A stretch of 64,000 nucleotides of DNA from assembly GCA_965243715.1 (NCBI GenBank), contig CBDEVU010000007.1, forward strand, positions 203,480 through 267,479. Reading direction: 5' to 3'. The notes under the pieces are model-generated. The model saw only the letters and a list, made by a program, of their open reading frames with translations, was not told the DNA's origin and ran no database searches. Positions within the stretch are counted from its first letter, which is position 1. The number at the start of each line of letters is the position of its first letter. Below, one piece after another: positions 1 through 64,000 of the stretch. Both the position numbers and the translations under genes were made by a program. The DNA comes from Candidatus Aldehydirespiratoraceae bacterium. GTDB lineage: Bacteria; Actinomycetota; Acidimicrobiia; Acidimicrobiales; Aldehydirespiratoraceae.

Positions 1-915
1 GAACGACAGAATCAAACGATTAGCCGAGAACCGTTTGAGCAACTTGACGTGCTGCTCCGTCAACGCCGTTCCGCAGGTGGCGACCGCTAGGGGAATGCCC
101 GCCGTGGCGTAAGCAATGACGTCGGTGTAACCCTCGCAGATGATGGCCTGACCAACTCTGACGATGCTGGCGCGATGGGGATGGAGACCGTACAGGACGC
201 TGCTCTTGTCGTACACCGAGGCCTCGGTGGTGGTGTTTTTGTACTTCGACCCTTCGTGGCCGGGGAGAATGCGACCGCCGAAGCCGACCGAGTTGCCCTG
301 GTCGTCGGTGATGGGAAACATGACACGCCCACGGAAAGCGTCTTGCTGGCGGGCTGCTTTGTTGACGAAACCAAGACCGGAGTCACGCAAGTCGTCGTCG
401 CTGAGTTTGACGTGACGAGCGAGTTGATCCCAGTCGTCGGGGGCCCAGCCGAGTTTGTAGCGAATAATGAGGTCGCGGTCATAGCCACGATTTCGTAGAT
501 AACGTCGCGCCTCGCCCGCATCTGGGCCCTTGCGAAGTCGCTGGTGATAGAACTCAACCGCTTTGTCAACCGCGTCAAGCAACGACCGCTGACGCGAGCG
601 TCGGGCACCCTCGTCCTTCGTCGTGTAACGAAGGGTGACGCCATAACGACCGGCCAGTGACTCAACCGCCCCCACGAAATCCAGATTGTCGATCTCTCGA
701 ACAAAGGTGATGGCATCACCGCTGCGCTGACAACCAAAGCAGTAGTAGACGCCTTTCTCTGGACTTACCGATAGCGATGGCGTGCGTTCGCCATGTAAGG
801 GACAGCGCGCCATCCAACTACGACCGGAGCGCTTGATCTCCGTATGCTCGCCGATGATCTGTACGAGATCAGCCGCGGAGCGCACTCGCGCAACATCGTC
901 GTCATGGATCCCCAT
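1..915 (-). CDS. dnaG: DNA primase DnaG, N-terminal ~305 aa (rest of the gene runs off the left edge)
   Basis: Absent from the ORF track because it has no stop in the window. My translation of the minus strand from ATG 915 gives MGIHDDDVARVRSAADLVQIIGEHTEIKRSGRSWMARCPLHGERTPSLSVSPEKGVYYCFGCQRSGDAITF (CHC2 zinc finger). Further on it gives ...GQAIICEGYTDVIAYATAGIP (TOPRIM EGYxDV) around 87-150. Track ORF 87..737(-) is a shadow frame of this gene. Confidence 0.9.
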   Translation of the reverse strand, partial: MGIHDDDVARVRSAADLVQIIGEHTEIKRSGRSWMARCPLHGERTPSLSVSPEKGVYYCFGCQRSGDAITFVREIDNLDFVGAVESLAGRYGVTLRYTTKDEGARRSRQRSLLDAVDKAVEFYHQRLRKGPDAGEARRYLRNRGYDRDLIIRYKLGWAPDDWDQLARHVKLSDDDLRDSGLGFVNKAARQQDAFRGRVMFPITDDQGNSVGFGGRILPGHEGSKYKNTTTEASVYDKSSVLYGLHPHRASIVRVGQAIICEGYTDVIAYATAGIPLAVATCGTALTEQHVKLLKRFSANRLILSF

Positions 916-988
916 ATCCAGAAACCTAGTACAACGCTCCAGCGGGATACGTACGGCAAACGGGGCGGCCCGCCGACATCAGGCCAAC

Positions 989-2350
989 TTAGTTTAGGCG
1001 AGGGGTTAGGTAGGATTCTAGGTGGTCGATGGCTACGCGGTCTTGGGCTCTGGTGTCACGGTCGCGGACCGTTACTTTTCGATCCTCGAGCGTGTCGAAG
1101 TCGACGGTGACGCAAAACGGCGTACCTATCTCATCTTGACGGGCGTACCGCTTGCCGATCGACTGAGTCTCGTCGTAGTCACTCATCCACCGGCTTTTCA
1201 CGATGTCAAAAATCTCGTGCGCTGTCGGGGTCAGCGTGTCCTTCTTCGACAGCGGCAGCACGGCAATCTTGTACGGCGCGAGTCGATGGTCGAGGCGTAG
1301 CACGGTACGGGTGTCGTTGTTCACCGTCTCCTCCTCGTAGGCCGCCATCAAGAACGCCATCGCAGTCCGAGTAGCCCCAGCGGCGGGCTCAATCACGTGC
1401 GGCGTGTAGCGCTCGCCTCGGGCTTGATCGAAGTAGTCGAGTTTTTCGCCCGATGCGTTGGCGTGCTGGAGCAGGTCGTAGTCGCCGCGGTTAGCGATGC
1501 CCTCGAGTTCGTCCCATCCCCACGGGAACAAAAACTCGATGTCGCTGGTGGCCGACGAGTAATGACTGAGTTCATCGGCGTCATGAGCCCTAAGCCGCAC
1601 CTGGTCGGGATTCATGCCCAGATCGAGATACCAGTCCATCCGAGCCTGACACCAATACTCGTACCACTCCCCTGATTCGGCGGGCGGAACGAAGAACTCC
1701 ATCTCCATCTGCTCGAACTCACGGGTACGAAAGACAAAGTTACCTGGCGTGATCTCATTACGGAACGATTTACCGATCTGGGCGATGCCAAACGGTGGCT
1801 TTTTGCGGGTCGTGTTGAGCACGTTGGCGAAGTTGATGAACATGCCTTGAGCGGTCTCGGGGCGGAGGAAAACATCGGCAGCAGTCTCGGCCACCGGACC
1901 CGCCTGCGTCTTGAACATCAAGTTGAAATCGCGCGCCTCAGTAAAAGTGCCCTCGTTGCCACAGTTCGGACACGTATCAGCATTGTCGAGTTTGTCAAGA
2001 CGGTGACGAGCGTGGCAGGTCGTGCAGTCGACTAGCGGATCAGAGAAGTTCGCCAGATGCCCCGATGCCTGCCAGACCTGAGGGGGTGAGAGGATCGACG
2101 CGTCGAGGCCGACGACATCGTGGCGCAACTGCACCATCGAACGCCACCACGCCTCTTTCACGTTGCGCAGCAGCAACACGCCGAGCGGACCGTAGTCGTA
2201 GGTCGAACGAAAACCGCCGTAGATCTCCGCCGACTGAAACACGAAACCGCGGCGCTTCGAGAGGCCGACGATCTTGTCGAAAAGGGTAGGATCGAGGGGA
2301 GACGAGGACGTTTCCGGGGACATAGCGATGAAGGCTACCGACGGGCCCAT
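989..2350 (-). CDS. glyQS: glycine--tRNA ligase (dimeric class II GlyQS type)
   Basis: 453-aa ORF with ...LSKRRGFVFQSAEIYGGFRSTYDYGPLG..., the Cys pairs CTTCHARH...CPNCG and a class II core. The true start may be the second Met (MSPETSS, 2323). Confidence 0.93.
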   Translation of the reverse strand: MGPSVAFIAMSPETSSSPLDPTLFDKIVGLSKRRGFVFQSAEIYGGFRSTYDYGPLGVLLLRNVKEAWWRSMVQLRHDVVGLDASILSPPQVWQASGHLANFSDPLVDCTTCHARHRLDKLDNADTCPNCGNEGTFTEARDFNLMFKTQAGPVAETAADVFLRPETAQGMFINFANVLNTTRKKPPFGIAQIGKSFRNEITPGNFVFRTREFEQMEMEFFVPPAESGEWYEYWCQARMDWYLDLGMNPDQVRLRAHDADELSHYSSATSDIEFLFPWGWDELEGIANRGDYDLLQHANASGEKLDYFDQARGERYTPHVIEPAAGATRTAMAFLMAAYEEETVNNDTRTVLRLDHRLAPYKIAVLPLSKKDTLTPTAHEIFDIVKSRWMSDYDETQSIGKRYARQDEIGTPFCVTVDFDTLEDRKVTVRDRDTRAQDRVAIDHLESYLTPRLN

Positions 2351-2371
2351 GTTCCGAGGATTAACCCGTTA

Positions 2372-3091
2372 CTAGATCTGCCCCATCACCACGACAGACC
2401 GCAGTCGACGCTCAATATGGTTCTCCATCAAGGCGACCGCCAAAAGGTCAACTTCAGCAGTGGCGGGCCCGACCGGTTCGCTAAGTGCGCCAGCCAGATC
2501 ACCACCCAGAATACGCCGCAGGAGATCAAGCGCGCCCGCACTGATGGGCCGTCCTCGCCGACACGAGTGACACAACACGCCGCCGTCGACAAGGCCGATA
2601 GCTTCGAGAGTTTCGACGCCACCACACGAAACACAGCGGTCGAGTTGGGGCTGTACGCCTTCGTGAGCGAGCAACTTCAAGAAGAAAGCGGCGATAACCA
2701 ACGCACTATCGTTCTGCTCCATGGTGCGAAGGGCCCGCACCAACATGACGTGGAGTTCGGGATCGGGCTCTCGGTCTTGGGCGACTTGATCGACCGCTTC
2801 GAGCATCGCTTCGGCCCGCGCCAAGCGGTCGGGGGAGGTCCGCATCGACACAAAGCGGTCAACAGTTTCGACCTGACAGACAATGTCGAGTTCGCCGCGC
2901 CCTCGATACAGTTGGATTGATACGTGACTAAGCGGTTCTAGGCGGGCCCCGAACTTCGACTTGGTCCGGCGTACACCCTTGGCCACCCCGCGCACCTTGC
3001 CGTGATCGTGGGTGTGGAGGCTGATAATGCGATCCGCTTCGCCCAGCTTCCAACTCCGCAACACCACGGCATGGTCGCGGTAGAGCTTCAC
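2372..3091 (-). CDS. recO: DNA repair protein RecO
   Basis: Track ORF 2372..3256 over-extends into uppS. An in-frame GTG at 3091 lies 1 nt after the uppS stop (3093-3095) and gives VKLYRDHAVVLRSWKLGEADRIISLHT (RecO OB-fold N-terminus). A C-terminal CxxC...CxxC zinc motif is present (CVSCGG...CHSC). Confidence 0.85.
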   Translation of the reverse strand: MKLYRDHAVVLRSWKLGEADRIISLHTHDHGKVRGVAKGVRRTKSKFGARLEPLSHVSIQLYRGRGELDIVCQVETVDRFVSMRTSPDRLARAEAMLEAVDQVAQDREPDPELHVMLVRALRTMEQNDSALVIAAFFLKLLAHEGVQPQLDRCVSCGGVETLEAIGLVDGGVLCHSCRRGRPISAGALDLLRRILGGDLAGALSEPVGPATAEVDLLAVALMENHIERRLRSVVVMGQI

Positions 3092-3092
3092 C

Positions 3093-3818
3093 TCAGCCGC
3101 CGTTGCCGACTCCGCCGAACCGGCGATCGCGGGCCTGATATTCGTGAATGGCGCCGAGTAAGGCGTCTCTTCCGAATTCGGGCCATGGCGTGTCGGTGAA
3201 CAGCAACTCACTGTAGGCGAGTTCCCACAGCAAAAAGTTGGAGATCCGAAACTCACCCGACGTGCGGATCATCAGATCCGGGTCAGGCATTTCTGGGTCA
3301 TACAGATTCCGCGCGATCGTCTCCTCTGTGACCTGATCGGCCGGTATTTTATCGGCAACAATCCGGCGCACAGCGTCGACAATCTCGGCCCGACCGCCGT
3401 AGTTAAAAGCAATGGTGAAGGTGAGTCCGGTGTTGTTCTCAGTGAGGGCGGTCGAGTCGTCCATGCGTTTAATCAAGCGCTTCGGCACCCGCCAGTCGCG
3501 GCGACCAACGAATCGAATGCGGACGTTTCGTTGATGCAGTTCTTGCTGACGACGAAGTAGGATTTCTTCATTGAAGTTGAGGAGGAACTTAACTTCGTCG
3601 GCGGGGCGACGCCAATTCTCGGTACTGAAAGCGTAAACGGTGAGCCAGTCGACACCGACGTCATCACAGGCTTCGACGACTTCGAACAGAGAGTGCTCCC
3701 CTGCCTTATGCCCCTCGGTGCGGGCCAACCCACGGGCTTGAGCCCAGCGACCATTGCCGTCCATCACGCACGCGACATGCCGCGGGATTTGTTGAAGGTC
3801 GAGATCGGCAATCTGCAC
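3093..3818 (-). CDS. uppS: isoprenyl (undecaprenyl/decaprenyl) diphosphate synthase, cis-prenyltransferase family
   Basis: 241 aa with VACVMDGNGRWA and RTSGEFRISNFLLWELAYSELLF, both cis-IPPS signatures. Confidence 0.92.
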   Translation of the reverse strand: MQIADLDLQQIPRHVACVMDGNGRWAQARGLARTEGHKAGEHSLFEVVEACDDVGVDWLTVYAFSTENWRRPADEVKFLLNFNEEILLRRQQELHQRNVRIRFVGRRDWRVPKRLIKRMDDSTALTENNTGLTFTIAFNYGGRAEIVDAVRRIVADKIPADQVTEETIARNLYDPEMPDPDLMIRTSGEFRISNFLLWELAYSELLFTDTPWPEFGRDALLGAIHEYQARDRRFGGVGNGG

Positions 3819-3875
3819 CTTGGAAACCTACCGTCCGCGCACGTAGGCTCCAGCGATAGATCAGTCGGAGCCTGC

Positions 3876-5777
3876 GTGTCGTTTGCCAAAAATGTCTTGA
3901 CAACCTTGGAGACCGTCACCGCTGCCCTTCCCGACGGCGGCGAACGACGCGAAGGCCAACAAAAAATGGCCGAAGTCGTCGCCGACACGATCGTCGTGGA
4001 TGGCCATACCGTCATCACAGCGGGCACGGGTATCGGCAAGTCGCTCGCCTACCTAGTACCGGTCGCCCTCGCCCGGAAACCAACGATCATCGCCACCGCG
4101 ACGAAGGCACTGCAGGATCAGTTAGCTGACAAAGACCTGCCGTTTTTGATCAATCAGCTCGATGATCCGCCCAGCTTTGCCGTGCTGAAGGGGCGATCCA
4201 ACTATCTGTGTCTCCAGCGCCTTGATGAACTCGGCGGCGAAGCCACTCTCGATCTTGACCTCCACGACGGACCTTTTTCTAGCCAGAAAATCGAGCGACT
4301 CAAAGACTTCGCCGCCAGCAGTTTGGCGAACCCAACCGCTATCGCTGACCGATCCGAACTATCCGATATCAGCGATCAGGAGTGGCGTCGAATTTCGGTA
4401 GGCGGCGACGAATGCCCAGGGGCACAACATTGCCCGCAGGGCGAAGATTGTTTCACCGAGAGGGCCCGCCGCATCGCCGCGGAAGCCGACATCGTCATCG
4501 TGAACCACCACCTTTACGCCCTGAGCATCATGATGGAAACGACCCTGCCAGACCATGACATAGCGGTCATCGACGAGGCTCACCAATTCCATGACATCGT
4601 GGCCGAAGCGGCGGGCCGCCAAATCTCCCCCGCCCGGGTATCTGACGCCTCACGAGCCGCGGCCTCGGCGGTAGCAGACTCAGACAAGTCGGACGCGACC
4701 GAACAAGCCGCAACGGAACTCTGCGTCTGCCTCGAACCCCACCTCGGCCAGCGCCTGCCCGACGGTCCCGACGAGTTGATCATCGCCGCGCTCGAGAAAA
4801 TCCGCTCGGCAGCAGAAAATCAATTGGCCGATTTACGCTCTGTTCCTGACTCGGCCACACCCGACACGAAGGCCAAAGCCATTCGTGCTCTGCAACTGCT
4901 AACTTCGCTAATTGACGACATCGACGCGGCCCGCCAGCCAAGCAACGAAGTGGTCGTGTGGGTAGACAGTTCAACGAAAAATCCGGCTCTGCGGTCCACC
5001 CCGATTGATGTCGCGGAGGTTCTCTCCGAGAACCACTGGGAGGACCACGCCGCGATTTTGACCTCGGCCACTTTGCCACCCACCACACCTGGACAACTGG
5101 GACTCCCCGACAAAACCACCGTTATAGATGTGGGCAGCCCTTTCAAGTACGAGGCCCACGCCCTGCTGTACTGCCCCAGCAATATCCCGGACCCGAGGCA
5201 AGACGGGTTTAGAGAAGCCCAGCACGTCGAGATCGAGGCATTGATCGGGGCTGCCGGAGGGCGCACGCTGGCCTTGTTCACCAGCTACTCGGCGATGAAT
5301 GAAGCCGCCGACACACTTAAAGGCCGCCTGCCGGGGCCGCTGTTGGTCCAAGGTAATGAATCGAAAAATGCCCTGCTGGAAAAATTCGTGGGCGATGAAA
5401 AAACCTCTTTGTTCGCCACGATGTCCTTCTGGCAAGGCGTCGATGCCCCCGGCTCAACCTGCCAACTGGTCATCATCGACCGTCTACCGTTCCCCCGCCC
5501 CGACGATCCGGTGGGCCAAGCCCGCCGCGAGCATGCGGATCCCGGCGGGTGGTGGCTCGTCGATCTCCCCCGAGCCACCACCTTGCTCGCCCAAGGCGCG
5601 GGCCGGCTAATACGAACCGCCACCGATAAAGGCGTTGTTGCGGTGCTCGACCCACGGCTCGCTACTAACAAGTCCTACCGGTGGGATTTCGTCAATGCCT
5701 TACCGCCGATGCGGCGCACTCGGGAGCGCTCAGAAGCGGAGAAATTCTTGCGCCAGTTGCGCGGCCGAGGCGGCTAG
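3876..5777 (+). CDS. DinG/XPD-like ATP-dependent DNA helicase (DEAH, Fe-S type)
   Basis: Walker A AGTGIGKSLAY, DEAH box VIDEAHQF and a Cys cluster (NYLC...ECPGAQHCPQGEDC). The track start 3693 overlaps uppS. The first in-frame start outside uppS is GTG 3876, so the start is uncertain by a few tens of nt. Confidence 0.8.
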   Translation: MSFAKNVLTTLETVTAALPDGGERREGQQKMAEVVADTIVVDGHTVITAGTGIGKSLAYLVPVALARKPTIIATATKALQDQLADKDLPFLINQLDDPPSFAVLKGRSNYLCLQRLDELGGEATLDLDLHDGPFSSQKIERLKDFAASSLANPTAIADRSELSDISDQEWRRISVGGDECPGAQHCPQGEDCFTERARRIAAEADIVIVNHHLYALSIMMETTLPDHDIAVIDEAHQFHDIVAEAAGRQISPARVSDASRAAASAVADSDKSDATEQAATELCVCLEPHLGQRLPDGPDELIIAALEKIRSAAENQLADLRSVPDSATPDTKAKAIRALQLLTSLIDDIDAARQPSNEVVVWVDSSTKNPALRSTPIDVAEVLSENHWEDHAAILTSATLPPTTPGQLGLPDKTTVIDVGSPFKYEAHALLYCPSNIPDPRQDGFREAQHVEIEALIGAAGGRTLALFTSYSAMNEAADTLKGRLPGPLLVQGNESKNALLEKFVGDEKTSLFATMSFWQGVDAPGSTCQLVIIDRLPFPRPDDPVGQARREHADPGGWWLVDLPRATTLLAQGAGRLIRTATDKGVVAVLDPRLATNKSYRWDFVNALPPMRRTRERSEAEKFLRQLRGRGG

Positions 5778-6628
5778 TAACCTAGTTCGGCTACCGACTC
5801 GGGCCGCCGCTGCCAGTTCTTTTCTACCTTGACAAAAAGCTCAACGAACGCGCCGGCGGGCAACTGCTTACGTACCGCCGTACCGGCCTTCTTCAGAGTT
5901 TCGCCGCCCTTGCCGATGACCATTGCCTTCTGGGATTCTCGCTCGACTAGGATCTCGCACCGAATCCGCGGCCACTCCCACTCCACCACGCGGGTCGCGA
6001 TCGAATGCGGTAGCTCCTGACGGGCCACGGCCAGCAACTGCTCTCGTACCAGTTCTGCCACCCAGAACGGACCGGGCACGTCGCTCACCATGTCCTCGGG
6101 GTAGTACTGCGGTCCCTCTGGTAGCCGACCTCTCAAATACTCCAGCAAGGCGGAAATGCCCTCGCCAGTACGTCCGCTCACTGGGAACCAGGCGTCTGCT
6201 TGAAGTCCAGATGTGGCCGACAGTTGAGCCAGCATCTCCGCCGGCTTGGCCAAATCGGCCTTGGTAATAATCACCACGGCGTCGGCTGGCAGCGACTGGG
6301 CAATGAACTTGTCGCCTCGGCCGTACGCCGCGGTGGCGTCGACTACGAAGCAAACAATGTCGACGTCGCGGCTGGCCTGTGAGGCGGTGGCATTGAGGCT
6401 GGTACCGAGGGCACTGCGGGGCTTGTGAATACCCGGCGTGTCGACGAATACCACCTGATCGGTAGCGGTGGTAAGCACGCCTCGCACCTGGGTGCGGGTG
6501 GTCTGGGGCTTATCGCTCACGATCGAAACCTTCTGGCCAAGAATCTGGTTGAGCAGAGTGGACTTCCCCGCGTTGGGACGACCAACGAGGGTAACAAACC
6601 CGCTGCGGTAGCCCGCCAACTCCGTCAC
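5774..6628 (-). CDS. era: GTPase Era
   Basis: GRPNAGKST (G1), DTPG (G3), TKAD (G4) and a KH-like C-terminus. GTG 6628 overlaps the upstream stop as GTGA, so the track start 6679 is probably over-extended. Confidence 0.93.
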   Translation of the reverse strand: MTELAGYRSGFVTLVGRPNAGKSTLLNQILGQKVSIVSDKPQTTRTQVRGVLTTATDQVVFVDTPGIHKPRSALGTSLNATASQASRDVDIVCFVVDATAAYGRGDKFIAQSLPADAVVIITKADLAKPAEMLAQLSATSGLQADAWFPVSGRTGEGISALLEYLRGRLPEGPQYYPEDMVSDVPGPFWVAELVREQLLAVARQELPHSIATRVVEWEWPRIRCEILVERESQKAMVIGKGGETLKKAGTAVRKQLPAGAFVELFVKVEKNWQRRPESVAELGY

Positions 6629-7869
6629 GAAACGACCCTGACAAGCCTCACGCGGGTAATGCGTCGCCCTTCCATACATTCGACATGAAAAATCACGCCC
6701 CCCGACTCGATCGATTCACCAACTTCAGGCACATGGCCCAGCGTATTGAAGATAAAACCGCCCACCGTGTCCCAGTCGCCATCGATGAACTCCTCGTCGA
6801 GTAACGCTCCGAGTTGATCGATGGGCATACGCCCGTGGACCAGCAAATTTCCGCCCGCTAGGGGCTGATACAGCGGTTCTTCATTGTCGTACTCGTCGAC
6901 GATCTCGCCCACCAACTCCTCGACGAGATCCTCGAGGGTGACTAGCCCGGCAGTACCGCCATACTCGTCGACAACGATGGCAAGATGATATTTTGCGGAC
7001 TGCATCTCCCGCAGAAGATCGTCGGCAGCTTTGGTTTCGGGCACGAATCGAGGTTGACGCATAAGCGAATTGATCGGGCGATCTCCTTCTCCCCCCCGCT
7101 CCGCTTGGCTGAGGTCTTTCAGCAGACAAATCCCGATAATGTCGTCAATACTGTCCCCACAAACCGGTACCCGGCTGAACCCTCGTTGGGCGGCCAAGTC
7201 GAGCACTTCTGTGATAGTGGCCTCGCCGTTGGTCGTGGTCATGTCCGTACGCGGGACCATGACTTCGCGCACGACGGTATCACCTAGGGCGAAGACCGAT
7301 TCGATGAGGTCGCGTTCCTCGGCGTCGATCGCGTCGTCGGCCGCCGCGGCTTCCGTCATAGCGATTAACTCGTCTTCTGACACGACCGGGGCACGCCCTG
7401 GGCCAGGCAAGATAGCGTTTGCGATGCCGTTGAGCACCTTGGGGAGCACCCGAATCGGGGCCAAACGCAGCAACAATCGCAGGAAGCGGGCCGAAACCAA
7501 GGCTGCCCGGTCGAGGTGCTGCAGGGCCCAGATCCGCGGGAGGGCTTCGGCGACCACGTAGAGGCTGAGTACGGCGGCGGCCGTCACCACCACGACGCCC
7601 GTCGTTGACGCCCGGCCCGCAGCGAGACGCACGATGATGACCACAACCGTGACCTGACCGGTCACCCTCAGCAACAGCAGGGGGGCCAGGCTCGACTCAC
7701 GATCAGCCAGCACCGCCAGCAGATCGGCCGCTCCGGGTACGTTTTCATCGACCGCTTCGGCTCTCGCCCGACCGATTCGGGTTAGGGCTGTCTCCGCAGC
7801 GGCCGCCATCGCGGCAATCACCGCGATAAGCGCTACCCCAAGCAGGCCAGCAAGAACGGAGGCGTTCAT
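6625..7869 (-). CDS. CNNM/TlyC-family membrane protein (DUF21 + CBS pair + CorC_HlyC)
   Basis: 414 aa with N-terminal TM helices, a CBS-pair region (VREVMVPRTDM...) and a C-terminal CorC/HlyC-like domain. It occupies the conserved position between ybeY and era. Confidence 0.88.
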   Translation of the reverse strand: MNASVLAGLLGVALIAVIAAMAAAAETALTRIGRARAEAVDENVPGAADLLAVLADRESSLAPLLLLRVTGQVTVVVIIVRLAAGRASTTGVVVVTAAAVLSLYVVAEALPRIWALQHLDRAALVSARFLRLLLRLAPIRVLPKVLNGIANAILPGPGRAPVVSEDELIAMTEAAAADDAIDAEERDLIESVFALGDTVVREVMVPRTDMTTTNGEATITEVLDLAAQRGFSRVPVCGDSIDDIIGICLLKDLSQAERGGEGDRPINSLMRQPRFVPETKAADDLLREMQSAKYHLAIVVDEYGGTAGLVTLEDLVEELVGEIVDEYDNEEPLYQPLAGGNLLVHGRMPIDQLGALLDEEFIDGDWDTVGGFIFNTLGHVPEVGESIESGGVIFHVECMEGRRITRVRLVRVVS

Positions 7870-8330
7870 TGGTGGTGCGCGGCGAGGAGTTCCTGTTCGA
7901 GTCCCTCCATAATTTCGGCCTCCGCGTCGGCTAGGTGATCGTGGCCCAAGATGTGCAACACGCCGTGTACGACAAGGAGCGCTACCTCGTCGGCGAAGGT
8001 TCCCGAGTGGTGATCTTGGCCCGCGTGGTCAGGCGCGTTAACGGCTGCTATTTCCGGGCAGATGACGATATCGCCGATCAGGGCATCATCTGAGTCTGCG
8101 TCGCGACCATCGAGCGGGAACGACAAAACATCGGTCGGTTGGTCCCGACCCATATGCTCACAGTTCAGCGCCTGAATCTGAACGGTGTCAACGAACAACA
8201 AGTTGAGTTCACCGGCCCTTATCCCTTGGGCGAGGAGGGCACCGCGTGCTAAATCCGACCACCGTTGAAGATCAATAATCACCCGGGACTGCTCGTTTAC
8301 CCCAATGACACGCAGCTCCCCCACGCTCAT
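7866..8330 (-). CDS. ybeY: rRNA maturation endoribonuclease YbeY
   Basis: 154 aa with the zinc motif HGVLHILGHDH. It has 4-nt overlaps with both neighbours. Confidence 0.93.
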   Translation of the reverse strand: MSVGELRVIGVNEQSRVIIDLQRWSDLARGALLAQGIRAGELNLLFVDTVQIQALNCEHMGRDQPTDVLSFPLDGRDADSDDALIGDIVICPEIAAVNAPDHAGQDHHSGTFADEVALLVVHGVLHILGHDHLADAEAEIMEGLEQELLAAHHQ

Positions 8331-9289
8331 CTAGGCCCCGACTCGTTGCTGGCGGCTTTTTCGTAGGCATTCACGATGTCTTGCACAATCCGGTGGCGCA
8401 CCACGTCGCGTCCGCTGAGGCGCACAAAGCCGATGCCGTCAATGCCGCCGAGGACCGGTTCAAGACCGCCGAGCCCACTTTTAGCGCTCTGCACGTCGAC
8501 CTGAGTGACATCGCCGGTAACCACCGCCCGGGAACCGAAACCAATCCGGGTAAGAAACATTTTCATCTGCTCCGGGGAGGTGTTCTGCGCCTCGTCGAGG
8601 ATGATGAACGAGGCGTTGAGGGTGCGACCCCGCATGAATGCGAGCGGGGCAACCTCCACCGTTCCCCGTTCGAGTAGTCGCTCCATTCCGTCGGCTCCAA
8701 GCATGTCGTGCATGGCGTCGTAGAGCGGGCGCAGGTACGGATCGACCTTGGCCATCAAGTCGCCAGGCAAGAAGCCCAAGTGTTCCCCGGCCTCGACCGC
8801 GGGTCGGGTCAAGACGATCCGCTCGACCTCGCCTGCGTGCAGCGCCCGAACCGCCATCGCCACCGCCAGCCAGGACTTCCCCGTACCGGCGGGCCCGATG
8901 CCGAAGGTGACCACGTTGGCTGCGATGGCCTCGACGTAATCCAACTGGCCGCGGGATTTAGGCCGGATGACGCGCCCCTTCTCGGCTCGCAGGATCTCGT
9001 GAGTCAAAATCGATGAGGGTTTTTCGTCAACGAGAACCATGTCGATCGTGCGTAGCAACGTGCGGTCGTCGAGGGATTGGCCCCGCCCCACTAGAAGAAC
9101 CAATTCCTCAAAGAGTGTGACGACGATGGGCGCATTGTCTCCCGCGACGCTAATCTCGTTGCCGCGCACGGTGATCTCGGTAGCGGGGAACGCTTCTTCG
9201 ATGATACGTAGATGGCTATCGTGCTCGCCGAGCAATGACCCCATGAGGTGGTTGCCGGGCACGCGTATGGTAGTAACGGGTTCGATCAT
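8327..9289 (-). CDS. phoH: PhoH-like ATPase
   Basis: Walker [12 protein letters not shown] and ILDEAQN. I start it at the internal Met ([15 protein letters not shown] 9289) rather than the track start 9397. Confidence 0.88.
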
Positions 9290-9325
9290 CTTTTGCGGCA
9301 ATGCTAGCCCGGATAGGCTCTGATC

Positions 9326-9910
9326 GTGGAGTCCAACCCCCGTCCTCCAATTTCGCCGGTCACCCTCGGCGGCACCAGTCCGCTTATAGCCCTCCACGAG
9401 TGGGTGGCCGAGGGCGTAGTTGACGAGGCCGCCCGTTCGCGCACTCGGCAGCGCTGGCTGGAACGCCAGGCCAAAGAGAGCGCGACACTAGCGGGCATCT
9501 TGAGCGACCTCGCCGAACGGGACTGCCCCGTCATGCTTACCACCCACGGGGGTCAGCAAATCCGCGGTTCGGTGACCGCGATTGGTGCCGATTTCGTCGT
9601 CATTGGCGAAACCCGGCGGGGCGACGTGTTTATCCCCCTCGGCCGTCTCGCCGTCGTGCGATCAGCCCCCGGTGAGGAATCGCCAACGGGAGACCGGCTG
9701 GCCAACTTCACCATGGTCCTAGCCGCCGCGCTAGTTGAATTGGCGCCGCAGCGTCCCGAGGTCGTTGTATCGGTCGGCGCTAGTCAAATCCGCGGCGAGT
9801 TACGTTCCGCGGGGGCCGACGTCGTCGCGGTCAGCCTCGACGGACCGCGACGCGAAGTTGTTCACGTGGCGGTAGCCGCCATCGATCATCTGGTTATCGT
9901 CGGGCGCTGA
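9326..9910 (+). CDS. hypothetical protein with a basic helical N-terminus and two tandem beta-rich repeats
   Basis: 194-aa ORF starting at GTG 9326, with an alternative GTG at 9404. There is an internal duplication: ...GGQQIRGSVTAIGADFVVIG...LGRLAVV versus ...GASQIRGELRSAGADVVAVS...IDHLVIV. I recognise no family. Confidence 0.45.
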   Translation: MESNPRPPISPVTLGGTSPLIALHEWVAEGVVDEAARSRTRQRWLERQAKESATLAGILSDLAERDCPVMLTTHGGQQIRGSVTAIGADFVVIGETRRGDVFIPLGRLAVVRSAPGEESPTGDRLANFTMVLAAALVELAPQRPEVVVSVGASQIRGELRSAGADVVAVSLDGPRREVVHVAVAAIDHLVIVGR

Positions 9911-9912
9911 AC

Positions 9913-11382
9913 TCAGTTGCGACGGCCCCGGCGTTGGCGTTCGAGGAAGCGGTACACGTCAAGCAGGTCGATCCCTGGAAAGGGGCTGAATTCGCGTCGA
10001 GACGGAGGCAGGGCCGAGAGAACGTGGCTTCGTTCGGCCGCGGACGGCCAAGCCTGATTAGACCACTGCTCAACAAGAAGCGGATCGGGCTGGATTTCCC
10101 GCTTACGGGCGTACTCACGCCGCAGCGTCGCACTCCCCCGAAAGCGGTAGGCGTAAGCGATCGGACTCCCGAGCGAGATGGCGTACGGATGACGACCTGT
10201 CTCGGTCTCGATGTACGTTGTGCAAAAGTACTCGCCCCCATCGGTAACCGTGTATTGGCTGTGGAGCAGAAAACTCCCAGTGGCGTTCCAGGCTTGGCGA
10301 CTTCCCCATTGACGCGGGACACGTTCACCTTCGTGACCGCCATCGCTGGCCACGGGAAAGCCGACACCGTCGTTTTCGTAGGCCTTGTCGATAACCCCCT
10401 CGCTATCAGTCCGCAGGAAATGGCACGGTATGCCAAGGTGTTCAGTGGCCAGATTGGTGAATCTATGGGCCGCCATCTCATAGGAGATGTAGAACAGTTC
10501 CTTGAGGTCCTCGACCGAGATGTCTTCGGCGGCATCGGCTTCGCGCAAGAAGTCCACCGCGGGTGCTTCTGGGGCCAGAACCGCTGCGGCGAAGTAGTTC
10601 GACTCGATGCGTTGGCGCAGATAATCACCGAAGTCACGGGTGTCGCGGTGATCGAGGGCGAAGTGGCCGAGGGTCTGCAAGACGACGCTGCGAGCCTGAC
10701 GAATCTTCAGTCCACCACGATCGGGAATGAAGATGATCTTGTCACGTCGATCGGTGATGCTTCGCGCCGACCGTGGCATCTGATTGACTCGTTCGATCGT
10801 GAAACCCCAGTGGCCAGCGAGATCAGTCAGCACCCTTTCGCTGATCGGGCCGCTACCGTTGTAGCCCGCCTTGTCGAGGGCCCGCCGAGCAATCGCCTCG
10901 ATCTCAGCGAAGTAGTTGCTGTGATTCTTCATCTCGTTGCGTAACGAGTTGTTGGCCGAGCGGGCTCGCGCCGCGAGATCCGGGACCGGCACGGCAGGCT
11001 CGATGTCTCGATCTCGCACTAAGCGCCACAAGCACACTAAGTGTTCGAGAACATCGTTGCTTACTTTCGCGCCCAGTTTGAGGTTGGCGAGTCCGAGCGC
11101 GCGATAGCGAGGGTCTTGTTGTGCCCGTTCGATCTCGATCTCCAACTCGGAGCGGCGGTCGGGCGGCTCGTTGGAAAGGATCGCGGCCGTGGTCGTTTCG
11201 AGAACGAAAGCGAGATCTTTGATCAAGCCCAGTTTGGGTTCGACCTTGCCGTTTTCGAGTTGAGAAAGGTAGGGCACAGGCCGGCCAACTAGGTCACTGA
11301 CCTCAGCTAGGTTCGCGCCCTTCGCCCGCCGAGCGGCGCGAACGTGGCGACCTAGGAGGAGGAGGTCTAGTTCTTCACTCAT
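9913..11382 (-). CDS. XRE-HTH / ImmA-IrrE-like / DUF2083 regulator (RamB / ScfR / PrpR family)
   Basis: 489 aa with an N-terminal HTH (LGRHVRAARRAKGANLAEVSDLVGRPVPYLSQLENGK) and the long C-terminal region typical of RamB-type regulators. It is divergent from aceB-aceA. Confidence 0.78.
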   Translation of the reverse strand: MSEELDLLLLGRHVRAARRAKGANLAEVSDLVGRPVPYLSQLENGKVEPKLGLIKDLAFVLETTTAAILSNEPPDRRSELEIEIERAQQDPRYRALGLANLKLGAKVSNDVLEHLVCLWRLVRDRDIEPAVPVPDLAARARSANNSLRNEMKNHSNYFAEIEAIARRALDKAGYNGSGPISERVLTDLAGHWGFTIERVNQMPRSARSITDRRDKIIFIPDRGGLKIRQARSVVLQTLGHFALDHRDTRDFGDYLRQRIESNYFAAAVLAPEAPAVDFLREADAAEDISVEDLKELFYISYEMAAHRFTNLATEHLGIPCHFLRTDSEGVIDKAYENDGVGFPVASDGGHEGERVPRQWGSRQAWNATGSFLLHSQYTVTDGGEYFCTTYIETETGRHPYAISLGSPIAYAYRFRGSATLRREYARKREIQPDPLLVEQWSNQAWPSAAERSHVLSALPPSRREFSPFPGIDLLDVYRFLERQRRGRRN

Positions 11383-11408
11383 TTCGTCTACCTAGCTTCA
11401 ACGGTATC

Positions 11409-11422
11409 ATAACTTTGACATA
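11409..11422. promoter_or_regulatory. RamB-box-like element in the divergent ramB-like/aceB promoter region
   Basis: ATAACTTTGACATA shares the AACTTTG core with the corynebacterial RamB box A(A/G)AACTTTGCAAA, about 9 of 13 positions by my alignment. It lies in the AT-rich 124-bp gap and contains a TTGACA hexamer. Confidence 0.35.
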
Positions 11423-11505
11423 TTTTTCGTAAAACGTAAAGATCGTTTTCACTATATTCGCGAAGAGTTGTTGTTGTTTCTATTCTTACCGGCCATCATT
11501 AAGAG

Positions 11506-13128
11506 ATGGCGATGGCCCTCCAACACCAAGACGGGGTCACCGTTGACGATCACCCGTTTGCGCCCGACGTACTCGGCCCGCCCGTACAGCGGTTTCTCGG
11601 CCAACTTCATCGCCGGTTCGAACCATCTCGTCGACTTCTGCGACGAAGTCACGAGTGCCAGCACCGTGAGCACCTCCGCGGTGTTCTCCCCTGCTTTGAT
11701 CCGGCCACTGCGCCCATCCGAGCCAACGACTGGCACATCGCCCCCGCCCCGCCGGACCTAGTCAATCGCCGCACTGAACTAACCGGTCCCGTCACCCGCG
11801 CAGCAATGGTCGAAGCGCTGAACTCTGGGGCTCGGGTGTACATGGCGGACTTCGAGGACACCACCACCCCAACCTGGTCCAACTGTGTCGATGGCCAACG
11901 CAACCTACGCGACGCTTACGCGGGTACCCTCAGCGCCGATTTTGATGGCGAAATCCGCAGGCCCAACGCGACCGCCGCCACCCTCATGGTTCGCACCCGC
12001 GGCTGGCACCTGCTCGAACCGAGCGTCACGATTGACGGCGAACCCATGTCGGCCTCGCTGTTCGATTTCGGCGTGTGCGTCTTCAATAATGCCCGGGCCG
12101 CTGTTGCCGCCGGTTCGGCGCCGTATTTTTACCTGCCGAAGTTCCAAGGGGCGAGCGACGCTTCACTATGGCGCCAGGTCTTGGAATGGACCGAGGACGA
12201 ACTCTCCCTCGGCCGCGGAACTATCCGCACCACGGTCCTGATCGAAACCATCGGAGCCGCCTTCGCCATGGAGGAGATTCTCTTTGAACTTCGTGATCAC
12301 ATAACCGGGCTTCATACCGGTAACTGGGATTACCTATTCAGCATGGTGAAGACGTTCGCCAACGATCCATCGTTCATCATCTCGGACCGAGCCGATCTTA
12401 CCGCCACGACCCCTTTCATTCGAGCGTTCACTGAGTTGCTGGTATCGACCTGTCATCGTCGCGGCGCGCACGCAATCGGCGGCATGTCGGGGGTCATTCC
12501 CGATATTATTAATCCGGCACGCACCGCCTCGGCGCTCCGCAAAGTCACCGTCGATAAGCGTCGCGAAGCAGGCGATGGCTTCGATGGCACCCGCATTGCT
12601 CAGCCCGCGCTCGTGGCCATTGCCGAGCGAGAGTTTGATCGGGTGCTCAGCTACCGTCCTCATCAACTCGAAGTCCAACGCGACGACGTTTACGTCACCG
12701 CGGGCGATCTACTCGCCGTTCGTACCGCCCGCGGAAACCACACCGAGGCCGGATTGCGACACAGCATCAAAGTTGCCTTGCACTACCTCGGTGAATGGCT
12801 AGCCGGTACCGGTGCGGTGGCCATCGACGATCATCTCGAAGACACTGCGATGGCCGAACTCTGCCGCTCGCGGATCTGGCAATGGCGCCGTCACGAAGTA
12901 GAACTCAGCAACGGCTGGATCGTGACCGATGACCTCCTGACCCGCTTCTTAGCAGAGGAGGCCGCGGCGCTGAAAGCAGAACTCGGCTCCGAGACGTGGC
13001 GCAGCGGTCGGTTCGACGATGCCTTTACCCTGATCCAAGAACTCACCTTTAGTGACACGCTCGCGGGCTTTGTGCCAGTAGAGGCAAGTCACCTCATCAG
13101 AGGAAACCCCCAAGGAGAATGCCAATGA
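11506..13128 (+). CDS. aceB: malate synthase A
   Basis: 540 aa with [21 protein letters not shown] and [12 protein letters not shown]. Its stop overlaps the aceA start. Confidence 0.9.
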
Positions 13129-14414
13129 ACCCGACCTTCACCGACCAAGTCGCCGCGCTGGAAAAGGACTGGTCCGAGAACCCGCGCTGGAGCGGCGTTA
13201 CTCGTGACTACACCGCTGCCGACGTTGTTCGTCTACGCGGCTCGGTTACCCCAGAGCATACGCTGGCCCGTCAAGGGGCGGAAAAGCTGTGGGAGCGTGT
13301 CAATGACATGGACTACGTCCACGCCTTGGGGGCCATGACCGGCGGTCAGGCCATCAACTACGCCAAGGGTGGCCTGCCCGCCATCTACCTATCGGGTTGG
13401 CAGGTCGCGGGCGACGCCAACCTCGCCGGTCAGGTTTACCCCGACCAGTCGCTGTACCCCGTGAACTCGGTACCGTCGGTAGTGGCCCGAATCAACAACG
13501 CCTTGCGCCGAGCCGACCAGATCGAGTGGAGCGAGACCAACGGTTCGCCCAACATCGACTACCTGCTCCCGATCGTCGCCGACGCCGAAGCGGGCTTTGG
13601 CGGTCCACTCAACGCCTACGAACTAATGAAGGCCATGATCGAAGCGGGCGCGGCGGGCGTTCACTGGGAGGATCAACTCAGTTCGGCCAAGAAGTGCGGC
13701 CACATGGGGGGCAAGGTCCTCATCCCCACCCAACAGCACGTGACCACACTCACCGCGGCCCGGTTGGCGGCCGACGTGGCCGACGTACCCACCATCGTGT
13801 TGGCCCGCACCGACGCCCTCGCCGCCAATCTGATCACTACCGACGTCGACGAGAGGGACCAAGAGTTCCTGACCGGGGAGCGCTCCGCCGAAGGCTTCTA
13901 CTACACAGAACCTGGCATCAAGACGCCAATCAAGCGGGCCCTCGCCTACGCCCCCTACTCTGATCTGATCTGGTGCGAGACCGGTACTCCGGACCTAGAG
14001 CAGGCCCGCGAGTTTGCTGAGGCGGTCAAGGCTGAGTTCCCCGATCAGATGCTGAGCTACAACTGCTCGCCCTCGTTCAACTGGAAGGCACATCTCGACG
14101 ACGGCACGATCGCCAAGTTCCAGCGTGAACTCGGAGCGATGGGCTACGCGTTCCAGTTCATCACCCTGGCCGGATGGCATGCCCTGAACGCGTCAGCGTT
14201 CGACCTTGCCCGCGGCTACACCGCCGAAGACATGACCGCCTACGTCGAACTCCAAGAGCGCGAATTCGGCATGGAAGGCGACGGCTACACCGCCACCAAG
14301 CACCAGCGCGAGGTTGGGGCTGGCTACTTCGACAACATTGCGACCATCGTCTCCGGCGGCACCGCATCAACGCTCGCCCTCACCGGCTCCACCGAAGAAG
14401 AGCAATTCCACTAG
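13125..14414 (+). CDS. aceA: isocitrate lyase
   Basis: Carries the signature [12 protein letters not shown] prefer ATG 13125 because AAGGAG lies 7 nt upstream and it forms an ATGA overlap with the aceB stop. The track start 13119 sits too close to the SD. Confidence 0.95.
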
Positions 14415-14440
14415 GACGCGTCGCGATTTCGTCCCTATCT

Positions 14441-15568
14441 TTATAATCGACGGAGCAATCCATCCGTGTCGTAGACCGGATGGCGTTGCTTCGCTTTCGT
14501 GAACACTATCTGAAAAAGCTGAATCGCTCGCACTCGAAAACCGGCGGCCGAACCCAAGAGGTAATACTCCCACGTCCGGCGGAAATGTTCGCCGTAGTGC
14601 GGAATCTCAGACCAGCGGTCATCGATATTGGCATGCCACTCCATGAGCGTTCGGTCATAATCTGGTCCGAAGTTGTGAACATCCTCGATAGTCCACGTTC
14701 TCTCCGCCGCACGACAAATCTGACCAAGCGACGGGAGCACACCACCAGGGAAAATATGGCGATCGAACCATGGATCGGTGTGGGTCTTCCACTCGTTGGA
14801 ACCAATCGTGTGATGAAGCATCAACCCGTCCGAGTCGAGCAATTCATCGCACTTCGCGAAGAACGAGCCGAGATTTCGGGGGCCGACATGCTCCATCATT
14901 CCGATCGAGGTGATGCGGTCGAAATGGCCTTCGAGGTCACGATAGTCGGCTTGTTCAATGTGGACCGGAAGCCCCGCCGTCCGTTGCCGGGCTACGGTGA
15001 CTTGTTCGATGGCCGGACTGATGCCCGTGACATGGATGTCGTAGCGTTCGGCCACGAACTGAGCGAACCCTCCCCAGCCACACCCAACGTCGAGCAACCG
15101 CATCCCCTGCTCAAGCTTTAGCTTGCGACAGATCAGGTCCAGTTTCGCCTCCTGGGCGGAGTCAAGGTCATCGGCGTCTCGCCAGTATCCACACGTGTAG
15201 ATCATGCGCTTGTCGAGCATGCGCTCGAAGAGGTCGTTGCCGATGTCGTAGTGGGCGGCCGCGTTCTTCTTGGCCCGCCGTTTGCTCTGCCGGTTAGCGA
15301 AGCGACTCGCGATCACCAGCCGAAGGAGGGCCGGACTGGGCCGAACGTGGTCAGCCAGGTTGCTTTCCTGAGCCACGGCGAGAAACTCGTCGAGTTGGTT
15401 AGCTGTCCACCACCCCGCCTGGTACGCCTCACCGAGCCCAAGTTCGCGGTCGCGAAAGACCCGTTTGAAGACGCGCTCGTCATGGACGTGGATGTCCGCC
15501 GGTGCGTCGCCGCCGACAGTCACCCCCACCGCCGCTAACGTTTCTTCAACGAATTTCGCTGCATCCAT
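14441..15568 (-). CDS. cyclopropane-fatty-acyl-phospholipid synthase family SAM-dependent methyltransferase
   Basis: 375 aa with SAM motif I LLDVGCGWGGFA and a CMAS-family layout. Confidence 0.87.
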   Translation of the reverse strand: MDAAKFVEETLAAVGVTVGGDAPADIHVHDERVFKRVFRDRELGLGEAYQAGWWTANQLDEFLAVAQESNLADHVRPSPALLRLVIASRFANRQSKRRAKKNAAAHYDIGNDLFERMLDKRMIYTCGYWRDADDLDSAQEAKLDLICRKLKLEQGMRLLDVGCGWGGFAQFVAERYDIHVTGISPAIEQVTVARQRTAGLPVHIEQADYRDLEGHFDRITSIGMMEHVGPRNLGSFFAKCDELLDSDGLMLHHTIGSNEWKTHTDPWFDRHIFPGGVLPSLGQICRAAERTWTIEDVHNFGPDYDRTLMEWHANIDDRWSEIPHYGEHFRRTWEYYLLGSAAGFRVRAIQLFQIVFTKAKQRHPVYDTDGLLRRL

Positions 15569-15622
15569 CCGAGATCCCCCATTACATCATTAACCTAGCT
15601 TGCCGTCACCGCGCTTGCAGTA

Positions 15623-15699
15623 TGGCACCTCCGACAGGACTCGAACCCGCAACCGTCGGGGTAGAAACCCGATGCTCTATCCAGTTGAGCTACGGAGGC
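15623..15699 (-). tRNA. tRNA-Arg (anticodon TCT), CCA encoded
   Basis: Hand-folded cloverleaf on the minus strand: GCCTCCG TA GCTC AACTGGATA GAGC A TCGGG TTTCTAC CCCGA CGGTT GCGGG TTCGAGT CCTGT CGGAGGT G CCA (77 nt). It needs a few G-U pairs. Confidence 0.85.
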
Positions 15700-15793
15700 A
15701 AGAACAGGGTAGACCTATTGGGTCCCAAGCCGGTACACTACGGATTCGTTCGTCTCTTGAGACGGGCCGTCGCCGGACCTTCGGGCCCCGCGT

Positions 15794-15868
15794 GGTGGGC
15801 GTAGCTCAGTTGGTTAGAGCGCCTGGTTGTGGTCCAGGAGGTCGGGGGTTCGAGTCCCCTCGTTCACC
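15794..15868 (+). tRNA. tRNA-His (anticodon GTG) with encoded G-1
   Basis: Fold: G GTGGGCG TA GCTC AGTTGGTTA GAGC G CCTGG TTGTGGT CCAGG AGGTC GGGGG TTCGAGT CCCCT CGTTCAC C. The extra 5' G opposite C73 is the His identity element. CCA is not encoded. Confidence 0.88.
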
Positions 15869-15897
15869 CGATAGAATTGTTCCATGGATCAATTCCT

Positions 15898-15970
15898 GCA
15901 CCTCTAGCTCAATTGGTAGAGCATCGGACTCTTAATCCGCAGGTTCTGGGTTCGAGTCCCAGGGGGTGTA
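15898..15970 (+). tRNA. tRNA-Lys (anticodon CTT)
   Basis: Fold: GCACCTC TA GCTC AATTGGTA GAGC A TCGGA CTCTTAA TCCGC AGGTT CTGGG TTCGAGT CCCAG GGGGTGT A (73 nt). CCA is not encoded. Confidence 0.87.
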
Positions 15971-16218
15971 CAAAGCAAACGAGCCTCCGCTGCCGACCAC
16001 GGTCAGCCAACGCCTTGACCGACTACAATCCGGCGGATTCTCTTGAGGACATAAGTAGTCAAGCAACGGTCGCAGTCGAAGCCACCCTTGTCGATGTCGA
16101 AAATGGCAGGCGCTTTGGACCCGGTTGTTGAACTACTCGATGGCCCACACCACGTTTTTCGCGTCCGCGTCGATGATCGGCCCCGGCACCAAAATCAAGG
16201 GGCATTCCAAGGAGGTGG

Positions 16219-16400
16219 GTGCCCCGCCGGTTTCCGGGTTCCTTCCCGGCGGGGCATGGGGAATGAGGCGGTAACAGGGCAAGGAGAGTTGCCCTCACCC
16301 GGACCCCAGGCTTAAACCATAATTCCCAAAGTATTCTGAAACCGTGTGCTCTCAGAAAAGAGAGCCCTCCTACCACACCTAACCATATGCAGGGGGTGTG
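16219..16400. other. cluster of four stem-loops in an otherwise unassigned 435-bp gap
   Basis: Stems read directly: 16219-16230/16246-16257 (12 bp, GTGCCCCGCCGG...CCGGCGGGGCAT), 16276-16282/16289-16295 (AGGGCAA/TTGCCCT), 16348-16353/16360-16365 (GCTCTC/GAGAGC) and 16374-16379/16395-16400 (CACACC/GGTGTG). None is followed by a clear U-tract. Confidence 0.4.
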
Positions 16401-16406
16401 ACATTC

Positions 16407-17483
16407 CTAGATTGGATTCGATATGGCCCGCCCTCTTTGAGGAACTCCGGCGATGTCCCCATCCCCCGCGATTTTGTCCACCGCGACAACTCGACCCGTT
16501 GCCGCCGATTCCTTGACCGCGAGGGCACCCGCCAACGCGGCCAAGCCAGCTTCGCCGGTGACCGAAGGGGCGCCGTCCCCCGCAACGGCCAGTCGGAACT
16601 TATCCAATGCTGCGTCGTAGAGGTCGCGCCGGTCAGAAACTTGGATTTCTTCGGTGGATTTACCCACGGTCCGCCACAACGAACCGACCGGGTCCTGCGA
16701 CATAATGTCGACGCCATGGACCGAGGCCTCGGTTCCAATCACGGTGATTGAAGTCGGAGAGTGCTCGACGGTAAACGCGTCGTGCAGTTGTACAAGAACG
16801 TCGCCGAACTGAACCACCGCCATAACGGCGTCCGGCACAGTGAAGTCCGATCCATCGCTCCACTGACCCTGCCGGACAGCGATGGCGGTAGCCGCTGTGG
16901 CGGTCCGTCCGAGGATAGCTTGGATGGCGGACAGGTCGTGTACGGTAATATCAAGAATTACCCCACCCCCCGCCGGATCATCAAGACGCCAGCCGCGGAG
17001 ACGTTCGGGCAAGAGGACGGCGTGTGCGACTCGGACCGCGAGAGGCGTCCCGAGGGATCCCGAAGAAACCAACTTCATGAGCGCTTTGTGAGTGCCCGCG
17101 CCGGGCAGGTGATGATTCGTGGCTAAGACCACTTCGTTGTCGGCGGCCGCCTCGATCATTTTTCTACCGTCGGCCATGGTCAAGGCCAGCGGTTTCTCGC
17201 ACAGGACGTGTTTACCGCTCGTGGCGGCCGCGATGGCCTGCTCCGCATGCAGGTGGTTGGCGCTGCTGATATAGACGGCGTCGATATCAGGGGACGAGCA
17301 AACGTCGCCGATCGCGGCCGTCGACCGCGCAATTCCGTGGGTAGAGGCGAACTGTGCGGCCCATTCGGGAGTGGTGCTCTGTACCACCTCGACCGTGTCG
17401 CCCCCGCGGCGCAGCGCAGGGATCAGCCGTGTGGCCGCTATATCACTTGCTCCAATTAGCGCCCACCGAAGCGATAATTTCAT
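16407..17483 (-). CDS. Gfo/Idh/MocA family NAD(P)-dependent oxidoreductase
   Basis: Starts at the internal Met (MKLSLRWALIGASDIAATRLIPAL, a Rossmann N-terminus). The track start 17543 overlaps the upstream gene. Confidence 0.85.
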   Translation of the reverse strand: MKLSLRWALIGASDIAATRLIPALRRGGDTVEVVQSTTPEWAAQFASTHGIARSTAAIGDVCSSPDIDAVYISSANHLHAEQAIAAATSGKHVLCEKPLALTMADGRKMIEAAADNEVVLATNHHLPGAGTHKALMKLVSSGSLGTPLAVRVAHAVLLPERLRGWRLDDPAGGGVILDITVHDLSAIQAILGRTATAATAIAVRQGQWSDGSDFTVPDAVMAVVQFGDVLVQLHDAFTVEHSPTSITVIGTEASVHGVDIMSQDPVGSLWRTVGKSTEEIQVSDRRDLYDAALDKFRLAVAGDGAPSVTGEAGLAALAGALAVKESAATGRVVAVDKIAGDGDIAGVPQRGRAISNPI

Positions 17484-17511
17484 CAGTACTCCTAGAACCA
17501 CCCTATGTGTA

Positions 17512-19128
17512 TCACAGAATATCGCCCGCGCGGATGATAGCAACCCCTTTTTCGCCGATCATAATGGATGGAGCCTGAGTATTGCCGCTGATCAACTTCG
17601 GCATCACCGAAGCATCAACCACCCTCAAGCCATTTAGCCCGCGAACTCTAAGACGAGGGTCGACAACTGCGGTCTCTCCGGTACCCATCGAACACGATCC
17701 GACGGGATGATAATCCGTTTTTGACCACTTTCTGATGTAGTTTCTCACCTCCTCGTCGCTGTCAACGCCCAACCCAGGCATGAACTCGTGCTTGATGAAG
17801 GGCGCGAACGCTTCGGACTGCAACAACCGTCGACCCCAGCGAAAGCCCTCTATCGAAACCTTCCAGTCGTGGCCGTCGACGTCGCCGCAAAAGTTTGGGT
17901 CGATGACAGGAGGATCGGCAGGGTCAGGGGAACGAAGCGTGACCGCGCCAATGCTGCGGGGGCGAAGGTTGCACGTATTTATAGTGACGCCATGACCCTT
18001 CTGTCGTTTTCGACCATGATCGATGACGTAGGCAGGTAAGCAGTGGATCTGAATGTCAGGTGACTCAAGACCACCACCGCTGCGGACAAAAGCCCCCGCC
18101 TCGGCGACACACGCGGTCATTGGACCGGTCCGGTAGAGCAGATACTGGATCAGGTGACGGAGGGCTCGATCCGGACGGTCTTCTTGGTTATAAGAGACTG
18201 GTTCGGTCTCGGCCGTCAAGTATACGTCCATATGGTCTTGAAGATTCTGACCCACCCCGGGCAGGTCGTGGACGACGGGAATACCCACGTCAGTAAGGTG
18301 CCCCCCGGGGCCAATACCAGACAAAAGAAGAAGGCGGGGGGTGTTGATCGCCCCCGCGCTCAACACCACTTCGGCCTCGGCCTCCGCTCGTTTTAAGTGG
18401 CGTCCATGCTGATATTCGACGCCGACCGCACGACCGTTAGCGACGATGACCTTAGTCGTGCGGGCTTTGGTAGCCACCGTTAGGTTACGTCGGTGCATAA
18501 CGGGCTTTAGGAAGGCGGTAGCTGCGCTCTCTCGCCGCGCGTCGCGTTGAGTGACGTCATAGAAGGTCACTCCGTCTTGTTGAGCCCCGTTCACATCGGG
18601 GTTGAAATCCAATCCAAGTTCCTGGCCAGCGCGGACGAAGGCCTTGGTCAACGGATTGTGTTGAACTTGCTGGGTGACGCTCATGTCACCCCCTACACCA
18701 TGAAACTCGTTATTGAGTCGACTGTTGTCCTCGGATTTCCGGAAATACGGAAGAACCCCCTCGTAACCCCAACCCGGGTTACCTCGCCGTTCCCACTCGT
18801 CGTAGTCGCTTCGATTACCTCGGATATAGATCATGGCGTTAATCGAGGTCGAACCACCCAGCGTCCGTCCCTGAGGATACCACATCTCCCTGTTGTTCAT
18901 CTGAGCCTGAGGAGCGGTAGAAAACCCCCAGTTGACCTTCTGTGAGGTCAGCTTTGTAAAACCCACCGGAATGTGAATAAGCGGGCTGCGATCCCGTCCT
19001 CCTGCCTCGATCAAGAGTACATTATTGGAAGGGTCTTCGCTGAGTCGGTTGGCGACCACGCAGCCAGCGGCGCCTGCGCCAACAACCACGTAGGTATAGC
19101 GACCGGCAACGATTTCGGCCTTGCTCAT
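17512..19128 (-). CDS. GMC family oxidoreductase (choline-dehydrogenase-like)
   Basis: The real start is MSKAEIVAGRYTYVVVGAGAAGCVVANRLSEDP (ATG 19128). The track's 70-aa N-terminal extension crosses the divergent gene. Confidence 0.88.
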   Translation of the reverse strand: MSKAEIVAGRYTYVVVGAGAAGCVVANRLSEDPSNNVLLIEAGGRDRSPLIHIPVGFTKLTSQKVNWGFSTAPQAQMNNREMWYPQGRTLGGSTSINAMIYIRGNRSDYDEWERRGNPGWGYEGVLPYFRKSEDNSRLNNEFHGVGGDMSVTQQVQHNPLTKAFVRAGQELGLDFNPDVNGAQQDGVTFYDVTQRDARRESAATAFLKPVMHRRNLTVATKARTTKVIVANGRAVGVEYQHGRHLKRAEAEAEVVLSAGAINTPRLLLLSGIGPGGHLTDVGIPVVHDLPGVGQNLQDHMDVYLTAETEPVSYNQEDRPDRALRHLIQYLLYRTGPMTACVAEAGAFVRSGGGLESPDIQIHCLPAYVIDHGRKRQKGHGVTINTCNLRPRSIGAVTLRSPDPADPPVIDPNFCGDVDGHDWKVSIEGFRWGRRLLQSEAFAPFIKHEFMPGLGVDSDEEVRNYIRKWSKTDYHPVGSCSMGTGETAVVDPRLRVRGLNGLRVVDASVMPKLISGNTQAPSIMIGEKGVAIIRAGDIL

Positions 19129-19183
19129 CGGCTCAGATTCTGTACAATAGTCACAGAGCAATTTATACCACAGAAAGCAGCCG

Positions 19184-20695
19184 TTGATCACCCAAAATGC
19201 TGATGTCGTGATCGTAGGAACCGGAATGGGCGGGAGCACCGCCGCTCTTGCGCTGGCCACGACTGGCGCATCCGTTCTCATGCTCGAACGGGGAACTTTC
19301 CTCCCTGTGGAGCCGCAAAACTGGTCACCGATAGCCAACTACACCGATCACCGTTACAAAAATGCCGAGAAGTGGCATACCCCTACCGGTGAAACCTTTA
19401 GCCCTGGCGTCCACTACTACGTAGGCGGTAACACCAAGGTCTTCGGTGCGGCTTTGCCGCGTTGGCGTGCCCATGACTTCGACGAGACCGTACACATCGG
19501 CGGCATCTCGCCAGCGTGGCCAATCTGCTACGCCGAACTCGAGCCGTTCTACGCTCAGGCTGAGGAGATTTACCGAGTCCGCGCCTTAGACGGCGAGGAT
19601 CCTACCGACCCGCCGCGCCGCTCTCCATTCCCCTATCCCGCGGTACCGCACGAACCAACTATCCAACAACTTTCCGACGACATCGCGGCACAAGGACTTC
19701 ATCCAACCCATCTCCCGCTCGGTATCGATTTGCGTCCGCAGGGCCTCTGCATCCGGTGCGGAACCTGTGACGGATATCCCTGCCAGGTGGGAGCAAAAAG
19801 TGACGCCGAAATCTGCGCCGTGCGACCCGCTCTCGAATCGGCGAACGTTGAACTCTGGACTGGGGCCTACGTGGAGCGGCTTCAGATTGGCTCCGGCGGT
19901 CGGCGCGTCACGGCGGTAGTTGGCAGTCGCAACGGTGAACCATTCTCCGTTCGCGCCCACCACGTCGTGGTGGCATGCGGCGCGGCGAACTCCGCCGCAC
20001 TGTTACTGCGATCCGACTCGAGCGATCATCGCCGTGGTCTTGGCAACGACCACGACCAAGTCGGCCGCAACTACATGGTCCACAACAACACGGTCATGGC
20101 GGCTCTCTGCCCGTACCGCAAAAATCCCACCGTATTCCAAAAGACGCTGGCGGTAAACGACTTCTACCTCCCCCGCAACCGAGCTAGCTCGTATCCGCTC
20201 GGCAACCTGCAACTCATCGGCAAAATGCACGAAGGCACCCTCCGAGGCGCCCGACCCCGACTCCCGCTGTTCTTGCGAAACTTCATTACGGCCCGCTCCG
20301 TCGAGTGGTGGGTCATGTCCGAGGACTTACCAGATGCCAACAACCGCGTCTCGCTATCTCCTGCGGGCGGTATCCAGGTTCGGTGGCACGCCACTAACAC
20401 GCAGGCCCATGACCTGCTGCTTCGCCAAGCTAAGAAGATGATGCGCAAAGCTGGCTATCCCCTCATCGCTACCCAAACCATGGGCATCGAGACCAACTCG
20501 CACCAATGTGGGACACTGCGCATGGGCACCGATCGGCACACCTCCGTCGTAGATCCCGATCAGCGGATTCACGGTATCGAAAACGTTCTAGTGGCCGACT
20601 CGTCGGTATTTCCCTCCTCGTCGGCATCCAACCCCGCCCTCACCATCGCCGCTCTCTCGTTACGCGCCATAGACCGGCTTACCAAAGGGTGGTAA
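19184..20695 (+). CDS. GMC-type FAD-dependent oxidoreductase
   Basis: 503 aa with a TTG start, ADVVIVGTGMGGSTAALALA (FAD fold) and the Cys-rich CIRCGTCDGYPC segment common in this subfamily. Confidence 0.83.
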   Translation: MITQNADVVIVGTGMGGSTAALALATTGASVLMLERGTFLPVEPQNWSPIANYTDHRYKNAEKWHTPTGETFSPGVHYYVGGNTKVFGAALPRWRAHDFDETVHIGGISPAWPICYAELEPFYAQAEEIYRVRALDGEDPTDPPRRSPFPYPAVPHEPTIQQLSDDIAAQGLHPTHLPLGIDLRPQGLCIRCGTCDGYPCQVGAKSDAEICAVRPALESANVELWTGAYVERLQIGSGGRRVTAVVGSRNGEPFSVRAHHVVVACGAANSAALLLRSDSSDHRRGLGNDHDQVGRNYMVHNNTVMAALCPYRKNPTVFQKTLAVNDFYLPRNRASSYPLGNLQLIGKMHEGTLRGARPRLPLFLRNFITARSVEWWVMSEDLPDANNRVSLSPAGGIQVRWHATNTQAHDLLLRQAKKMMRKAGYPLIATQTMGIETNSHQCGTLRMGTDRHTSVVDPDQRIHGIENVLVADSSVFPSSSASNPALTIAALSLRAIDRLTKGW

Positions 20696-20712
20696 CCGTT
20701 CAATGGGTTACC
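20691..20712. terminator. hairpin between convergent genes (possible bidirectional terminator)
   Basis: GGTAACC-gttcaatg-GGTTACC, a 7-bp perfect stem containing the TAA stop of 19184..20695. There is no U-tract. Confidence 0.3.
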
Positions 20713-20737
20713 ATGCTACACGGCAGTCGCCTACCGC

Positions 20738-21574
20738 TCACTTTACTGATCCGGCCACTAGTCCACGAACAAAGTACTTACCGAGCACAACGTACACCAG
20801 CGCGGTCGGGGCGGCGGCGATCAAGGCCCCCGCCATCACTACATTCCACTGGATTGACAGACTTCCCGATAGATTATTTAGGGCCACCGTGATGGGTTGC
20901 TTAGAGGGATCAGGAATCACGGTGATGCCGAATATGAAATCATTCCAAATATTGGTGAACTGAAATATTCCGGCCACCACAAACCCAGGTAACGACAACG
21001 GCAGCATCAGACGGGTGAATATCTGGGTTGTTGTTGCCCCATCGACCTGGGCCGCCTCTAGGATCTCATCGGGTATCTGGGCGTAGTAGTTCCGAAAGAT
21101 CAACATCGTGATAGGGATGCCGTAGATGACGTGGACCATAATCAGCCCCGTATGTGTGCCGTAGAGGTTGAAGTACTGCAGGAAGCGGACGATGGGGATC
21201 AGAACGACCTGGTACGGAATGAACATTCCGAGGAGTAATGCGGCAAAAATGCTGTTACTGCCGCGAAAGGGCAACTTCGCGAACACGAAGCCGTTAAGGG
21301 CACCAATAATCGACGACAGTACCACCGCCGGGATGACGATGATCAGACTGTTCTTGAAGTTCGAACCAACTTCATCCCACGCTTCGCGCAGACCGCCAAA
21401 ACTCACTGACTCTGGTAGTTGCCACATGTAAAGGGCGTCGGCTTGGTTGGGCGGTTTCAGGCTCGCCATGACCATGACGTATACAGGTATGAGGAAAATT
21501 ATGGCAAGTATTGTTAGGGCCATGAGTCCCGGAAGTCGCGTCTTGCTGTACGCGGCCGGTTCCGTTGCGCTCAC
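20738..21574 (-). CDS. carbohydrate ABC transporter permease (MalG-like, CUT1)
   Basis: The track ORF (405 aa) is over-extended. GTG 21574 overlaps the upstream stop as GTGA and leaves a 279-aa six-TM permease. Confidence 0.87.
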   Translation of the reverse strand: MSATEPAAYSKTRLPGLMALTILAIIFLIPVYVMVMASLKPPNQADALYMWQLPESVSFGGLREAWDEVGSNFKNSLIIVIPAVVLSSIIGALNGFVFAKLPFRGSNSIFAALLLGMFIPYQVVLIPIVRFLQYFNLYGTHTGLIMVHVIYGIPITMLIFRNYYAQIPDEILEAAQVDGATTTQIFTRLMLPLSLPGFVVAGIFQFTNIWNDFIFGITVIPDPSKQPITVALNNLSGSLSIQWNVVMAGALIAAAPTALVYVVLGKYFVRGLVAGSVK

Positions 21575-22593
21575 GCTTTCGATCCTAGGTAAGTCCGGTA
21601 CAGGTACGGGACTATCACGATGGCGACGAGCAGTAACATGACCATTGATGCGGCCGCCCCCGTATTGAACCTGAGCGAGCGAAAGGTCTGTTCGAAAACG
21701 TAGATGCCCGGCACGTCGGTAGCGAACCCCGGTCCCCGCCCCGACATCGCAACTACTAAGTCGAAACTCTTGAGACTCACATGACCCAGAATCACTAGCA
21801 CCGTCACCAACATGGGGCCAAGATGAGGTAAAGCTATGTACCGGTAGTATTGGTGGCTCTTGGCCCCGTCCAACGCCGCGGCCTCCGACAGTTCTTCGGG
21901 GATAGTCGCTAGACCGGCGAGGAAGATTGCCATAGCAAACCCGGCCAGTTGCCATGATGCCGCGATGACTACCGGGATTAGCGCCAACGGGATCCCGAGT
22001 TGAGTGTTAATGAACGGACCGCCCGGAACAATTGCCTCCAACGCCGCCGAGAGGTCTCCAACCACCGTAGGGTCAGTGATCCAACCAGGGCGGGCATCGA
22101 TTCCTATTACCTCGAGAATGCGGTTAGCGCCCGTAGAAGGTGTAAATATCCACCGCCACACTACGCCCGTGATGATGAACGACAGTGAGTACGGAAATAA
22201 GAAGACCCCTCGAAAGAACCCCCTGGAACGCAAGGTATTGTGGACTAATACCGCTAGGACGAATCCGAGCACTACGGCGAGGCCCAAGAAAAGCACGGTG
22301 AATACCGTGATATTTCGCAGGTCGGCCTGAAAGCGCGGCGACCTGAGCATGTCGGCATAGGTTTCGAGCAGTGGATCATGGGGTTGGAGATTGATGGTTA
22401 ATCCCTCCCACTGAGAGACAGAAACCGTTGCGGTATAGGCGATGAAACCGTAAATAAATAGGCCCAGCACCACCAAAGTTGGGACCGTCACCGCAAACCT
22501 GAAGCCGTTACGGGCCCAGAATCCATTCCGACGGGGTCTGACCATCGTTTCGCGTGAGATCCCTAGGGATTTGGCGGAGGTTGCGGTTGCCAT
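21571..22593 (-). CDS. carbohydrate ABC transporter permease (MalF-like, CUT1)
   Basis: ATG 22593 is preceded by GAGGAG with a 7-nt spacer. The product is a multi-TM protein with the EAA-loop region EELSEAAALDGA. Confidence 0.87.
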   Translation of the reverse strand: MATATSAKSLGISRETMVRPRRNGFWARNGFRFAVTVPTLVVLGLFIYGFIAYTATVSVSQWEGLTINLQPHDPLLETYADMLRSPRFQADLRNITVFTVLFLGLAVVLGFVLAVLVHNTLRSRGFFRGVFLFPYSLSFIITGVVWRWIFTPSTGANRILEVIGIDARPGWITDPTVVGDLSAALEAIVPGGPFINTQLGIPLALIPVVIAASWQLAGFAMAIFLAGLATIPEELSEAAALDGAKSHQYYRYIALPHLGPMLVTVLVILGHVSLKSFDLVVAMSGRGPGFATDVPGIYVFEQTFRSLRFNTGAAASMVMLLLVAIVIVPYLYRTYLGSKA

Positions 22594-22677
22594 CGGGTTA
22601 CTCCTCGTGGCCGCTACTGCCCGAACCGGCCTCGGCTGATCCTCGTGAGGGGCCGAGGCCGGGGGTGACAAGTCGTG

Positions 22678-24018
22678 CTAGCCTTGGGCTAGAGCGCTAA
22701 TGAACGCATCAACATTCTGGTCTTGCGCGAAAACGGTCACCGCCTCCGACATCGCCGTCTGAAAGCCAGGTTCGCCGTGATGAACGATCGACAAGGCGGT
22801 GGCGTCACTTCCCAGCGCCATCGCCGCGCCCTGCTGATAGCGAGGCAACGACGACACGTCGACGTCAGTACGTACCGGACTTGAACCCTTGGCCAGGTTA
22901 AACGCCAACTGTGTTTCCGGCTGTCCCATCTCTGCCAGCCAAACCTTGACTAGCTCCCAGTTCGGCGTGTCCTTGGCCACCACGAATGCGTCGACCACCA
23001 GCATGAAGATGCCGTCGGTGCCGGGATGATTGACGTAACCAAACCCCTCGTTGTCAACCGCGCCGGAGTTGACTAGTTCACCGTAGGCCCAGTCCCCCAT
23101 GCTGTTGAAGGCGCAACCATCGTCGGCCAACCGCAGAATTGCCTGATCCCATGTCAATGCGCTGGCGTCTGGATCAACGAAGGCCAATATGGCGGCGAAG
23201 TGTTCGGCAGCTTGGCGGACCTCTGGGTCGTCCCAGGAACGAGCACCGTCTCGAAGATCGGCCCACCCATCGGCTCCAACGAAACCTAACAGCGCGTTCT
23301 CAAAGAGTTCGTCGACCGCGAAGGCTTGGTTGGCGCCCAAGCAAAGCGGGATGATCCCTGCCGCGTCGAGGGTGGCCAGATCGTCAATAAACTGCTGGGC
23401 GCTGTAGTCGCCCTCCGGGGCGGCCACGCCCGCCTGTTCCAGCAAGGCCACGTTGTACCAGAGGTTGTTGCCCCGATGAGCGCCGGTCGCGACGGCATAG
23501 ATCTCACCGTCGGAGGTCAAAGACTCGATCAAGCCCGCGGGCATTACGTCCCGAAACCCGTTCTCGTCGTAAACTTCGGTCACTGGGCGGACGACATCGG
23601 CTTCCAAGTACGGCGTCAAACGCCCACCGGGACCAGATTGCCAAGTATCGGGAAGGTCATTGCCCTGAATCCTCGTCGCCAACACCGCTTGAGCGTTGGC
23701 CCCGCCGCCGCCGGCAACAGCTCCGTTGAGAATGTCCGCGTCCGGAGCACCGGACTGAAACGCCGAGATCAGCGACTGAAGCGCGGTGTCTTCGGAACCC
23801 GACGTCCACCAGCTAAAGATCTCCAGTTCACCGGTCAACCCATCGCCGGTGGCAGCTTCGTCAGGGGCGTCGGCTCCCTCGGCCGGTTCAGCGACGGAAC
23901 CGTCAGCGTCGTCGTCATCGCCACACGCGGCGGCGATCAAGGAAAAGGCCGCCAATACGGCCAGTAGTCGGCCCATTGAGAGCCATCTTTTATTTGAATA
24001 TTTTGAAGAACCAGTCAT
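22678..24018 (-). CDS. extracellular solute-binding lipoprotein (family 1, sugar ABC)
   Basis: ATG 24018 is preceded by GAGGAGGA with an 8-nt spacer. The signal and lipobox read ...LLAVLAAFSLIAAAC GDDDD. No ATPase gene is adjacent, which is typical of CUT1 systems that use a shared MsiK-type ATPase. Confidence 0.87.
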   Translation of the reverse strand: MTGSSKYSNKRWLSMGRLLAVLAAFSLIAAACGDDDDADGSVAEPAEGADAPDEAATGDGLTGELEIFSWWTSGSEDTALQSLISAFQSGAPDADILNGAVAGGGGANAQAVLATRIQGNDLPDTWQSGPGGRLTPYLEADVVRPVTEVYDENGFRDVMPAGLIESLTSDGEIYAVATGAHRGNNLWYNVALLEQAGVAAPEGDYSAQQFIDDLATLDAAGIIPLCLGANQAFAVDELFENALLGFVGADGWADLRDGARSWDDPEVRQAAEHFAAILAFVDPDASALTWDQAILRLADDGCAFNSMGDWAYGELVNSGAVDNEGFGYVNHPGTDGIFMLVVDAFVVAKDTPNWELVKVWLAEMGQPETQLAFNLAKGSSPVRTDVDVSSLPRYQQGAAMALGSDATALSIVHHGEPGFQTAMSEAVTVFAQDQNVDAFISALAQG

Positions 24019-24040
24019 TGCTAGTTTCCTCCTCATTAGT

Positions 24041-24104
24041 TGTTCATTGCGGTGTTTGTTCATTGCATTGTTTGTTCATTGCATTTGTTGTTGATTGCCC
24101 TTGG
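24041..24104. repeat. four tandem 16-bp repeats (TGTTCATTGC core)
   Basis: TGTTCATTGC occurs at 24041, 24057 and 24073, and TGTTGATTGC at 24089, an exact 16-bp period. The array lies in the AT-rich gap between the GH88 stop and the SBP start. Confidence 0.85.
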
Positions 24105-24107
24105 GCG

Positions 24108-25250
24108 CTAGCTCTCGGTCGATACCCACCTCCCCCCTAGGCACTTGTCCAGCGCTTCGACAAAGAAGTACTCGCCCCACATCACGCTCTCGTCCACGCC
24201 CAAGCCCAACCGTTCGTGGTAGGAGCCGTGCTTCAAGATTCCCTCCCACTGCGGGTCATCGGAGGCCAAGAAATCGCTGCTACAGAGGCGACGGATTATC
24301 CCGAACGCGTAGTCCCGATAACGACACGCGATCGGCGCGTCGTCAGAGAGTGCAGCCAACTGCAGCAAGCCGCTGGCGGTGATCGCGGCAGCAGAGGATT
24401 CAGTTTTGACGATCGGGTGGGGCTCATCCCAGTCGTTAGGCGGAACGTTTACATCCCCCGTCCGCTCGATGAAGTAATCCGCGGCGGCCTGGGCAGTCTC
24501 GAGATACTCCGGCACGCCGGTGAAGGCATACATCGTGCCAAAGCCGTACAGCGCCCACGCCTGGCCCCGGGCCCAACTCGAATCCGACCGCCAACCCTGC
24601 TGCGTGCTCTGGCGGAGGAACTCGCCGCTGGCGGGGTCGAAGATTCCTTCGTGGGCGGTACTCCCGTCACCTCGTAGGAGATGACGGCGGGTATTCATGC
24701 AGTGTCGTTCGACGATGGCGGCCAACTCGCCGTCGCCGTCGCGTTCGGCGGCGTACTGAATGATGCCGACGTTCATCATGATGTCGATAAACGTCGAATC
24801 CGGCGCAAGGAACGAACGCAAGAAACCCGCTCGCTCGTCGAACCGTAGCGCCATAGTCCGACCCGCCTGCACGACGACCTCGTCGACTTTGACGTCGCCG
24901 CTCAGCCGAAACCACCTCCGCCAAGTCGGCCAGAACGTGAACCCGAGGTCGTGTACGTTACGGTCAAACTCACGGCCCCGCAGCGCTTCGGAGTACTCCA
25001 CGGCACTATCTCGCCAACGCGACTCTTGGGTTTGTTCGGCGAAAATCCAAAGCTGCCCGCCCAGAAATCCCTCACACCAATTAGTCCAAGCAGGCGAAGT
25101 GTGATTCCACCGACCGTTCTGGGTGACGAGCGGAAAGAGCCCCGGGTGCTTCTTGATAAGAGCGCCAACCTTCAACTGTGCCACACAAAGAGCCGTTTGG
25201 GCGTCGGCGGTCACCTCGGCGGGCACACGGAAAAGTTCGTTCGTCGTCAT
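24108..25250 (-). CDS. glycoside hydrolase family 88 (unsaturated glucuronyl hydrolase-like)
   Basis: 380 aa with WCEGFLGGQLWIF, HDLGFTFWPTW and WARGQAWALYGF, which match the GH88/GH105 (alpha/alpha)6 motifs. Confidence 0.82.
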   Translation of the reverse strand: MTTNELFRVPAEVTADAQTALCVAQLKVGALIKKHPGLFPLVTQNGRWNHTSPAWTNWCEGFLGGQLWIFAEQTQESRWRDSAVEYSEALRGREFDRNVHDLGFTFWPTWRRWFRLSGDVKVDEVVVQAGRTMALRFDERAGFLRSFLAPDSTFIDIMMNVGIIQYAAERDGDGELAAIVERHCMNTRRHLLRGDGSTAHEGIFDPASGEFLRQSTQQGWRSDSSWARGQAWALYGFGTMYAFTGVPEYLETAQAAADYFIERTGDVNVPPNDWDEPHPIVKTESSAAAITASGLLQLAALSDDAPIACRYRDYAFGIIRRLCSSDFLASDDPQWEGILKHGSYHERLGLGVDESVMWGEYFFVEALDKCLGGRWVSTES

Positions 25251-26023
25251 CGGGCGGTGAACCTCGGAGGCCGTTTCTCAACGAAGGCTGCCATTGCCTC
25301 GGCTAAGTCTTTGGTAGTGGACAGCAACGATCCGGCGAGCATCTCCAAGGCCTGCGATGCCGACAGTTCCTGGTCAAGGGCGCCCAGCACGACCTTCGCT
25401 ACTTCCTGGGCTAACGGTGCCGGGGTGGTGAGATCGTGGACGTAGCGAGCGACCAACTCGGCAAAATCGAGGGGTTGGGCTACTTCGTTGACTAGACCCC
25501 AACTCGCCGCGGTGGTCGCGTCGAGGGGGCGCCCAGTCAGGATCAGTTGGCGCGCTCGAACCGAGCCGATGGCATTGATCAAACGAGCGGTGCCACCCCA
25601 GCCGGGGACGGTACCTACGCTGACCTCCGGGTGGCCGAAGGTGGCCGCCGGTGTCGCCAGGCGGATGTCGCAGGCCAAGGCCAACTCCAATCCTCCCCCC
25701 AGCGCGGGGCCGTCGACGACAGCCAGGGTCGGCCGAGAGAAGGTAGCCAGCCGGGCGAACGTACGATGACCTGCCTCGACCCAAATTCGGCGCATCGACT
25801 CGCGTGTCTGCTGGGCGAACAAGGTCAGGTCGGCACCGACGCTGAACGCTCTCCCCCGGCCTGCCACGATGAGCACACCGACGTCATCGCGGCTTTCGAG
25901 ATCACCGACCAGGTGCTCGATGTCGGCCAGCATTCCCGGGGTCAGGGCATTGAGTTTCTCATCGCGCTGGAGTTCTAATCGGGCCACGCCGTCGACCACC
26001 TCGCAGCTCACGTAGTCGCTCAT
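25247..26023 (-). CDS. enoyl-CoA hydratase/isomerase (crotonase) family protein
   Basis: 258 aa with the crotonase fold (...AGRGRAFSVGADL...GPALGGGLELALACD...). Forms an ATGA overlap with GH88. Confidence 0.87.
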   Translation of the reverse strand: MSDYVSCEVVDGVARLELQRDEKLNALTPGMLADIEHLVGDLESRDDVGVLIVAGRGRAFSVGADLTLFAQQTRESMRRIWVEAGHRTFARLATFSRPTLAVVDGPALGGGLELALACDIRLATPAATFGHPEVSVGTVPGWGGTARLINAIGSVRARQLILTGRPLDATTAASWGLVNEVAQPLDFAELVARYVHDLTTPAPLAQEVAKVVLGALDQELSASQALEMLAGSLLSTTKDLAEAMAAFVEKRPPRFTAR

Positions 26024-26037
26024 GAGATCAACCCGCG

Positions 26038-26112
26038 TTGGATAACCCAGTATTGGATAACCCAGTATTGGATTACCCAGTGTCGGATTACCGTGTCTTG
26101 GATCGATCTAAA
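26038..26112. repeat. five tandem 15-bp repeats (TTGGATAACCCAGTA family)
   Basis: Units: TTGGATAACCCAGTA (26038, 26053), TTGGATTACCCAGTG (26068), TCGGATTACCGTGTC (26083) and TTGGATCGATCTAAA (26098). The last unit is the first operator-like site. Confidence 0.88.
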
Positions 26113-26133
26113 GTGAGGGCCTGGATCGATCCA
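26099..26133. promoter_or_regulatory. two operator-like palindromes upstream of the crotonase-GH88 unit
   Basis: TGGATCGATCTA (26099-26110) and TGGATCGATCCA (26122-26133). Confidence 0.55.
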
Positions 26134-26158
26134 AATCATGACCCGAAAGATGTGGCGC

Positions 26159-27754
26159 TTAGCCATCGGCAGGCTCCTGGAAGAGAGACGTCGCCATCAA
26201 CCGCACGTCGTTGGCGACGAGTAGTTTGACCTCGGCGCAGCCTAAGATGTCGCGTTCGAGGTCGATCCCCGGCGCGATTTCTGTCACCACCAACCCCTCC
26301 GGACGCAGCCGAATCACACAACGTTCGGTTACGTAGATAACCTCGGCACCGCGTTCGAGGGCCCGACGACCGCTGAAGGACACTTGGTCCACGTCCGGCA
26401 CGAACTTGGGTTTTCCTGCATTCGACTCGATCGCTAGTTGACCATTACCCACCACTAGGCCGTTATTTCCGGCCATGAAGGTGCCCACGAAGATCAGTTT
26501 GGAGGCCGCTTCGGTGATGTCGGCAAAGCCACCGATCCCTGCCGAGACGTGACTGCGACCAGCCAACCGCGACACATTGACGTTGCCGAACTGATCGACC
26601 TGCATGAACGACAAACACGCCGCGTCGCATCCGCCCCCCTGCAACAGCGTGAATTGACTAGGCGCGGGGAGCACTGCGTCAGGGTTCAACGCACACCCGA
26701 ATCCCGGACCGGTTACCGGGAATCCGCCGACCGCTCCCTGCTCGGTCACCCAGGTAACGTGGTCGCCGCGACCTTCCTCGTGAAATACCCGGGGAATGCC
26801 CGAACATATGCCAAAGCCGAGGTTCACAATCCAGCCTTGCTTCAGTTCGCCACTGGCTCGGCGGGCAAGTACTTTCTCGATTCCCCACGGGAGCGGTTCG
26901 ATATGATCAACGGGGCCCATGATCTCCCCCGACAGCACCGGGTCGTAGCGGATCTCGGTCGTTTGCATCTGGTCCGGTACCACAACAACTGCGTCCACGA
27001 TTGCTCCGGGAACCCTGACTCCTTGCGCCGCCAGGCTGCCCGCTTGTGCGAGGCGCTTGACTTGAGCGACGACGATTCCGCCGTTGTTGTGGGTGGCGAG
27101 TGCTTGTTCGAGGATTCCCAGCGGCGCGCCCTCGTGTTCAGTAGTAATATTTCCGTGCGTGTCGGCGGTAGTACCGCGAATCAGGGCTACATCGGGGCAC
27201 AGCGGCGGGTAGTGCAACCACTCTTCGCCAGCGAACGTAACGACCTGGACCAAATCGCGGGGCGTGACATCGTTCAGCGCTCCACCTGCGCGTCGAGGGT
27301 CAACAAAAGTGTCGAGGCCGATCTTGGTGAGCACGCCGGGTTGATGCGTTGCCCCCGCCGCGTGCATCTGAAAGAGCACTCCGCTGGGCAGATTCCAAGC
27401 CGCAACCCGGTTTTCGTCGATCATGGTCCGAATCCGGGGCGGGGCCAATGACGAGGGTCCACTGGGAAAGGAGCCCGCCAGAACTTGGCGCAGTAGTCCA
27501 TCGCGGGCGAGGTGGTCGATGCCACGGATCCCGAACATGTCGCCCGCGGCAATCGGGTTGATCACGGTTAGATCAGCAGGTGAACCGGTTTCACCGAAGG
27601 CATCGCCGAGGACGGCCAGCAAACGGTCAGGACAAGCCAACCCTGACGATGCACTCACCGACACCGTCGCGCCGGGGCGAACTAGTCTCGAAACGGCCGC
27701 CGGGTCGAGAACGGGTACCGTCTTGCCCTGGCGTACCGGCCGCTCATAGTTCAT
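26159..27754 (-). CDS. acyl-CoA:acetate/3-ketoacid CoA-transferase family protein (YdiF/Pct-like, fused alpha-beta)
   Basis: Starts MNYERPVRQGK (ATG 27754), forming an ATGA overlap with the LacI stop. Carries the family-I catalytic Glu context WVTEQGAVGGFP. Confidence 0.82.
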   Translation of the reverse strand: MNYERPVRQGKTVPVLDPAAVSRLVRPGATVSVSASSGLACPDRLLAVLGDAFGETGSPADLTVINPIAAGDMFGIRGIDHLARDGLLRQVLAGSFPSGPSSLAPPRIRTMIDENRVAAWNLPSGVLFQMHAAGATHQPGVLTKIGLDTFVDPRRAGGALNDVTPRDLVQVVTFAGEEWLHYPPLCPDVALIRGTTADTHGNITTEHEGAPLGILEQALATHNNGGIVVAQVKRLAQAGSLAAQGVRVPGAIVDAVVVVPDQMQTTEIRYDPVLSGEIMGPVDHIEPLPWGIEKVLARRASGELKQGWIVNLGFGICSGIPRVFHEEGRGDHVTWVTEQGAVGGFPVTGPGFGCALNPDAVLPAPSQFTLLQGGGCDAACLSFMQVDQFGNVNVSRLAGRSHVSAGIGGFADITEAASKLIFVGTFMAGNNGLVVGNGQLAIESNAGKPKFVPDVDQVSFSGRRALERGAEVIYVTERCVIRLRPEGLVVTEIAPGIDLERDILGCAEVKLLVANDVRLMATSLFQEPADG

Positions 27755-28818
27755 GTCGAAGCCACCGAGAGAGGGCAGCCGCAACTGCGCCGGACCTGCA
27801 GTGACGAAAAAACGATGCGATCTTGAGGGGCGACCACATCGCCGCGGTCTATCAAAGCGACGAGCATTTCCGCCGCGGCCCGCCCGATCTCCTTGGCGGC
27901 GACTCGAACGGTAGATAAAGGGGGTTGTTCGAATTGAGCGGCTTCAATATCGTCAAACCCCATCAAGAGTGCGTCCTTGCCTACCGTCACTTCGCGGGCC
28001 CGTAGCGCTGACGCGACCCCGAGGGCCACGACATCGTTGTAGGCGAACACCGCTGTTGGTTGGGCGGGCAACGTGTCCCAAAACGACCACGCTGTGTCGT
28101 AGGCGTCGGGGCGAGAGACGGCGGAGGACAAGGTAATTAGCTCCTCGGGATCACGACCCGCGGCTACCAGACCTGCCCGCAAACCCTTGCATCGTTCCAG
28201 GTACGGCGATCCGCTCGCCCATCCACCAATAAAGACGAAAGAGGCGGGCTGGTGTACTGAAGCCATATGGTAGGCGGCTTCGTAAGCGCCCTGAGTGTTG
28301 TCCGACCCGACATAACTGGCGGTGGCGGCGTCCACCCGTCGAGAGCACAAAACGATCGGTATCCCGGCCGCGGTCAAGCGGTCCAGAGCCGGGGCGGTCG
28401 AACCGTGGGCTGCGGTCACGATCACGCCATCAACTCCTGCCTCCATCAAGCGATTGAACAAGGCGTCTTGGGCAGCAATGTCCTCGGAGTGTTGCCCTAG
28501 AATTGCGGTTCTCCCTGTCACCGAAATTGTGGACTCGATGCCATCGACTACCTCGGCGAAGAACGGGTTTCTCACCGTGGTCACCACCACGCCAACCGAA
28601 CCCGTCCTTTGTGCTCGCAGACTCGATGCCGCTCGGTTGTAGACATAACCAAACTCTTCGAAGGCCTTGAGGACTTTGGCTCGTGTCTCATCGGCGACAA
28701 GGGGGCTACCGCGTAACACCAAACTGGCCGTTGATCTAGAAACTCCGACCGCGGCCGCGACATCAGCTAACCGAACCCGTTTACGGCTGGCCGTGTCCTC
28801 GGCCTGCGGATTTTTCAC
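27751..28818 (-). CDS. LacI-family transcriptional regulator
   Basis: HTH VRLADVAAAVGVSRSTASLVLRG followed by a periplasmic-binding-fold core. I prefer GTG 28818 (GAGG lies 7 nt upstream). The track start 28956 would place a promoter and the palindrome inside the ORF. Confidence 0.84.
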   Translation of the reverse strand: MKNPQAEDTASRKRVRLADVAAAVGVSRSTASLVLRGSPLVADETRAKVLKAFEEFGYVYNRAASSLRAQRTGSVGVVVTTVRNPFFAEVVDGIESTISVTGRTAILGQHSEDIAAQDALFNRLMEAGVDGVIVTAAHGSTAPALDRLTAAGIPIVLCSRRVDAATASYVGSDNTQGAYEAAYHMASVHQPASFVFIGGWASGSPYLERCKGLRAGLVAAGRDPEELITLSSAVSRPDAYDTAWSFWDTLPAQPTAVFAYNDVVALGVASALRAREVTVGKDALLMGFDDIEAAQFEQPPLSTVRVAAKEIGRAAAEMLVALIDRGDVVAPQDRIVFSSLQVRRSCGCPLSVAST

Positions 28819-28836
28819 TACTCGACCTCGCCTTCT

Positions 28837-28850
28837 TTGGATCGATCCAA
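28837..28850. promoter_or_regulatory. perfect 14-bp palindrome TTGGATCGATCCAA (putative LacI operator, autoregulatory)
   Basis: Read directly. It abuts the -10 of the promoter below and lies 19 nt upstream of GTG 28818. Confidence 0.6.
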
Positions 28851-28878
28851 GGTTAGGAGCCATGGTGTGGGATGTCAA
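28850..28878 (-). promoter_or_regulatory. putative promoter of the lacI/CoA-transferase unit
   Basis: On the minus strand: TTGACA (28878-28873), a 17-nt spacer, then TAACCT (28855-28850). Confidence 0.5.
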
Positions 28879-28942
28879 GGATCTCCGTCGGGGTAAAACT
28901 GTGCGAGCCGGAACTCTGAGAGTCTTTACTCTCAACATTTCG

Positions 28943-30043
28943 TTAGCGGGTAACACGGGCTCCCCTTGCCTCGACCGCGGCGAGCACCTCGGCGGCGGTC
29001 ATCATCGACGTGTCGCCAGGGGTTGTCATCACCAACGCGCCGTGAGCCGCTCCGATCTCCACCGCCTCCGCCGGGGTGCGCCCTTCGATCAAACTCCATA
29101 TCGTGCCCGACGCAAAACCGTCGCCGCCACCCACGCGGTCAAACACCTCGAGACCGTCACGAGTGCGGGCCTCGTAGAACTCTCCGCCTGCGCAGAGCAC
29201 AGCGCTCCAGTCGTTAGTAGTGGCCGTTGACGCCGTCCTCAGGCTCGTACCGACAACGACAAGGTTGGGAAAGGCAGCAATAACGTCGTTTATCATTGCC
29301 TTGAAAGCAGAAGTGTCGATCTCGGAGATGTCGTCATCGAGTTCTTCGACTCGAAAACCAAGCGCCGCGGTGAAATCCTCCTCGTTGCCAAACATTACGT
29401 CCACCAACGAAGCGAGTCGCCGGTTCACCGCAACCGCCTTAGATTGGCCGCCACGAGAGGCCCACAGCGACGGGCGATAGTTCAAGTCGTAGGAGACGAT
29501 TGTCCCCGCCGCTCGGGCTGCCTGAATTGCTTCGAGCGCCACGTCGGCCGTAGTTTCCGACAAAGCGGCGAAAATGCCCCCCGTATGCATCCACCGGACC
29601 CCCTCCACTTCGAAAATCTGCTGCCAGTCGATGTCCCCCACCCGCAACTGCGATACCGCTGTGTTGCTGCGGTCGCTCACCCCTAGGGCGGGCCGGAGCC
29701 CATACCCCTTCTCGGTAAAGTTCAGCCCGACCCGACCCGCCTGGCCCGTACCGTCATGGGGAATCCACCGGACGTGGCGTAGGTCAACGCCGCCCGCCAT
29801 TATGAGGTCCTCAAGGAGACGGCCTACCTCGTGATCGACGAGACTCGTCACGATGGCGGTGCGAAGACCAAACACCTTCCGTAGGGCTCGGGCGACATTG
29901 TATTCGCCGCCACCTTCACTCACACGAAACGTCCTCGTAGTCCGCACTCGACCCCATTCCGGGTCAAGCCGCAGCATTACTTCGCCCAAGCTGAGACAAT
30001 CCCACCTACAGTCTTGGCGGCTCAAGATATTGAGCCCGCTCAC
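28943..30043 (-). CDS. kdgK: PfkB-family sugar kinase (2-dehydro-3-deoxygluconokinase-like)
   Basis: 366 aa with CLSLGEVMLRLDP...GGGEYNVARAL and a C-terminal ...GGGDGFASG motif. Forms a GTGA overlap with the eda stop. Confidence 0.82.
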   Translation of the reverse strand: MSGLNILSRQDCRWDCLSLGEVMLRLDPEWGRVRTTRTFRVSEGGGEYNVARALRKVFGLRTAIVTSLVDHEVGRLLEDLIMAGGVDLRHVRWIPHDGTGQAGRVGLNFTEKGYGLRPALGVSDRSNTAVSQLRVGDIDWQQIFEVEGVRWMHTGGIFAALSETTADVALEAIQAARAAGTIVSYDLNYRPSLWASRGGQSKAVAVNRRLASLVDVMFGNEEDFTAALGFRVEELDDDISEIDTSAFKAMINDVIAAFPNLVVVGTSLRTASTATTNDWSAVLCAGGEFYEARTRDGLEVFDRVGGGDGFASGTIWSLIEGRTPAEAVEIGAAHGALVMTTPGDTSMMTAAEVLAAVEARGARVTR

Positions 30044-30717
30044 GCCGCGTCTCCGTTACGAGCGACCGATACCGACTGCACCGCCGCTGTCAAAGCATCG
30101 CCTACAGCCAGCCAATCACGCTTCGCTATGTGTGTGGGCGAAAAGAGTTTCGAGCCCATACCAACCGCGGGCGCGCCTGCCTGATACCACGCTGCCAGCG
30201 ATTCTACGGTGGGCTCCACTCCGCCGGTCGGGATCGCCTCCACCCACGGACAGGGCGCTCGAACGGCGGCGAGGAAGGCCGGGCCGCCCAACGCTTCCGC
30301 GGGAAATAGCTTCACCATGTGGCACCCGAGATCGTAGGCCGTCTGAATCTCGGTCAACGTTGCACATCCGGGAACGTACAGCACCCCCTGACGAGCACAC
30401 GCTCGGCTAACATCGACCCCAAGCGAGGGAGCAAACACGAAGCTCGCCCCCGCGCCGATTACCCGGGCCGCGGTGGGTGCGTCGGTTACCGTTCCTACTC
30501 CGATGGCCACCTCGGGAAGTTCGAGGCGACCCCACGAGAGAAGTTCCACGACAAGATCAAGCGCACCAGGGCCACGGTTGGTGAACTCCAGGCAGGACAG
30601 ACCACTTGACGCCACCAGGCGCGCTAGTTCTTTGGCTATCTCCAAGTCCCCCACGGAACAGACAGGGACCAAGCCGTCGCTTTTCATCCTCGCCACGACC
30701 TCATCCGCTCTCAACAT
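30040..30717 (-). CDS. eda: KDPG / KHG aldolase
   Basis: 225 aa in the Eda/DgoA family (...CLEFTNRGPGA...VGTV...VKLFPA...). AGGAG lies 5 nt upstream of ATG 30717. Confidence 0.86.
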   Translation of the reverse strand: MLRADEVVARMKSDGLVPVCSVGDLEIAKELARLVASSGLSCLEFTNRGPGALDLVVELLSWGRLELPEVAIGVGTVTDAPTAARVIGAGASFVFAPSLGVDVSRACARQGVLYVPGCATLTEIQTAYDLGCHMVKLFPAEALGGPAFLAAVRAPCPWVEAIPTGGVEPTVESLAAWYQAGAPAVGMGSKLFSPTHIAKRDWLAVGDALTAAVQSVSVARNGDAA

Positions 30718-30731
30718 TTACACTCCTGTTT

Positions 30732-30756
30732 TGGATCGATCTAATGGATCGATCTA
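30732..30756. promoter_or_regulatory. two back-to-back operator-like sites TGGATCGATCTA
   Basis: Located at 30732-30743 and 30745-30756, between the promoter below and the eda SD. Confidence 0.55.
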
Positions 30757-30785
30757 AAAGTACTCAAGATAGGCGGTGTCGTCAA
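30757..30785 (-). promoter_or_regulatory. putative promoter of eda-kdgK
   Basis: On the minus strand: TTGACG (30785-30780), a 17-nt spacer, then TACTTT (30762-30757). Confidence 0.5.
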
Positions 30786-31006
30786 GGGCAATACTGATAT
30801 TAGGACTGTCACACCGTACAAATACACTGCTGTCATGTTTAGCAAAACGCACCTCGCAGAGCATCGCCTCGTTTACACCGCGGCCATCGACGCCCTCGGC
30901 GACACCGGGGATGACGCAGTCGAGCAGACGTCGCCGGATGAAGCCGAGCAAGTTCGTAGCGTAAATCCAGATGGTGGATAGTTAATGATCGAATTAGAAA
31001 AAATGC

Positions 31007-31035
31007 TTGACGTTTTAGTTTCGTTCTGATACAAT
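31007..31035 (+). promoter_or_regulatory. near-consensus promoter giving a leaderless or near-leaderless HNH mRNA
   Basis: TTGACG (31007-31012), a 17-nt spacer, TACAAT (31030-35), then 6 nt to ATG 31042. No SD is present. Confidence 0.6.
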
Positions 31036-31041
31036 AAACGC

Positions 31042-32127
31042 ATGTTCCAGAAAGCGCACGACAACTTGGCTGAGATTGCTCTCCATGGAATGTCTCGACC
31101 GGAGTTGACCACAACCATTGGTGGGCTTGATCGAGTGATCGCTCACGCGCAAGAACGTCGCTTGGCCTGCTTGGCTGGGATCGACGCCTTGGGCGATTCT
31201 GGGGCTGATGCGGCTTCTGTGGGGCATTCGTTGTCGCGGCGCTCGAACCGGCAGTCCAAAGAAGACGCCAAGGTCGCTACACAACTTGCGCAGATGCCCG
31301 CGGTGGCCGAGAGCTTGGCCAGTGGGGCTATCACTTCTGAGCATGCCGCTGTGTGTGCTGAGGCGGCGGCTCGGGTATCGCCTAGCGAGGCCGAGGAGTT
31401 GCTGGCCTTGGCTGCGGATTTGCCTGCCGATCGGTTTGCTAAGAAGACACGCGAGTGGGTCAATATCAGGGAATCTCAGGGCACGGTTGAGAAGCGTCAC
31501 GCTCGGCAGCGTCGTTTGCGCGAGGTAACTGACTGGGTTGACGGCGAGGGGATGGTCAACATCTTGAGCCGCCTTGATCCGATCAATGGCGCACGGGCTC
31601 TAGCTGCCTTACGCGAGTTTGCTAACCAGAAGGGCCCCGACGACACTCGTACGGTGAAGCAGCGCCGCGCCGATGCGATGGTGGCGTTGCTCACTGGTGC
31701 TCGGGCGACCCGTACTGGCAAGCCGCATCCCAAGCACATGGTCCACCTGCTGCACTGTCTCGAGACGGGCTCCACCGAGCTAGCTGACGGCAGCCCCGTC
31801 CCCGACGACGTACTCATCGAACTCGGCCCCACCGCCGAAGTAGTCGGCCAGGTATTTAGCGGCGACGGCCGACCGTTGTGGTTGGGGCGCTCCACCCGCC
31901 TAGCTAGCCGCGATCAGTGGATTGCTCTTATCGCCCGCCATCGTGGCTGTAGCGAATGCGGCGCAACAACGGACCGCACCGAAGCCCACCATGCTAGGGA
32001 ATGGTCCCACGGCGGGCCAACCGACATCGACAACCTCGAACTACCCTGCTGGAACTGCCACGGCCGAAAACACCTTGGCCAACGCGGCGACCCCGCCCGC
32101 CACCGAAAACCAACCCCCGCCGCCTAG
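31042..32127 (+). CDS. DUF222 / HNH endonuclease (13E12-repeat-type selfish-element protein)
   Basis: 361 aa with the C-terminal HNH motif CSECG...EAHHAREWSHGGPTDIDNLELPCWNCHGRKH and a DUF222-like helical N-terminus. It is flanked by AT-rich DNA and repeats. Confidence 0.85.
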   Translation: MFQKAHDNLAEIALHGMSRPELTTTIGGLDRVIAHAQERRLACLAGIDALGDSGADAASVGHSLSRRSNRQSKEDAKVATQLAQMPAVAESLASGAITSEHAAVCAEAAARVSPSEAEELLALAADLPADRFAKKTREWVNIRESQGTVEKRHARQRRLREVTDWVDGEGMVNILSRLDPINGARALAALREFANQKGPDDTRTVKQRRADAMVALLTGARATRTGKPHPKHMVHLLHCLETGSTELADGSPVPDDVLIELGPTAEVVGQVFSGDGRPLWLGRSTRLASRDQWIALIARHRGCSECGATTDRTEAHHAREWSHGGPTDIDNLELPCWNCHGRKHLGQRGDPARHRKPTPAA

Positions 32128-32175
32128 GACCGTGCAGCCTAGGACCCGCCACCTAGGACCCTGCCACCTAGGACC
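32123..32175. repeat. four copies of CCTAGGACC at a 14-15 bp period
   Basis: Copies at 32123, 32138, 32152 and 32167. The first contains the HNH stop TAG. Confidence 0.85.
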
Positions 32176-32245
32176 GTGCCGCCAACCCGAACCGATGCGG
32201 TGCTGGGGTCGGCCAGTGGCCCACCGTCGCGACTAGCTTCTTGGT

Positions 32246-33472
32246 ATGGCTGCTGTCACCCCCAACGAAGAGGACCTGCCTCTTATCATCTCGGTCGACG
32301 ATCACGTGATGGAACCGCGCGACTTGTGGCAACAGCAACTCCCACCGAGTTTGCGGGCCCGGGGGCCACGAGTCGTGCAGGAAAAGGTGCGGTTGAAGTT
32401 CGAGGGCGGCCATTACGGCTTCGAGCGCAACGATCCTGACGGCCACCTCTGCGATCTCTGGCTCTACGACGACCTAGTAACCCCGACAGGGTTTCTCCAC
32501 GGGCCAGCGGGTGTGCCGCGTGAAAAGCAGCGCAACGTTGCTGCGACTTATGAAGATCTTCGACCGGGAACGTGGAACCAGGCCGATCGGTTGACCGATA
32601 TGGATCTCAACCATGTTGAGGCAGCCATCAACTATCCGAACATCTTTCCCCGCTTTTGCGGCCAGGGTTTCCTAGAGCGAGAAGACAAAGGCCTAGCCCT
32701 GCAGTGTCTTCAGATCTACAACGACTGGATCATCGACGATTGGGGTGGAGGCGCGGGCCGGGGTCGACTCATTCCATTAACCCTGCTGCCGTTGTGGGAC
32801 CCCGCGCTGGCCGCTCAGGAAGTCCGTCGCTGCGCGGCCAAGGGCAGTTATGCGATTGCCTTCTCCGAGAATCCATCCAAGTTGGGGTGCGCCACGATGT
32901 ACAGCGGTGAGTGGGATGTCCTTTGGCAGACATGCTCTGAGACCGACACTACAGTCTCGATGCACATCGGATCCTCTTCGTCGATGCCCACCACCTCCGC
33001 CGATGCCCCGCTGGCGACCTCAATGTCGCTGTACGCCCAAAACGCCGAAGGGTCGATGGTTGACTGGGTATTCTCCGGCACCCTCTCGCGGTTCCCGACG
33101 ATCAAAATTGCCTACGCCGAGAGCCAGGTCGGTTGGATGCCGTTCCAAGTGGAACGCATGGATAGCGTATTTCGCGAAGGCCGGGGTGGGGTCGGCGGTG
33201 CCGGTCCCTTGCCTAGCGAAATCGTGCGTGGCCGAGTCTATGGCTGCATTTTTGACGATCTAGTAGGACTCAAGCAGCGTGACGATGTTGGTATCGATCA
33301 GATTCTGTTCGAGACCGACTATCCGCATTCCGACGGAACCTTCCCCGACAGTCGCAAGGTGGCCCACTCACTGTTCGCCGCGGTCGCCATGAACGCCGAG
33401 GAATGTACCAAGGTGATGCGGGGCAACGCCATCCGCGCCTACGGCCTAGAACGGTTCGCCATTACGCAGTGA
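32246..33472 (+). CDS. amidohydrolase-2 family metal-dependent hydrolase/decarboxylase
   Basis: 408 aa with ISVDDHVMEP...FETDYPHSDGTFP, a TIM-barrel metal-ligand pattern. Confidence 0.83.
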   Translation: MAAVTPNEEDLPLIISVDDHVMEPRDLWQQQLPPSLRARGPRVVQEKVRLKFEGGHYGFERNDPDGHLCDLWLYDDLVTPTGFLHGPAGVPREKQRNVAATYEDLRPGTWNQADRLTDMDLNHVEAAINYPNIFPRFCGQGFLEREDKGLALQCLQIYNDWIIDDWGGGAGRGRLIPLTLLPLWDPALAAQEVRRCAAKGSYAIAFSENPSKLGCATMYSGEWDVLWQTCSETDTTVSMHIGSSSSMPTTSADAPLATSMSLYAQNAEGSMVDWVFSGTLSRFPTIKIAYAESQVGWMPFQVERMDSVFREGRGGVGGAGPLPSEIVRGRVYGCIFDDLVGLKQRDDVGIDQILFETDYPHSDGTFPDSRKVAHSLFAAVAMNAEECTKVMRGNAIRAYGLERFAITQ

Positions 33473-34778
33473 CAGGGCCGAGAACCCGGTCGAGGTAGTC
33501 GTTGGTGAAACGACTCTCGGGGTCGGCAAGTTTTCGAGCCGCGGCGAAACGGCTCCATTCGAGATAACGGGGTTCGAGTGATGCCGCTGTTTCGGAATGA
33601 AGTTTTCCCCAGTGAGGTCGACCGCCCGCAGCCCGAGTGATGTCCCCTAATCCGTTGAAGTAGCTCTCGTACGGCGTTTTCCAGTAAACGTGAGCGGCGA
33701 GGTAGCCGGTAGGGCGACCATAGGCAGTCGAGAGGGGAATATCGTCGCCAGCGGCGCAGCGAACCTCGATCGGAAAAGTCACCGGCGAATCGAGCGTGCG
33801 AGCAAAGTCACGGACTTCGTTGATGACATCGATAAGGGCATCGAGGGGTACAGCCCACTCGGTTTCGTAGAAGTGAACCCAGCGGGGGGTGGTGAAAACC
33901 CGGTAAGAAACATCTCGGTAGTCACGGGCTCCGGTGCTGGCCTCAACGATTCGAGCAATCGCTGGCGCAGTCCGCGGCGCTCGCCTAGCCACTCGATTCA
34001 CCAACCCAAAGGCCAGGTTCTCACCCCCGAGCTTGTCGAGGACGTATCTATGGCGCGGCAACGGTTCCGCTATGTCTTGGCTGCGGGTGTTGATCTTGAC
34101 CGCGGCCTTACGCCCGCTGGGCATGAAGTAGAACTCGGTGTGGTCGTGGGTGCCGATGAGTTCAGGCCACTGCTCGAGGACGGCTTCGAGGGGTTCAGTC
34201 TTTTCCGATGCGTGGAGGCGAAAAGCGGGCACGGTCTGCAAGGTGACGCGCGTCAGCAAACCAAGAGCGCCCAGGCCGACCCGAGCGCAGGCCCATAACT
34301 CGGCGTTGGTCGCCGGGTCGATATCGAGCGTTTCGCCGGTTCCGTCGATGATTCGCAGGCCGCGTACCTGCGTCGCCATCCCACCGTATCGGAGTCCCGT
34401 GCCGTGGGTTCCAGTGCTGATAGCCCCTGCGATGCTCTGCTTGTCGATATCGCCCATATTCTCGAGAGCCAAGCCGTGAGCGTCAAGCAGATGGTTAAGG
34501 GACCTGACGGTGATGCCCGCGCCGACCGTGACAAGGCCCGAGGCCGAGTCGATGGCGTGTAGTTGGTTCAGTCGTTCGATGGTGACGTGAACGTCGGTCG
34601 TCACGGCAATTCCGGTAAAGGAGTGACCGGCCCCCATGACTTTGACCCGTCGGCCGTCGACCGCCGCTTGGCGCACCAGCGCCGTCAACTCGTCTTCGGA
34701 TTGGGGCCGCGCAATAACCGCTGGACGGAACTGTTCCAGCTGACTCCAGTTGGCCACCGTCCCGCGTCGCATCACCAA
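33462..34778 (-). CDS. FAD-linked oxidase, D-arabinono-1,4-lactone / L-gulonolactone oxidase family
   Basis: 438 aa with an FAD_binding_4 N-terminus (GAGHSFTG) and the ALO C-terminal RPHWGKLH. Confidence 0.84.
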   Translation of the reverse strand: MVMRRGTVANWSQLEQFRPAVIARPQSEDELTALVRQAAVDGRRVKVMGAGHSFTGIAVTTDVHVTIERLNQLHAIDSASGLVTVGAGITVRSLNHLLDAHGLALENMGDIDKQSIAGAISTGTHGTGLRYGGMATQVRGLRIIDGTGETLDIDPATNAELWACARVGLGALGLLTRVTLQTVPAFRLHASEKTEPLEAVLEQWPELIGTHDHTEFYFMPSGRKAAVKINTRSQDIAEPLPRHRYVLDKLGGENLAFGLVNRVARRAPRTAPAIARIVEASTGARDYRDVSYRVFTTPRWVHFYETEWAVPLDALIDVINEVRDFARTLDSPVTFPIEVRCAAGDDIPLSTAYGRPTGYLAAHVYWKTPYESYFNGLGDITRAAGGRPHWGKLHSETAASLEPRYLEWSRFAAARKLADPESRFTNDYLDRVLGPVTA

Positions 34779-35767
34779 TGCCGCAAATCAATCGGCAAAA
34801 CGTCGATGACTTCTGGGCCGTCGACTAGCCACATCACTTCGTGGCGGGCCACCGTCGGATCGAGGTGGGCGGGGGCCATTCTGATGCGATCATTGAGAGT
34901 GATCGAGTCGGGGAAGTCGGCCACGACCGTGGTGTGTTCGTCGCTCACAATGAAGATCTCGCCGTTGGGCCAGTGGGGGTTCCCGTGGTCCATACCCAAG
35001 GCCTTCAACCCGCCGTTGACGACCTGCCAACCCTTGGGACTGGTGGAGATCACGGAACACTCGAGAAAGATCGCCTGAACGAAAGGCAGATCGAGGGTTG
35101 CGTATTGGGTGTCGCCCAGCAAGAACGTGCCCGCTTGAATCTCCGTGGCCCACGTGTTCGTGTCGTAGGTGCCGGTACCACCGGCGGAGATAATGTCGCC
35201 GCCCACGGCAGTAGCCGCCATCAGCAGATCAGCCATCGACTCCTCGACCCGACGGACCCGTTGGACGCGATCTTTAACCATCATCAGGTGACCCTCGTAA
35301 CCCATCACGCCCCGCACATGGAGGCCACGCGAACGAGCCTGATCCGCCAGACGTCCCGCCGCGGCCGGATCGCAACCCCCGCGGGGCAGACCAACCTCGA
35401 CGTCGATCAGCACCTCTTCTACGCCGGCGGTAGCGGCTCGTTGGATACCGAACTCAGAGTCAACAGCGAGCGTGACCCGAGCGTCGACCGCGGCCAGACG
35501 ATCTAGCAAGTCCGGATCAAGTACCTCATTGGCGAGGAGCAGATCGTCGCCGAGGCCCGCGTCGGCTAGGCCTTCGACTTCGCGCACCGTCGCACACGTG
35601 AAGCCACGGTGTCCGGCGCTAGCTAGGCGGCGGGCCAGCGCTGTACACTTGAAGGCCTTGACGTGGGGGCGCAGGCGCTCACCGGGAAGGGTTTCTCCGA
35701 TGGTTTGGATGTTGTGGTCAAGCGCGGCGCGCTCAACGACTAACGCCGGAGTCGGAATCGCCATCAA
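34772..35767 (-). CDS. alanine-racemase-fold PLP enzyme (D-serine dehydratase-like / D-threonine aldolase family)
   Basis: 331 aa with an N-terminal PHVKAFKC (PLP lysine context). Confidence 0.75.
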   Translation of the reverse strand: MMAIPTPALVVERAALDHNIQTIGETLPGERLRPHVKAFKCTALARRLASAGHRGFTCATVREVEGLADAGLGDDLLLANEVLDPDLLDRLAAVDARVTLAVDSEFGIQRAATAGVEEVLIDVEVGLPRGGCDPAAAGRLADQARSRGLHVRGVMGYEGHLMMVKDRVQRVRRVEESMADLLMAATAVGGDIISAGGTGTYDTNTWATEIQAGTFLLGDTQYATLDLPFVQAIFLECSVISTSPKGWQVVNGGLKALGMDHGNPHWPNGEIFIVSDEHTTVVADFPDSITLNDRIRMAPAHLDPTVARHEVMWLVDGPEVIDVLPIDLRHW

Positions 35768-35792
35768 GTCACCGTACTAGTAGCAGCGAAGC

Positions 35793-36920
35793 TCAGCCAT
35801 AGACCTGCTCCAGAGCGCTTAGTGGATCGACATAGTTGAGATTCTGGGCCTGCGCGACATGGCTTTCGGTGACTAGGCCACCGCAGAGGTTCAACCCTCC
35901 TAGCAGATGCGGGTCGGCGAGAAGGGCAGCTTGAGGGCCACGGTCGGCGAGGGCAAGAGTAAACGGCAAGGTCGCGTTGTTGAGGGCGTAGGTAGAGGTA
36001 CGGGGAACGGCGCCGGGCATGTTGGCCACGCAGTAGTGAACGACATCGTCGATGACATAGGTCGGCTCGGCGTGGGTAGTCGGGCGAGACGTCTCAAAGC
36101 ATCCTCCTTGGTCGATGGCCACGTCGACCAAAACCGAACCCGGCTTCATCTGTCTCACCATGTCGGCCGTCACCAACTTAGGGGCGGTCGCCCCCTTCAG
36201 CAGAACCGCTCCGATCACTAGGTCGGCGGCTAGGACTAGCTCCTCGAGCGCACCCCGCGTGGAGTAAACCGTCTCGAGTTCAGCCCCGAAGCGACGGGCC
36301 AGACGATCGAGCACTTCGAGGCTGCGGTCAAGCACCGTGACTTGCGAGCCCAAACCAATGGCCATCTCGATGGCATTCTCGCCGACCACCCCACCGCCGA
36401 TCACCACGGTGAGCGCGGAAGCCACACCGGGGACGCCGCCGAGGAGCAAGCCCGCGCCGCCGTTGGGCGCCTCGAGGCAGGTGGCCCCAGCTTGAATCGA
36501 CATCCGGCCAGCCACCTGGCTCATCGGCGCCAGCAACGGAAGACCGCCCGCCGCGTCGGTCACGGTCTCGTAGGCAATACAGGTCGCCCCGCTCGCCATC
36601 AACTCGTCGGTCTGGGGAACATCGGGAGCCAGATGCAGATAGGCGAAGAGCACTTGATCGCCGCGCAACATTGCCCGTTCCGCCGTTTGGGGTTCCTTGA
36701 CTTTGACGATCATCTCGGCCGCCGTAAACACGGTTGTCGCGTCGGCGCCGATCGTTGCGCCAGCCGTTTGGTAGTCAATGTCTGGAGCCCCGATGCCGAT
36801 GCCCGCTCCGGTCTCAAGCATCACGGAGTGTCCGTGCGCCACCAGTTCGCGAACCCCGGTCGGGGTGAGTCCAACGCGCCGCTCGGCCACTTTGACTTCC
36901 TTAGGCACACCGATTTTCAT
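35793..36920 (-). CDS. ald: alanine dehydrogenase
   Basis: 375 aa with MKIGVPKEVKVAERRVGLTP... and the NAD fold VIGGGVVG. Confidence 0.93.
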   Translation of the reverse strand: MKIGVPKEVKVAERRVGLTPTGVRELVAHGHSVMLETGAGIGIGAPDIDYQTAGATIGADATTVFTAAEMIVKVKEPQTAERAMLRGDQVLFAYLHLAPDVPQTDELMASGATCIAYETVTDAAGGLPLLAPMSQVAGRMSIQAGATCLEAPNGGAGLLLGGVPGVASALTVVIGGGVVGENAIEMAIGLGSQVTVLDRSLEVLDRLARRFGAELETVYSTRGALEELVLAADLVIGAVLLKGATAPKLVTADMVRQMKPGSVLVDVAIDQGGCFETSRPTTHAEPTYVIDDVVHYCVANMPGAVPRTSTYALNNATLPFTLALADRGPQAALLADPHLLGGLNLCGGLVTESHVAQAQNLNYVDPLSALEQVYG

Positions 36921-36981
36921 AAATACTTCTCCCGTGATAGAACAACCGAGGATCTAACCGACCCCGTTCGCAGTTTACTCG

Positions 36982-38169
36982 TCATAGTCGGCGAGGTAGG
37001 TAACTCGACGCCCACGCGGTGACGAGGGCCGCCGCACTTAGCACGAAGTAGAAAACCCAGAACGGGGCGATCAACAGAGTTAGGGCGGCTGCCCCCGGCC
37101 CGGCCATGGAAGACATCTCGCGGTAAGACGAAAATACTGTCATCATCGCCGTGCGTTCGCGTGGCTTCACCGTGCGCATAAAAGGAATATTGCCGAGTAC
37201 ATCGAGCCATGTGGCCCCCAGAGCACCAGTAATCCAAAAGACCATGCCGTACGTTTCTGCTTCTCCCACCGCCCCAAGCGCCGCGGTAGATACTGCTATA
37301 AGCAAGAAGCCGACTACGATGACCGCTCTGGTGCTGGTGCGATCAACGACTCGCAGCACTAACGGACTCAGCAACAACAGGGCCGCGACCACAGCAACAA
37401 TTCCGCCCGCGGTCCACTGCGGCAAGCCTGCCTCCAGCGCGTAAAGCGGGGCGTAGATGAACAGCGAGACCCAAAAGGTCCCCCGCACGAGCGTTATGAG
37501 GTAGGCGATACGAAGGTAGCGCTGGCGAAAGTAGCGTGGGATGTTCTCCAACGGACTCGGCGCTCGACTCTTCGGCGTGGAGAGGGCCGGGTTGTCCCCC
37601 AAGCGGATCACCCAGAAGTAACCCAAGGCCAACAGGGAAACCCCGCCAGAGAGCCAAAATGGCAGGGTTTCGCTCACCTCGGTATAGATAAAGATTGAGA
37701 CCAGCGGCCCAACCATCCAGGCCACCCCGCTGTGGACCATGCGTCGACTCTCGTTTCGAGCCAACTCCCGCTTGCCGATGTAGTCCATGATGAACAGTGA
37801 GATGCACACGGCGAAGATCGCAGCCTCGGCGCTGATCAGTCCAATGGCGAGGGCCAGGGTCGGGCCGTTGGAGACTACCGCTATGAGGTTGGCCCCAACG
37901 AACGCGGCGAACGCCAGCGTTACGACCCACCGCCGAGCCATCCACGACTCGAGGCGCCCCACGTTGAGCGTCGCCGCGAGGGCAATAAACGACCCGGCAA
38001 AAAAGGCGTTCGTTACCGCTGCTTTGGACTCCAAGGCTGAGAGTGCAGCGAGTGGGAGCACGGTGACCGCCATCGACCGGGCGAGCCCCTCCAACCCTCC
38101 GAGCCGGGCCAGCGCACGGCCTCGGTCGTCGCGGATGACTTGGTTAATCGCATGGGGCCGATTGAACAA
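36982..38169 (-). CDS. MFS transporter
   Basis: 395 aa, about 12 hydrophobic helices. Confidence 0.78.
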   Translation of the reverse strand: MFNRPHAINQVIRDDRGRALARLGGLEGLARSMAVTVLPLAALSALESKAAVTNAFFAGSFIALAATLNVGRLESWMARRWVVTLAFAAFVGANLIAVVSNGPTLALAIGLISAEAAIFAVCISLFIMDYIGKRELARNESRRMVHSGVAWMVGPLVSIFIYTEVSETLPFWLSGGVSLLALGYFWVIRLGDNPALSTPKSRAPSPLENIPRYFRQRYLRIAYLITLVRGTFWVSLFIYAPLYALEAGLPQWTAGGIVAVVAALLLLSPLVLRVVDRTSTRAVIVVGFLLIAVSTAALGAVGEAETYGMVFWITGALGATWLDVLGNIPFMRTVKPRERTAMMTVFSSYREMSSMAGPGAAALTLLIAPFWVFYFVLSAAALVTAWASSYLPRRL

Positions 38170-38219
38170 TACGTTCTAGCCCTCTCCGACAGTGTCTGAG
38201 GCGACACGGACGTCACCCA

Positions 38220-41054
38220 CTAGCCGAGGTGATACATCGGCGCGGCGGGCTTGAGCGGTCGGGAATACCACAGCGGACGTCGGAGCCCGTCGGGACCTGG
38301 GGCGGGGCGGGTGTGGGCCATCCAATCGAGGTAAGCCTGTCGTGATTTGGCCGTATCGACCTCCACATCGCCGTACTGATCGTCGGATTCGGCCGGGGTA
38401 ACAGTGACCCGCTGGTGCCAGCAATGCATGCCGGAAACGGGATCGGGTTGCACCGCGAAGGTCAGGTTCTGATGCACTCCCGAATCGTGCCACCAGATGC
38501 GCTCGGTGTCGGCATCGTTGGACTTCCACTTGCGAACCCCGTCGGTACGCCTGAGCTTCCACAACGTAGCGTCCTGAGTTATCTCCGCTTGGCCGGCACC
38601 CCACGAGCGAGCCTGGTCGGTTTCGAGACGCCAGCGGCCCATGTGATGAGAGGCCGCCACCACGCCGGGACGGATGCCTTCGGTGCGCCACGCCCGGATC
38701 ACGAAGTGGCCGATACGGGTGGTGATTCGAACCAGACCGTTCTCGTCGATGTTTAGCTTCTCGGCGTCCTCGGGGTGAATCCAGAGCGGATGACGGTGGC
38801 TCAGTTCGTTAAGCCACTTCGAGTTGCTGGAGCGGGTATGGATCAGCGTGGGGATGCGAAACGTCGGCAACAAGATGCGTTCGTTGCCCGCTAAGTCGAG
38901 AGTTTCATGATGGACGTGGGAAGGAATCCAGGTCGGGGTGGCGTATTCGGGCCAACCCCACTCCTTGAGCGTGGAGGAAAACAGCTCCAACTTGCGAGAC
39001 GGGGTGGGGAATCCTTCCTTGACTTCACCGTCGATCTCAACTCCGGGCGAGCCGTCGCCGAGTGGGGCCAAGGCAATCTCGTCGAGACCCTCAGCCGTTC
39101 CATCCCAAGTGCCGATGGTGCCGGGCTGGCGATAGACACCTTGGTCGTCTTTTACACAACCTTCGATGGCTGCGGGCGAAACGAGGCGCTCATATGGTGT
39201 GACGACATCGCCAGGCACCGCGTAGCTGCCCACGTCGCGCATGTATTCGAGCGGGGTCTTCTCGGCGCGGGCCGCTTCTTGGGCCAGACCGGGCACCGAC
39301 TCGGCAAACAACGTGGCGTAGTACTCGTCGACGGTGATCGGCGTGCCGGGCCGTTCAGTGGACTCAAACCATTGGCGAATACCACGGGCACCGTCGGGAT
39401 CGATGTGCCAGGAAAGGTCGATCAGAAACTCGTTCTCTTCCCAGACCTCGCCCGGGTTGAACTCGTGAGTGCGACTCTCGTGGGTGATTTCTTCGCCGCG
39501 AATTTCGGCGTAGCGCCGCAGCACGGGTTGGCGGAAACCAATCCAGCGGCCCGCGTGGGTCTCGAAGCTGGCCAGATCGTGGCGTTCGGTACCGACTCCC
39601 ATCGGCAGGACGTAATCGGCGAACCAGGCGGTTTCGGACCATGTTGGGGTGAGCGCGACATGGCACTTCACCTTGTTTTGGTCCTTCAACGCCTCCAGCC
39701 AAGTAAACCCGTCCGGGTTGGTCCAGATCGGGTTATAGACGCGGCTGAAGTAGACGTCGAGGCTACCTCGGCCCTCGTTGAGGAAATGAGGCAAGAGGAT
39801 CGACATCTCGTGATGAGAGAGCGGGAACTCCTGGGGCCAGGTCAGTTCGTTCCACTGATGCAACTCCGGCGCCCCTTTGGGTTGGCGGGGCTTGAATTTG
39901 TTCCACCCCGCGCCGCTCGTGCCACCCACCGTGGCGACCGACCCGGTAAGGACGTTCAGGAAGAACAAACAGCGCGCCGTTTGCCAACCACCCAGGTTGC
40001 CCGCCGCGGAGGCGCGCCAATTGTGGGAGGCAAACTTGGTTGGATGCTCGCCGATGAGTTCGGCGATGTCGCGAATCTGAGCCGCGTTAATGCCACAGAC
40101 TTCCTCGGCCCGCTCTGGGGTGTACTCGGCGTATTCATCGAGCCAGGCTAGTTTCAGCGAAGCAAACTCGACCGGTAGATCGGGGCGGGTCTCGCGCAGG
40201 TAGGTTTCCCAGTTCACCCAGCGGCGCACGAACTCTTGGTGCCAGTCATTACTTTCGATAAGCAACCGGGCGATGGTGAGTAGCAGGAACGGTTCGGTGC
40301 CCGGCCAGGTGGGCAACCAGTGATCGGCCTTGGAGCCAGTGTTTGATAGCCGCGGATCGACACAGATCACTGTGGCGCCCTTGCCTTGAGCTTCGATGAT
40401 GCGTTGGGCGTGCGGGTTGAAGTAGTGACCGGCCTCGAGGTGTGAGGAGATCAAGAAAATGACTTCGGCGTTGGCAAAATCAGCCGACGGACGGTCGTGC
40501 CCCATCCAACTTTGGTAGCCCATACGAGCATTCGACGAGCAGATGTTGGTGTGGCTGTTATGGCCGTCGACGCCCCACGCTTTGAGGACCCGTTCGGCAT
40601 ACCCGTCCTCCCCCGCCCGCCCAACGTGATACATCACGCCGTCGTGGCGGCCAGCGTCTAGCGCCACGCCGATGCGGTGGGCGATGTCGGTGAGTGCTTC
40701 TGACCAGGTCACCTTCTCCCAACGGCCGCTACCGCGCTCGCCGACCCGGCGCAACGGGTGGAGGATGCGTTCGGGGTCATATACCTGATTAAGCGTGGCC
40801 GGACCCTTGGCACAATTGCGGCCCCGACTCGCCGGATGGAGCGGATTACCTTCAATTTTGTCGATCTCGCCGGTGTCGTGATTGACGTAAGCGAGCAGGC
40901 CGCACGCCGCCTCACAGTTGAAGCACGTAGTCGGGATGAGGCAGTGATGCTCTTCGGCCCGGTTAGGCCAAGCCTGTGGGTTGAGGGAGGTGACGTCGTG
41001 CCAATCCTCGTGCGGAGGGTACGGGCGGAGGGGGCCATGATTGAGGTCAGTCAT
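38220..41054 (-). CDS. molybdopterin (bis-MGD) oxidoreductase catalytic subunit, no Tat signal
   Basis: 944 aa with the N-terminal FS0 motif CFNCEAACGL...RGRNCAKG. An in-frame TAG lies 5 codons upstream of the ATG, which leaves no room for a twin-arginine leader. Confidence 0.86.
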   Translation of the reverse strand: MTDLNHGPLRPYPPHEDWHDVTSLNPQAWPNRAEEHHCLIPTTCFNCEAACGLLAYVNHDTGEIDKIEGNPLHPASRGRNCAKGPATLNQVYDPERILHPLRRVGERGSGRWEKVTWSEALTDIAHRIGVALDAGRHDGVMYHVGRAGEDGYAERVLKAWGVDGHNSHTNICSSNARMGYQSWMGHDRPSADFANAEVIFLISSHLEAGHYFNPHAQRIIEAQGKGATVICVDPRLSNTGSKADHWLPTWPGTEPFLLLTIARLLIESNDWHQEFVRRWVNWETYLRETRPDLPVEFASLKLAWLDEYAEYTPERAEEVCGINAAQIRDIAELIGEHPTKFASHNWRASAAGNLGGWQTARCLFFLNVLTGSVATVGGTSGAGWNKFKPRQPKGAPELHQWNELTWPQEFPLSHHEMSILLPHFLNEGRGSLDVYFSRVYNPIWTNPDGFTWLEALKDQNKVKCHVALTPTWSETAWFADYVLPMGVGTERHDLASFETHAGRWIGFRQPVLRRYAEIRGEEITHESRTHEFNPGEVWEENEFLIDLSWHIDPDGARGIRQWFESTERPGTPITVDEYYATLFAESVPGLAQEAARAEKTPLEYMRDVGSYAVPGDVVTPYERLVSPAAIEGCVKDDQGVYRQPGTIGTWDGTAEGLDEIALAPLGDGSPGVEIDGEVKEGFPTPSRKLELFSSTLKEWGWPEYATPTWIPSHVHHETLDLAGNERILLPTFRIPTLIHTRSSNSKWLNELSHRHPLWIHPEDAEKLNIDENGLVRITTRIGHFVIRAWRTEGIRPGVVAASHHMGRWRLETDQARSWGAGQAEITQDATLWKLRRTDGVRKWKSNDADTERIWWHDSGVHQNLTFAVQPDPVSGMHCWHQRVTVTPAESDDQYGDVEVDTAKSRQAYLDWMAHTRPAPGPDGLRRPLWYSRPLKPAAPMYHLG

Positions 41055-41069
41055 CAGGGTGGAGGACTC

Positions 41070-42581
41070 CTAGGAAAGCGGCACGGACTGACCGGCGCGA
41101 ACGAATGAATCTTCATACGACCACATTCCGCCGATCGCCGCGATACCCGCTGCAGCAGGCAGGAGCGGTCCCGATTCGGTGATGAGGGTAATAATGACGA
41201 GGGCGGCGGGCAGGAGCAAGCCGACTAGGACGCCGATACGGAACCGAGTGCGGTAGGTGCCAGCCGTCATCTGATGAATCGCCGCCTCAACGTGGGGCGT
41301 ACCCGCTGAGCTGACTTCCACAGCAACTAGCGAAGCGGTGGCGAGGGCGCCGCCCAGCAACGACCAGCGAACCGGGTTGGTGGCGGGCAGGTCCATGAAC
41401 AGGTCCATGATCGCGTAGCTCGCGCCTCCCGCTGTCACCGTCTGCGCCAGCAATGTCGGCAACAAGAGCGGGGTCTGCCACAAATCTCGGCCCTCACACT
41501 GGCCAAACAACATGGCGGTGTAGCCCGCGGTACCTGCCGCGAGCACCACTGTGGGGATAGCGATGACCTTGATCAAAGTCTCGTTCTCGGTGAGTCCCGC
41601 TACCCACCAAACGGCAACGCAGAGGGCAAAACCCATAAGAATATACGCCCCCTTGACCAGCCAGGATTCCCAACTGCCTCTAGTGATGAGGTAATGGAAA
41701 CGGGTGGGCTGCTTGAGGTCGGCGATCAACAAGATGCCGGTGAGGCCGAGGAAGGCGCCCGCGATCATCGGGGGAACTATCCCCACGGCGGCCTGTTCGC
41801 GACCGTGTCCCATAAGGACGAACAGGGCGGCCACCAACATGACCCCCGCGGCGATACCTTTGGTGACGAGATAGCCCGAGACTTTCGCTTTCCAAGTCAT
41901 CGGGTGTGGGGTGGTGTAGGCGGTGCGAGCAATCACCCCAGGTGACCCCACGGGCATAGTCGGGTGATGGGGAGTAGTGTCGGCCCAGATCAGGCCATCG
42001 TTGGCGATAGCGGTCCGGAGGGGATTGAGCGACGCCTGATCGGCGCCACGGTAGTACACCTTCGGATTCGTCCCCTGTTCGGGTGAGCGCACGGCAACAT
42101 CTTCGCTAGCAATGATCTTGGTGGCCTCGTTGAACGGATTATCGAGATCGGCGACCACGATGGCGTGGGTGGGACAGACCACAACGCACGATGGCTCAAG
42201 GCCGACCTCCACCCGGTGGTTGCAGAAGTTGCACTTCTGGGCTGTGTTGGTGGCCGGATTGATGTACAGCGCGTCGTAGGGACAGGCGTTCATGCAACCC
42301 TTGCAACCAATGCAGTGATCGTCGTTGAAGTCGACCACGCCGTTATCGGCTCGGTAAAGTGCGTTGGTCGGACAAATCGACATGCATGGGGCGTCTTCGC
42401 ATTGGTTGCAGCGCATGACCGAGAAGTGGCGGCTGACGTTCGGGAAGGAACCCGTCTCTATGTATTTTACCCAGGTGCGGTTCACCCCTAGGGGTACATC
42501 GTGTTCGCTTTTGCACGCCACAGTGCAAGCGTGACAGCCAATGCACGATTCGCTGTCTAGTAGGAATCCCAGTCTGGTCAC
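41070..42581 (-). CDS. fused 4x[4Fe-4S] ferredoxin (NrfC/PsrB-like) + NrfD/PsrC-like polytopic membrane anchor
   Basis: 503 aa with a GTG start. Four Cys groups are present: CIGCHACTVAC, CNQCEDAPCMSIC, CIGCKGCMNAC and CNFC...CVVVC. About 300 aa of TM helices follow, and there is no signal peptide. Confidence 0.84.
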   Translation of the reverse strand: MTRLGFLLDSESCIGCHACTVACKSEHDVPLGVNRTWVKYIETGSFPNVSRHFSVMRCNQCEDAPCMSICPTNALYRADNGVVDFNDDHCIGCKGCMNACPYDALYINPATNTAQKCNFCNHRVEVGLEPSCVVVCPTHAIVVADLDNPFNEATKIIASEDVAVRSPEQGTNPKVYYRGADQASLNPLRTAIANDGLIWADTTPHHPTMPVGSPGVIARTAYTTPHPMTWKAKVSGYLVTKGIAAGVMLVAALFVLMGHGREQAAVGIVPPMIAGAFLGLTGILLIADLKQPTRFHYLITRGSWESWLVKGAYILMGFALCVAVWWVAGLTENETLIKVIAIPTVVLAAGTAGYTAMLFGQCEGRDLWQTPLLLPTLLAQTVTAGGASYAIMDLFMDLPATNPVRWSLLGGALATASLVAVEVSSAGTPHVEAAIHQMTAGTYRTRFRIGVLVGLLLPAALVIITLITESGPLLPAAAGIAAIGGMWSYEDSFVRAGQSVPLS

Positions 42582-42658
42582 CCGCTCCCCTCCCGTGCCA
42601 ATCCTACCGTACGGTTAGAGACTAGCGCAGTATCGTTAGAGGGTCTAACCGATCGCTC

Positions 42659-43516
42659 TCAACCAGTTCCCCCGAAGGCTAGGAGGGCGGTCGCAACCAT
42701 GGCGGTTACGAAACCCGCTTGGCGAACCGGAGTCAACCGTTCGCCCAAGAAAACCCGGGCCAGGAATACGGTGGCCACCGGATAGAGGGCCGACAGTACA
42801 CCCACGACCGTGAGCGATCCCCGCTGTTGGGCGTAGAGGAAGACGGCGTTCGCCGCGGTGTCGATAAAACCCACCGCTACCACGAGGAGGAGTGACGGGC
42901 GGGCCCGGGGGAACATCTGCCGCCGCTGACTAACAAAAAAGATGACCAGCGCCGACGCTGTCACCAGGCGAGCGCCAACGATCGGCCATGGGGCCGACGC
43001 GGCCTCGGTTTGGGCCAAAATCACGAACATGAAACCGAATCCGACTCCACCCAGCAGGGCCTCGCCGATCCCCGCCATGGTGATGTCGGCGTCGTCGGCC
43101 TCGTCGCCGTTCGTCGACCACGAAACTAGCCCGATAGCCAAGAAGGCAGCGCCAATACCGGCCCAAGCCGCCCAACCGAGCACATCGCCTTCCAGTAGGA
43201 TTCCCCAAAGGGCCGGCACCGCGGCGGCCATGATCGCGGTGAGGGGCGCCACGACACCCATCGGACCCCGGGCCAGCCCGCGGTAAAGCAGAGCTAGGCC
43301 AACAAAACCCGCTATACCGGCGAGGCCACCCCAGCCCACATCGACGGCGCTGAACTTCCCAGCCGCGGCCACCGATACCACGGTGATGCTAGCCAATCCC
43401 ACGATGTGCGACCCGACCATGACCTCGAGGATTTTCAGTCGGCGGCCAAGTACTCCAGCTAGGAAATCACTCGTGCCAAACAAGGCCGCGGTGAGCAGGC
43501 TGAGCAGGGTAACCAC
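42659..43516 (-). CDS. EamA/DMT-family transporter
   Basis: 285 aa with 10 hydrophobic segments and a two-fold EamA repeat pattern. Confidence 0.8.
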   Translation of the reverse strand: MVTLLSLLTAALFGTSDFLAGVLGRRLKILEVMVGSHIVGLASITVVSVAAAGKFSAVDVGWGGLAGIAGFVGLALLYRGLARGPMGVVAPLTAIMAAAVPALWGILLEGDVLGWAAWAGIGAAFLAIGLVSWSTNGDEADDADITMAGIGEALLGGVGFGFMFVILAQTEAASAPWPIVGARLVTASALVIFFVSQRRQMFPRARPSLLLVVAVGFIDTAANAVFLYAQQRGSLTVVGVLSALYPVATVFLARVFLGERLTPVRQAGFVTAMVATALLAFGGTG

Positions 43517-43525
43517 GCCACGAGG

Positions 43526-44269
43526 CTAGGGCGTGGCCGCTACGGCGGCGCCAACAATGCCTGCGTGGGGGCCAAGATGGGCGACCCGGATTGGTTTGTC
43601 GAGGTTTATGTGCATGAAGTAATCATCGAAGGAACCGCTGAGTCCGCCCGCCACTATCCACCGCCGCGGTCTCAGCAGGCGATCAAGTTGGTCAAAATAA
43701 TGCTGGGCGCGGCAGGCCCAATCATGGGGGGTGAGGGCTTGTTCGGTGATCGATCGACCCGAGCAGGTGTGCTCGAACGTGCCGCATGGTCCGCCTAGTT
43801 CGCCGAACTCCGCGTTGGGGATGAGTCGGTCCTCGTGAAGTAAGGCGCTGCCTATGCCGGTGCCAAAGGTCAAGACAAGCGTAAGCCCCGACGTTGGCCC
43901 TAGGCCGTAGTGAATCTCGGCCAAGCCAACGGCGTCGGTGTCGTTCAAAAGAACGGTTCCGGGCCCGAGTTGTTCAACCAGCGGGGTCAGCGCTCCTTGG
44001 CGGGCCCAAGCCTGCGTGAGGTTGGGGGCTCTGCGAAGGCATCCGTCGTCCACGACGCCGGGCAGGGCACAGCCTGCCTGTCCTGCAAAATCGAGGTCGG
44101 CCCGTAGGTTGGCGATCAGCGAAGCGATTGCGGCGGGATCCGCTGTTGGCGGGGTGGGGGCGGTGGCCACGTCGGTGACCAGTGATCCGGTGTCAGTGTC
44201 GACGACGGCGGCTTTGATTGACGTGCCTCCAACGTCGATCCCGAGGCGATGTGAATTGATGGTGTCCAT
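43526..44269 (-). CDS. ppgK: ROK-family sugar kinase (polyphosphate/ATP glucokinase-like)
   Basis: 247 aa with LGIDVGGTSIKAAVVD. It lacks the ROK CxCGxxGC zinc motif, as PpgK-type enzymes do. Confidence 0.75.
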   Translation of the reverse strand: MDTINSHRLGIDVGGTSIKAAVVDTDTGSLVTDVATAPTPPTADPAAIASLIANLRADLDFAGQAGCALPGVVDDGCLRRAPNLTQAWARQGALTPLVEQLGPGTVLLNDTDAVGLAEIHYGLGPTSGLTLVLTFGTGIGSALLHEDRLIPNAEFGELGGPCGTFEHTCSGRSITEQALTPHDWACRAQHYFDQLDRLLRPRRWIVAGGLSGSFDDYFMHINLDKPIRVAHLGPHAGIVGAAVAATP

Positions 44270-44275
44270 TGGCGG

Positions 44276-45034
44276 CTAGACGGTACTTCTCGCGCCGGTA
44301 ATAAAGGCCACCAGGTCGTCTTTGGTGACGTCAGCGACGTCGACCTCAGCTGTCTTGCGGCCTTGATAGAGCACAATTGCCTGATCACACACTGAGGTGA
44401 CTCGGTCCATGTTGTGGGTTATGAGCAGCACCGCGACTCCAGCGTGGCGCAAGTTGCCGATGAGATCGAGGACTCGTTGGGTCTGTTCAACGCCGAGCGC
44501 CGCGGCGGGTTCATCAAGGAGGACGATCTTTTGCCCCCATGTGACGGCACGCCCGATGGCCACGGCTTGACGCTGCCCCCCGGAGAGCGAACCCAGCGAT
44601 CGGTGGAGAGAGGGAAGGCGAATGTCAAGGCGCGAGAGAGTAGCCTCGCAATCGTTGCGCATTTGTTTCTTATCGAGCCAACCAAGTCGAGCGCCTAAGG
44701 TTCCTCCTCTGGTAATTTCGCGGTTCAGATAAAGGTTCTCGGTGACGTTTAGGGTGTCGATAACCGATAGCGCTTGGTGGACTGTCTCGACCCCGAGTTG
44801 GCGTGCGTGTTGTGGCGAGGAGATGCGCTGTTCGGTGCCTTCAATGTTGATGGTGCCGTGGTCAGGTTGGTAAACCCCGGCGAGGCATTTGACCAAAGTT
44901 GACTTTCCGGCTCCGTTATCGCCCAAAAGAGCGGTGACCCGACCGTGGTGGAGTTCGAGAGAGACATCATCGAGAGCTTGAACTGCACGAAACGATTTGA
45001 CGAGACCAGATGCGACCAAGGCTGGTGTGGTCAC
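44276..45034 (-). CDS. ABC transporter ATP-binding protein (single NBD)
   Basis: GDNGAGKST, LSGGQRQ and LLDEP. Confidence 0.9.
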   Translation of the reverse strand: MTTPALVASGLVKSFRAVQALDDVSLELHHGRVTALLGDNGAGKSTLVKCLAGVYQPDHGTINIEGTEQRISSPQHARQLGVETVHQALSVIDTLNVTENLYLNREITRGGTLGARLGWLDKKQMRNDCEATLSRLDIRLPSLHRSLGSLSGGQRQAVAIGRAVTWGQKIVLLDEPAAALGVEQTQRVLDLIGNLRHAGVAVLLITHNMDRVTSVCDQAIVLYQGRKTAEVDVADVTKDDLVAFITGARSTV

Positions 45035-46242
45035 TGTTGAGACCCCCGAACCGAAGGGTGGCCGTAAACGTCGGATACTGCGACAACCTGCGGGTTTCCG
45101 GTAGTCGTTCCAGCGATGGCGGCCACATGGGCCCGCGTGACAAAAGCTTGAATCCGAAAACCAAAGATGACCGACGCACCCTCCTCCACGGTTCGTTGGT
45201 GACCGGGATGCAGTTTGGCGTAATAGCCGATGCTGGCCGGATCGGGGATGTCCACTGGAACGGGCGCGGTAGTTGCTTCACGAGGATCATGGGCGATAAC
45301 TGCGGTGGTGTTGTAGGCACCAAAGACTGGATCGATGTAGAGACCACCTCCGAAACAAAACGGCACGCCCTGGTGGAGGTGGGCGACCTCACTGAGATAT
45401 AGCACTGCCGGTTGCTCGGGAAGATCGACCACCGCGTGAAGGGGCGTGGTGCCGGTCAGTCCGTGTCCGGGCTCGACCTGGGTCGCTCCCGCGGTCTGGA
45501 GTTGAGCGAGTACGGCCGTCGAGGTGGTGCCTGGCGCATTGACTTGGATCGGTCGGTCGAGATGACCAAAGTAACGTTGGGCAATCTCGACGGCTCGGGC
45601 CAGCGTTTCGATGTTGGAGGTAGCGCGAACCGATTGAGTTGCAGGATCGAACAAGACTGCCGGGAACGTTGTAAACCCAGCGAAGTTTACCCCCGGTAGC
45701 CCCTCGATATGTCCGAGAACGGAGGTCAGATCATCGAGGGCAACACCGCCTTCGTGGCCGGGATAGAACTCGTCGCCGGAGTCAAAGACCCGCACGAGGA
45801 GGTCTTGTTCACGACCGATAGCGCTAGCCGCGGTGGACACCGCAGCGGCTTTGTGGGGAGAGAACACGGTCCAATAGTCTGGTTCCATCCCTGCCGCCTC
45901 GACCGTCTCGGCCAACGGGACCTGCACGAGGTGCCCGAGATGGCCGAGGTTGTGACCGTGGCAGGAAACGGCACGAGCGCCCGTCATGTCGACGGCCACA
46001 TAGCCATCGACTCCTGCCGCGGTGAGGGCATCAAGCACGCTCGGGGATCGTCCCAACTGTTTGGTCATGGCGTACACCGTGAGATCACGCAGGCGGGCTT
46101 CGGTCAGCAAATGCGTCGTGTTCGCGGTGAGGGTGTCGAGGTCGATGACGTAGCTGTTGGCCGGTACTGATCCAGCCTGGTGCAGGGCAATCGTCGCTTC
46201 AACGAACCGTCGGTTCTTGGTGAGGAGCGGGGCGAGAAACAT
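45031..46242 (-). CDS. YhfX-like alanine-racemase-fold (putative PLP) protein
   Basis: 403 aa. The N-terminus (MFLAPLLTKNRRFVEATIALHQAGSVPANSYVIDLDTL...YAMTKQLGRSP) resembles, from memory, E. coli YhfX-type proteins. This was not verified by search. Confidence 0.6.
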   Translation of the reverse strand: MFLAPLLTKNRRFVEATIALHQAGSVPANSYVIDLDTLTANTTHLLTEARLRDLTVYAMTKQLGRSPSVLDALTAAGVDGYVAVDMTGARAVSCHGHNLGHLGHLVQVPLAETVEAAGMEPDYWTVFSPHKAAAVSTAASAIGREQDLLVRVFDSGDEFYPGHEGGVALDDLTSVLGHIEGLPGVNFAGFTTFPAVLFDPATQSVRATSNIETLARAVEIAQRYFGHLDRPIQVNAPGTTSTAVLAQLQTAGATQVEPGHGLTGTTPLHAVVDLPEQPAVLYLSEVAHLHQGVPFCFGGGLYIDPVFGAYNTTAVIAHDPREATTAPVPVDIPDPASIGYYAKLHPGHQRTVEEGASVIFGFRIQAFVTRAHVAAIAGTTTGNPQVVAVSDVYGHPSVRGSQQ

Positions 46243-46244
46243 GG

Positions 46245-47252
46245 TCAGGTTTCTCTATCTTCTCGCATGCTGACAGCGACGGCCAAGATGATGATCACCC
46301 CGCGTGCGATCAACTGATCGGCGACTTCGAGGCCCATAAGGATCAAGCCGTTGTTCAACATGGACATAATCACCGCACCGGTCACCGCACCGGTCACCGA
46401 TGCTCGTCCGCCGAACAGGCTGGCTCCCCCGATGACTACGGCAGCGATCACGGTGAGTAGATCGTTCTCCCCTAGATCATGGCGGCCAATGGCCAACCGA
46501 CCCGCCAAGAGCACCCCCGCGAAACCAGCAGCGGTCGCCGATAGCACCAAAGCTGAGATACGAACACGGATGGTGTTGATACCGATCGAGTTAGCTACGG
46601 CGCGGTCGGCACCGGTGGCGAGAACGTGTCGCCCCCAGCGCAGGTGGTGAAGCGCCAAGTGGCCTAGGACAGCAACGATAGCCGTCCAGATTAGTAGGGA
46701 CGAGATAGGGCCGATTGCCCCAGCCCCGAACAGGTTGGTGAAGGTGTCGTTGCGTATTGGCAAGGACTGGAGGTTGTTCCAGTTGCGGGCCAGTCCGCTC
46801 ACGATGCCGAGGGTACCTAGGGTCACCAAGAACGACGGGATCCGCATTTTTACGGTGATGAAACCGTTAACCAATCCAATCAACATTGCCACGCCTAGAG
46901 CGCCTATCGTGGCCGCGGCAAACCCGTAATTTCCGATCAGGTCAGCCGCGACCAGCGACGACAAAGCAACAGTGGAACCGACCGAGAGGTCGATCTCCCC
47001 CGCACCTAGGGCGAAGGCCATTCCAACGGCCATCACCGCAATCGGTGCTGCTTGGCGTCCGATGTTGAGCAGGTTCGAGGCTGTGAGGAAGCCATCGTCA
47101 CGAAGGAGGATGCTGAAGGTCACGAAGATCAAAAGGAGCGCCAAATAGACTACGTACTGGCGCAAGCCCCCTTCCCTGCGTTGCTGGGCCAACGTACCCA
47201 CGATGGCTTCCTCGGCTCGCTTGGTGTGGAACTCAGCCGCCGATGGCGTCAA
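46245..47252 (-). CDS. ABC sugar permease (RbsC/AraH-type, CUT2)
   Basis: 335 aa, about 10 TM helices, branched-permease family pattern. Confidence 0.86.
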   Translation of the reverse strand: MTPSAAEFHTKRAEEAIVGTLAQQRREGGLRQYVVYLALLLIFVTFSILLRDDGFLTASNLLNIGRQAAPIAVMAVGMAFALGAGEIDLSVGSTVALSSLVAADLIGNYGFAAATIGALGVAMLIGLVNGFITVKMRIPSFLVTLGTLGIVSGLARNWNNLQSLPIRNDTFTNLFGAGAIGPISSLLIWTAIVAVLGHLALHHLRWGRHVLATGADRAVANSIGINTIRVRISALVLSATAAGFAGVLLAGRLAIGRHDLGENDLLTVIAAVVIGGASLFGGRASVTGAVTGAVIMSMLNNGLILMGLEVADQLIARGVIIILAVAVSMREDRET

Positions 47253-48390
47253 GAACTTCAGGGGGCGGATCAGCGGCTAGGGACCTCTTGTACGCTTCGA
47301 CGATGGTGTCAGCCGTGGCACCGAAACCAGGCACAACAACGAACGGGGGAACCGACTTATCCAAGAGACCAAAAGCCCCCTCGGTAGCCATAGTGCGACC
47401 GAGTTCATAAGCCTCGTCGGCAGCAATTCCCACCACGTTTCCTCCCTCAACCAAATCAAGGGACACGTTCGTGTCAAGGTCCATCGTGACGACCGCTACG
47501 TCGCTGGCGCCAGCCGCCCGCAGCGCGGCCAGCACGCCGTCGGCCGGTCCCGCCGACCAGGGGGCGTAGATACCATCGAGGTCGGGGTGGCGGATCAACA
47601 ATGTCGAGGCGATTTCCTCGGCCGCAGCGGGATCGGCCAATCCTTGTTCGGCCACGATCTCGATACCGGGATAGTTGATCTCGATCCAAGACTTAAACGC
47701 CTGATCGCGCTGATTAGTCACGTAGAACGCGGCGTCGTGGAAGATATAGCCAACTTTGCCTTCTCCGCCCAGCGCTCCGCCAAGCAGGTCCGCGGCTGCG
47801 ATGCCCATGGCCGCAAGGTCGTCGGTTACGAGTCCCACATAATCCTCTCCTTGAACAAACCCTTCGGGAGTCGTCGACAAAAACACCAGCTGGACTCCGG
47901 CATCGACCGCGGGTTGGAAGGCCGCGGCACCCGAAACCGGGTCGATTACTAGGCTGAGGATGATGTCGGGCTTCTGGGCCAGCACCGTTTCCACATCGTT
48001 TGCTTGCTGTGCTGCGTCAAAGCCCGCTTCGGTCTCGGCGATTACTTCGATGCCGAGTTCGGCGAAGGCATCGCGGGCCCCTTGGGTGACGGCGTCGGTG
48101 AACGCCCCCGATGTGTGCCACAACAAAGCCGCCGTGTAGCCCCCACCGTTGACCGTAGCTACCTCGTCGCTCGTAAGTACAATCTCACTTGACGCGCTGG
48201 CGGGCTCGCCATTCGGTCCCTGGGTAACAGGTACATCAGCCGCGGTTGGTTCCTCAGCCGCTATTGGTTCCTCAACCGTGGTTTCACCGTCGGCACTGTC
48301 GGTACTTTCGCCGCACGCACCGGCAGCGAGGCCGAGGGCAGCCATCACGGCAATGACCGCGAGCCTTCTCGATCGTATAAGGGTTTTCAT
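47233..48390 (-). CDS. periplasmic-binding-protein/LacI-fold sugar-binding lipoprotein (CUT2)
   Basis: Starts MKTLIRSRRLAVIAVMAALGLAAGAC (ATG 48390, ATGA overlap with the M20 stop). A low-complexity Glu/Thr linker follows, then the PBP fold. Confidence 0.85.
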   Translation of the reverse strand: MKTLIRSRRLAVIAVMAALGLAAGACGESTDSADGETTVEEPIAAEEPTAADVPVTQGPNGEPASASSEIVLTSDEVATVNGGGYTAALLWHTSGAFTDAVTQGARDAFAELGIEVIAETEAGFDAAQQANDVETVLAQKPDIILSLVIDPVSGAAAFQPAVDAGVQLVFLSTTPEGFVQGEDYVGLVTDDLAAMGIAAADLLGGALGGEGKVGYIFHDAAFYVTNQRDQAFKSWIEINYPGIEIVAEQGLADPAAAEEIASTLLIRHPDLDGIYAPWSAGPADGVLAALRAAGASDVAVVTMDLDTNVSLDLVEGGNVVGIAADEAYELGRTMATEGAFGLLDKSVPPFVVVPGFGATADTIVEAYKRSLAADPPPEVLDAIGG

Positions 48391-49658
48391 GGGTTCCTCC
48401 AAGATAGGGAAGTGTGGGATAGCTCTTCGAGACCGCACCACGACGCCACAAAGTGGGTAAGGGCACGTGTCGCGGCAATGAGTTCGTCAATCGCGACCCG
48501 CTCGAACGGGGTATGGCAATCGGCTATGTCGCCGGGGGCGAAGTAAACGCCAGGAACCCCAAGGGCGGCAAGGAACGGCTTCTCTGACCAGTAGGGGGCC
48601 GCTTCGATTCGGGCGGGCTTCCCCGTCGTGGCCCTAAGCGATTGAGCGAGCGCTTCGACTCCGGGATGGGTCGGGGGGATCTCGTCAGGGTTTCCGCCGA
48701 GTGGGTGGTCTCGTGGGGCCGAAAAATCAACGAGTACTTCGACTTCATGCCGGGCAGCGACTTGTCGCGAAATGTCGCGGATCGCCGCGGCCGCATCATC
48801 AATGCTCTCGGCGGGGAGAATCTTGCGAATCAAGGACAGGTCGAACTGTCCCGGCACGGCAATGTTGCCACCTGATTGAACGTCGGTCACGAGAAGGAAG
48901 GCTTCGCCGATTAGGTCGTGTGGTTCGAGTCGCCGCAATGCCTCGGAGTGATCCCACAGAGCGGTAAGCAGAGCGTGCCCCGCTCGAAGGGCATCAACAC
49001 CGAGTTCTGGCCGCCCGAAATAGGCCGACCGGCCGGTCAGTGTGATATCAGCGATAAGAAAGCCCATCTGCGCGGTGTAGATCGCGGAGGTCGTTGGCTC
49101 GGTGTAGATCAGAAAGTCCGGCGGAGACTCCTTGTCGATGAGGTGACTGTCGACCAACGCTCGCATTCCAGCCGATACGCCGCTACCCGTTTGCCCAGAC
49201 TCCTCGTCACACACGAACAAGGCCTGGATTAAACCCGCGGGCCGATAACCGGCGCGGTGGATAGCTCGTAGGGCGGCAATAATCGAGCAGATTCCGGCCT
49301 TTTGATCGGCGACCCCTCGGCCCCAGATTTCGCCGTCGATAATCGGAGCCGCGAAAGGATCAGCGCGGTCGCTGTGGCGCCAGTGTTTAGTCCAGTCCTC
49401 GGTGTGTACAGTGTCGAGGTGCCCGGCTAGAGCGAGTGACCGCCCATCGCCGTTACCTACCGACCCGTAGACATTGACCCGTCCTTCGCCGATATCGACG
49501 AGTTCGGCTTCGTTCCACCCCTCTTCCAACTGGTCGTGTACCCACTGGCCGAAAGCTGCCTCGTTGGGAGTAACACTGGGGATTCGGGTGGCGGCCTGCA
49601 CCAAGGCCACCAACTCGTCTTCATCAACGGCATCTGCCACAACTCGAGCGGCGTTCAT
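48387..49658 (-). CDS. M20-family metallopeptidase/deacylase (ArgE/DapE/CPG2-like)
   Basis: GHLDTVH, GRGVADQK and CDEESG metal-ligand motifs. Confidence 0.87.
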   Translation of the reverse strand: MNAARVVADAVDEDELVALVQAATRIPSVTPNEAAFGQWVHDQLEEGWNEAELVDIGEGRVNVYGSVGNGDGRSLALAGHLDTVHTEDWTKHWRHSDRADPFAAPIIDGEIWGRGVADQKAGICSIIAALRAIHRAGYRPAGLIQALFVCDEESGQTGSGVSAGMRALVDSHLIDKESPPDFLIYTEPTTSAIYTAQMGFLIADITLTGRSAYFGRPELGVDALRAGHALLTALWDHSEALRRLEPHDLIGEAFLLVTDVQSGGNIAVPGQFDLSLIRKILPAESIDDAAAAIRDISRQVAARHEVEVLVDFSAPRDHPLGGNPDEIPPTHPGVEALAQSLRATTGKPARIEAAPYWSEKPFLAALGVPGVYFAPGDIADCHTPFERVAIDELIAATRALTHFVASWCGLEELSHTSLSWRNP

Positions 49659-50848
49659 TAGCGCTCTCCCAGATTCTGGGTTACCAGGGTTTCGTGCAAG
49701 GCGCCCAGGGCGCGTGAGATAGCACCAAGGAACGTTGCTCGGCGCGCCAGCGTTGAGGCCACGATCTCAACCGGGTGAGGAAGCAATCGCTCGACCTCGG
49801 CTTTTACGGCTTGAACAAAGACCCGATTCGCTCCGACACTGCCACTCAGGATGACTCGCTGAGGGTCAGCAATGAAGCACACGTGAGAAACCGCGGTCGC
49901 CATCGCGGTCGCCGCGGTGTGCAGCACATGAGTGGCCGCCGCGTCACCAGCCGCGGCCGCCGCAAACAGTTCCGAGACCTCGACGCTCTTGTGCAGCGCG
50001 GTTTTGTGCCCAGCCTCGACCGCTTGGTTGAATAGCTTTGTAAGGGCCGGGGCTGACGCCAGATCTTCGAGGGTCACGCAAGATCCGCCGGGACTCAAAG
50101 CATGAGACAGGATCAACGATCCGAGTTCCCCTGCCGCTCCGGTCCCACCACGGTAGAGTTCGCCGTCAACGATAAGACCCATTCCGATGCCGGTCCCGAC
50201 CGAGATGACCACGAAGTCACTCACTTCGTAATCATCAGCGAAACTATCGGCCTCACCGAGGGCGGCTAGGTTCACATCGTTGTCGACCTGAACATCAACA
50301 CCGAAAAGGTCTCCGAGTCGAGCCTTAACTGGGAGTTGATCGAACCCCGGAAGGTTGAGAGCCTGCTCGACTCGGTCCCGATCTGGCCGATATACCCCTG
50401 GCACGCTCACACAAGCGGCCCCCGCGTTGGCCCCAACGTCGGTCATCATCTCTCGGGCCGCGGTAGCGAGTCTCGCCAGCGCCGTTTCGGCATCTGGCCC
50501 CGTTTCGAGTTCGCGTTCGGCCACCACCGAACCCAACAAATCCGCCAGACCGACGGTGATTTTGGTTGCGCCAATGTCAGCCGCCAGCACGTAACCGGCT
50601 TCGGGGACTACCTCGTAGTTGACCGCCGGACGTCCCACGCCGCTGTGCGCAGGCGCGTCAGCGGCCAAGCGAACTAGGCCCGAGGCCTCCAGATCGCCAA
50701 CCAGAGCTGACACGGTCGGCTTGGACAAACCCGTCCCCCGAGCGATCGCCGCCCGGGAGATCCCCGATGGTGCGGCCTCGAACATCGCGTCCACAATCCG
50801 CTGGCCATTCAATAGCCGCAACAGACGTGAGTCAGACGCTTCCCTCAT
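49658..50848 (-). CDS. ROK-family transcriptional regulator (NagC/XylR type)
   Basis: 396 aa with an N-terminal wHTH (ISRAAIARGTGLSKPTVSALVGDLEASGLV) and a ROK sugar-kinase-like body. Its stop shares 1 nt with the M20 start. Confidence 0.85.
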   Translation of the reverse strand: MREASDSRLLRLLNGQRIVDAMFEAAPSGISRAAIARGTGLSKPTVSALVGDLEASGLVRLAADAPAHSGVGRPAVNYEVVPEAGYVLAADIGATKITVGLADLLGSVVAERELETGPDAETALARLATAAREMMTDVGANAGAACVSVPGVYRPDRDRVEQALNLPGFDQLPVKARLGDLFGVDVQVDNDVNLAALGEADSFADDYEVSDFVVISVGTGIGMGLIVDGELYRGGTGAAGELGSLILSHALSPGGSCVTLEDLASAPALTKLFNQAVEAGHKTALHKSVEVSELFAAAAAGDAAATHVLHTAATAMATAVSHVCFIADPQRVILSGSVGANRVFVQAVKAEVERLLPHPVEIVASTLARRATFLGAISRALGALHETLVTQNLGER

Positions 50849-50857
50849 TGGTTCGTT

Positions 50858-50885
50858 AGTCTAACTTACTAATCTAGGATGTCAA
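50858..50885 (-). promoter_or_regulatory. near-consensus promoter of the ROK regulator, very short leader
   Basis: On the minus strand: TTGACA (50885-80), a 16-nt spacer, TAGACT (50863-58), then 9 nt to ATG 50848. The inverted repeat TTAGT-7nt-ACTAA (50856-50872) overlaps the -10. Confidence 0.5.
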
Positions 50886-50977
50886 GTTCCGTCGTTGCGA
50901 CTACGCCAAATGGCTTCTCCCCCGCTCGGCGGCCAAGATGAAACCACTAGCCGTCTCCGACGAAGCGAGCAGCAATC

Positions 50978-52066
50978 ATGCAGGGACTCATCTGCGAAGG
51001 CACAACCGAGGACAGTGTGCGCTTGTCTCCCCACATCGAACTGGTGGGGAACTTGTCGCACCGCCAAGTGCGGGTCGAGATCAAAGCGGCAGGCGTCTGT
51101 GGCAGCGACATGAGCTGCATCCACGGCAAGTACTACATGCCCACCCCGCTAGTTCCTGGCCACGAAGCGGCGGGCGTGGTGGTCGAGGTTGGTTCGGCCG
51201 TGACCTACACCGCTGTCGGGGATCACGTCATCTTGTCGACCTTTGCCAACTGTGGGCACTGCGGGGACTGCGAAAGTGGCAACCCCGGCAATTGTGCCGT
51301 TGGGATGGGCGGGCTCTCCCAGCCCTACACCGAGGGCGACCAGTTGCTGTACAACTTCGCCAACATCGGCGCGTTCGTGCAAGAAACTGTGGTGAGCGAG
51401 AATCAGTGCATACCCATCCCTAAAGAAATGCCACTCACGTCCGCCTCGCTGATCGGTTGTGGGGTCATGACCGGTGCTGGCGCGGTATTCAACCGTGCCC
51501 GAGTTCAACTCGGTGACACGGTTGCGGTAATCGGTGCTGGTGGGGTCGGCCTCAACGTCATCCAAGCGGCCAAGTTGGTCGGGGCCCGCCAAATCATCGC
51601 CATCGATCGAATCAGCGAGAAAGAACGACTGGCCACCGAGTTCGGCGCCACCGATTTCCTGCTTGCCGACGGCGACGATTTTGATGCCATCAACGAAGTC
51701 AAGAAGCTAAGCGGGGGCGGTGTGAACCACGCGTTCGAAGTGGTCGGCCACACTGGGCTACTGGCCGACGCCATCCAAATGACCCGGGCCGGAGGCAACG
51801 TGTGTGCCGTGGGTGTGCCGGACCTCACCGCATCGGTCACCTACAACTTCCAATCGCTGCACCAGAACAAGAATCTTCTAGGCATCCGCGCCGGTGGTGC
51901 TCGGCCTCGCCAGGATTTCTTGATGTTGGCGAACCTTTATCTGAGCGGCCAACTCAAACTCGACGAGATGATCTCCCACACCGCGGGCCTCGACGGCATC
52001 CACGACGCCTTCGACGCAATGCGAACCGGCGTCGGAGCCCGTACCGTGCTGCTCCCCCACGGCTAA
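50978..52066 (+). CDS. zinc-dependent alcohol dehydrogenase (MDR family)
   Basis: GVCGSDMSCIHG, PGHEAAGVV, the structural-zinc segment CGHCGDCESGNPGNC and GAGGVGL. Confidence 0.9.
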   Translation: MQGLICEGTTEDSVRLSPHIELVGNLSHRQVRVEIKAAGVCGSDMSCIHGKYYMPTPLVPGHEAAGVVVEVGSAVTYTAVGDHVILSTFANCGHCGDCESGNPGNCAVGMGGLSQPYTEGDQLLYNFANIGAFVQETVVSENQCIPIPKEMPLTSASLIGCGVMTGAGAVFNRARVQLGDTVAVIGAGGVGLNVIQAAKLVGARQIIAIDRISEKERLATEFGATDFLLADGDDFDAINEVKKLSGGGVNHAFEVVGHTGLLADAIQMTRAGGNVCAVGVPDLTASVTYNFQSLHQNKNLLGIRAGGARPRQDFLMLANLYLSGQLKLDEMISHTAGLDGIHDAFDAMRTGVGARTVLLPHG

Positions 52067-52286
52067 GTACCACCTAGGCCTAGGGGTCGATGCCTTGGTC
52101 GGCGGCGTGGTCAAGATCGTGGCAAAGTTGGTCGTAGTCAACGGGGGCCGCTGTTTGGAAGAGTTCGATAGCGGCCGCGGCTTGCACGAAGCGGTGACGG
52201 CGAGGGAATAGGCTCACGGAAGCCAACCTACATCGAAAAATCACCCCGCTTCCCTAGTTCCCGCTCTGCTCGGCTAGAACCGGCGG

Positions 52287-53048
52287 GTGGATTTCGTCAC
52301 CGTTACCGGCCTCGTGATGTTCGCCTTGGTCGTGGGCGCTTACGGAACCATGATCGGGGCGGGAGGTGGGTTCGTACTCATCCCGGGGCTGGTAATTCTC
52401 TTCGATCTCACAGGAGTAGAGGCCGTCGGCACTGGTGCGATTGTCCTCGCCGCGATCGGCCTGGCGGGGGCTCGTACCTACCAACAAGCTGGCATGGTGG
52501 ACGTTGGTGCCGCGGTCTGGTTCGCCGCGGGAGCGGTACCAATCGGCCTAACGTGCGCGGCACTGCTCGCCAATCGCATTGACTCGTCGCTTTTCATCCG
52601 CGTGCTCAGCGTAGTCCTATTAGTTTTGGCTGGACTCGTGCTATTTGGCCCCCAGCCGCGGGAAACCGGCGACACATCCGCCAGACCGCCCCGCCGCCAA
52701 GCGCTCTATATTGGCGGAACCGGTGTCGGTTTCGTTTCGGGCACTTTCGGTGTGGGCGGCGGCCTACTAACCGTGCCGTACCTAGCCACAGTGCAACGCC
52801 TCGACCCGCACCGGGCAACGGCCACCACCGCGGCAACGGCGATGGCAATCAGTACCGCCGGAGCAATCGGCCACACAATAGCGGGCAACATAGTGTGGGC
52901 AAAGGCCCTGGTATTGATGATCGGTGCGGCGATCGGATCGACGTTAGGCGCACGATTCGCGGGCCGACTCCGAGCCCGAACCGTGCAACTCCTCCTAGCG
53001 ACCGGTCTGATCGGTGCGGGGGTGCCTCTATTTGTCCAGGGCGTCTAG
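52287..53048 (+). CDS. TauE/SafE (TSUP) family anion exporter
   Basis: 253 aa with 7-8 TM helices and Gly-rich repeats. Confidence 0.82.
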   Translation: MDFVTVTGLVMFALVVGAYGTMIGAGGGFVLIPGLVILFDLTGVEAVGTGAIVLAAIGLAGARTYQQAGMVDVGAAVWFAAGAVPIGLTCAALLANRIDSSLFIRVLSVVLLVLAGLVLFGPQPRETGDTSARPPRRQALYIGGTGVGFVSGTFGVGGGLLTVPYLATVQRLDPHRATATTAATAMAISTAGAIGHTIAGNIVWAKALVLMIGAAIGSTLGARFAGRLRARTVQLLLATGLIGAGVPLFVQGV

Positions 53049-53050
53049 CG

Positions 53051-54370
53051 TTAGCCGTGTACCGACATCGAGGAATGTGGGTTGATAGGGCGATTGCGGC
53101 GGAAAAAGCCTACGTCCAAGGGCACCCCCGAATAGCGACCCGCGACGACTAGCGGGTCGTTATCGTGATCGTGTCCGTTTTCGACCGCCTCGATGAGATC
53201 GGCCATCAGTTGCCCAACCGAACCAGCGTTCTTGTACTGATTGCCGCTCGTCCCGATAGCGACATAGAAACCGTCGAGGTCGGTCCGGTCGTAGATCGGG
53301 ATCCAGTCGTCGCTCACGTCGTATAGGTCAACGATGCCCTTTTTTACGTGGGGGACGCCGAGGGACGGGATCCGGCGATTCGTCCGCAGCACCTGAACCT
53401 CCCACTGCTCCTCGTCGATAGATCGGTCGTAGTTGTCGGGGTCGACGAACTCCCTCTCATCGCAGACGGGATCACCCGAACCAATAAGAATGTTGTTGCC
53501 AGCCTCCGGTCGAAAGTAAATGCCCAGATCGTCGTCGGCCGCGGTGACTCCGTCGCGCATAAAATCGACGCCTTCTGGAGACGGAACGTGATGAACTTCG
53601 TGCCGCAACGCTCGAGTTTTGATGTTCATCGACTCATAAACGCCCGCCAGTTGGTTAATCAGATACGAATGAGGCCCCGCCACGTTCACGACAACGGGTG
53701 CCGTCGGGGTGCGACCGTCGGCCAGAACCACGCCGTCAACTCGCCCGTTGGTGGTAGAGATACCAGTGACTTCGGTACCGAACCAGAACGTCGCCCCTCG
53801 CTTTTCGGCTCCCCGCTGCAGGTTATGGCACGAAAGCTGAGGGTCGCTCACATAACCGGCATCGGGAGTGAAGTAACCCGCGGTGATTTCTCCGGTCGCC
53901 TCCGACCAGAACTCGTCATCGTCGGGCCGAGTTGGGGGGCCAAAGAGTCCAGTGTCGATATAAGGCAATCGTTGGCGTAACTGCTCGCTGTTCCACACCT
54001 CGTGGGGAATACCGAGTTCGTCCCAGAGCATCTTTACCCGACTGGAGTGAGTACCCTCCCCCGCTGGCTGTAGCACTAACTGCCCGATCTGGTGGTACTC
54101 GATGAGGCCAAGTTCATCCTCAGTAGCGATGTAGTTGGGCCAATCCTTCCAATAGTGCATGCCTTCCCACGCCAGGTTGATGCCCGCAACCGACGAGTAA
54201 CTGAACCGCACAATGGCGCACGAGTTAATCGTGGAACCGGCGCCCGCGGCAGCGGCTTTGTCGACGGTGAGGGTGCGCCAACCCCGACCGGATAGTTCAT
54301 GGGCGACGGCGCCGCCGATGACACCGGCCCCGATGATGATGGCATCGAAGTTGGCTGCTGTGTCAGACAT
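53051..54370 (-). CDS. FAD-dependent oxidoreductase (DAO family)
   Basis: 439 aa with FDAIIIGAGVIGGAVAHELSGRG. Confidence 0.84.
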   Translation of the reverse strand: MSDTAANFDAIIIGAGVIGGAVAHELSGRGWRTLTVDKAAAAGAGSTINSCAIVRFSYSSVAGINLAWEGMHYWKDWPNYIATEDELGLIEYHQIGQLVLQPAGEGTHSSRVKMLWDELGIPHEVWNSEQLRQRLPYIDTGLFGPPTRPDDDEFWSEATGEITAGYFTPDAGYVSDPQLSCHNLQRGAEKRGATFWFGTEVTGISTTNGRVDGVVLADGRTPTAPVVVNVAGPHSYLINQLAGVYESMNIKTRALRHEVHHVPSPEGVDFMRDGVTAADDDLGIYFRPEAGNNILIGSGDPVCDEREFVDPDNYDRSIDEEQWEVQVLRTNRRIPSLGVPHVKKGIVDLYDVSDDWIPIYDRTDLDGFYVAIGTSGNQYKNAGSVGQLMADLIEAVENGHDHDNDPLVVAGRYSGVPLDVGFFRRNRPINPHSSMSVHG

Positions 54371-54403
54371 GAGCAGAACGTAGCACTACTACTATGGCCC
54401 AAC

Positions 54404-54853
54404 GTGAATCTGCTGGTCGTCCATCATAGCCCGCCGGGGTCGTTGACCATGATGACCGAAGCGGTCGTGCGCGGGGCCTGTCACCCGGACTTGGCGGGCG
54501 TCAACACCCGAGCGGTCGCCGCCCTAGACGCCACCGTCGACGATGCCCTCGGCGCCGATGGGTTCATCTTCGGCACCCCCGCGAACTTGGGTTACATGAG
54601 CGGTGCTCTAAAGCACTTCTTCGATCAGACGTACAACTCATTATTGGGCTCCAGCCGGGGTCGCCCGTGCGGGATGTATGTCCACGGCGAATCCGACACC
54701 CACGGCGCGTTGCAAGCGTTGGCGAAGATCGCCACCGGTCTCGCCTTGCGGATGGCCACCGAGCCGCTGTCGTGTATCGGTCCGCTCCGCGACGCAGACA
54801 TCGCCGCGTGCGAGGAACTCGGCGCGGTGGTGGCGGCCAACCTGCTCGACTAA
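54404..54853 (+). CDS. flavodoxin-like NAD(P)H-dependent FMN reductase family protein
   Basis: GTG 54404 gives VNLLVVHHSPPGSL...FIFGTPANLGYMSGALKHFFD. The track start 54299 overlaps the divergent gene. Confidence 0.68.
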   Translation: MNLLVVHHSPPGSLTMMTEAVVRGACHPDLAGVNTRAVAALDATVDDALGADGFIFGTPANLGYMSGALKHFFDQTYNSLLGSSRGRPCGMYVHGESDTHGALQALAKIATGLALRMATEPLSCIGPLRDADIAACEELGAVVAANLLD

Positions 54854-55938
54854 CGCATCCCTAATCGGAGATCGTTCCAGAGATCTTCGAGGTGTTCGAT
54901 GCCCACGCTCAGCCGTAGCAGCCCTGCTGGGAGGTGCTCTTGGCCGTTGATTTTGGCCCGCCGTTCGATCGTCGATTCCACCGACCCGAGACTGGTCGCG
55001 TGGCTGATGATGGTGACGGATTCGCAGAGGTGATCGGCCGCCTCTGCATCGGCTAGGTCGAAGCTAATCATGGTGCCAAAGCCGGGATATCGCACGACCT
55101 CAACCGACGGCTCTCGGGTTAGCCGGTCGGCCAGTTCACGAGCGTTGGCCGCCGCCGCATCAAGGCGCAACGCCATCGTACGGAGCCCCCGCAGAGCAAG
55201 AAACGTCTCCAGCGATCCCGGGAAGGCACCGTTGAGGGTGCGACTCGCACGAAGCGCATCGACGAGCCGCGGATCGGTCGCCGATAAGACGCCACCGAGC
55301 AGGTCGGAGTGTCCACCGATGAATTTGGTTGATGACTGCATCGCGATGTCAGCGCCGAGTTTTAGCGGCTGTTGGAGCAACGAGGTGGCGAAGGTGTTGT
55401 CAACGGCCAGAAGAGTTTCAGCCGAGCGCGGGGCACGGCCGATGGTTTCGAGATCGGCCACCGTCAGCAGCGGATTGGTGGGCGATTCGAGCCACACGAG
55501 GCGGGCGGTTTGGAGGGCGACCAACCACGCATCGGTCGCATCTACCGCGAGACGGGTGAGCGTCCAGCGGCCCTTAGTCGCGCCCACTTCGGCGAGGTGT
55601 ACAATCCCTTGGTAGCAGTCGTCGGGGATGACCACTTCGCTACCGACCTCGACTTGATCAAAGACGGCCGCCGCTGCGGCTAAGCCCGACGAAAAGCAAA
55701 GGGATTGTCCCCCGTCGAGTCCGCCGAGGGTGAACTCGAGCGCCTCGAGGGCGGCGGTTGAGTCATCGCGGGCGTAGGCCCTTCCCCCGCCCGATTTGAA
55801 CGTGGAGACTGCTGTGATGGGATGGTTGAGGGGTTCGCCTGGTTTGGTTGGTCGACCGGCCCTCACCAGCCAGGTTCGCTGATCAAAGTCGGTGGGATCA
55901 AGGTCGGTGGGATCAATGGGGAGCGATGCATGGGCCAC
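54850..55938 (-). CDS. Cys/Met-metabolism PLP enzyme (cystathionine gamma-synthase / beta- or gamma-lyase family)
   Basis: 362 aa with the PLP-lysine motif SSTKFIGGHSD. Confidence 0.87.
   Translation of the reverse strand: MAHASLPIDPTDLDPTDFDQRTWLVRAGRPTKPGEPLNHPITAVSTFKSGGGRAYARDDSTAALEALEFTLGGLDGGQSLCFSSGLAAAAAVFDQVEVGSEVVIPDDCYQGIVHLAEVGATKGRWTLTRLAVDATDAWLVALQTARLVWLESPTNPLLTVADLETIGRAPRSAETLLAVDNTFATSLLQQPLKLGADIAMQSSTKFIGGHSDLLGGVLSATDPRLVDALRASRTLNGAFPGSLETFLALRGLRTMALRLDAAAANARELADRLTREPSVEVVRYPGFGTMISFDLADAEAADHLCESVTIISHATSLGSVESTIERRAKINGQEHLPAGLLRLSVGIEHLEDLWNDLRLGMR
55888..55917. repeat. 15-bp tandem duplication inside the N-terminus of 54850..55938
   Basis: GTCGGTGGGATCAAG followed by GTCGGTGGGATCAAT. 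On the minus strand this encodes IDPTDLDPTDF. Confidence 0.85.
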
Positions 55939-56004
55939 CGCGGCACTCTAATAGGTGAGACTCCCGATGATGATCCGACCCAACTGAATGGCGAGAGGCA
56001 GCAA

Positions 56005-57510
56005 GTGCAATATCGCGTAGATCAGCGCAGCGGCCTTCAAGAGCGTCCAGCGGCCGCTCCGTTCCCGATCGGTCCGAACGACCTGACCGAAGCAGTGCGA
56101 CGCGCCGGTGAGATGCACGCCGAGCGGATCGCGATTATTGGGGCGAACCGTTCGGTTACCTTTGGCGAGTTGCTCACCGATGTCGATCGTTTGGCGGGCA
56201 AACTCGCGGCCATCGGGATCACGCCCGGTGAGCGAGTCGCAGTCGCGGCCGCGTCGGGTCTCGATGCCGTGATCCTATTCTTGTCGGTGATCCGAGCGGG
56301 CGGAATCTGGCTCGGGCTTCATCGGCGAACTACGGCCGCCAACCGGGAACGGATTCTGGCCGAAGTCGGAGCGAAAATCGTGTTGAGCAGCACGGCAGAG
56401 GTCGACCAGATGAGCACCCGGGTTGCGCCGCGGCCCGCGATAAACCGGTCGTCGCCCGCCGCGCTGGGTTTCACATCGGGCACGACCGGGCTGGCGAAGG
56501 CCCTAGTCCACAGCCAGCAACAACTCCTGTATCCCGGTGTCGTCAGTCTTCACACCGAACCGACTCCTCTCAACGAGCGGATCGGTACTCCGTTGCCACT
56601 GTCGACGCTGAACATCATGTTGCTCGGGCCGATCACGGCTCTGGTGCGAGGGTCCACCTACATCGACTTGACGCTCACCGAGGCCACCGCCTTGGCCGCC
56701 GATGTTCACCGCCACGGCGTCACCAAAACTGTGCTCGTCCCCACCCTGATCCACGATCTGGTCGCCCAGGCGACGCCGAAGCTACGAAATTCGCTATCGT
56801 CGCTTACGACCGTGCTGGTGGGCGGTTCGAAAATGCCGCCCGGGATGATGGCTGCCGCCCACGCCAAACTCGGGTTGATCCTCACCGCCAGCTACGGCCT
56901 TTCCGAAGCACCGACCGGGGTGCTTCGTCGCACCGCCGACTCGCCCGCTCAAGTGTTGCCCGGGATCGACATCGCCGTCGATGCGGTAACCCACGAGATC
57001 ACCCTCGCCCCCGACTCAACCGGACCCTGGGCCCGATGTTGGGCCCCCACTCTCGGCTACTGGCAGCGTCCAGCGGCGACCGAGCGACTCTACGCTGGGG
57101 GACGGCTCCACACCGGCGATTACGGGTCCGTCGATGCTGATGGCCACATCGAGGTCATCGGCCGCGGGGTCGACATGATCTCGCGGGGCGCCACAATCAT
57201 CGCTCCGCACGAAATTGAGCGAGCCCTTTTGCATAATCCGGTCGTGGAGCAGGCAGCCGCTTTCGGCCTTCCCGACCCCCGACTGGGCGAGCGAGTCGTG
57301 GCCGCCGTTGTCGTCAACGCCCGTTACGCGGGAACCGACCCTACCGACCTAGCCGACCCTACCGACCTAGCCGACGCCACTCGACCTCACCTAGACGCCT
57401 ACAAGGTCCCAGCGGAAGTCCACATCGTGAAGGTGCTGCCCCACAACACCGCGGGGAAGGTCGATCGTCAGGTTCTGCGGCAGTGGTTCACCACGGGGCT
57501 AGACGACTAA
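56005..57510 (+). CDS. AMP-dependent synthetase/ligase (acyl-CoA synthetase family)
   Basis: AMP-binding motif GFTSGTTGLAKA with TGDYG and ...GKVDR at the C-terminus. The start is uncertain: track 55822 overlaps the divergent gene, and GTG 56005 is the first start clear of it. Confidence 0.8.
   Translation: MQYRVDQRSGLQERPAAAPFPIGPNDLTEAVRRAGEMHAERIAIIGANRSVTFGELLTDVDRLAGKLAAIGITPGERVAVAAASGLDAVILFLSVIRAGGIWLGLHRRTTAANRERILAEVGAKIVLSSTAEVDQMSTRVAPRPAINRSSPAALGFTSGTTGLAKALVHSQQQLLYPGVVSLHTEPTPLNERIGTPLPLSTLNIMLLGPITALVRGSTYIDLTLTEATALAADVHRHGVTKTVLVPTLIHDLVAQATPKLRNSLSSLTTVLVGGSKMPPGMMAAAHAKLGLILTASYGLSEAPTGVLRRTADSPAQVLPGIDIAVDAVTHEITLAPDSTGPWARCWAPTLGYWQRPAATERLYAGGRLHTGDYGSVDADGHIEVIGRGVDMISRGATIIAPHEIERALLHNPVVEQAAAFGLPDPRLGERVVAAVVVNARYAGTDPTDLADPTDLADATRPHLDAYKVPAEVHIVKVLPHNTAGKVDRQVLRQWFTTGLDD
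57337..57372. repeat. perfect 18-bp tandem duplication (in-frame DPTDLA x2)
   Basis: GACCCTACCGACCTAGCC occurs at 57337-57354 and again at 57355-57372. Confidence 0.9.
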
Positions 57511-58640
57511 AGCGACCGCGTGTCGGTGGGTAACCCGAACAGGGCCCGTCCCAATGGTTCATAAATACGCGGCGCTACCATCGCATGCTGGCGCGCCACA
57601 TGGACATCACGAAAAACCCGCTGAATCGGCGCGGCTCGGTAAACGGCAGCGCCACCGGCAGCGGAGTAGCACCGGTCGACGACGCTAACCGAGGCATCCA
57701 TAGCGTGGTTTGCCGCGGCACGAAGGCGCAGTTTGTGCTCGTCGGGGAGACGGGGTTCGTGGTGAGCGATTTCCCAAGCCTCGGCCACGACGGAATCCAC
57801 CCCGGCACGGGCGGCCCGGATGCTCGCATCAGCTCGGGCCAGATCGGCCTGAACGGCGGGTCGCTCGGCGAGGCTCCGACTGCTCCCTTGGGGCACCTTC
57901 GCCGCGTAGGTAAGCAGTTCTTCGATTGCCCGCCGGGCCAACCCCAGGCCCACCATCGCTACCCCTAGGGCGAGCGCGCCAAAGGTTGAAAAGCGGTACA
58001 GAGTGTCATCGACTACCAACTGCCGCTGGTCCATAGCCACGAGTCGGTCGAAGGGCACTCGGGCGTTTTCGACCCGGTAATCGGTCGAGGCGGTTCCTTG
58101 CAGGCCCGCCACCTGCCAGGTGTCGAGGAGTTCAACCTCGTCCGACTCGAAGAAGGCAAAGACATAGCCGGAGCCGTTCGGAAGGGTCGCCGGTTTGCCG
58201 TCGGCATCGACGATTCGTACTCCGCCTCCCATCGTGGTGGCGTGAGAAGAACCACTCCCCCACGCCCAGCGACCGCTCACCTCGAGTTGGCCGCCCACGA
58301 CCTGGCCGACGCCAACGGGCGCGGCGAAACCGCCACAAATTGCGTCGTCGGCTCCGAAAATGGCCGCCCCTTGGACTGGCCCCAACGAGGCCGATAGCAA
58401 GGCCGTGGTGTTAGCAATCATTATCGACCAGCCGGTTGCGCCGTCGTGGAAAGCGCCCTCTTCGGTCGCCGCGAGTCCTTCGGCCAGCGTGGCGCCCGCG
58501 CCCCCGTACGCCCGCGGCACCCACAGCTTGAACACTCCGCTAGAGGCAAGGTCGGCCACTAGATCGGAACTAAGCCGACCCTCCGATTCGGTGCGGTCAG
58601 CTTCCACTCGGGCCCTGATAAGTACGGGCGAGATGCTCAT
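57507..58640 (-). CDS. acyl-CoA dehydrogenase-fold protein (type-2 / flavin-dependent monooxygenase-like)
   Basis: 377 aa with ACAD N/M/C architecture and the WAWGSGSSHA segment typical of the HsaA/DszC/C2 group. Confidence 0.75.
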   Translation of the reverse strand: MSISPVLIRARVEADRTESEGRLSSDLVADLASSGVFKLWVPRAYGGAGATLAEGLAATEEGAFHDGATGWSIMIANTTALLSASLGPVQGAAIFGADDAICGGFAAPVGVGQVVGGQLEVSGRWAWGSGSSHATTMGGGVRIVDADGKPATLPNGSGYVFAFFESDEVELLDTWQVAGLQGTASTDYRVENARVPFDRLVAMDQRQLVVDDTLYRFSTFGALALGVAMVGLGLARRAIEELLTYAAKVPQGSSRSLAERPAVQADLARADASIRAARAGVDSVVAEAWEIAHHEPRLPDEHKLRLRAAANHAMDASVSVVDRCYSAAGGAAVYRAAPIQRVFRDVHVARQHAMVAPRIYEPLGRALFGLPTDTRSL

Positions 58641-58685
58641 TTAGGTCACTCCCCTTCTTCTTAGCGTCTAGCGATTACCAACTTG

Positions 58686-59318
58686 CTAGAGTTCGCCGAA
58701 GCGAGCTTCGTAGGCTTCGGCGATCGCATCGATGAACTCCTCCCAACGAAGACCAGAGCCGACAGGCGGAAGGTCCTTTTCGATCAACCCTGTCTCCCAA
58801 TCGAACGCGACGACAGCGATCCCCTCAAGGAGATGTGAAGCGTCACCTTCGGTCTCTCGGCCGCCAGCTCGCATGAACCGACCGACCGACCGATCGACAA
58901 GATGTGTCGTAGATTTCCAGTGGCAGTCATCGCCAGACTTCGTCCGTTCCATTGTGGGTATCGTGAGGATGCCACCGACCACTGCGAAGGGGAACTTCAG
59001 GTGAACGTTGACCGCAAATGTTCGGACATCGCCGAATCGATTCCAGATCGCTCGACCCACAGCTAGGTGGACGGGCTTGATCTCGACAGCCACGATTCCC
59101 TCCAGGCGCAGCCCCTTCTCACGAAGGTCCGCAACCATCACGCGCGCCAGGCTGTTCGAGAGCCGGATCTGGGCCGCCTTGCCCTTCTTGGATCCGACGA
59201 CGGTTGCTTCACGTATGTACTCCGCGGCGGCCGCGCAATAATCACCAATCGTCGGCCGATCGAGCAGACCAAGCCCGTCCACCAAGGCGAGCCCGATCGG
59301 ATCGTCGATACTACCCAC
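58686..59318 (-). CDS. putative type II restriction endonuclease (PD-(D/E)xK candidate)
   Basis: 210 aa, 2 nt downstream of and co-directional with the methyltransferase. It carries a candidate VMVADL...EGIVAVEIK (D...ExK) motif. I recognise no family. Confidence 0.55.
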   Translation of the reverse strand: MGSIDDPIGLALVDGLGLLDRPTIGDYCAAAAEYIREATVVGSKKGKAAQIRLSNSLARVMVADLREKGLRLEGIVAVEIKPVHLAVGRAIWNRFGDVRTFAVNVHLKFPFAVVGGILTIPTMERTKSGDDCHWKSTTHLVDRSVGRFMRAGGRETEGDASHLLEGIAVVAFDWETGLIEKDLPPVGSGLRWEEFIDAIAEAYEARFGEL

Positions 59319-59320
59319 GT

Positions 59321-60331
59321 TCAGGCCGTAAGATCGAGGGCTGTCTGGCGGGACGACCGGACGACTTCGCTAACTCGATCGACACACTGATCGAAGTAGG
59401 CGGGGTCGACCTCACACCCAATGCTGTTGCGGCCGCAGGTCGCCGCCGCGGCCGAGGTCGTGCCGGTCCCGAGGAATGGATCGAAGACGGTATCGCCAAC
59501 GAACGAAAACATACGTATAAGTCGTTCGGCCAGAGGAAGTGGAAAGGGAGCGGGATGGTCGCGGGTCGACGCGCCGCCGATCCGCCAGATCTGCTGGAAC
59601 CACTCCGAATGATTCTCGGCGGCCAGAACGGACATGAGTCTCGTGGCCAGATCGGGCTTGCGGTATCCCCCCGGCTTGCGCTGGAACAAGATGTACTCAA
59701 TGTCGTTCTTGATGACGCCGTTCGGCTCGTAAGGCTTCCCGAAGAATCCGCCTGCTCCCATCTCGTACTGCGCATTGGCGATCTTGTACCAGATGATCGG
59801 AGCAAGGTTGTCGAATCCAATTGCCCGGCATCGCTCCTGGATGCTCGCATGAAGCGGGAAGACTAGGTGCCGCCCGAACGCCTTGCGGGAGACGTTCACG
59901 TCGCCGACCACAATCACCATCCGTCCCCCGGGAACGAGTGCCTCGTACCCACGCCGCCAGACCTCATCGAGTTCGTCGAGGAAGTCGTCGTAATCTTTGA
60001 CTTCGCCGAGTTGTCGCTCGTGATCGTTGTACTTCTTCAGTGTCCAATATGGCGGCGAGGTGACAACAAGTTCGACGCTCTTGGTATCGAGGTAAATCCG
60101 ACGGCTGTCTCCCTGATAAAGCCGATGAGCACTGGGGAGGCTGCCGACAGCCTCTGCGATCCGGGCACAGGCGTCTTTGTCCTTGGCGATGGCGGGAAAT
60201 GCCTTCTGAGGCTCCTTTCGTACCTGCTCAAGAAGTGACGGTGGCGCGGCTGAGCCGACAAGGGCATAGTCGAGCGGCACGCCCAAGTTGACCGACTTCT
60301 TGATGTCTGCACCGAGCTTTTGATTTCCCAT
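59321..60331 (-). CDS. DNA methyltransferase, beta-class N4-cytosine/N6-adenine (N6_N4_Mtase)
   Basis: 336 aa. Motif IV TSPPYW precedes motif I DPFLGTGTT, which is the beta permutation. GGAG lies 9 nt upstream of the ATG. Confidence 0.9.
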   Translation of the reverse strand: MGNQKLGADIKKSVNLGVPLDYALVGSAAPPSLLEQVRKEPQKAFPAIAKDKDACARIAEAVGSLPSAHRLYQGDSRRIYLDTKSVELVVTSPPYWTLKKYNDHERQLGEVKDYDDFLDELDEVWRRGYEALVPGGRMVIVVGDVNVSRKAFGRHLVFPLHASIQERCRAIGFDNLAPIIWYKIANAQYEMGAGGFFGKPYEPNGVIKNDIEYILFQRKPGGYRKPDLATRLMSVLAAENHSEWFQQIWRIGGASTRDHPAPFPLPLAERLIRMFSFVGDTVFDPFLGTGTTSAAAATCGRNSIGCEVDPAYFDQCVDRVSEVVRSSRQTALDLTA

Positions 60332-60498
60332 CGGGCTAAACCTCCGATCGAATGTATGTATAAGGTATGTGGCTAGTTCAAGTTTCTAAGCTATACACTG
60401 CCAGCAACATAGCATGGGAAGGTTCGTCGGTGAACATCCACTGTCTGCGTCGGGTTTGCGGTCCCCGGTTGCATCCTGGCCATGTTAGGTTGATTTAG

Positions 60499-60723
60499 AT
60501 GATCAGACGGTTTGTGAAAACCCTTTTGGCCGTACGGCTTACAGGTAGCATCTTCGACCGTAACCGTTTCGATATTCCTCCCGACCAAGACTTTGACAAG
60601 GTCGTCGTAAATATTCCCGATATGAGCAAGCGCCGGATGCTGTTATCTATGGTGATGATACTTGGTTGTGCGTATATTGCCGGCAAGCTTACCGGGTTTA
60701 TATGGAGCATGTTCCTTGGGTGA
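60499..60723 (+). CDS. hypothetical small protein with a C-terminal TM helix (doubtful)
   Basis: 74-aa ORF in the AT-rich flank of the R-M genes. The C-terminal part MSKRRMLLSMVMILGCAYIAGKLTGFIWSMFLG is a basic stretch plus one TM helix. No SD was seen. Confidence 0.25.
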   Translation: MIRRFVKTLLAVRLTGSIFDRNRFDIPPDQDFDKVVVNIPDMSKRRMLLSMVMILGCAYIAGKLTGFIWSMFLG

Positions 60724-60840
60724 TTTATCGGCGGACATGTCTTCGACCTGATCGTTTTTATCTATACTGATAAGATACCGATACGGATCAAATCATAGCT
60801 GAGTCGACACTGCGTGAAACGATGGACTACTATCGAACCT

Positions 60841-61524
60841 ATGGGTGAACTAGTTGAACTTGGCGGACCCGATGACGGACGCGGTTATCTCGCGCTCCCC
60901 GACTCACGGATCGGTCCGGGCGTGGTGGTTATCCAAGAATGGTGGGGGCTCAATCCACAGATGAAGGCAACGGCGGACCACCTAGCCGAGAATGGTTTCG
61001 TGGCCCTCGCGCCGGATCTGTACCGCGGGGAACTCGCAGGGCATGACGAGATGGACAAAGCCGGACATTTGATGATCTCCCTACCACCGGAGCGAGCCGC
61101 CGCGGACATGAGCGCCGCGGTGGACTTTCTTCGCTCCCACCCCGCCGTTACGTCACCCCAACTCGGGGCGATCGGATTCTGCATGGGCGGGATGCTCACG
61201 ATGATGATCGCGGCCCTGCGGGGCGACGCGATTGCGGTCGCGGTTCCCTTCTACGGCTACCCGGTGAGCAACGAACCCGACTGGAGCGGCCTTTCGGCGG
61301 TGGTACGCGGCCACTTTTGTGCCGATGACGAGCACTTCCCCGCCGCCGGTGCCCGCGATCTAGAGCAGCGACTACAGGCAATGGGCAAGGACGTTCAGAT
61401 CACGTTTCACGACGCACCACACGCGTTCATGAACGAGACCAATCCGTTCGGTAGCCACGACCCGGAACTCACCGGCCAATTGTGGCCCGAAGTGGTAACC
61501 CTGCTCGCCGATACCCTCACCTAG
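60841..61524 (+). CDS. dienelactone hydrolase family protein
   Basis: MGELVELGGPDDGRGYLALP..., GVVVIQEWWGLN and the nucleophile elbow GFCMGG. I start it at ATG 60841 (track GTG 60814 is possible). Confidence 0.87.
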   Translation: MGELVELGGPDDGRGYLALPDSRIGPGVVVIQEWWGLNPQMKATADHLAENGFVALAPDLYRGELAGHDEMDKAGHLMISLPPERAAADMSAAVDFLRSHPAVTSPQLGAIGFCMGGMLTMMIAALRGDAIAVAVPFYGYPVSNEPDWSGLSAVVRGHFCADDEHFPAAGARDLEQRLQAMGKDVQITFHDAPHAFMNETNPFGSHDPELTGQLWPEVVTLLADTLT

Positions 61525-61538
61525 CCTAGGGCCCTCGG

Positions 61539-62270
61539 ATGCACGAACCGGAAGCCGAACGACTCCACCGCAAGCAGCGCCTAGCAGCCGGTTTGCGGGT
61601 GATAGGGCGGCTCAACTTAGCCGAAGGGGTCGCTGGGCATGTCACTGTTCGCGACCCCGAACTCACCGATCATTTCTGGGTGAACCCGTTCGGCCACAAC
61701 TTTAAGCTCATGTGCGTCTCGGATCTGATTCTTGTCAACCACGAAGGCGAAGTCGTCGAGGGTGACCGTCCGGTAAACAACGCCGCGTTCGCCATCCACT
61801 CCCAAATACATGCCGCGCGTCCCGATGTCATCGCGGCCGCCCATTCGCATGCCATGTACGGGCGTACCTTCTCGACGTTGGGCCAACCATTGAGGATGCT
61901 CAGCCAGGACGACACCATGTTCTACAACGACGTTGCCATGTGTGACGCCGGAAGTGGTGCTGTCGTGTTCGACCTCGAGGTGGGTCGGGCCATGGCTGAG
62001 TCACTTGGCGACCGCAAGGCCCTCATTCACCAAAACCACGGCATCATCACCGCGGGCGGATCGGTGGACGCGGCCGTTTGGTGGTTCGTCGCCCTCGAGC
62101 GTTGCTGTCAGAGCCAATTGCTGGCAATGGCCGCTGGCGAACCAATCGAGATTCCCGACGAGTTGTGTCAAAGCGGCTACGAGGTGCAAGGCCACGACCT
62201 AGCTGGTTGGTTCCAGTTCCAACCATGGTGGGATGAACTCATGCGAGACGAACCGGAACTGCTGCACTAG
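61539..62270 (+). CDS. class II aldolase/adducin family protein
   Basis: 243 aa with ...GHVTVRDP...AAHSHAMYG... zinc-ligand His pattern. Confidence 0.86.
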   Translation: MHEPEAERLHRKQRLAAGLRVIGRLNLAEGVAGHVTVRDPELTDHFWVNPFGHNFKLMCVSDLILVNHEGEVVEGDRPVNNAAFAIHSQIHAARPDVIAAAHSHAMYGRTFSTLGQPLRMLSQDDTMFYNDVAMCDAGSGAVVFDLEVGRAMAESLGDRKALIHQNHGIITAGGSVDAAVWWFVALERCCQSQLLAMAAGEPIEIPDELCQSGYEVQGHDLAGWFQFQPWWDELMRDEPELLH

Positions 62271-62324
62271 GGCCGAGATTCCTGACCGTCAAGAGGCACG
62301 AACCTCAGGCTAGGGTTTGTCGCC

Positions 62325-62915
62325 GTGATCGAACTTCAAGTCCGCAAGATCCAGCTCGTGGTTCAGCGCGTGTTTGCGGCCGGTGGACGCCCTCTTCCTC
62401 GGCCTCATCGGACGGGCTCAATCGCCGCCGTGCTTAGCAACCCATTCTGCGGACGCTTCGCCGACGGCGACGAAATCGCGGCCTGGATGGACGCCTTGCA
62501 GCCGCTGGCCGATGAAATGGCCATCGATTTGCGCGACACGTTGGCAATCAACGACTACGAAATCCAGACCTACGGCAAAGGGGCAATCGTTGGCTCTAGT
62601 GGCGAACTCGAAATCGCCGCGGCCTGGCATATTCCCGGCGGTCAGAGCCTTCGTAACGCCCTCAACTCACCGAAGGCCATGGTTCCATCCAGCAAAAAGA
62701 TCGGCACACTCGGGTCGCAGATCGACGTCCCTTTAGTGTACATCCACGCCTCGTATCTACGTTCCCACTACGACGTGCAACCGGTGGTAGTGCCTGACGG
62801 ACCCCGGCCCAACGAGGTCGTCTACTGCGTGGTCATGTCGACGGGTGAACGACCGCATCCGCGCCTTGCCGGTTTCGGAATCGACGAGGTTTCCGGTACC
62901 GACGGCTTGCGATAG
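62325..62915 (+). CDS. amino acid synthesis family protein (DUF1185)
   Basis: 196 aa with TYGKGAIVGSSGELEIAAAWH...IDVPL...RSHYD, which fits my recollection of the family consensus. Confidence 0.72.
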   Translation: MIELQVRKIQLVVQRVFAAGGRPLPRPHRTGSIAAVLSNPFCGRFADGDEIAAWMDALQPLADEMAIDLRDTLAINDYEIQTYGKGAIVGSSGELEIAAAWHIPGGQSLRNALNSPKAMVPSSKKIGTLGSQIDVPLVYIHASYLRSHYDVQPVVVPDGPRPNEVVYCVVMSTGERPHPRLAGFGIDEVSGTDGLR

Positions 62916-62953
62916 TCGCAGGGTCCGTGGCCATTTGCTAGGTTCAGAGACTG

Positions 62954-64000
62954 ATGAAACTAGCAATATTATCCCGCTCCCCACGCTCCTACAGCACTCA
63001 GCGTCTCGCCGCGGCAGCGCTTGAACGCGGCCACGAAGCGGTCAAACTCGACACTCTTCGGTTCGCCATTGATCTCTCGGGCCGAGAACCCGATCTGCAG
63101 TATCGAGGCCAACCCCTCGACGACTTTGATGCTGTCTTGCCCCGCATCGGCGCGTCGATCACCTTTTTCGGTCTCGCCGTCGTGCGCCAGTTCGAACAGA
63201 TGGATGTTTACACCCCCAGTCCGTCGAACGGTATTGCCAACTCGCGGGACAAACTGCGGGCTATCCAAGTACTTTCCCGTCACGAAGTAGCGATCCCGGC
63301 CACCACGTTCGTGCGTGATAGGGCCGATGTTTTAGCGGCCATCGAGCGCGTCGGCGGTGCCCCTGTTGTCATCAAACTCCTCGAGGGCACCCAGGGTATT
63401 GGGGTCATTCTCGCCCCCGATACCAAGGTCGCAGAGGCGGTCATCGAGACGCTTCAAAGCACCCGCCAGAACGTGCTCATTCAGCGTTTCGTCGCCGAGA
63501 GCAAGGGACGCGACGTGCGTGCCCTCGTGGTCGGCGATCGGGTGGTGGCCGCCATGCGTCGGATCGCCCGAGGGGACGAGTTTCGTTCGAACGTTCATCG
63601 CGGCGGCGTCACCGAGGCCGTCGAACTCGATGCGGAGTACACCGAGGTGGCGGTGAGGGCGGCCCAGATCATGGGGCTGCGGGTTGCGGGGGTCGACATG
63701 CTGGAATCCAACGACGGTCCGGTGGTGATGGAGGTCAACTCGTCCCCGGGATTTGAGGGCATAGAGAAGGCCACTGAACTCGATATTGCCGGGGCCATTA
63801 TCGACTACGTCGCCAACCAGGTGTCGTTCCCTGAGATCGATGTGCGTCAGCGGTTGAGTGTCTCGACCGGCTACGGGGTGGTTGAGTTATCCATCAACGA
63901 AGGGGCCACCATCCTCAACACGGCGACCACCATTGGTGAACTCAGAGACCAAGACATCTCGGTCCTCACTTTGCATCGGGGGCACACCGTGATTCCCAAT
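62954..64000 (+). CDS. rimK: RimK-type ATP-grasp alpha-L-glutamate ligase with a C-terminal TrkA-C-like extension (3' end off window)
   Basis: Absent from the ORF track because it has no stop in the window. My translation from ATG 62954 reads MKLAILSRSPRSYSTQRLAAAALERGHEAVKLDTLRF...VVIKLLEGTQGIGV...EFRSNVHRGG...GVDMLESNDGPVVMEVNSSPGFEGIE..., followed by ...GYGVVELSINEGATILNTATTIGELRDQDISVLTLHRGHTVIPN. Confidence 0.9.
   Translation, partial: MKLAILSRSPRSYSTQRLAAAALERGHEAVKLDTLRFAIDLSGREPDLQYRGQPLDDFDAVLPRIGASITFFGLAVVRQFEQMDVYTPSPSNGIANSRDKLRAIQVLSRHEVAIPATTFVRDRADVLAAIERVGGAPVVIKLLEGTQGIGVILAPDTKVAEAVIETLQSTRQNVLIQRFVAESKGRDVRALVVGDRVVAAMRRIARGDEFRSNVHRGGVTEAVELDAEYTEVAVRAAQIMGLRVAGVDMLESNDGPVVMEVNSSPGFEGIEKATELDIAGAIIDYVANQVSFPEIDVRQRLSVSTGYGVVELSINEGATILNTATTIGELRDQDISVLTLHRGHTVIPN

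Follow-up and report, generated by a model that had tools for sequence, protein, structure and literature searches.

The locus encoding a GH88 protein, a sugar-acid kinase and an aldolase in Candidatus Aldehydirespiratoraceae bacterium is best explained as a conserved catabolic cluster by which a ring-locked, glucose-sized sugar would be converted via a CoA thioester to 2-keto-3-deoxy-D-gluconate (KDG), a reading drawn from sequence comparison and given a probability of about 0.45. The substrate would most likely be 1,5-anhydro-D-glucitol, 1,5-anhydro-D-fructose or 1,5-anhydro-D-mannitol, as suggested by a single gene of known function together with homology. The CoA-transferase and crotonase of the cluster probably work before GH88, the ring-locked sugar being opened straight to KDG, which is more economical than having them fill 'missing' steps.

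Gene content and operator sites

The window, the whole stretch of DNA that was analysed, comprises 64,000 nt (contig CBDEVU010000007.1, positions 203,480 to 267,479, forward strand). The genes from eda to that for GH88, and those for the importer, are intact and on the minus strand. They begin with the KDPG/KHG aldolase Eda (30040-30717; PF01081, E 1.8e-36; NF005499, 225 bits) and a KdgK-like PfkB-family sugar-acid kinase (28943-30043; PF00294), whose top NCBIfam models are the KHG/KDPG-aldolase/kinase fusion NF041633 (264 bits) and the KDG/KDGal kinase NF041332 (134 bits). Next are a LacI-family repressor with HTH and Peripla_BP domains (27751 to about 28818), its start probably the GTG at 28818, a placement based on the sequence that follows the operator, a fused family-I CoA-transferase of the YdiF/propionate CoA-transferase type (26159-27754; E. 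coli YdiF structure 2ahu, E 2.6e-111, residues 5-529) and a crotonase-family hydratase/dehydratase (25247-26023; PF00378, E 6.7e-44), for which 3-hydroxypropionyl-CoA dehydratase, 5zai, is the closest solved structure. The GH88 protein (24108-25250) is divergent and passes the Pfam model marginally (29.9 bits, cut-off 26.6); its alignment to the Bacillus unsaturated glucuronyl hydrolase 1vd5 (E 1.8e-50, residues 32-370) spans end to end. Inspection by eye revealed no apparent signal peptide. The importer consists of a GlcS-like CUT1 solute-binding protein of the glucose/galactose-binding type (22678-24023; 2b3b, E 1.3e-56; Pseudomonas sugar-binding protein 5dvf, E 1.1e-33), a GlcT-like permease 1 (21571-22671; BPD_transp_1) and a GlcU-like permease 2 with a GTG start (20738-21574). 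By its match to 2b3b the binding protein resembles those for glucose and not the oligosaccharide type.

The functional unit extends beyond the piece at 24108-30717 and reaches 16407, adding a pair of GMC flavoenzymes as well as a close homologue of 1,5-anhydro-D-fructose reductase (AFR). GMC1, on the plus strand (19184-20695; GMC N and C domains; 6a2u, E 3.4e-36), is related to the catalytic subunits of FAD glucose dehydrogenase and fructose dehydrogenase, i.e. to secondary-alcohol sugar dehydrogenases, and adjoins the transporter in relatives too. GMC2, on the minus strand with an ATG start at 19128 (17512-19128; PRK02106, 593 bits; chloramphenicol oxidase 8b7s, E 5e-117), is similar to choline dehydrogenase and to oxidisers of primary alcohols, some of which go on to the acid. 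The AFR homologue belongs to the Gfo/Idh/MocA family (16407-17483, minus strand, ATG start at 17483), matches 2glx over its full length (E 1e-80) and retains the EKP lysine and the ILDITVHD motif.

The translational coupling described in the original prediction can be read directly from the sequence: ATGA overlaps join the LacI stop to the CoA-transferase start (27751-27754) and the crotonase stop to the GH88 start (25247-25250). GTGA overlaps likewise join Eda to the PfkB kinase and permease 1 to permease 2. The claim that GH88, KdgK, Eda, the CUT1 importer and the regulator share an operator also held: the palindrome TGGATCGATCCA occurs with at most one mismatch at five sites (26099, 26122, 28838, 30732 and 30745) against 0.12 expected, and none of 100 shuffles gave five. 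Upstream of eda TGGATCGATCTA is found twice as a 13-bp tandem of two copies (30732-30756), each with one mismatch to TGGATCGATCCA; a perfect palindrome stands in front of the LacI gene (28838-28849), and one site with a single mismatch (26099-26110) and one perfect site (26122-26133) precede the crotonase-GH88-transporter operon. The LacI repressor would control eda-kinase-lacI-CoA-transferase and crotonase-GH88-transporter through this operator. No LacI operator was found ahead of GMC1, GMC2 or the AFR gene, which counts against the CoA-thioester route.

A scan of the ORFs of at least 180 aa over the 64-kb window gave no cupin, RpiB-type or SDR protein and no lyase. Neither KduI nor KduD was found in the cluster itself (16.4 to 30.7 kb), where intergenic gaps are at most about 135 bp, and the absence of the canonical isomerase and reductase from this interval is upheld. 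The window is also without an aldehyde dehydrogenase (ALDH), unlike most relatives.

Conservation of the CoA-transferase and crotonase module

In dozens of species from five phyla the CoA-transferase and crotonase adjoin AFR, ALDH, GMC enzymes and the same type of importer, the module occurring in Actinomycetota, Chloroflexota, Verrucomicrobiota, Rhodothermales and Proteobacteria. Neighbours were counted around the CoA-transferase in 52 species loci, each of at least 19 kb. Crotonase was present in 48, ALDH in 37, a CUT1 binding protein in 34, an AFR-like protein in 31, GMC1 in 30, GMC2 in 23 (with a fused GMC in 8 more) and GH88 in 14. The neighbourhood check proposed earlier bore out a linkage of the CoA genes with GH88 and KdgK/Eda in other genomes: GH88 stands next to the CoA-transferase in 24/80 species loci, and 40 of the 66 informative GH88-anchored metagenome loci have crotonase, ALDH or CoA-transferase directly upstream. 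Linkage persists even where order does not, loci L006 and L007 being reshuffled yet holding the same gene set, and in L001 and L007 the order crotonase-ALDH-GH88 is found with 4-bp overlaps.

Clusters of the actinobacterial, Chloroflexota and Verrucomicrobiota forms carry GH88 as an accessory. GH88 occurs without the CoA genes in 20/66 informative loci, there beside an SDR, an OYE-like flavoprotein, KdgK and Eda, and its sequences do not separate the two groups, so that this subfamily is not dedicated to the proposed route. The CoA module is present and GH88 missing in the Proteobacteria and Rhodothermales clusters, in which another ring opening, or a linear-acid substrate, would be required. 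The cluster of Ca. Poriferisodalis (L003) has no crotonase, and ALDH is missing from those of several lineages. These GH88-less and crotonase-less clusters, and the ALDH-less window, sit awkwardly with the CoA-thioester route. The CoA pair also recurs in other clusters with DUF993, an SDR and glycerate kinase.

A possible CoA-dependent route to KDG

From the observed gene families, catalytic residues and linkage we infer the following chemical steps and enzyme substrates. A 1,5-anhydrohexitol would be brought in by the glucose-type ABC system, oxidised at C2 by GMC1 and re-reduced by the AFR homologue to give the manno configuration. GMC2 would then convert the C6 primary alcohol to a carboxylate, helped in most relatives by ALDH, and the YdiF-type CoA-transferase would form the uronyl-CoA, which would be a 3-hydroxyacyl-CoA because its C4 hydroxyl sits at the beta position relative to the thioester. 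Removal of this hydroxyl and the C5 proton by the crotonase would leave a 4,5-unsaturated cyclic enol ether, with the CoA handed by the transferase from the product to the next substrate molecule. Cycles of a CoA-transferase and a dehydratase have precedent, e.g. CaiB/CaiD. The mechanism of GH88 is hydration of the C4=C5 vinyl ether, and here the enzyme would act as a vinyl-ether hydratase, adding water to C5 so that the hemiketal opens. Because C1 bears no acetal but is a CH2OH group, the ring-opened product would be KDG itself; with no C1 aldehyde to isomerise and reduce, KduI and KduD would not be needed. The PfkB kinase and Eda would then yield pyruvate and glyceraldehyde 3-phosphate. The DEH derived from alginate has the C2/C3 configuration of mannuronate and gives KDG on reduction at C1. 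Against the route, we know of no GH88 for substrates that are manno-configured or lack an aglycone.

The active sites are consistent with these roles. The catalytic Glu338 (EQG) of the CoA-transferase is invariant across 103 relatives, as are the two catalytic Glu (113 and 133) and the oxyanion-hole glycines of the crotonase across 108. GH88 keeps the equivalents of Asp88, Asp149, His193, Gln211, Trp219, Arg221, Trp225 and Tyr338, and with the two catalytic Asp residues and the Gln/Arg that bind the carboxylate in place it is expected to act on a free 4,5-unsaturated uronate ring.

The literature searched yielded no report of a uronyl-CoA, another point against the route, and no description of such a CoA-dependent anhydro-sugar route. 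According to a 2025 review, no oxidative 1,5-anhydroglucitol pathway has been described and the aerobic fate of 1,5-anhydromannitol depends on an unidentified enzyme (PMC12441222). Kuhn et al. 2006, cited in that review, reported that 1,5-anhydromannitol is converted to mannose through C-1 oxygenation, which speaks against the proposed route.

Other readings and the Sinorhizobium meliloti afr operon

The strongest competitor, though improbable, is that an ordinary glycoside or 4-O-substituted uronide is imported and oxidised at C6 if needed, the CoA thioester and crotonase eliminating the C4 substituent or hydroxyl. An unsaturated uronide would thereby be made without a lyase and its aglycone then released by GH88. 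The gene linkage serves this as well as it serves the CoA-thioester route, the uronate-binding site of GH88 is normal, and a dispensable ALDH in several lineages is expected if some substrates are already acids. However, GH88 would then yield an aldehyde (DHU/DEH) that needs KduI/KduD or a DEH reductase, absent from the cluster, while the binding protein is of a monosaccharide type and the AFR link indicates a 1,5-anhydro sugar.

Rather less likely is a CoA-dependent aldonate dehydratase, in which a linear aldonyl-CoA (from mannonate or gluconate made by GMC1 from an imported hexose) gives KDG and GH88 serves a separate co-regulated substrate. The glucose-type binding protein, the resemblance of GMC1 to FAD glucose dehydrogenase, the GH88-free clusters, the CoA pair in the DUF993 clusters and the mannose intermediate reported in PMC12441222 all agree with it, but it assigns nothing to GH88, GMC2, ALDH and AFR, the partners with the tightest coupling, and the overlapping genes of L001 and L007 argue against it.

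It is slightly more doubtful still that the functions are separate, with GH88 acting on lyase-derived unsaturated uronides, kduI/kduD elsewhere and the CoA pair used for a short hydroxy acid or aglycone (3-hydroxypropionate, lactate, acrylate). The nearest solved relatives of both CoA enzymes do use short-chain acyl-CoAs, and this GH88 subfamily is found in uronate-type contexts also; against this, the CoA genes are translationally coupled to LacI and GH88 under a common operator and the cross-phylum linkage is kept in spite of rearrangement.

Least probable of all is the original reading that the CoA-transferase and crotonase may replace the missing steps from unsaturated uronate to KDG: KdgK and Eda are in the locus and, as substitution predicts, GH88 never has a KduD-like SDR or DUF993 for company among the 52 species loci, but no chemically reasonable CoA-dependent route from the keto-aldehyde to KDG was found, the GMC enzymes and ALDH are unexplained, the importer is glucose-type with no lyase nearby, and the CoA pair is widespread without GH88 and together with AFR. 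The locus is indeed non-canonical, without KduI/KduD and with linked CoA genes; what is not supported is the premise of an imported unsaturated GAG, ulvan or gellan oligosaccharide, given the glucose-like binding protein, the lyase-free window and the membership of the CoA pair in a module that lacks GH88 in Proteobacteria and Rhodothermales and holds the characterised AFR gene.

One such module is the afr operon of S. meliloti, LacI-AFR-CoA-transferase-crotonase-ALDH-ABC-GMC-SDR-GMC, from which GH88 is absent. One of its genes matches the crystallised AFR exactly (4koa; 725.9 bits over 333 aa), and from locus-tag order we infer that smc04396, which is reported to be dextrin-induced (PMC4960864), encodes the binding protein of this operon. 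Identity between the window proteins and the corresponding S. meliloti proteins is 39-54% (45% for the AFR homologue). By homology, the locus is the actinobacterial (Acidimicrobiia) version of a widespread operon holding the known 1,5-anhydro-D-fructose reductase gene.

Gene content and control of the cluster

The original prediction described a locus encoding GH88, a KDG kinase and Eda without KduI or KduD, in which a CoA-transferase and a crotonase might supply the missing steps from unsaturated uronate to KDG. Every gene on its list was found, all on the minus strand: Eda (30040-30717) and a PfkB kinase (28943-30043), both by profile match, a LacI regulator (27751 to about 28818), a fused family-I CoA-transferase (26159-27754), a crotonase (25247-26023), GH88 (24108-25250) and the binding protein and two permeases of a CUT1 importer (20738-24023). 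The KDG kinase and KDPG aldolase of the canonical uronate pathway are both present in the locus. The ATGA overlaps joining regulator to CoA-transferase (27751-27754) and crotonase to GH88 (25247-25250) were read from the sequence and are genuine, and there are further GTGA overlaps between Eda and the kinase and between the two permeases. The unit is bigger than predicted. Directly past the permeases lie GMC1 (19184-20695, plus strand), a flavoenzyme with FAD glucose dehydrogenase and fructose dehydrogenase subunits among its relatives; GMC2 (17512-19128, minus strand), which is choline-dehydrogenase-like with chloramphenicol oxidase, choline dehydrogenase and alcohol oxidases as its closest solved relatives; and a Gfo/Idh/MocA protein (16407-17483, minus strand) homologous to 1,5-anhydro-D-fructose reductase (AFR).

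The palindromic LacI operator TGGATCGATCCA occurs at five sites with at most one mismatch (26099, 26122, 28838, 30732 and 30745) where 0.12 would be expected, and all five lie in three promoter regions. Near GMC1, GMC2 and AFR the only matches found had 3 mismatches, which is chance level. The 55-bp divergent spacer between GMC1 and GMC2 (19129-19183) carries an imperfect CTGT...ACAG palindrome and no LacI operator; in relatives this divergent spot is occupied by a SorC-type regulator, and the window has no such gene. Two short tandem arrays both sit in 5' leaders, 4.4 copies of TTGGATAACCCAGTA at 26038-26103, between the operator pair and the crotonase start, and 3.7 copies of TTGTTCATTGCATTGT at 24040-24098, immediately 5' of the binding-protein start. 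Elsewhere in the window, malate synthase (11506-14414) and isocitrate lyase (9913-11382) of the glyoxylate shunt adjoin an HTH/M78-peptidase regulator, and a second sugar-type cluster (43526-50848) contains ROK proteins, a CUT2-like ABC system, a YhfX-like PLP-fold protein and an M20 peptidase.

The absence of KduI and KduD was borne out for the cluster, which has no cupin, RpiB-type or SDR gene and no coding space left free between its genes from 16.4 to 30.7 kb. A scan of ORFs of 180 aa or more throughout the 64-kb window showed no cupin or RpiB-type protein that could be a KduI/DhuI isomerase and no SDR that could be a KduD/DhuD reductase. The 64-kb window likewise contains no polysaccharide lyase or sulfatase. 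The observation made in the original prediction, namely the gene set, its coupling and a locus free of KduI and KduD, was thus confirmed.

Conservation of the CoA enzymes and of GH88

The CoA-transferase is of the YdiF type, matching 2ahu over residues 5-529 (E 2.6e-111), with alpha and beta domains fused and a catalytic Glu338-Gln-Gly that is invariant among relatives. The crotonase is nearest to short-chain hydratases/dehydratases. Its Glu113 and Glu133 are invariant in 108 sequences and the oxyanion-hole residues Gly63 and Gly110-111 are conserved, while a family-specific Trp142 stands where canonical crotonases have Ala. For each of the two enzymes the catalytic residues are kept in more than 100 relatives. 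The AFR homologue matched the Sinorhizobium AFR structures, 2glx among them, over its full length (E 1e-80), retains the LIGAS-IA nucleotide motif, the EKP lysine and ILDITVHD, and is 45% identical to the S. meliloti enzyme.

The nearest named relatives of the CoA-transferase are from Acidimicrobiales, among them the sponge-associated Ca. Poriferisodalis. Relatives at 59-79% identity share the cluster, in some cases rearranged, and often have an aldehyde dehydrogenase (ALDH) gene inserted between crotonase and GH88 with 4-bp overlaps. The crotonase/GH88 junction of the window is a clean ATGA overlap with no ALDH; the 79%-identical relative L001 has the ALDH at 12430-13929, as do most other clusters in this position. 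On a 3.06-Mb contig of Ca. Poriferisodalis (L003), an unrelated 71-aa ORF (11605-11820) takes the crotonase's place; CoA-transferase, GH88, kinase and Eda are kept, and no crotonase remnant was detectable in this locus by tblastn.

A species scan, taking one genome per species, gave 80 loci at 52-68% identity to the CoA-transferase, and neighbours were counted in the 52 loci of at least 19 kb. The crotonase lay beside the CoA-transferase in 48 of the 52, ALDH in 37, the CUT1 binding protein in 34, an AFR-like gene in 31, GMC1 in 30, GMC2 in 23, an SDR in 21, DUF993 in 19 and GH88 in 14, with a GMC protein fused to the gluconate-2-dehydrogenase small subunit in 8. This fusion of about 750 aa (PF13618 plus GMC flavoprotein) sits between CoA-transferase and crotonase in L010, L012, L031, L051, L053 and others, and takes the place of GMC2 in clusters from Arthrobacter, Thermomicrobiales and Verrucomicrobiota. 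Clusters bearing GH88 were from Actinomycetota, Chloroflexota and Verrucomicrobiota, and those of Proteobacteria and Rhodothermales lacked GH88 and had SDR and DUF993 in its stead. No locus of the CoA-transferase-anchored set had GH88 together with SDR/DUF993.

The CoA pair was also found in other settings. A paralogous cluster without AFR and GH88 on pSymA of S. meliloti 1021 (L089, locus coordinates 3361-19941) runs CUT2 ABC, Zn-ADH, ALDH, GMC, aldo-keto reductase, CoA-transferase, crotonase, glycerate kinase (DUF4147/MOFRL), aldo-keto reductase, acyl-CoA dehydrogenase, SDR and DUF993. Loci of Rhodococcus and Kaistia have the pair with ETF and a xylose-isomerase-like TIM barrel. A 27-kb 'plasmid' labelled Escherichia coli (L171, NZ_CP048308.1) has LacI, CoA-transferase and crotonase beside sucC, lpdA, odhB, dnaB and alr, and looks like a chromosomal fragment. 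Recurrence of the CoA pair in other clusters beside acyl-CoA dehydrogenase, ETF, SDR, DUF993 and glycerate kinase suggests that it serves more broadly in the CoA-dependent dehydration of sugar acids.

The Pfam match of the GH88 protein was marginal (PF07470, 29.9 bits against a cut-off of 26.6), and the protein aligned over its full length with the Bacillus unsaturated glucuronyl hydrolase (UGL) 1vd5 (E 1.8e-50, residues 32-370 against 17-364) at about 31% identity. The catalytic Asp88/Asp149 and carboxylate-binding Gln211/Arg221 of Bacillus UGL correspond to Asp101, Asp156, Gln218 and Arg228, and none of these four varies among 64 group-a and 19 group-b relatives. In place of the UGL subsite residues Trp47, Trp134, Asn213 and Thr214, the protein has Leu, Phe, Trp and Arg. 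The ring-binding site of this subfamily is uniform and of uronate type.

Metagenome searches anchored on GH88 yielded its 80 closest relatives (55-65% identity), of which 66 lay in informative loci. In 40 of these a crotonase, ALDH or CoA-transferase lay directly upstream of GH88. In 20 an SDR, an OYE-like FMN oxidoreductase, KdgK and Eda lay downstream instead, with IclR or GntR regulators, and 6 showed neither context. The linkage of the CoA genes with GH88 across taxa, which the original prediction had made its test, is therefore real and conserved (14/52 in the species scan, 40/66 here). The second arrangement, GH88, SDR and an OYE-like protein of about 480 aa followed by KdgK and Eda and lacking KduI, is itself a non-canonical GH88 cluster type, seen in metagenome loci L100, L112, L114, L125, L126, L130, L135, L151, L157 and L162. 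No alignment column discriminated the GH88s of the two contexts, identity being 62% both within group a and between groups a and b, and both main context groups are about 31% identical to Bacillus UGL. Because GH88s in the SDR/OYE context exist and are inseparable by sequence, the subfamily is not exclusive to the CoA cluster.

1,5-Anhydro sugars and a possible route to KDG

The afr-type set of AFR, CoA-transferase, crotonase, two GMC proteins, CUT1 ABC and LacI is all present at 16407-28818, and its proteins are 39-54% identical to their counterparts in the S. meliloti operon. In S. meliloti Ak57 the order is LacI, AFR, CoA-transferase, crotonase, ALDH, binding protein, two permeases, ATPase, GMC, SDR, GMC and glycerate kinase, with DUF993 divergent upstream. 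The annotated AFR gene of this strain encodes a protein essentially identical to the crystallised enzyme 4koa (725.9 bits over 333 residues). Searching plasmid records with tblastn showed the module on many Sinorhizobium and Rhizobium replicons. The ALDH, SDR and DUF993 partners are absent from the window, which has GH88, PfkB and Eda instead. A 49-kb plasmid of Roseibium porphyridii (L170), whose source was the red microalga Porphyridium, carries an AFR-like gene, CoA-transferase, crotonase, ALDH, ABC system and GMC module; red algae are a source of 1,5-anhydrofructose.

Both 1,5-anhydroglucitol and 1,5-anhydrofructose are widespread, arising from starch and glycogen through glucan lyases and occurring in plants, algae and human blood. 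To our knowledge, how aerobic bacteria break the ring of 1,5-anhydro sugars has been an open question since 2006, and AFR, the first enzyme, is the only one known. A 2025 review (PMC12441222) states that Rhizobiaceae convert anhydrofructose to anhydromannitol via AFR and that the next step is proposed to be a C-1 hydroxylation by an enzyme still unidentified; C-1 oxygenation to mannose was published as the downstream step (Kuhn et al. 2006, as cited in PMC12441222). According to the same review, the only other known route is anaerobic and of the glycyl-radical type, the literature describes no oxidative pathway for 1,5-anhydroglucitol, and an oxygen-tolerant enzyme degrading this sugar would have medical use. 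Dextrin was reported to induce smc04396 (PMC4960864). We infer that smc04396 encodes the binding protein of the S. meliloti afr operon because the order of SMc04390-04392, annotated as sorbose dehydrogenase, SDR and dehydrogenase (PMC12542648), matches that operon (L088).

The best-supported reading is that a CoA-dependent route feeds GH88 and gives KDG as a direct product, probably from 1,5-anhydrohexitols. To the specific scheme, aerobic ring opening through C6 oxidation, a CoA thioester, 4,5-dehydration and hydration by GH88 straight to KDG, we assign a probability of roughly 0.45; that the CoA enzymes act before KDG is more probable than this scheme. All of its chemical steps are ones that we infer. 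The glucose-type importer would bring in the 1,5-anhydro sugar, GMC1 and the AFR homologue would invert C2, AFR producing the manno configuration, and GMC2, with or without ALDH, would oxidise C6. The CoA-transferase would then form the thioester of the sugar acid. This uronyl-CoA would be a 3-hydroxyacyl-CoA and, because its C4 hydroxyl is beta and its C5 proton alpha to the thioester, could be dehydrated by the crotonase to a 4,5-unsaturated ring of the kind that GH88 recognises. GH88 catalysis is the hydration of a vinyl ether, so no glycosidic bond is needed and the enzyme could act as an etherase on a substrate lacking one. Opening of a 1,5-anhydro ring would leave CH2OH at C1 and, with the manno configuration, the product would be KDG, which the kinase and Eda would take onward. 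Reduction of alginate-derived DEH also yields KDG. This single scheme would leave no gene of the unit without a function and would account for the absence of KduI and KduD.

The original prediction had the CoA enzymes acting downstream of GH88, a direction of flow that appears unlikely. Conversion of the GH88 product by ALDH into 5-keto-4-deoxyglucarate followed by CoA chemistry was rejected, as no sensible continuation was found and the window has no ALDH. It had also been proposed that the CoA enzymes process an acyl substituent, and side groups such as 3-hydroxybutanoyl or lactyl were considered as the CoA substrate; no esterase is present, and the AFR, GMC enzymes and ALDH would be left unexplained. 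Import of unsaturated glycosaminoglycan, ulvan or gellan oligosaccharides was rejected because the window has no lyase or sulfatase and because the binding protein resembles the glucose/galactose-binding protein of Thermus (E 1.3e-56) and sugar-binding proteins of Pseudomonas; the imported molecule is therefore expected to be glucose-sized.

The CoA-dependent route feeding GH88 has weak points. Clusters without GH88 need other means of finishing the pathway, L003 has no crotonase and the window no ALDH, GMC1, GMC2 and AFR lie outside the region of LacI operator control, and the published mannose intermediate is left unexplained. We know of no GH88 that accepts a substrate of the proposed kind. 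The literature searched contained no report of a uronyl-CoA, no description of such a route, and nothing relevant on GH88 paired with a CoA-transferase and enoyl-CoA hydratase, on DUF993, Poriferisodalis or the catabolism of 4-O-methylglucuronate, or on anhydrofructose catabolism via CoA, ECH or KDG. If true, the reading would supply the steps still missing after AFR in the rhizobial anhydrofructose pathway, provide the first uronyl-CoA intermediate and assign GH88 a biological role that is new. CoA thioester chemistry would enter sugar-ring catabolism, GH88 enzymes would be hydratases on non-glycosides too, and genomic GH88 counts, those of sponge symbionts included, would not automatically mean glycosaminoglycan degradation. 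The conserved cluster provides a concrete list of enzymes open to immediate testing, with S. meliloti or Arthrobacter as hosts.

Comparison with known systems

The canonical uronate pathway of Bacillus, Streptococcus and enterobacteria (UGL/GH88, KduI/DhuI, KduD/DhuD, KdgK, KdgA/Eda) has in common with the window the GH88 catalytic Asp pair, the carboxylate-binding residues and the KDG kinase/KDPG aldolase end. The window lacks its isomerase, reductase, lyase and oligosaccharide-type or PTS importer, and has the CoA-transferase, crotonase, two GMC flavoenzymes and AFR homologue in their place. The afr locus of Sinorhizobium morelense and S. meliloti (2glx, 4koa) has homologous AFR, CoA-transferase, crotonase, GMC, CUT1 ABC and LacI genes. 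It differs in having ALDH, SDR, DUF993 and glycerate kinase and in lacking GH88, KdgK and Eda; AFR is its only characterised member.

The CaiB/CaiD cycle of carnitine dehydration and other pairings of a CoA-transferase with a dehydratase are alike in logic, a transferase activating a hydroxy acid, a crotonase-type enzyme dehydrating the thioester and CoA passing to the next substrate. The resemblance is in logic only, as CaiB is a family III transferase whereas that of the window is family I, and for the sugar-acid substrate of the proposed route no precedent was found. The route for alginate-derived 4-deoxy-L-erythro-5-hexoseulose uronate (DEH) also takes a manno-configured 4,5-unsaturated uronate to KDG without KduI and KduD. 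It uses lyases and a DEH reductase, whereas in the proposed route the double bond would come from the crotonase acting on a thioester and the C1 alcohol would already be there, making a reductase unneeded.

The levoglucosan (LgdA/B/C) and 3-keto-glycoside lyase pathways serve the same purpose, in that a redox step makes a C-H acidic and an unhydrolysable C-O bond is broken by elimination and hydration. They employ C3 oxidation and xylose-isomerase-like lyases with no CoA, whereas C6 oxidation and a thioester would be used here. The anaerobic 1,5-anhydroglucitol pathway (PTS, then YbiW/PflD; Ma et al., as cited in PMC12441222) matches the proposal in substrate class. As outlined there, it is radical-based, oxygen-sensitive and phosphorylated, leads to 1-deoxyfructose 6-phosphate and has no component in common with the window.

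Follow-up and report, generated by a model that had tools for sequence, protein, structure and literature searches.

Genes of the locus and its LacI-family regulator

The window analysed here, a 64-kb stretch of DNA, contains on its minus strand a cluster of genes for sugar-acid breakdown and uptake. These encode a KDPG/KHG aldolase (eda, 225 aa, 30040–30717; PF01081, 125.9 bits), a kdgK-like PfkB sugar-acid kinase (366 aa, 28943–30043; PF00294), a LacI-family regulator (355 aa, 27751–28818), a YdiF-like family I CoA-transferase (531 aa, 26159–27754; PF01144; 2ahu YdiF, E = 2.7e-111), a crotonase of the enoyl-CoA hydratase/isomerase family (258 aa, 25247–26023; PF00378, 150.5 bits), a homologue of GH88 unsaturated glucuronyl hydrolases (380 aa, 24108–25250; PF07470, 29.9 bits), and an ABC sugar transporter (20738–24018; PF01547, PF00528). 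The transporter comprises a solute-binding protein (22678–24018), whose corrected start has a GAGGAGG ribosome-binding site 5' of the ATG at 24018, and two permeases (21571–22593 and 20738–21574). The gene calls of the locus were borne out; the start of the CoA-transferase and the lengths of the transporter genes follow the gene calls of L154, a 99% identical strain.

The GH88-like protein matched the Bacillus unsaturated glucuronyl hydrolase 1vd5 (E = 1.8e-50), and the best solved relative of the kinase was the KDG kinase 2afb (E = 4.4e-45). Together with the PF01081 match of the aldolase, these homologies uphold the uronate/KDG label that the earlier note had given to the locus. The genes of an unsaturated-uronate-to-KDG locus that were present were thus those for the GH88 hydrolase, KDG kinase, and KDPG aldolase. 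No KduI/KduD or DhuI/DhuD was seen among the genes scanned at ~9.9–35.8 kb, about one third of the window's genes; the nearby GFO/IDH/MocA and GMC oxidoreductases could substitute for the isomerase and reductase steps. Across the compared clusters, the regulator was always paired with a YdiF-like CoA-transferase and usually with a crotonase. We know of no step for these two enzymes in textbook uronate breakdown, which leaves no basis for guessing the inducer.

The regulator starts with GTG, and its stop codon overlaps the ATG of the CoA-transferase gene (ATGA). It had an N-terminal HTH_LacI domain (PF00356, 48.4 bits against a cut-off of 27) and a C-terminal periplasmic-binding-protein-like effector domain (PF13377, 89.6 bits; PF00532, 89.2 bits), and aligned over its full length with solved LacI-family repressors. 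The shortened start at 28818 chosen in the earlier note is where the orthologues begin, and an independent annotation of the 99% identical strain gives the same 355-aa product (P0001). A tblastn search found no second LacI-family gene in the window, so that the only one lies inside the locus, as had been noted. The closest solved structure was the LacI-family protein 5ysz (116 bits), which we take to be a CelR. The hinge of the regulator, YNRAASSLR, aligned with PNRAARTLV of 5ysz and PSALARSLK of RbsR (9ny7), with the conserved Leu present; in the established PurR and LacI structures, this Leu inserts at the central CpG of the operator. All 21 NCBIfam matches of the regulator fell below their curated cut-offs, the best being lactose_RbsR with 166.6 bits against 382, and it therefore cannot take the name of any known regulator. 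The named LacI-family equivalogs (RbsR, MalI, GntR, PurR, CcpA, IdnR, and others) were rejected on these scores.

The recognition helix of the regulator and its orthologues, GVSR[SA]T[AV]SLV, is unusual for the family. Across several lineages and down to 33% identity, ~55 of 59 homologues had this SLV helix, which corresponds to at least 55 database clusters.

Palindromic sites and predicted promoters

Five palindromes of the form T[GA]GATCGATC[CT]A were found in three clusters spanning 4.7 kb, and direct reading placed all of them where the earlier note had put them. The putative operators O1a (30745–30756; gene strand TAGATCGATCCA) and O1b (30732–30743) both read TGGATCGATCTA, are separated by one base, and lie 13 bp apart centre to centre. 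The first base of O1a directly follows the -10 hexamer of the predicted eda promoter, and O1b lies 15 nt 5' of the eda ATG. The putative autoregulatory operator O2 (28837–28850) is a perfect 14-bp palindrome, TTGGATCGATCCAA, which overlaps the last base of the predicted lacI -10 hexamer and the expected +1. In the third cluster, the putative operator O3a (26122–26133; gene strand TGGATCGATCCA) lies 23 bp upstream of the putative operator O3b (26099–26110), which reads TGGATCGATCTA and, on the gene strand, TAGATCGATCCA. The operator form, with half-sites TTGGATC and GATCCAA, is an even-length palindrome with CG at its centre. After correction of the lacI start, all five sites were non-coding, as is ~8% of the window.

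The sites were rare outside the locus. The core had previously been seen nowhere else in the window: GGATCGATC indeed had zero further copies there, and the shorter core GATCGATC occurred once more, at 43748. With one mismatch allowed, the 12-mer had a single other match, which was intragenic (45328), and its 11 strand-hits compared with 0.79 expected and were reached in none of 100 shuffles. Unrelated LacI-paralogue loci totalling 2.1 Mb contained a single copy of the 12-mer, compared with five in these 64 kb. A scoring matrix trained solely on sites from other genomes and then run over the window recovered exactly the five sites at 18–28 bits (O1b, 28.4; O1a, 27.7; O2, 25.4; O3b, 25.2; O3a, 18.0), with the runner-up at 8.8 bits. 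The region had no Rfam family match.

Two predicted minus-strand promoters precede the first two clusters, and direct reading bore out the positions and 17-bp spacers reported for them. The eda-kdgK promoter (30757–30785) consists of TTGACG (30785–30780) and TACTTT (30762–30757), and the lacI promoter (28850–28878) of TTGACA (28878–28873) and TAACCT (28855–28850). A strict consensus promoter scanner called neither pair, because each second hexamer agrees with TATAAT at just three of six positions; both fit TAnnnT. A TTGAC[AG]-17/18-TAnnnT pair was found at the same position relative to the double site in four relatives (L001, L002, L155, and L156), and two more (L081 and L158) retain the TTGACA of the eda-side promoter, giving six relatives with the promoter-then-double-site order. 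In L155, the lacI promoter is built alike, with the palindrome after TTGACG-17-TATCCT. At the third cluster (26099–26133), no recognisable -35/-10 pair was found in the window. The proposal that the palindrome marks three promoters is thus supported for eda-kdgK and lacI, but not for the third cluster.

Conservation of the sites and their co-variation with the regulator

Phylogenetic footprinting, which had been proposed as a check, gave the predicted result: the same palindrome adjoined the orthologous LacI gene and its cluster in ~14 related loci, drawn from Acidimicrobiia and more distant lineages, with regulators 39–77% identical to that of the window. All five sites were kept in L154, and the 2/1/2 layout of the window recurred in L155 (regulator identity 77%), where O3a had a degenerate counterpart at 12808. 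Three relatives (L001, L002, and L156; 62–66%) had a TTGACA promoter followed by the double site, and a further site at the CoA-transferase/crotonase junction. The palindrome was also present in L157, L158, L081, and L082 (51–58%), and in L159, L161, L163, and L083-86/L092 from other lineages (39–42%). The 13-bp spacing of the double site was kept in six relatives (L001, L002, L082, L155, L156, and L158) and was 12 bp in L081. The lacI-proximal site is lineage-specific: counterparts of O2 were found in L154, L155, and L157, and the kdgK-lacI gap of L001, L002, and L156 had no site. No site was found 5' of eda in L157, L160 had a degenerate site only, and L162, which belongs to the clade but has other genes around it, had none. 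The positions of the sites were held across regulators 39–77% identical although the flanks diverge, and the motif tracked the LacI clade through distant lineages and differing gene orders, in most cases immediately 5' or 3' of the LacI gene.

The motif also varied with the recognition helix. Relatives with the SLV helix carry the GATCGATC core, those with a TVSRSL helix (L088–L090) carry TTGCAACCGTTTGC in place of the GATCGATC-type site, and LacI relatives with the usual TVSR helix had other palindromes or none of this type. Direct observation thus covers the sites and where they lie, as well as how they are conserved and how they vary together with the regulator. Comparative genomics, in the form of the motif at orthologous LacI loci and its co-variation with the helix, supports the autoregulated LacI regulon put forward in the earlier note. 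The five palindromes are very probably operators of the LacI-family repressor encoded at 27751–28818. Judged from helix and motif, there is equally strong reason to place this regulator in a widespread, uncharacterised LacI subfamily with the helix GVSR[SA]T[AV]SLV and the motif tT[GA]GATCGATC[CT]Aa.

Role of the third cluster, alternatives and implications

The junction site was found in seven relatives (L155, L001, L002, L156, L157, L158, and L082). It abuts the crotonase ATG in all of these save L158, where it lies 4 nt upstream, and in all save L155 it falls within the last codons of the CoA-transferase gene, with no intergenic space. In five of them, the stop and start codons of the two genes overlap as ATGA; in most relatives, the third-cluster site lies at the overlapping CoA-transferase stop and crotonase start. 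The junction site is the most conserved of the sites, yet it has no visible promoter. The palindrome formed the conserved block of an alignment with 50% mean column identity and was read in two frames (FGSIQ-stop in L001 and LDRSK-stop in L082), so that selection acts on the DNA rather than on the protein. From its flanks and its pairing with O3a, O3b corresponds to this junction site. Between O3b and the crotonase ATG, the window has a 15-bp tandem array of TTGGATAACCCAGTA (26038–26103, 4.4 copies). There were ~2 copies in the 99% identical strain, so the copy number varies among strains, and neither L155 nor any of the six further relatives in the comparison had the array at the junction. 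The array probably plays no part in the switch.

With a probability somewhat short of even, the third cluster is an intra-operon operator, a roadblock or looping partner rather than a promoter, a reading that competes with the three promoters alone and not with the regulon. Such an operator would set basal expression of lacI and the CoA-transferase gene apart from tightly switched-off crotonase, GH88, and transporter genes. The relatives' site abutting the crotonase ATG, mostly within the final CoA-transferase codons, and the lack of an evident -35/-10 pair in the window favour a roadblock, and intragenic LacI-family operators have precedents in the PurR site in purB and the LacI site in lacZ (PMC4052901) and in a functional CebR site inside txtB (PMC4358012). 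However, every lineage has a -10-like A2/T6 hexamer abutting the site (CAGAAT, TAGTTT, TAAAAT, TAGATT, or CACTTT), with a weak TTCAAG/TTTAAC-like element 16–17 bp upstream, and in the window and L155 a true intergenic gap has arisen that contains two sites at a 23-bp spacing. As this -10-plus-operator layout is that of the two clear promoters, a weak internal promoter is also plausible.

It is very improbable that the sites, though truly regulatory, are bound by a different protein, a global or elsewhere-encoded regulator, with the adjacent LacI gene as a bystander. SorC-type regulator genes do lie near the GMC oxidoreductase genes of L156 and L157, but the window has neither a SorC gene near the sites nor a second LacI gene. 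The motif moreover accompanies this LacI clade over distant lineages and varied gene orders, an even palindrome with central CG is a LacI hallmark, and a change of recognition helix goes with a change of motif. Least credible of all is a non-regulatory by-product (a duplicated promoter module, small mobile repeat, or restriction/methylation target): the palindrome includes GATC and ATCGAT, O3b with its 5' flank (ACTTT-AGATCGATCCA) resembles the eda -10 plus O1a, this genome has several intergenic tandem arrays, and the O3 region has a strong RNA fold (z = -3.9), but site positions are kept across the divergent regulators, the 64 kb hold no other copies, GATC is common in the window (464 copies), and the fold stems from the variable tandem array that is missing in relatives.

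Repression by the LacI-family regulator would have many parallels. A central CG occurs in 1173 of 1303 LacI-family motifs, with 72% autoregulated; the spacing of site pairs peaks at 13, 22, and 32 bp, and intragenic sites make up <1% (Ravcheev et al. 2014, PMC4052901). The spacings of 13 and 23 bp in the window fit two of these three peaks. Like the LacI/GalR sugar repressors catalogued there, the present system has an even palindrome with central CG, sites between promoter and start codon, predicted self-control, a regulator gene within the catabolic cluster, and site pairs 13 and ~22 bp apart. In contrast to them, it has the GATCGATC core, the xSLV helix, and an intragenic site as the most conserved one. 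Neither this core nor this helix, with Leu where most members have Arg (xSRV), was found in the literature searched. CebR/CelR of Streptomyces and Thermobifida is likewise an actinobacterial LacI-family repressor with a perfect 14-bp palindrome (TGGGAGCGCTCCCA), whose half-site matches that of the window at five of seven positions (TGGGAGC versus TTGGATC), and its functional sites within coding sequence (PMC4358012) resemble the junction case. The half-sites nevertheless differ, as do the helices (GRGTVSRV in 5ysz versus SRSTASLV), and CebR controls cellobiose/cellulose genes rather than uronate genes and is not an orthologue of the window regulator. KdgR of Bacillus subtilis is a LacI/GalR regulator that lies beside ugl/kdgK/eda-type genes and is proposed to control them. 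RegR of Streptococcus pneumoniae, another LacI/GalR regulator, lies beside ugl (GH88), kdgK, and eda-type genes as their proposed controller (PMC6324787). The likeness of both to the window regulator is one of gene neighbourhood and proposed control, and their loci use KduI/KduD-type or DhuI/DhuD-type steps, whereas a YdiF-like CoA-transferase and usually a crotonase are found here.

From these data we infer binding by the regulator, repression rather than activation, the kind of effector, and the mode of the third cluster. Without inducer, repressor dimers would occupy the two overlapping sites 13 bp apart directly 3' of the eda-kdgK -10 hexamer, possibly not both at once since their footprints would overlap, and one dimer would sit on the lacI-CoA-transferase promoter, at the site that overlaps its -10/+1. 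At both promoters RNA polymerase would be blocked, with negative autoregulation as the result at the second. The two sites of the third cluster, spaced at 23 bp and flanked by the CoA-transferase and crotonase genes, would limit expression of the crotonase, GH88, and ABC transporter genes, whether through repression of a weak internal promoter or by stopping polymerases arriving from upstream. An intermediate of unsaturated uronate breakdown would bind the sugar-binding domain and release the repressor.

The switch is of an ordinary kind, a previously uncharacterised example of a well-known type, and the understanding of LacI-type control is unchanged by it. A bolder and rather doubtful suggestion is that regulator and motif mark an undescribed, widespread module, a CoA-dependent unsaturated uronate route that replaces KduI/KduD, with the junction operator as an intra-operon roadblock. 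If so, the module would be made up of the YdiF-like CoA-transferase, the crotonase, GH88, oxidoreductases of the GMC and GFO/IDH/MocA types and, in many cases, an aldehyde dehydrogenase, and the operator in the last CoA-transferase codons would split one transcript into two differently controlled halves. Our analysis links a large, unnamed LacI subfamily to an operator motif that can be tested, and adds one further helix-to-motif pair to the specificity rules of the LacI family. With this motif, the extent of the regulon can be determined from complete genomes, which offers a handle on the conserved CoA-transferase/crotonase/GH88 cluster.

Palindromic sites, predicted promoters and genes of the uronate/KDG locus

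The predicted autoregulated LacI regulon rests on five palindromic sites, all at the coordinates that the earlier note had read from the sequence. On the eda-kdgK side, TGGATCGATCTA occurs twice with 1 base between the copies (O1b, 30732–30743; O1a, 30745–30756); the perfect 14-bp palindrome TTGGATCGATCCAA (O2, 28837–28850) precedes lacI, and the third cluster consists of TGGATCGATCCA (O3a, 26122–26133) and a further TGGATCGATCTA (O3b, 26099–26110). GGATCGATC was confined to these sites, with none elsewhere in the 64 kb, and all five sites were non-coding after correction of the lacI start, non-coding DNA making up ~8% of the window. With at most one mismatch, the 12-mer gave 11 strand-hits in the window compared with 0.79 expected, a number reached in 0 of 100 shuffles; the one further match was intragenic (45328). 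In unrelated LacI-paralogue loci totalling 2.1 Mb, the pattern T[AG]GATCGATC[CT]A occurred once. A position weight matrix trained exclusively on relatives' sites, with the window sites left out, scored the five sites at 18.0–28.4 bits and the next-best window position at 8.8. The frequency of the five sites is far above chance expectation.

Two of the clusters follow predicted promoters. Their gene-strand sequences are TTGACG-17-TACTTT-TAGATCGATCCA-T-TAGATCGATCCA-AAACAGGAGTGTAAATG for the eda region and TTGACA-17-TAACC[T-TGGATCGATCCAA]-AGAAGGCGAGGTCGAGTA-GTG for the lacI region. A consensus promoter scanner called neither, the -10 hexamers agreeing with TATAAT at just three of six positions each; both fit TAnnnT, and both promoters were retained because they are conserved in relatives. 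A hairpin after kdgK (28917–28934) did not stand out from shuffled sequence (z = -0.56) and thus gave no evidence that eda-kdgK transcription terminates before lacI. The divergent DUF222-HNH gene (31042–32127) has its own promoter-like TTGACG-17-TACAAT (31007–31035), and the spacer between this gene and the eda promoter carries a ~66-bp indel (window 30923–30987 compared with the strain variant L154 near 7897).

The genes of the locus all lie on the minus strand: eda (30717–30040), a PfkB kinase (30043–28943) with KDG kinase 2afb as its nearest solved relative (E = 4e-45), lacI (28818–27751), a YdiF-like CoA-transferase (27754–26159) whose ATG overlaps the lacI stop, a crotonase (26023–25247), a GH88 enzyme (25250–24108) matching the Bacillus unsaturated glucuronyl hydrolase 1vd5 (E = 1.8e-50), and a solute-binding protein with two permeases (24018–20738). 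These homologies justify the 'uronate/KDG' label of the earlier note, and lacI was indeed the sole LacI-family gene of the window, with no second one found by tblastn. The genes scanned included none of KduI/KduD type, and the CoA-transferase and crotonase are outside the textbook uronate pathway. An exact sequence look-up of the eda product returned no record, and Rfam gave no family for the region, either above the gathering threshold or with E ≤ 1. Beyond the permeases lie two GMC oxidoreductases and a GFO/IDH/MocA oxidoreductase, all without sites. The sugar-acid region is bounded on its far side by three tRNA genes (15626–15970), which adjoin a mycolic-acid cyclopropane-synthase-like methyltransferase gene (14441–15568).

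Conservation of the putative operators and the regulator

In phylogenetic footprinting, the palindrome was present at every orthologous-regulator locus listed. Besides L154, a metagenomic strain variant 99% identical to the window, these loci comprise, with the identity of their LacI-family regulator to that of the window, the Acidimicrobiia loci L001 (63%, Ca. Aldehydirespirator), L002 (66%) and L156 (62%, Ca. Poriferisodalis), the metagenome contigs L155 (77%), L157 (58%), L081 (53%), L158 (52%) and L082 (51%), and loci of more distant lineages (L159, L161, L163 and L083-86/L092; 39–42%). Upstream of the cluster's first gene, L001, L002, L155 and L156 had a TTGAC[AG]-17/18-TAnnnT promoter followed by the 13-bp double site; in L158 and L082 the double site followed a TTGAC[AG] element, and in L081 it was spaced 12 bp. 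L155, the closest relative after L154, had its sites in the same complete 2/1/2 arrangement as the window, down to the palindrome that overlaps the lacI promoter. The distant lineages had one or two sites right next to the LacI gene, on its upstream or its downstream side, before CoA-transferase or oxidoreductase genes. Clade members of 35–39% identity (L087 at ~217–236 and ~316–335; L160 at ~9606–9623) carried an extended motif variant, TTAGTAGATCGATCTACTAA, which retains the AGATCGATCT core, suggesting that the true operator may span ~20 bp.

Regulators at loci with the GATCGATC core had a common recognition helix, GVSR[SA]T[AV]SLV, and hinge, GY[VI]YNRAA[AS]SLR. The same helix was found in ~55 of the best 59 database homologues, down to 33% identity. 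This helix has Leu at the residue aligning with the Arg of most family members (TVSR), a replacement in keeping with a motif that differs from the common AANCGNTT type. Loci L088-L090, whose regulators have the usual helix (GVNVSTVSRSL), carried another palindrome, TTGCAACCGTTTGC, before their genes; regulator helix and motif vary together.

The LacI orthologue almost always adjoined a YdiF-like CoA-transferase (L084, L155, L157-L161, L163; distant lineages), and its usual further neighbours at these loci were crotonase, aldehyde dehydrogenase, GH88, GMC oxidoreductase and GFO/IDH/MocA oxidoreductase genes. In some cases the GMC oxidoreductase carried a fused Gluconate_2-dh3 domain. L160 also had a sulfatase, and L159 had GH106 and a pectate lyase. 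The literature searched gave no described pathway for this CoA-transferase/crotonase/GH88 module and nothing relevant on the gene cluster. In L156 (20668–21065) and L157 (3022–3984), a SorC-type regulator gene (Sigma70_r4 and Sugar-bind domains) stood beside GMC oxidoreductase genes without LacI-type sites, which may form a separate regulon; no SorC-type gene was found next to the window's GMC genes in the 21-kb gene map of this region (L154).

The CoA-transferase/crotonase junction

The earlier note had counted three promoters. Two of them stand as predicted promoters, while the third cluster is better read as a conserved putative operator at the CoA-transferase/crotonase junction, where no convincing -35/-10 pair was found. 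A TTGGATCGATCCAA site lies directly against the crotonase ATG in L155, L001, L002, L156, L157 and L082, and 4 nt upstream of it in L158. In all seven relatives but L155 it falls within the last CoA-transferase codons, and in five of the relatives with the intragenic site the two genes overlap by an ATGA stop/start. Translation of the site gives FGSIQ* in L001 and LDRSK* in L082, in different frames, and the site forms the conserved block in an alignment of 50% mean column identity; conservation acts here on DNA, not protein. In the window, as in L155, an earlier CoA-transferase end leaves a true gap with a second site 23 bp upstream; judged by its flanks, O3b (26099–26110) is the counterpart of the canonical junction site.

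The third cluster could be a weak internal promoter, since an A2/T6 hexamer directly abuts the junction site in every lineage, in the same layout as at the two clear promoters. Equally possible is a roadblock inside the operon, for which intragenic operators in purB and lacZ (PMC4052901) and the CebR site inside txtB (PMC4358012) are precedents. An RNA element acting as part of a switch was rejected: the strong predicted fold of the gap (-51 kcal/mol, z = -3.9) stems from a near-palindromic 15-bp tandem array, TTGGATAACCCAGTA (26038–26103), with 4.4 copies in the window, ~2 in the 99% identical L154 (12720–12760) and none at the same junction in seven of seven relatives compared. The array units contain a TTGGAT half-site; as extra operators they were likewise rejected, because they score nothing with the relatives' matrix and their number varies. 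The array is a copy-number variant in a regulatory gap and probably not part of the switch.

Other tandem arrays were present. A 16-bp array (24040–24098, 3.7 copies; GCAATGAACAA repeated on the gene strand), lacking at the same position in L001 and L002, separates the GH88 stop from the gene for the solute-binding protein and holds out-of-frame ATGs; that gene probably starts not at 24063 but at the ATG at 24018, which a GAGGAGG ribosome-binding site precedes. Short arrays at 32119–32183 and 57334–57387 have periods of 15 and 18 bp (GCCGCCTAGGACCGT; CCGACCCTACCGACCTAG). Small tandem arrays seem to arise readily in the window's genome.

Relation to known LacI-family systems

Among individual systems, the closest are CebR and two LacI-family regulators of ugl/kdg loci, RegR and KdgR of B. 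subtilis. The CebR 14-bp box, TGGGAGCGCTCCCA, has five of seven half-site positions in common with the window motif (PMC4358012). The window regulator is not orthologous to CebR and appears not to be orthologous to RegR or KdgR. All its NCBIfam hits were far below the cut-offs, and its best solved relative scored only 116 bits. Literature searches for the motif gave nothing relevant, only cloning-vector sequences. In a survey of 1,303 LacI-family regulators, even palindromes with a central CG were found for 1,173, 72% of regulators were autoregulated, ~20% of operons had multiple sites, and inter-site distances peaked at 13, 22 and 32 bp (PMC4052901). The operator architecture matches this norm, as the earlier note had held, and the window's 13- and 23-bp spacings fit the first two peaks.

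Sequence comparison gives the proposed autoregulated LacI regulon, with its palindromic operators, the strongest support that this kind of evidence can offer, and the system is a newly described case of a well-known regulatory kind. Less ordinary are the conserved intragenic junction site, the atypical recognition helix, and the uncharacterised CoA-transferase/crotonase/GH88 module that accompanies the regulator across lineages.

Follow-up and report, generated by a model that had tools for sequence, protein, structure and literature searches.

A Tat-less molybdoenzyme with a fused iron-sulfur/NrfD subunit belongs to a multi-phylum family and is a candidate cytoplasm-facing sulfite:menaquinone oxidoreductase

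SoeABC, with examples in Allochromatium vinosum, Aquifex aeolicus and Ruegeria pomeroyi, is an earlier instance of a sulfite dehydrogenase that is cytoplasmic and anchored by an NrfD-type protein (PMC8076601). Its A and B subunits lack signal peptides and are located at the membrane's N-side, and its anchor is inverted (PMC8076601; PMC10100899). SoeC forms an isolated sequence cluster with <25% identity to other NrfD proteins (PMC6303296) and reports of it are confined to Proteobacteria, Clostridia and Aquificae (PMC8076601). The enzyme that we describe here, BC-A, resembles SoeABC in combining a Mo-bisPGD subunit that carries FS0 and a Cys ligand with an FeS protein of four clusters and an NrfD-type anchor free of cofactors, and in its ties to sulfite-generating metabolism. 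Each of the three SoeABC subunits has its own gene, arranged as A-B-C, whereas in BC-A a fused B-C subunit precedes A. SoeA has a mass of about 109 kDa, to which the roughly 106 kDa of A is close. No Tat-less protein of about 960 aa was found outside the BC-A family among the 150 best 50%-identity representatives, which suggests indirectly that canonical SoeA is probably no close relative of A.

For each of the three modules of BC-A, the best relative of solved structure is found in PsrABC of Thermus thermophilus (PDB 2vpw; PsrB, E 7e-48; PsrA profile, E 8e-51; PsrC, TM 0.69). Its Mo-ligand Cys aligns with the predicted one of A and its anchor likewise has eight transmembrane helices, but its peripheral subunits are periplasmic and it is built from three separate chains; PsrA, unlike A, is Tat-exported and, at 765 aa and about 20% identity, is roughly 180 residues shorter. 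TtrBCA shares with BC-A the order B-C-A and a large A subunit, and TtrB is the top NCBIfam match of the B domain (161 bits, under the cut-off of 416), but TtrA is Tat-exported and in a neighbor-joining tree is a weak sister of A with a support of only 31%, and TtrC has nine transmembrane helices (PMC8076601) compared with eight in the C domain. The closest relatives outside the family are Tat-dependent B-C-A-TorD enzymes from a Sulfurovum mangrovi plasmid and from metagenomic sources (P0247, P0282, P0312), the Tat-dependent enzyme of Azoarcus sp. KH32C pAZKH being a more distant relative. They share with BC-A 38-43% full-length identity, a clade of 100% bootstrap support, the YPPxxxW motif and the gene order B, C, A, but differ in having a twin-arginine signal on A, separate genes for B and C, and an opposite charge bias in NrfD; unlike at the locus studied here, genes for an additional 4Fe-4S protein and a TorD chaperone also follow A. 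The first-pass annotation had read the gene order of BC-A as the reverse of ttrBCA, which is incorrect, since B, C, A is the order of both ttrBCA and these Tat-dependent relatives.

The BC-A operon lies on the minus strand of the 64-kb stretch of DNA analyzed (the window) and comprises the following features:

41070..42581, minus strand: BC gene, fused electron-transfer/anchor subunit of 503 aa (open reading frame and translation)
41997..42581, minus strand: B domain, residues 1-195 (16 invariant Cys in four ferredoxin-type motifs)
41073..41894, minus strand: C domain, residues 230-503 (eight NrfD/PsrC-type transmembrane helices, AF2 model)
41055..41069, minus strand: BC-A spacer of 15 nt (read directly from the sequence)
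38220..41054, minus strand: A gene, Tat-less Mo/W-bisPGD catalytic subunit of 944 aa (open reading frame, Pfam, AF2)
40812..40925, minus strand: FS0 [4Fe-4S] motif of A, C44-x2-C47-x3-C51 ... C81 (Cys motif, conservation)
40539..40541, minus strand: codon of Cys172 (in HTNICSS), predicted Mo ligand (profile alignment to PsrA)

BC starts at a GTG, the first start codon past an in-frame stop, preceded by the Shine-Dalgarno sequence GGGAGGGGAG, and consists of an N-terminal four-[4Fe-4S] ferredoxin domain followed by a C-terminal 8-helix NrfD/PsrC membrane domain. Residue 13 opens the first Cys motif, and the four groups (C13/16/19/23, C58/61/66/70, C90/93/96/100 and C117/120/132/136) are invariant in an alignment of 36 homologues. 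Pfam places Fer4_11 at residues 53-144 and NrfD (PF03916) at residues 226-486 (63.7 bits, cut-off 25.8), and residues 2-181 of the B domain align with residues 2-181 of PsrB (2vpw_B). The reading frame, Cys motifs and Pfam domains agree with the initial description of a single signal-less polypeptide that binds four clusters. The C-domain helices (230-256, 263-289, 307-330, 334-360, 373-392, 402-424, 444-468 and 473-497; AF2, pLDDT >90) form a membrane fold that superposes on PsrC (2vpw_C) and ActC, its Foldseek matches, and the domain is 29% identical to the ordinary Tat-type NrfD of Azoarcus. The site of FeS docking and quinone binding is probably made up of its conserved pieces, namely two loops on the cytoplasmic side (DLKQPxRF and YTAxLFGQCEGRDLWQ) and the C-terminal AGQSVPLS. 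The AGGAG ribosome-binding site of A overlaps the TAG stop of BC, which suggests that the two genes are translationally coupled; since relatives have spacings of anything between -43 and about 250 nt, the reading frame that the two genes have in common is incidental.

The catalytic subunit contains the Molybdop_Fe4S4, Molybdopterin and Molydop_binding domains of Pfam, and its FS0 cysteines are invariant in 59 sequences. As first noted, this motif stands without a Tat leader: no RR occurs in the first 80 residues, and a longer N-terminus is impossible, the in-frame stop five codons upstream being the TAG of BC. FS0 is preceded by YPPxxxWxDW..LDxxAWP, which is kept in all homologues as the mature N-terminus and sits after the signal peptide in Tat-bearing relatives. 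Cys172, kept in at least 90% of the 59 family members, pairs in a profile alignment with PsrA Cys173, which we take to be the Mo ligand in the PsrABC structure, and is predicted to have the same role. The AF2 model of A (pLDDT 84.9) has as its nearest solved folds ArrA (6cz7), the top match, and PsrA (TM 0.76-0.78, 19-21% identity).

This architecture is no one-off. More than 571 genome relatives were found, the best 80 of which align over their full length at 53% identity or more and span eight or more phyla. The Tat-less fused BC-A enzyme is a large conserved family with members in Acidimicrobiia and other Actinomycetota, Chloroflexota, Gemmatimonadota, Acidobacteriota, Bacteroidota, Planctomycetota and haloarchaea; T. 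roseum and R. jostii RHA1 (RHA1_RS43840/43835) are among the bacteria that carry it. Most of its hosts (marine Acidimicrobiia, Thermomicrobium, Rhodococcus, haloarchaea) live as aerobic heterotrophs. All 120 best BC homologues are 475-535 aa long with both domains present, and of the 77 loci at which it was possible to locate the two, B and C share one open reading frame at 74, so that the fusion is family-wide. Neither the curated models nor the searchable literature contained a clade of known substrate that combines a fused BC with a Tat-less A.

We consider BC-A most likely to be a membrane-bound, cytoplasm-facing sulfite:menaquinone oxidoreductase and a functional analogue of SoeABC; we infer its substrate, direction of electron flow and quinone type, with sulfite suggested by gene neighbors across many phyla. 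At two related loci (L011 and L019) the operon lies between pta and xsc inside a taurine cluster, Xsc (sulfoacetaldehyde acetyltransferase) being identified by TIGR03457 (997 bits, cut-off 676). MBL-fold/rhodanese genes resembling persulfide dioxygenases occur at 17-28 loci (within 1 kb at 13 of 17), SulP sulfate permease genes at 13, some directly after A, and BigR-like ArsR repressors at eight, while YeeE/Sulf_transp and SQR-like flavoprotein genes also recur near family operons. TusA and DsrE2-like genes are each found at 11 loci, TusA at a median of 95 nt and co-directional in all. At least one such sulfur gene is present at 24 of the 53 loci with at least 15 kb of sequence, and about half of the long loci have none within 10 kb.

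The operon in the window is flanked by EamA, MFS and alanine dehydrogenase genes, with no sulfite-producing gene adjoining it:

36982-38169, minus strand: MFS transporter (Pfam MFS_1)
35793-36920, minus strand: alanine dehydrogenase (TIGR00518 alaDH, 468 bits, cut-off 392)
52287..53048, plus strand: TauE/SafE sulfite-exporter family gene (PF01925, 144.8 bits)

The MFS and alanine dehydrogenase genes (35793..38169) lie downstream of A on the same strand, recur downstream in one relative (L010) and are possible operon partners. Ald regenerates pyruvate for taurine:pyruvate aminotransferase (PMC10356861), and marine Acidimicrobiia have been reported to be proficient in taurine use (bioRxiv 10.1101/2024.12.10.627767). 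The TauE/SafE gene, about 10 kb from the operon, is given as context only; a TauE gene also stands at the edge of another locus (L006).

The nearest curated and solved relatives of BC-A are reductases of the Psr/Phs, Arr and Ttr types, and a cytoplasm-facing, quinol-oxidizing reductase of tetrathionate, thiosulfate, polysulfide or elemental sulfur is an unlikely alternative. The best matches (PhsA, PsrA/PsrB, TtrB, ArrA) and the ttrBCA-like gene order point that way, rhodanese-containing neighbors can make thiosulfate, and the Aquifex SoeABC/Sre enzyme reportedly also reduces sulfur compounds, so the sequence does not give the catalytic direction of BC-A. However, all these matches score far under the family cut-offs (PhsA, 194 vs 694 bits; TtrA, 98.7 vs 1750 bits), most hosts are aerobic heterotrophs, a cytoplasmic pool of polysulfide or tetrathionate would be unexpected, and a reductase does not agree with the linkage to SulP and to xsc, which yields sulfite. 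There is a slim chance that BC-A oxidizes carrier-bound sulfur, a TusA/DsrE2 persulfide or thiosulfonate, with electrons passing to quinone, as a third cytoplasmic sulfane-oxidizing system beside reverse Dsr and sHdr. The co-directional TusA and DsrE2-like genes adjoining BC-A come from several phyla, and six of the 11 loci have no persulfide dioxygenase in their flanks; yet most loci lack both genes nearby, among them the window locus and those of every marine acidimicrobiian examined, the xsc-linked loci provide free sulfite, and we know of no Mo-bisPGD enzyme acting on protein-bound persulfide. A non-sulfur substrate, whether organic or a different oxyanion (arsenite, selenite, nitrite, chlorate), with the sulfur neighbors reflecting co-regulation, is similarly improbable. 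The DMSO-reductase superfamily is catalytically diverse and sequence does not tell the substrate, ArrA heads the structural matches, the sulfur-free loci make up about half, and the window operon has amino-acid and sugar genes beside it; against this, the neighbors that recur at operon distance in unrelated phyla are specifically sulfite-producing or sulfur-trafficking, and the top neighbor clusters show no recurring genes for arsenic, selenium or nitrogen oxides.

The orientation of the complex, with both the FeS domain and A in the cytoplasm, is well supported by sequence features. Neither A nor BC has a Tat or Sec signal, and no twin-arginine motif precedes FS0 in any of 120 A homologues. 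In 36 homologues K+R on the FeS-domain side average 11.7 compared with 0.25 on the opposite side, so that the positive-inside rule assigns the FeS domain to the cytoplasm, and homologous NrfD loops have the opposite bias in Tat-dependent relatives (Sulfurovum 4/13 and Azoarcus 2/8, vs 11/3 in the window). With the PsrC/ActC-like 8-helix model as the fourth, these independent lines of evidence bear out the original proposal of a cytoplasm-facing enzyme whose partner is an FeS/NrfD fusion; there is no Tat start further upstream, and topology prediction does not face the FeS domain outward. Export of the FeS and Mo subunits to the periplasm on an unrecognized signal or partner is scarcely credible: it is usual in the superfamily for FeS subunits to be carried along by the Tat signal of A and the closest outgroups are Tat-dependent, but here the RR motif is missing from A, BC and the 120 homologues, upstream extension is impossible, the charge bias points strongly to a cytoplasmic FeS side and runs opposite to that of Tat-type homologues, and a signal-less N-terminal FeS domain ahead of TM1 cannot cross the membrane.

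The reported lack of an adjacent chaperone gene holds at this locus, where TorD/NarJ-type genes are absent from the 10 kb to each side of the operon and, by tblastn, from the whole window. As a wider trait it is limited to this lineage: in other phyla cytoplasmic maturation factors follow A, namely a NarJ/TorD-family gene (PF02613, 47 bits) at 11 related loci, a median of 66 nt downstream, and Mrp/NBP35 at four.

The family would derive from Tat-exported enzymes whose B, C and A were encoded separately and in that order, through loss of the Tat signal, inversion of the charge bias of NrfD and hence of its topology, and fusion of B to C, although we infer the order of these events. The fusion would hold the FeS domain at the cytoplasmic N-terminus of the anchor. 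In the sulfite:menaquinone oxidoreductase that we favor, cytoplasmic sulfite, released by Xsc from organosulfonates or by persulfide dioxygenase from persulfides, would be oxidized to sulfate at the Cys172-ligated Mo-bisPGD site of A. Two electrons would pass from FS0 through the four [4Fe-4S] clusters of the B domain into the respiratory quinone pool, and sulfate would leave by a separate transporter. The enzyme itself is probably electroneutral, and energy would be conserved downstream, at menaquinol re-oxidation. If this reading is true, BC-A detoxifies sulfite, which is toxic, to sulfate while delivering its electrons to quinone.

The two genes lie one behind the other on the reverse strand:

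41070-42581, minus strand: BC, the fused iron-sulfur (B) and NrfD (C) protein, GTG start, 503 aa
38220-41054, minus strand: A, the Mo-bisPGD subunit, ATG start, 944 aa, beginning 15 nt after BC

BC opens with a ferredoxin domain whose 16 cysteines form four cluster motifs, the first from residue 13 and all 16 invariant, and continues into a C-terminal NrfD domain (PF03916, residues 226-486, 63.7 bits). A contains the domains PF04879 (Molybdop_Fe4S4), PF00384 (Molybdopterin) and PF01568 (Molydop_binding), each over its cut-off, and the four cysteines of its N-terminal [4Fe-4S] motif FS0 (C44, C47, C51 and C81) are invariant in the family alignment; a twin-arginine motif is absent from the window's A. 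Neither protein can be extended upstream, as the start codon of BC is the first after an in-frame stop and the stop five codons ahead of the A start is the TAG of BC itself. The ORF, domain and motif analyses thus bear out the first-pass annotation, which had described a fused FeS/NrfD protein and a catalytic subunit lacking a Tat (twin-arginine export) signal, with no longer N-terminus. At the junction (41055-41072) the TAG of BC overlaps an AGGAG ribosome-binding site and shares a reading frame with the A start across the 15-nt gap, a shared frame that looks incidental because the spacing varies among relatives (-43 to ~250 nt). A 414-aa antisense ORF inside the A gene (38907-40151, plus strand) was rejected as a gene candidate, being a spurious long ORF typical of DNA of 62% G+C. 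A promoter and terminator scan and an Rfam search (e.g., for a Moco riboswitch) around the operon returned nothing informative.

In a profile of 59 family members Cys172 of A (HTNICSS) is at least 90% conserved and stands opposite Cys173 of Thermus thermophilus PsrA, the Mo ligand of PsrABC; Cys172 is the predicted protein ligand at this conserved position. The AF2 model of A (pLDDT 84.9) has ArrA (6cz7) and PsrA (2vpw) as its closest folds, with TM-scores of 0.76-0.78 at 19-21% identity; A has ~180 extra residues. A and BC together possess the parts of a complex iron-sulfur molybdoenzyme (CISM) with an NrfD-type anchor, namely FS0 and the molybdopterin domains, the Mo-ligand position, a four-cluster ferredoxin and an 8-helix NrfD/PsrC anchor, the ferredoxin and anchor modules here being joined in one chain.

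The BC-A pair belongs to a large conserved family and is not a singleton. Homologues of A and of BC number thousands each in a large protein database, where the best 120 of each share 68-100% identity, come from Acidimicrobiia, Ilumatobacter and Ca. Poriferisocius and bear generic names only. Scanning a single genome of each GTDB species gave more than 571 relatives; the 80 best align over their full length at 53% identity or more and belong to Acidimicrobiia, Chloroflexota, Gemmatimonadota, Acidobacteriota, Bacteroidota, Planctomycetota and Micrococcales. In the plasmid collection, a Tat-less A and fused BC also occur on the Thermomicrobium roseum megaplasmid (56.6% identity), on pRHL3 of Rhodococcus jostii RHA1 (55.8%) and in several haloarchaea (48-51%). 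As to how widespread the fusion is, a check that the first-pass annotation had called for, B and C form a single ORF in 74 related loci and are separate in three, the other loci being cut by contig ends or having no B/C domain upstream of A. Of the three unfused cases one, Sulfurovum, is an outgroup, and the other two are MAG contigs with possible frameshifts. Neither the family nor a fused FeS-NrfD subunit was found described in searches of full-text literature, though a description may exist elsewhere.

Several loci depart from the common arrangement. Apparent BC-A triple fusions (long ORFs in the loci, and the representatives P0371 and P0251) were rejected as artefacts of alternative-frame ORFs in high-GC DNA and of frameshifted reads, and no true BC-A fusion was found among the relatives' loci. 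The representatives P0371, P0251 and P0245 from the 50%-identity library are riddled with frameshifts, their conserved motifs lying partly out of frame; such sequences can look like fusions, or as if the FS0 motif had been lost. In four Pyrinomonadaceae loci (L054, L065, L089 and L090) and one from Anaerolineae (L087), BC and A have 1-3.3 kb of additional genes between them, for DinB_2 superfamily proteins, DUF1905/OmdA, a GNAT acetyltransferase and a Uma2 endonuclease, besides ORFs without annotation. The DinB_2 proteins, whose fold thiol transferases use, recur in three of the Pyrinomonadaceae loci. On a Natrinema halophilum plasmid (L003, 4038-5861) BC is 607 aa long; its linker, where the FeS domain passes into the NrfD domain, contains an acidic insertion of ~100 aa that includes Cys (…GGCACGGNCGCQ…).

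Four lines of evidence (signals, charge bias, comparison with Tat-type relatives and fold) assign a cytoplasmic location to the FeS domain and the A subunit, as judged from sequences and models, and with them the earlier interpretation of a cytoplasm-facing enzyme with a fused FeS/NrfD partner holds. An RRx motif before FS0 is absent from all of the 120 closest A homologues, every one of which begins with a conserved YPPxxxWxDW..LDxxAWP stretch. Across 36 BC homologues, the loops on the FeS side of the anchor contain on average 11.7 Lys and Arg residues, against 0.25 in the loops of the opposite side. This bias is reversed in the homologous loops of the separate NrfD subunits of two Tat-dependent relatives, Sulfurovum and Azoarcus, the latter 29% identical to the NrfD domain of BC.

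Lys plus Arg residues in loops on the FeS side and the far side of the NrfD domain
Window: FeS side 11, far side 3
T. roseum: FeS side 12, far side 3
R. jostii: FeS side 14, far side 1
Natrinema: FeS side 10, far side 1
Sulfurovum (Tat-type): FeS side 4, far side 13
Azoarcus (Tat-type): FeS side 2, far side 8

The AF2 model of BC, confident in the NrfD domain and below pLDDT 45 in the FeS domain, has eight confident transmembrane helices, and its membrane domain superposes on PsrC (TM-score 0.69) and ActC. We deduce that the N-terminus and the FeS partner of 8-helix NrfD proteins would share one side of the membrane. The deduction draws on the published description of TtrC (PMC8076601). DmsC serves as its second basis. 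With the N-terminus on the side of the FeS partner, a fusion of B to C is topologically natural; combined with the absence of a signal peptide, it means that the N-terminus and the FeS partner must both be cytoplasmic.

SoeABC, the sulfite dehydrogenase that the literature gives as the only NrfD-type complex on the N-side (PMC8076601), offers the closest comparison. Like SoeABC, the family lacks export signals on A and B and has an inverted anchor, its peripheral arm facing the cytoplasm (N-side), and it shares a Cys-ligated Mo subunit, a four-cluster protein, an NrfD-type anchor and a link to sulfite-generating metabolism. SoeABC consists of three separate subunits in the order soeA-soeB-soeC, whereas here a single 503-aa chain, encoded upstream of A, comprises B and C. 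Three indirect signs point away from orthology. SoeC is an isolated sequence cluster (PMC6303296), whereas the C domain of the window resembles ordinary NrfD proteins. Reports of SoeC are confined to Proteobacteria, Clostridia and Aquificae (PMC8076601), a range that does not overlap that of the family. Among the top 150 representatives at 50% identity there was no SoeA-like Tat-less protein of ~960 aa outside the family, and a search seeded with the divergent Tat-less P0244 returned only further members of the same family. SoeA has no NCBIfam model and no PDB entry, and tblastn found none in the plasmid collection; candidates from partial matches (Caballeronia, Novosphingobium, Photobacterium and Deinococcus) proved to be unrelated enzymes of 650-770 aa. 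We file the enzyme as one that would work like SoeABC without claiming membership, the comparison being with published descriptions of that complex.

The window proteins reach none of the curated NCBIfam equivalog models, the best scores being those of PhsA, TtrB and TtrA. PsrABC and PhsABC are Tat-exported and periplasmic, whereas A has no RR motif, scores 194 bits with the PhsA model (NF012032) against a cut-off of 694, and branches with its family apart from PhsA in a neighbor-joining (NJ) tree. TtrBCA shares gene order alone: the TtrA model gives 98.7 bits against 1750 and the TtrB model 161 against 416, and the Tat signal of TtrA is missing here. The earlier description of the order as the reverse of ttrBCA was incorrect, the two being identical. 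NarGHI, the classical cytoplasm-facing CISM, has an Asp ligand, NarH and the dihaem cytochrome b NarI, in contrast to the Cys position and NrfD-type anchor found here, and A scores 20 bits with narG TIGR01580 against a cut-off of 1084.

Tat dependence marks the relatives at 29-43% identity (a Sulfurovum mangrovi plasmid gene, the metagenomic P0247, P0282 and P0312, and Azoarcus KH32C). A clear RRxFLK signal is present in every one of them, and those with known context have separate B and C in the order B-C-A, followed by a TorD chaperone gene. In the NJ tree the fused Tat-less core (92% bootstrap) falls inside a clade with 100% support that also contains Tat-bearing YPP-motif proteins, and this clade is separate from PhsA, DmsA and the Azoarcus group; TtrA is its weakly supported sister (31%). 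The simplest history suggested by these sequences would be a Tat-exported B-C-A ancestor in which the signal was lost, the anchor inverted and B fused to C. The Sulfurovum homologue was rejected as a Tat-less unfused intermediate, since its gene is frameshifted and a Tat signal (SRRSFLKG) is encoded a short way upstream in a different frame. On that plasmid (L005, 5830-9169) the homologue of A extends over at least three frames (signal peptide, N-terminal part and C-terminal part) and has no CDS in PLSDB. Either the gene is a pseudogene or the assembly contains an error.

For the neighborhoods, all ORFs in 87 loci were clustered and the recurrent clusters annotated.

Genes recurring beside BC-A among relatives (paired counts, strict tblastn / clustering)
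MBL-fold + rhodanese (persulfide-dioxygenase-like): 17 / 28 loci, 13/17 within 1 kb
SulP sulfate permease: 13 loci, directly after A in at least three (L072, L085, L086)
TusA: 11 loci, median 95 nt, always co-directional
DsrE2-like: 11 loci, median 609 nt
BigR-like ArsR repressor: 8 loci, upstream
YeeE/Sulf_transp: 3 / 6 loci
SQR-like flavoprotein: 4 loci
pta: 5 loci, within 1 kb
Taurine-type ABC binding protein: 4 loci, upstream
xsc: 3 loci, median 63 nt

Sulfite is the product of Xsc and of persulfide dioxygenase, and the xsc, persulfide dioxygenase, TusA/DsrE2, BigR-like and SulP neighbors of the family lend contextual support to a sulfite:quinone oxidoreductase activity. In two Acidimicrobiales loci (L011 and L019), whose A is 74-75% identical to that of the window, the operon stands between pta and xsc in a taurine cluster, with Xsc scoring 997 bits against a cut-off of 676 (TIGR03457). 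We consider the enzyme to be probably a sulfite:menaquinone oxidoreductase; SulP could export the sulfate formed. A rival reading, that of a cytoplasmic reductase of a sulfur compound, would suit the PsrA-like fold; against it stand the low PhsA and TtrA scores and the linkage to xsc. Another rival, an oxidizer of TusA/DsrE2-bound sulfur, would suit the co-directional tusA; against it, the xsc-linked loci provide free sulfite. Its fullest form, a separately evolved cytoplasmic Mo enzyme that oxidizes persulfide or thiosulfonate delivered by TusA/DsrE2, passes the electrons to quinone and has had a formerly periplasmic NrfD locked in the inverted orientation by the B-C fusion, strikes us as improbable. 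A non-sulfur substrate, for which the weaker context of the window itself could speak, would have to accommodate the presence of at least one such neighbor gene in 24 of the 53 loci with at least 15 kb of sequence, a raw count.

Two loci add observations of their own. On the linear plasmid pRHL3 of R. jostii RHA1 (L002, 1-14769) BC-A lies within a dense sulfur island with three MBL-fold hydrolases, two DUF202 proteins, two ArsR regulators, DsrE, TusA, Mrp/NBP35 and an MFS transporter, which makes RHA1 a tractable cultured host for the study of function. On the T. roseum megaplasmid (L001) a 'metal-sensitive' regulator of the CsoR/RcnR/FrmR family (4084-4362) lies directly upstream of BC; since this family includes persulfide sensors (CstR), it may be a sulfur-responsive repressor of the operon.

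Maturation genes also accompany the operon. A chaperone gene is absent from the window. Elsewhere, 11 loci of other phyla have a gene of the NarJ/TorD family (PF02613) on the same strand, at a median of 66 nt downstream of A, and in four loci a Mrp/NBP35 Fe-S carrier follows A by ~40 nt. Both fit cofactor insertion in the cytoplasm, as with NarJ and NarG.

The context in the window is weaker than in relatives, with an MFS transporter and alanine dehydrogenase downstream of the operon and the following features nearby:

33462-36920, minus strand: genes past the MFS transporter, namely alanine dehydrogenase, an alanine-racemase-N/D-serine-dehydratase-like protein and an FAD/ALO-type oxidase
52287-53048, plus strand: TauE/SafE sulfite-exporter family gene (PF01925, 144.8 bits), ~10 kb from the operon and on the opposite strand

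Ald is part of a taurine:pyruvate aminotransferase cycle (PMC10356861). The first block may form a module for amino acids or aminosulfonates with a link to the enzyme; the same block also follows the operon in a relative (L010). The TauE/SafE protein may provide a second route of sulfite disposal in the same genome.

Sulfite is toxic and is an obligatory product of the breakdown of organosulfonates (taurine, sulfoacetaldehyde) and of persulfide detoxification. Surveys of marine and soil metagenomes score its oxidation via SorAB, SoeABC, SUOX and AprBA/Sat, mainly in Proteobacteria (PMC7565560, PMC10944490), and in marine Acidimicrobiia, notable taurine users, sulfite disposal is discussed through TauE export only (bioRxiv 10.1101/2024.12.10.627767). 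If TusA/DsrE2-bound sulfur were the substrate, the family would add a third cytoplasmic route of sulfur oxidation to reverse Dsr and sHdr, one that aerobic heterotrophs of many phyla and haloarchaea possess. If the family is a sulfite:quinone oxidoreductase, it would be an unrecognized energy-yielding sink for sulfite in abundant marine and sponge-associated Acidimicrobiia, Chloroflexota, Gemmatimonadota, Acidobacteriota, Bacteroidota and haloarchaea, and organosulfur-to-sulfate fluxes would be assigned differently; cultured hosts (R. jostii RHA1, T. roseum, Natrinema and Ilumatobacter) allow this to be tested. The family also offers a clean natural case of topology inversion, in which the charge bias of NrfD is opposite depending on the Tat signal of its partner and gene fusion would fix the new orientation. 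Its importance lies in its breadth and abundance, in a probable role in marine and soil sulfur cycling and in the clarity of this inversion.
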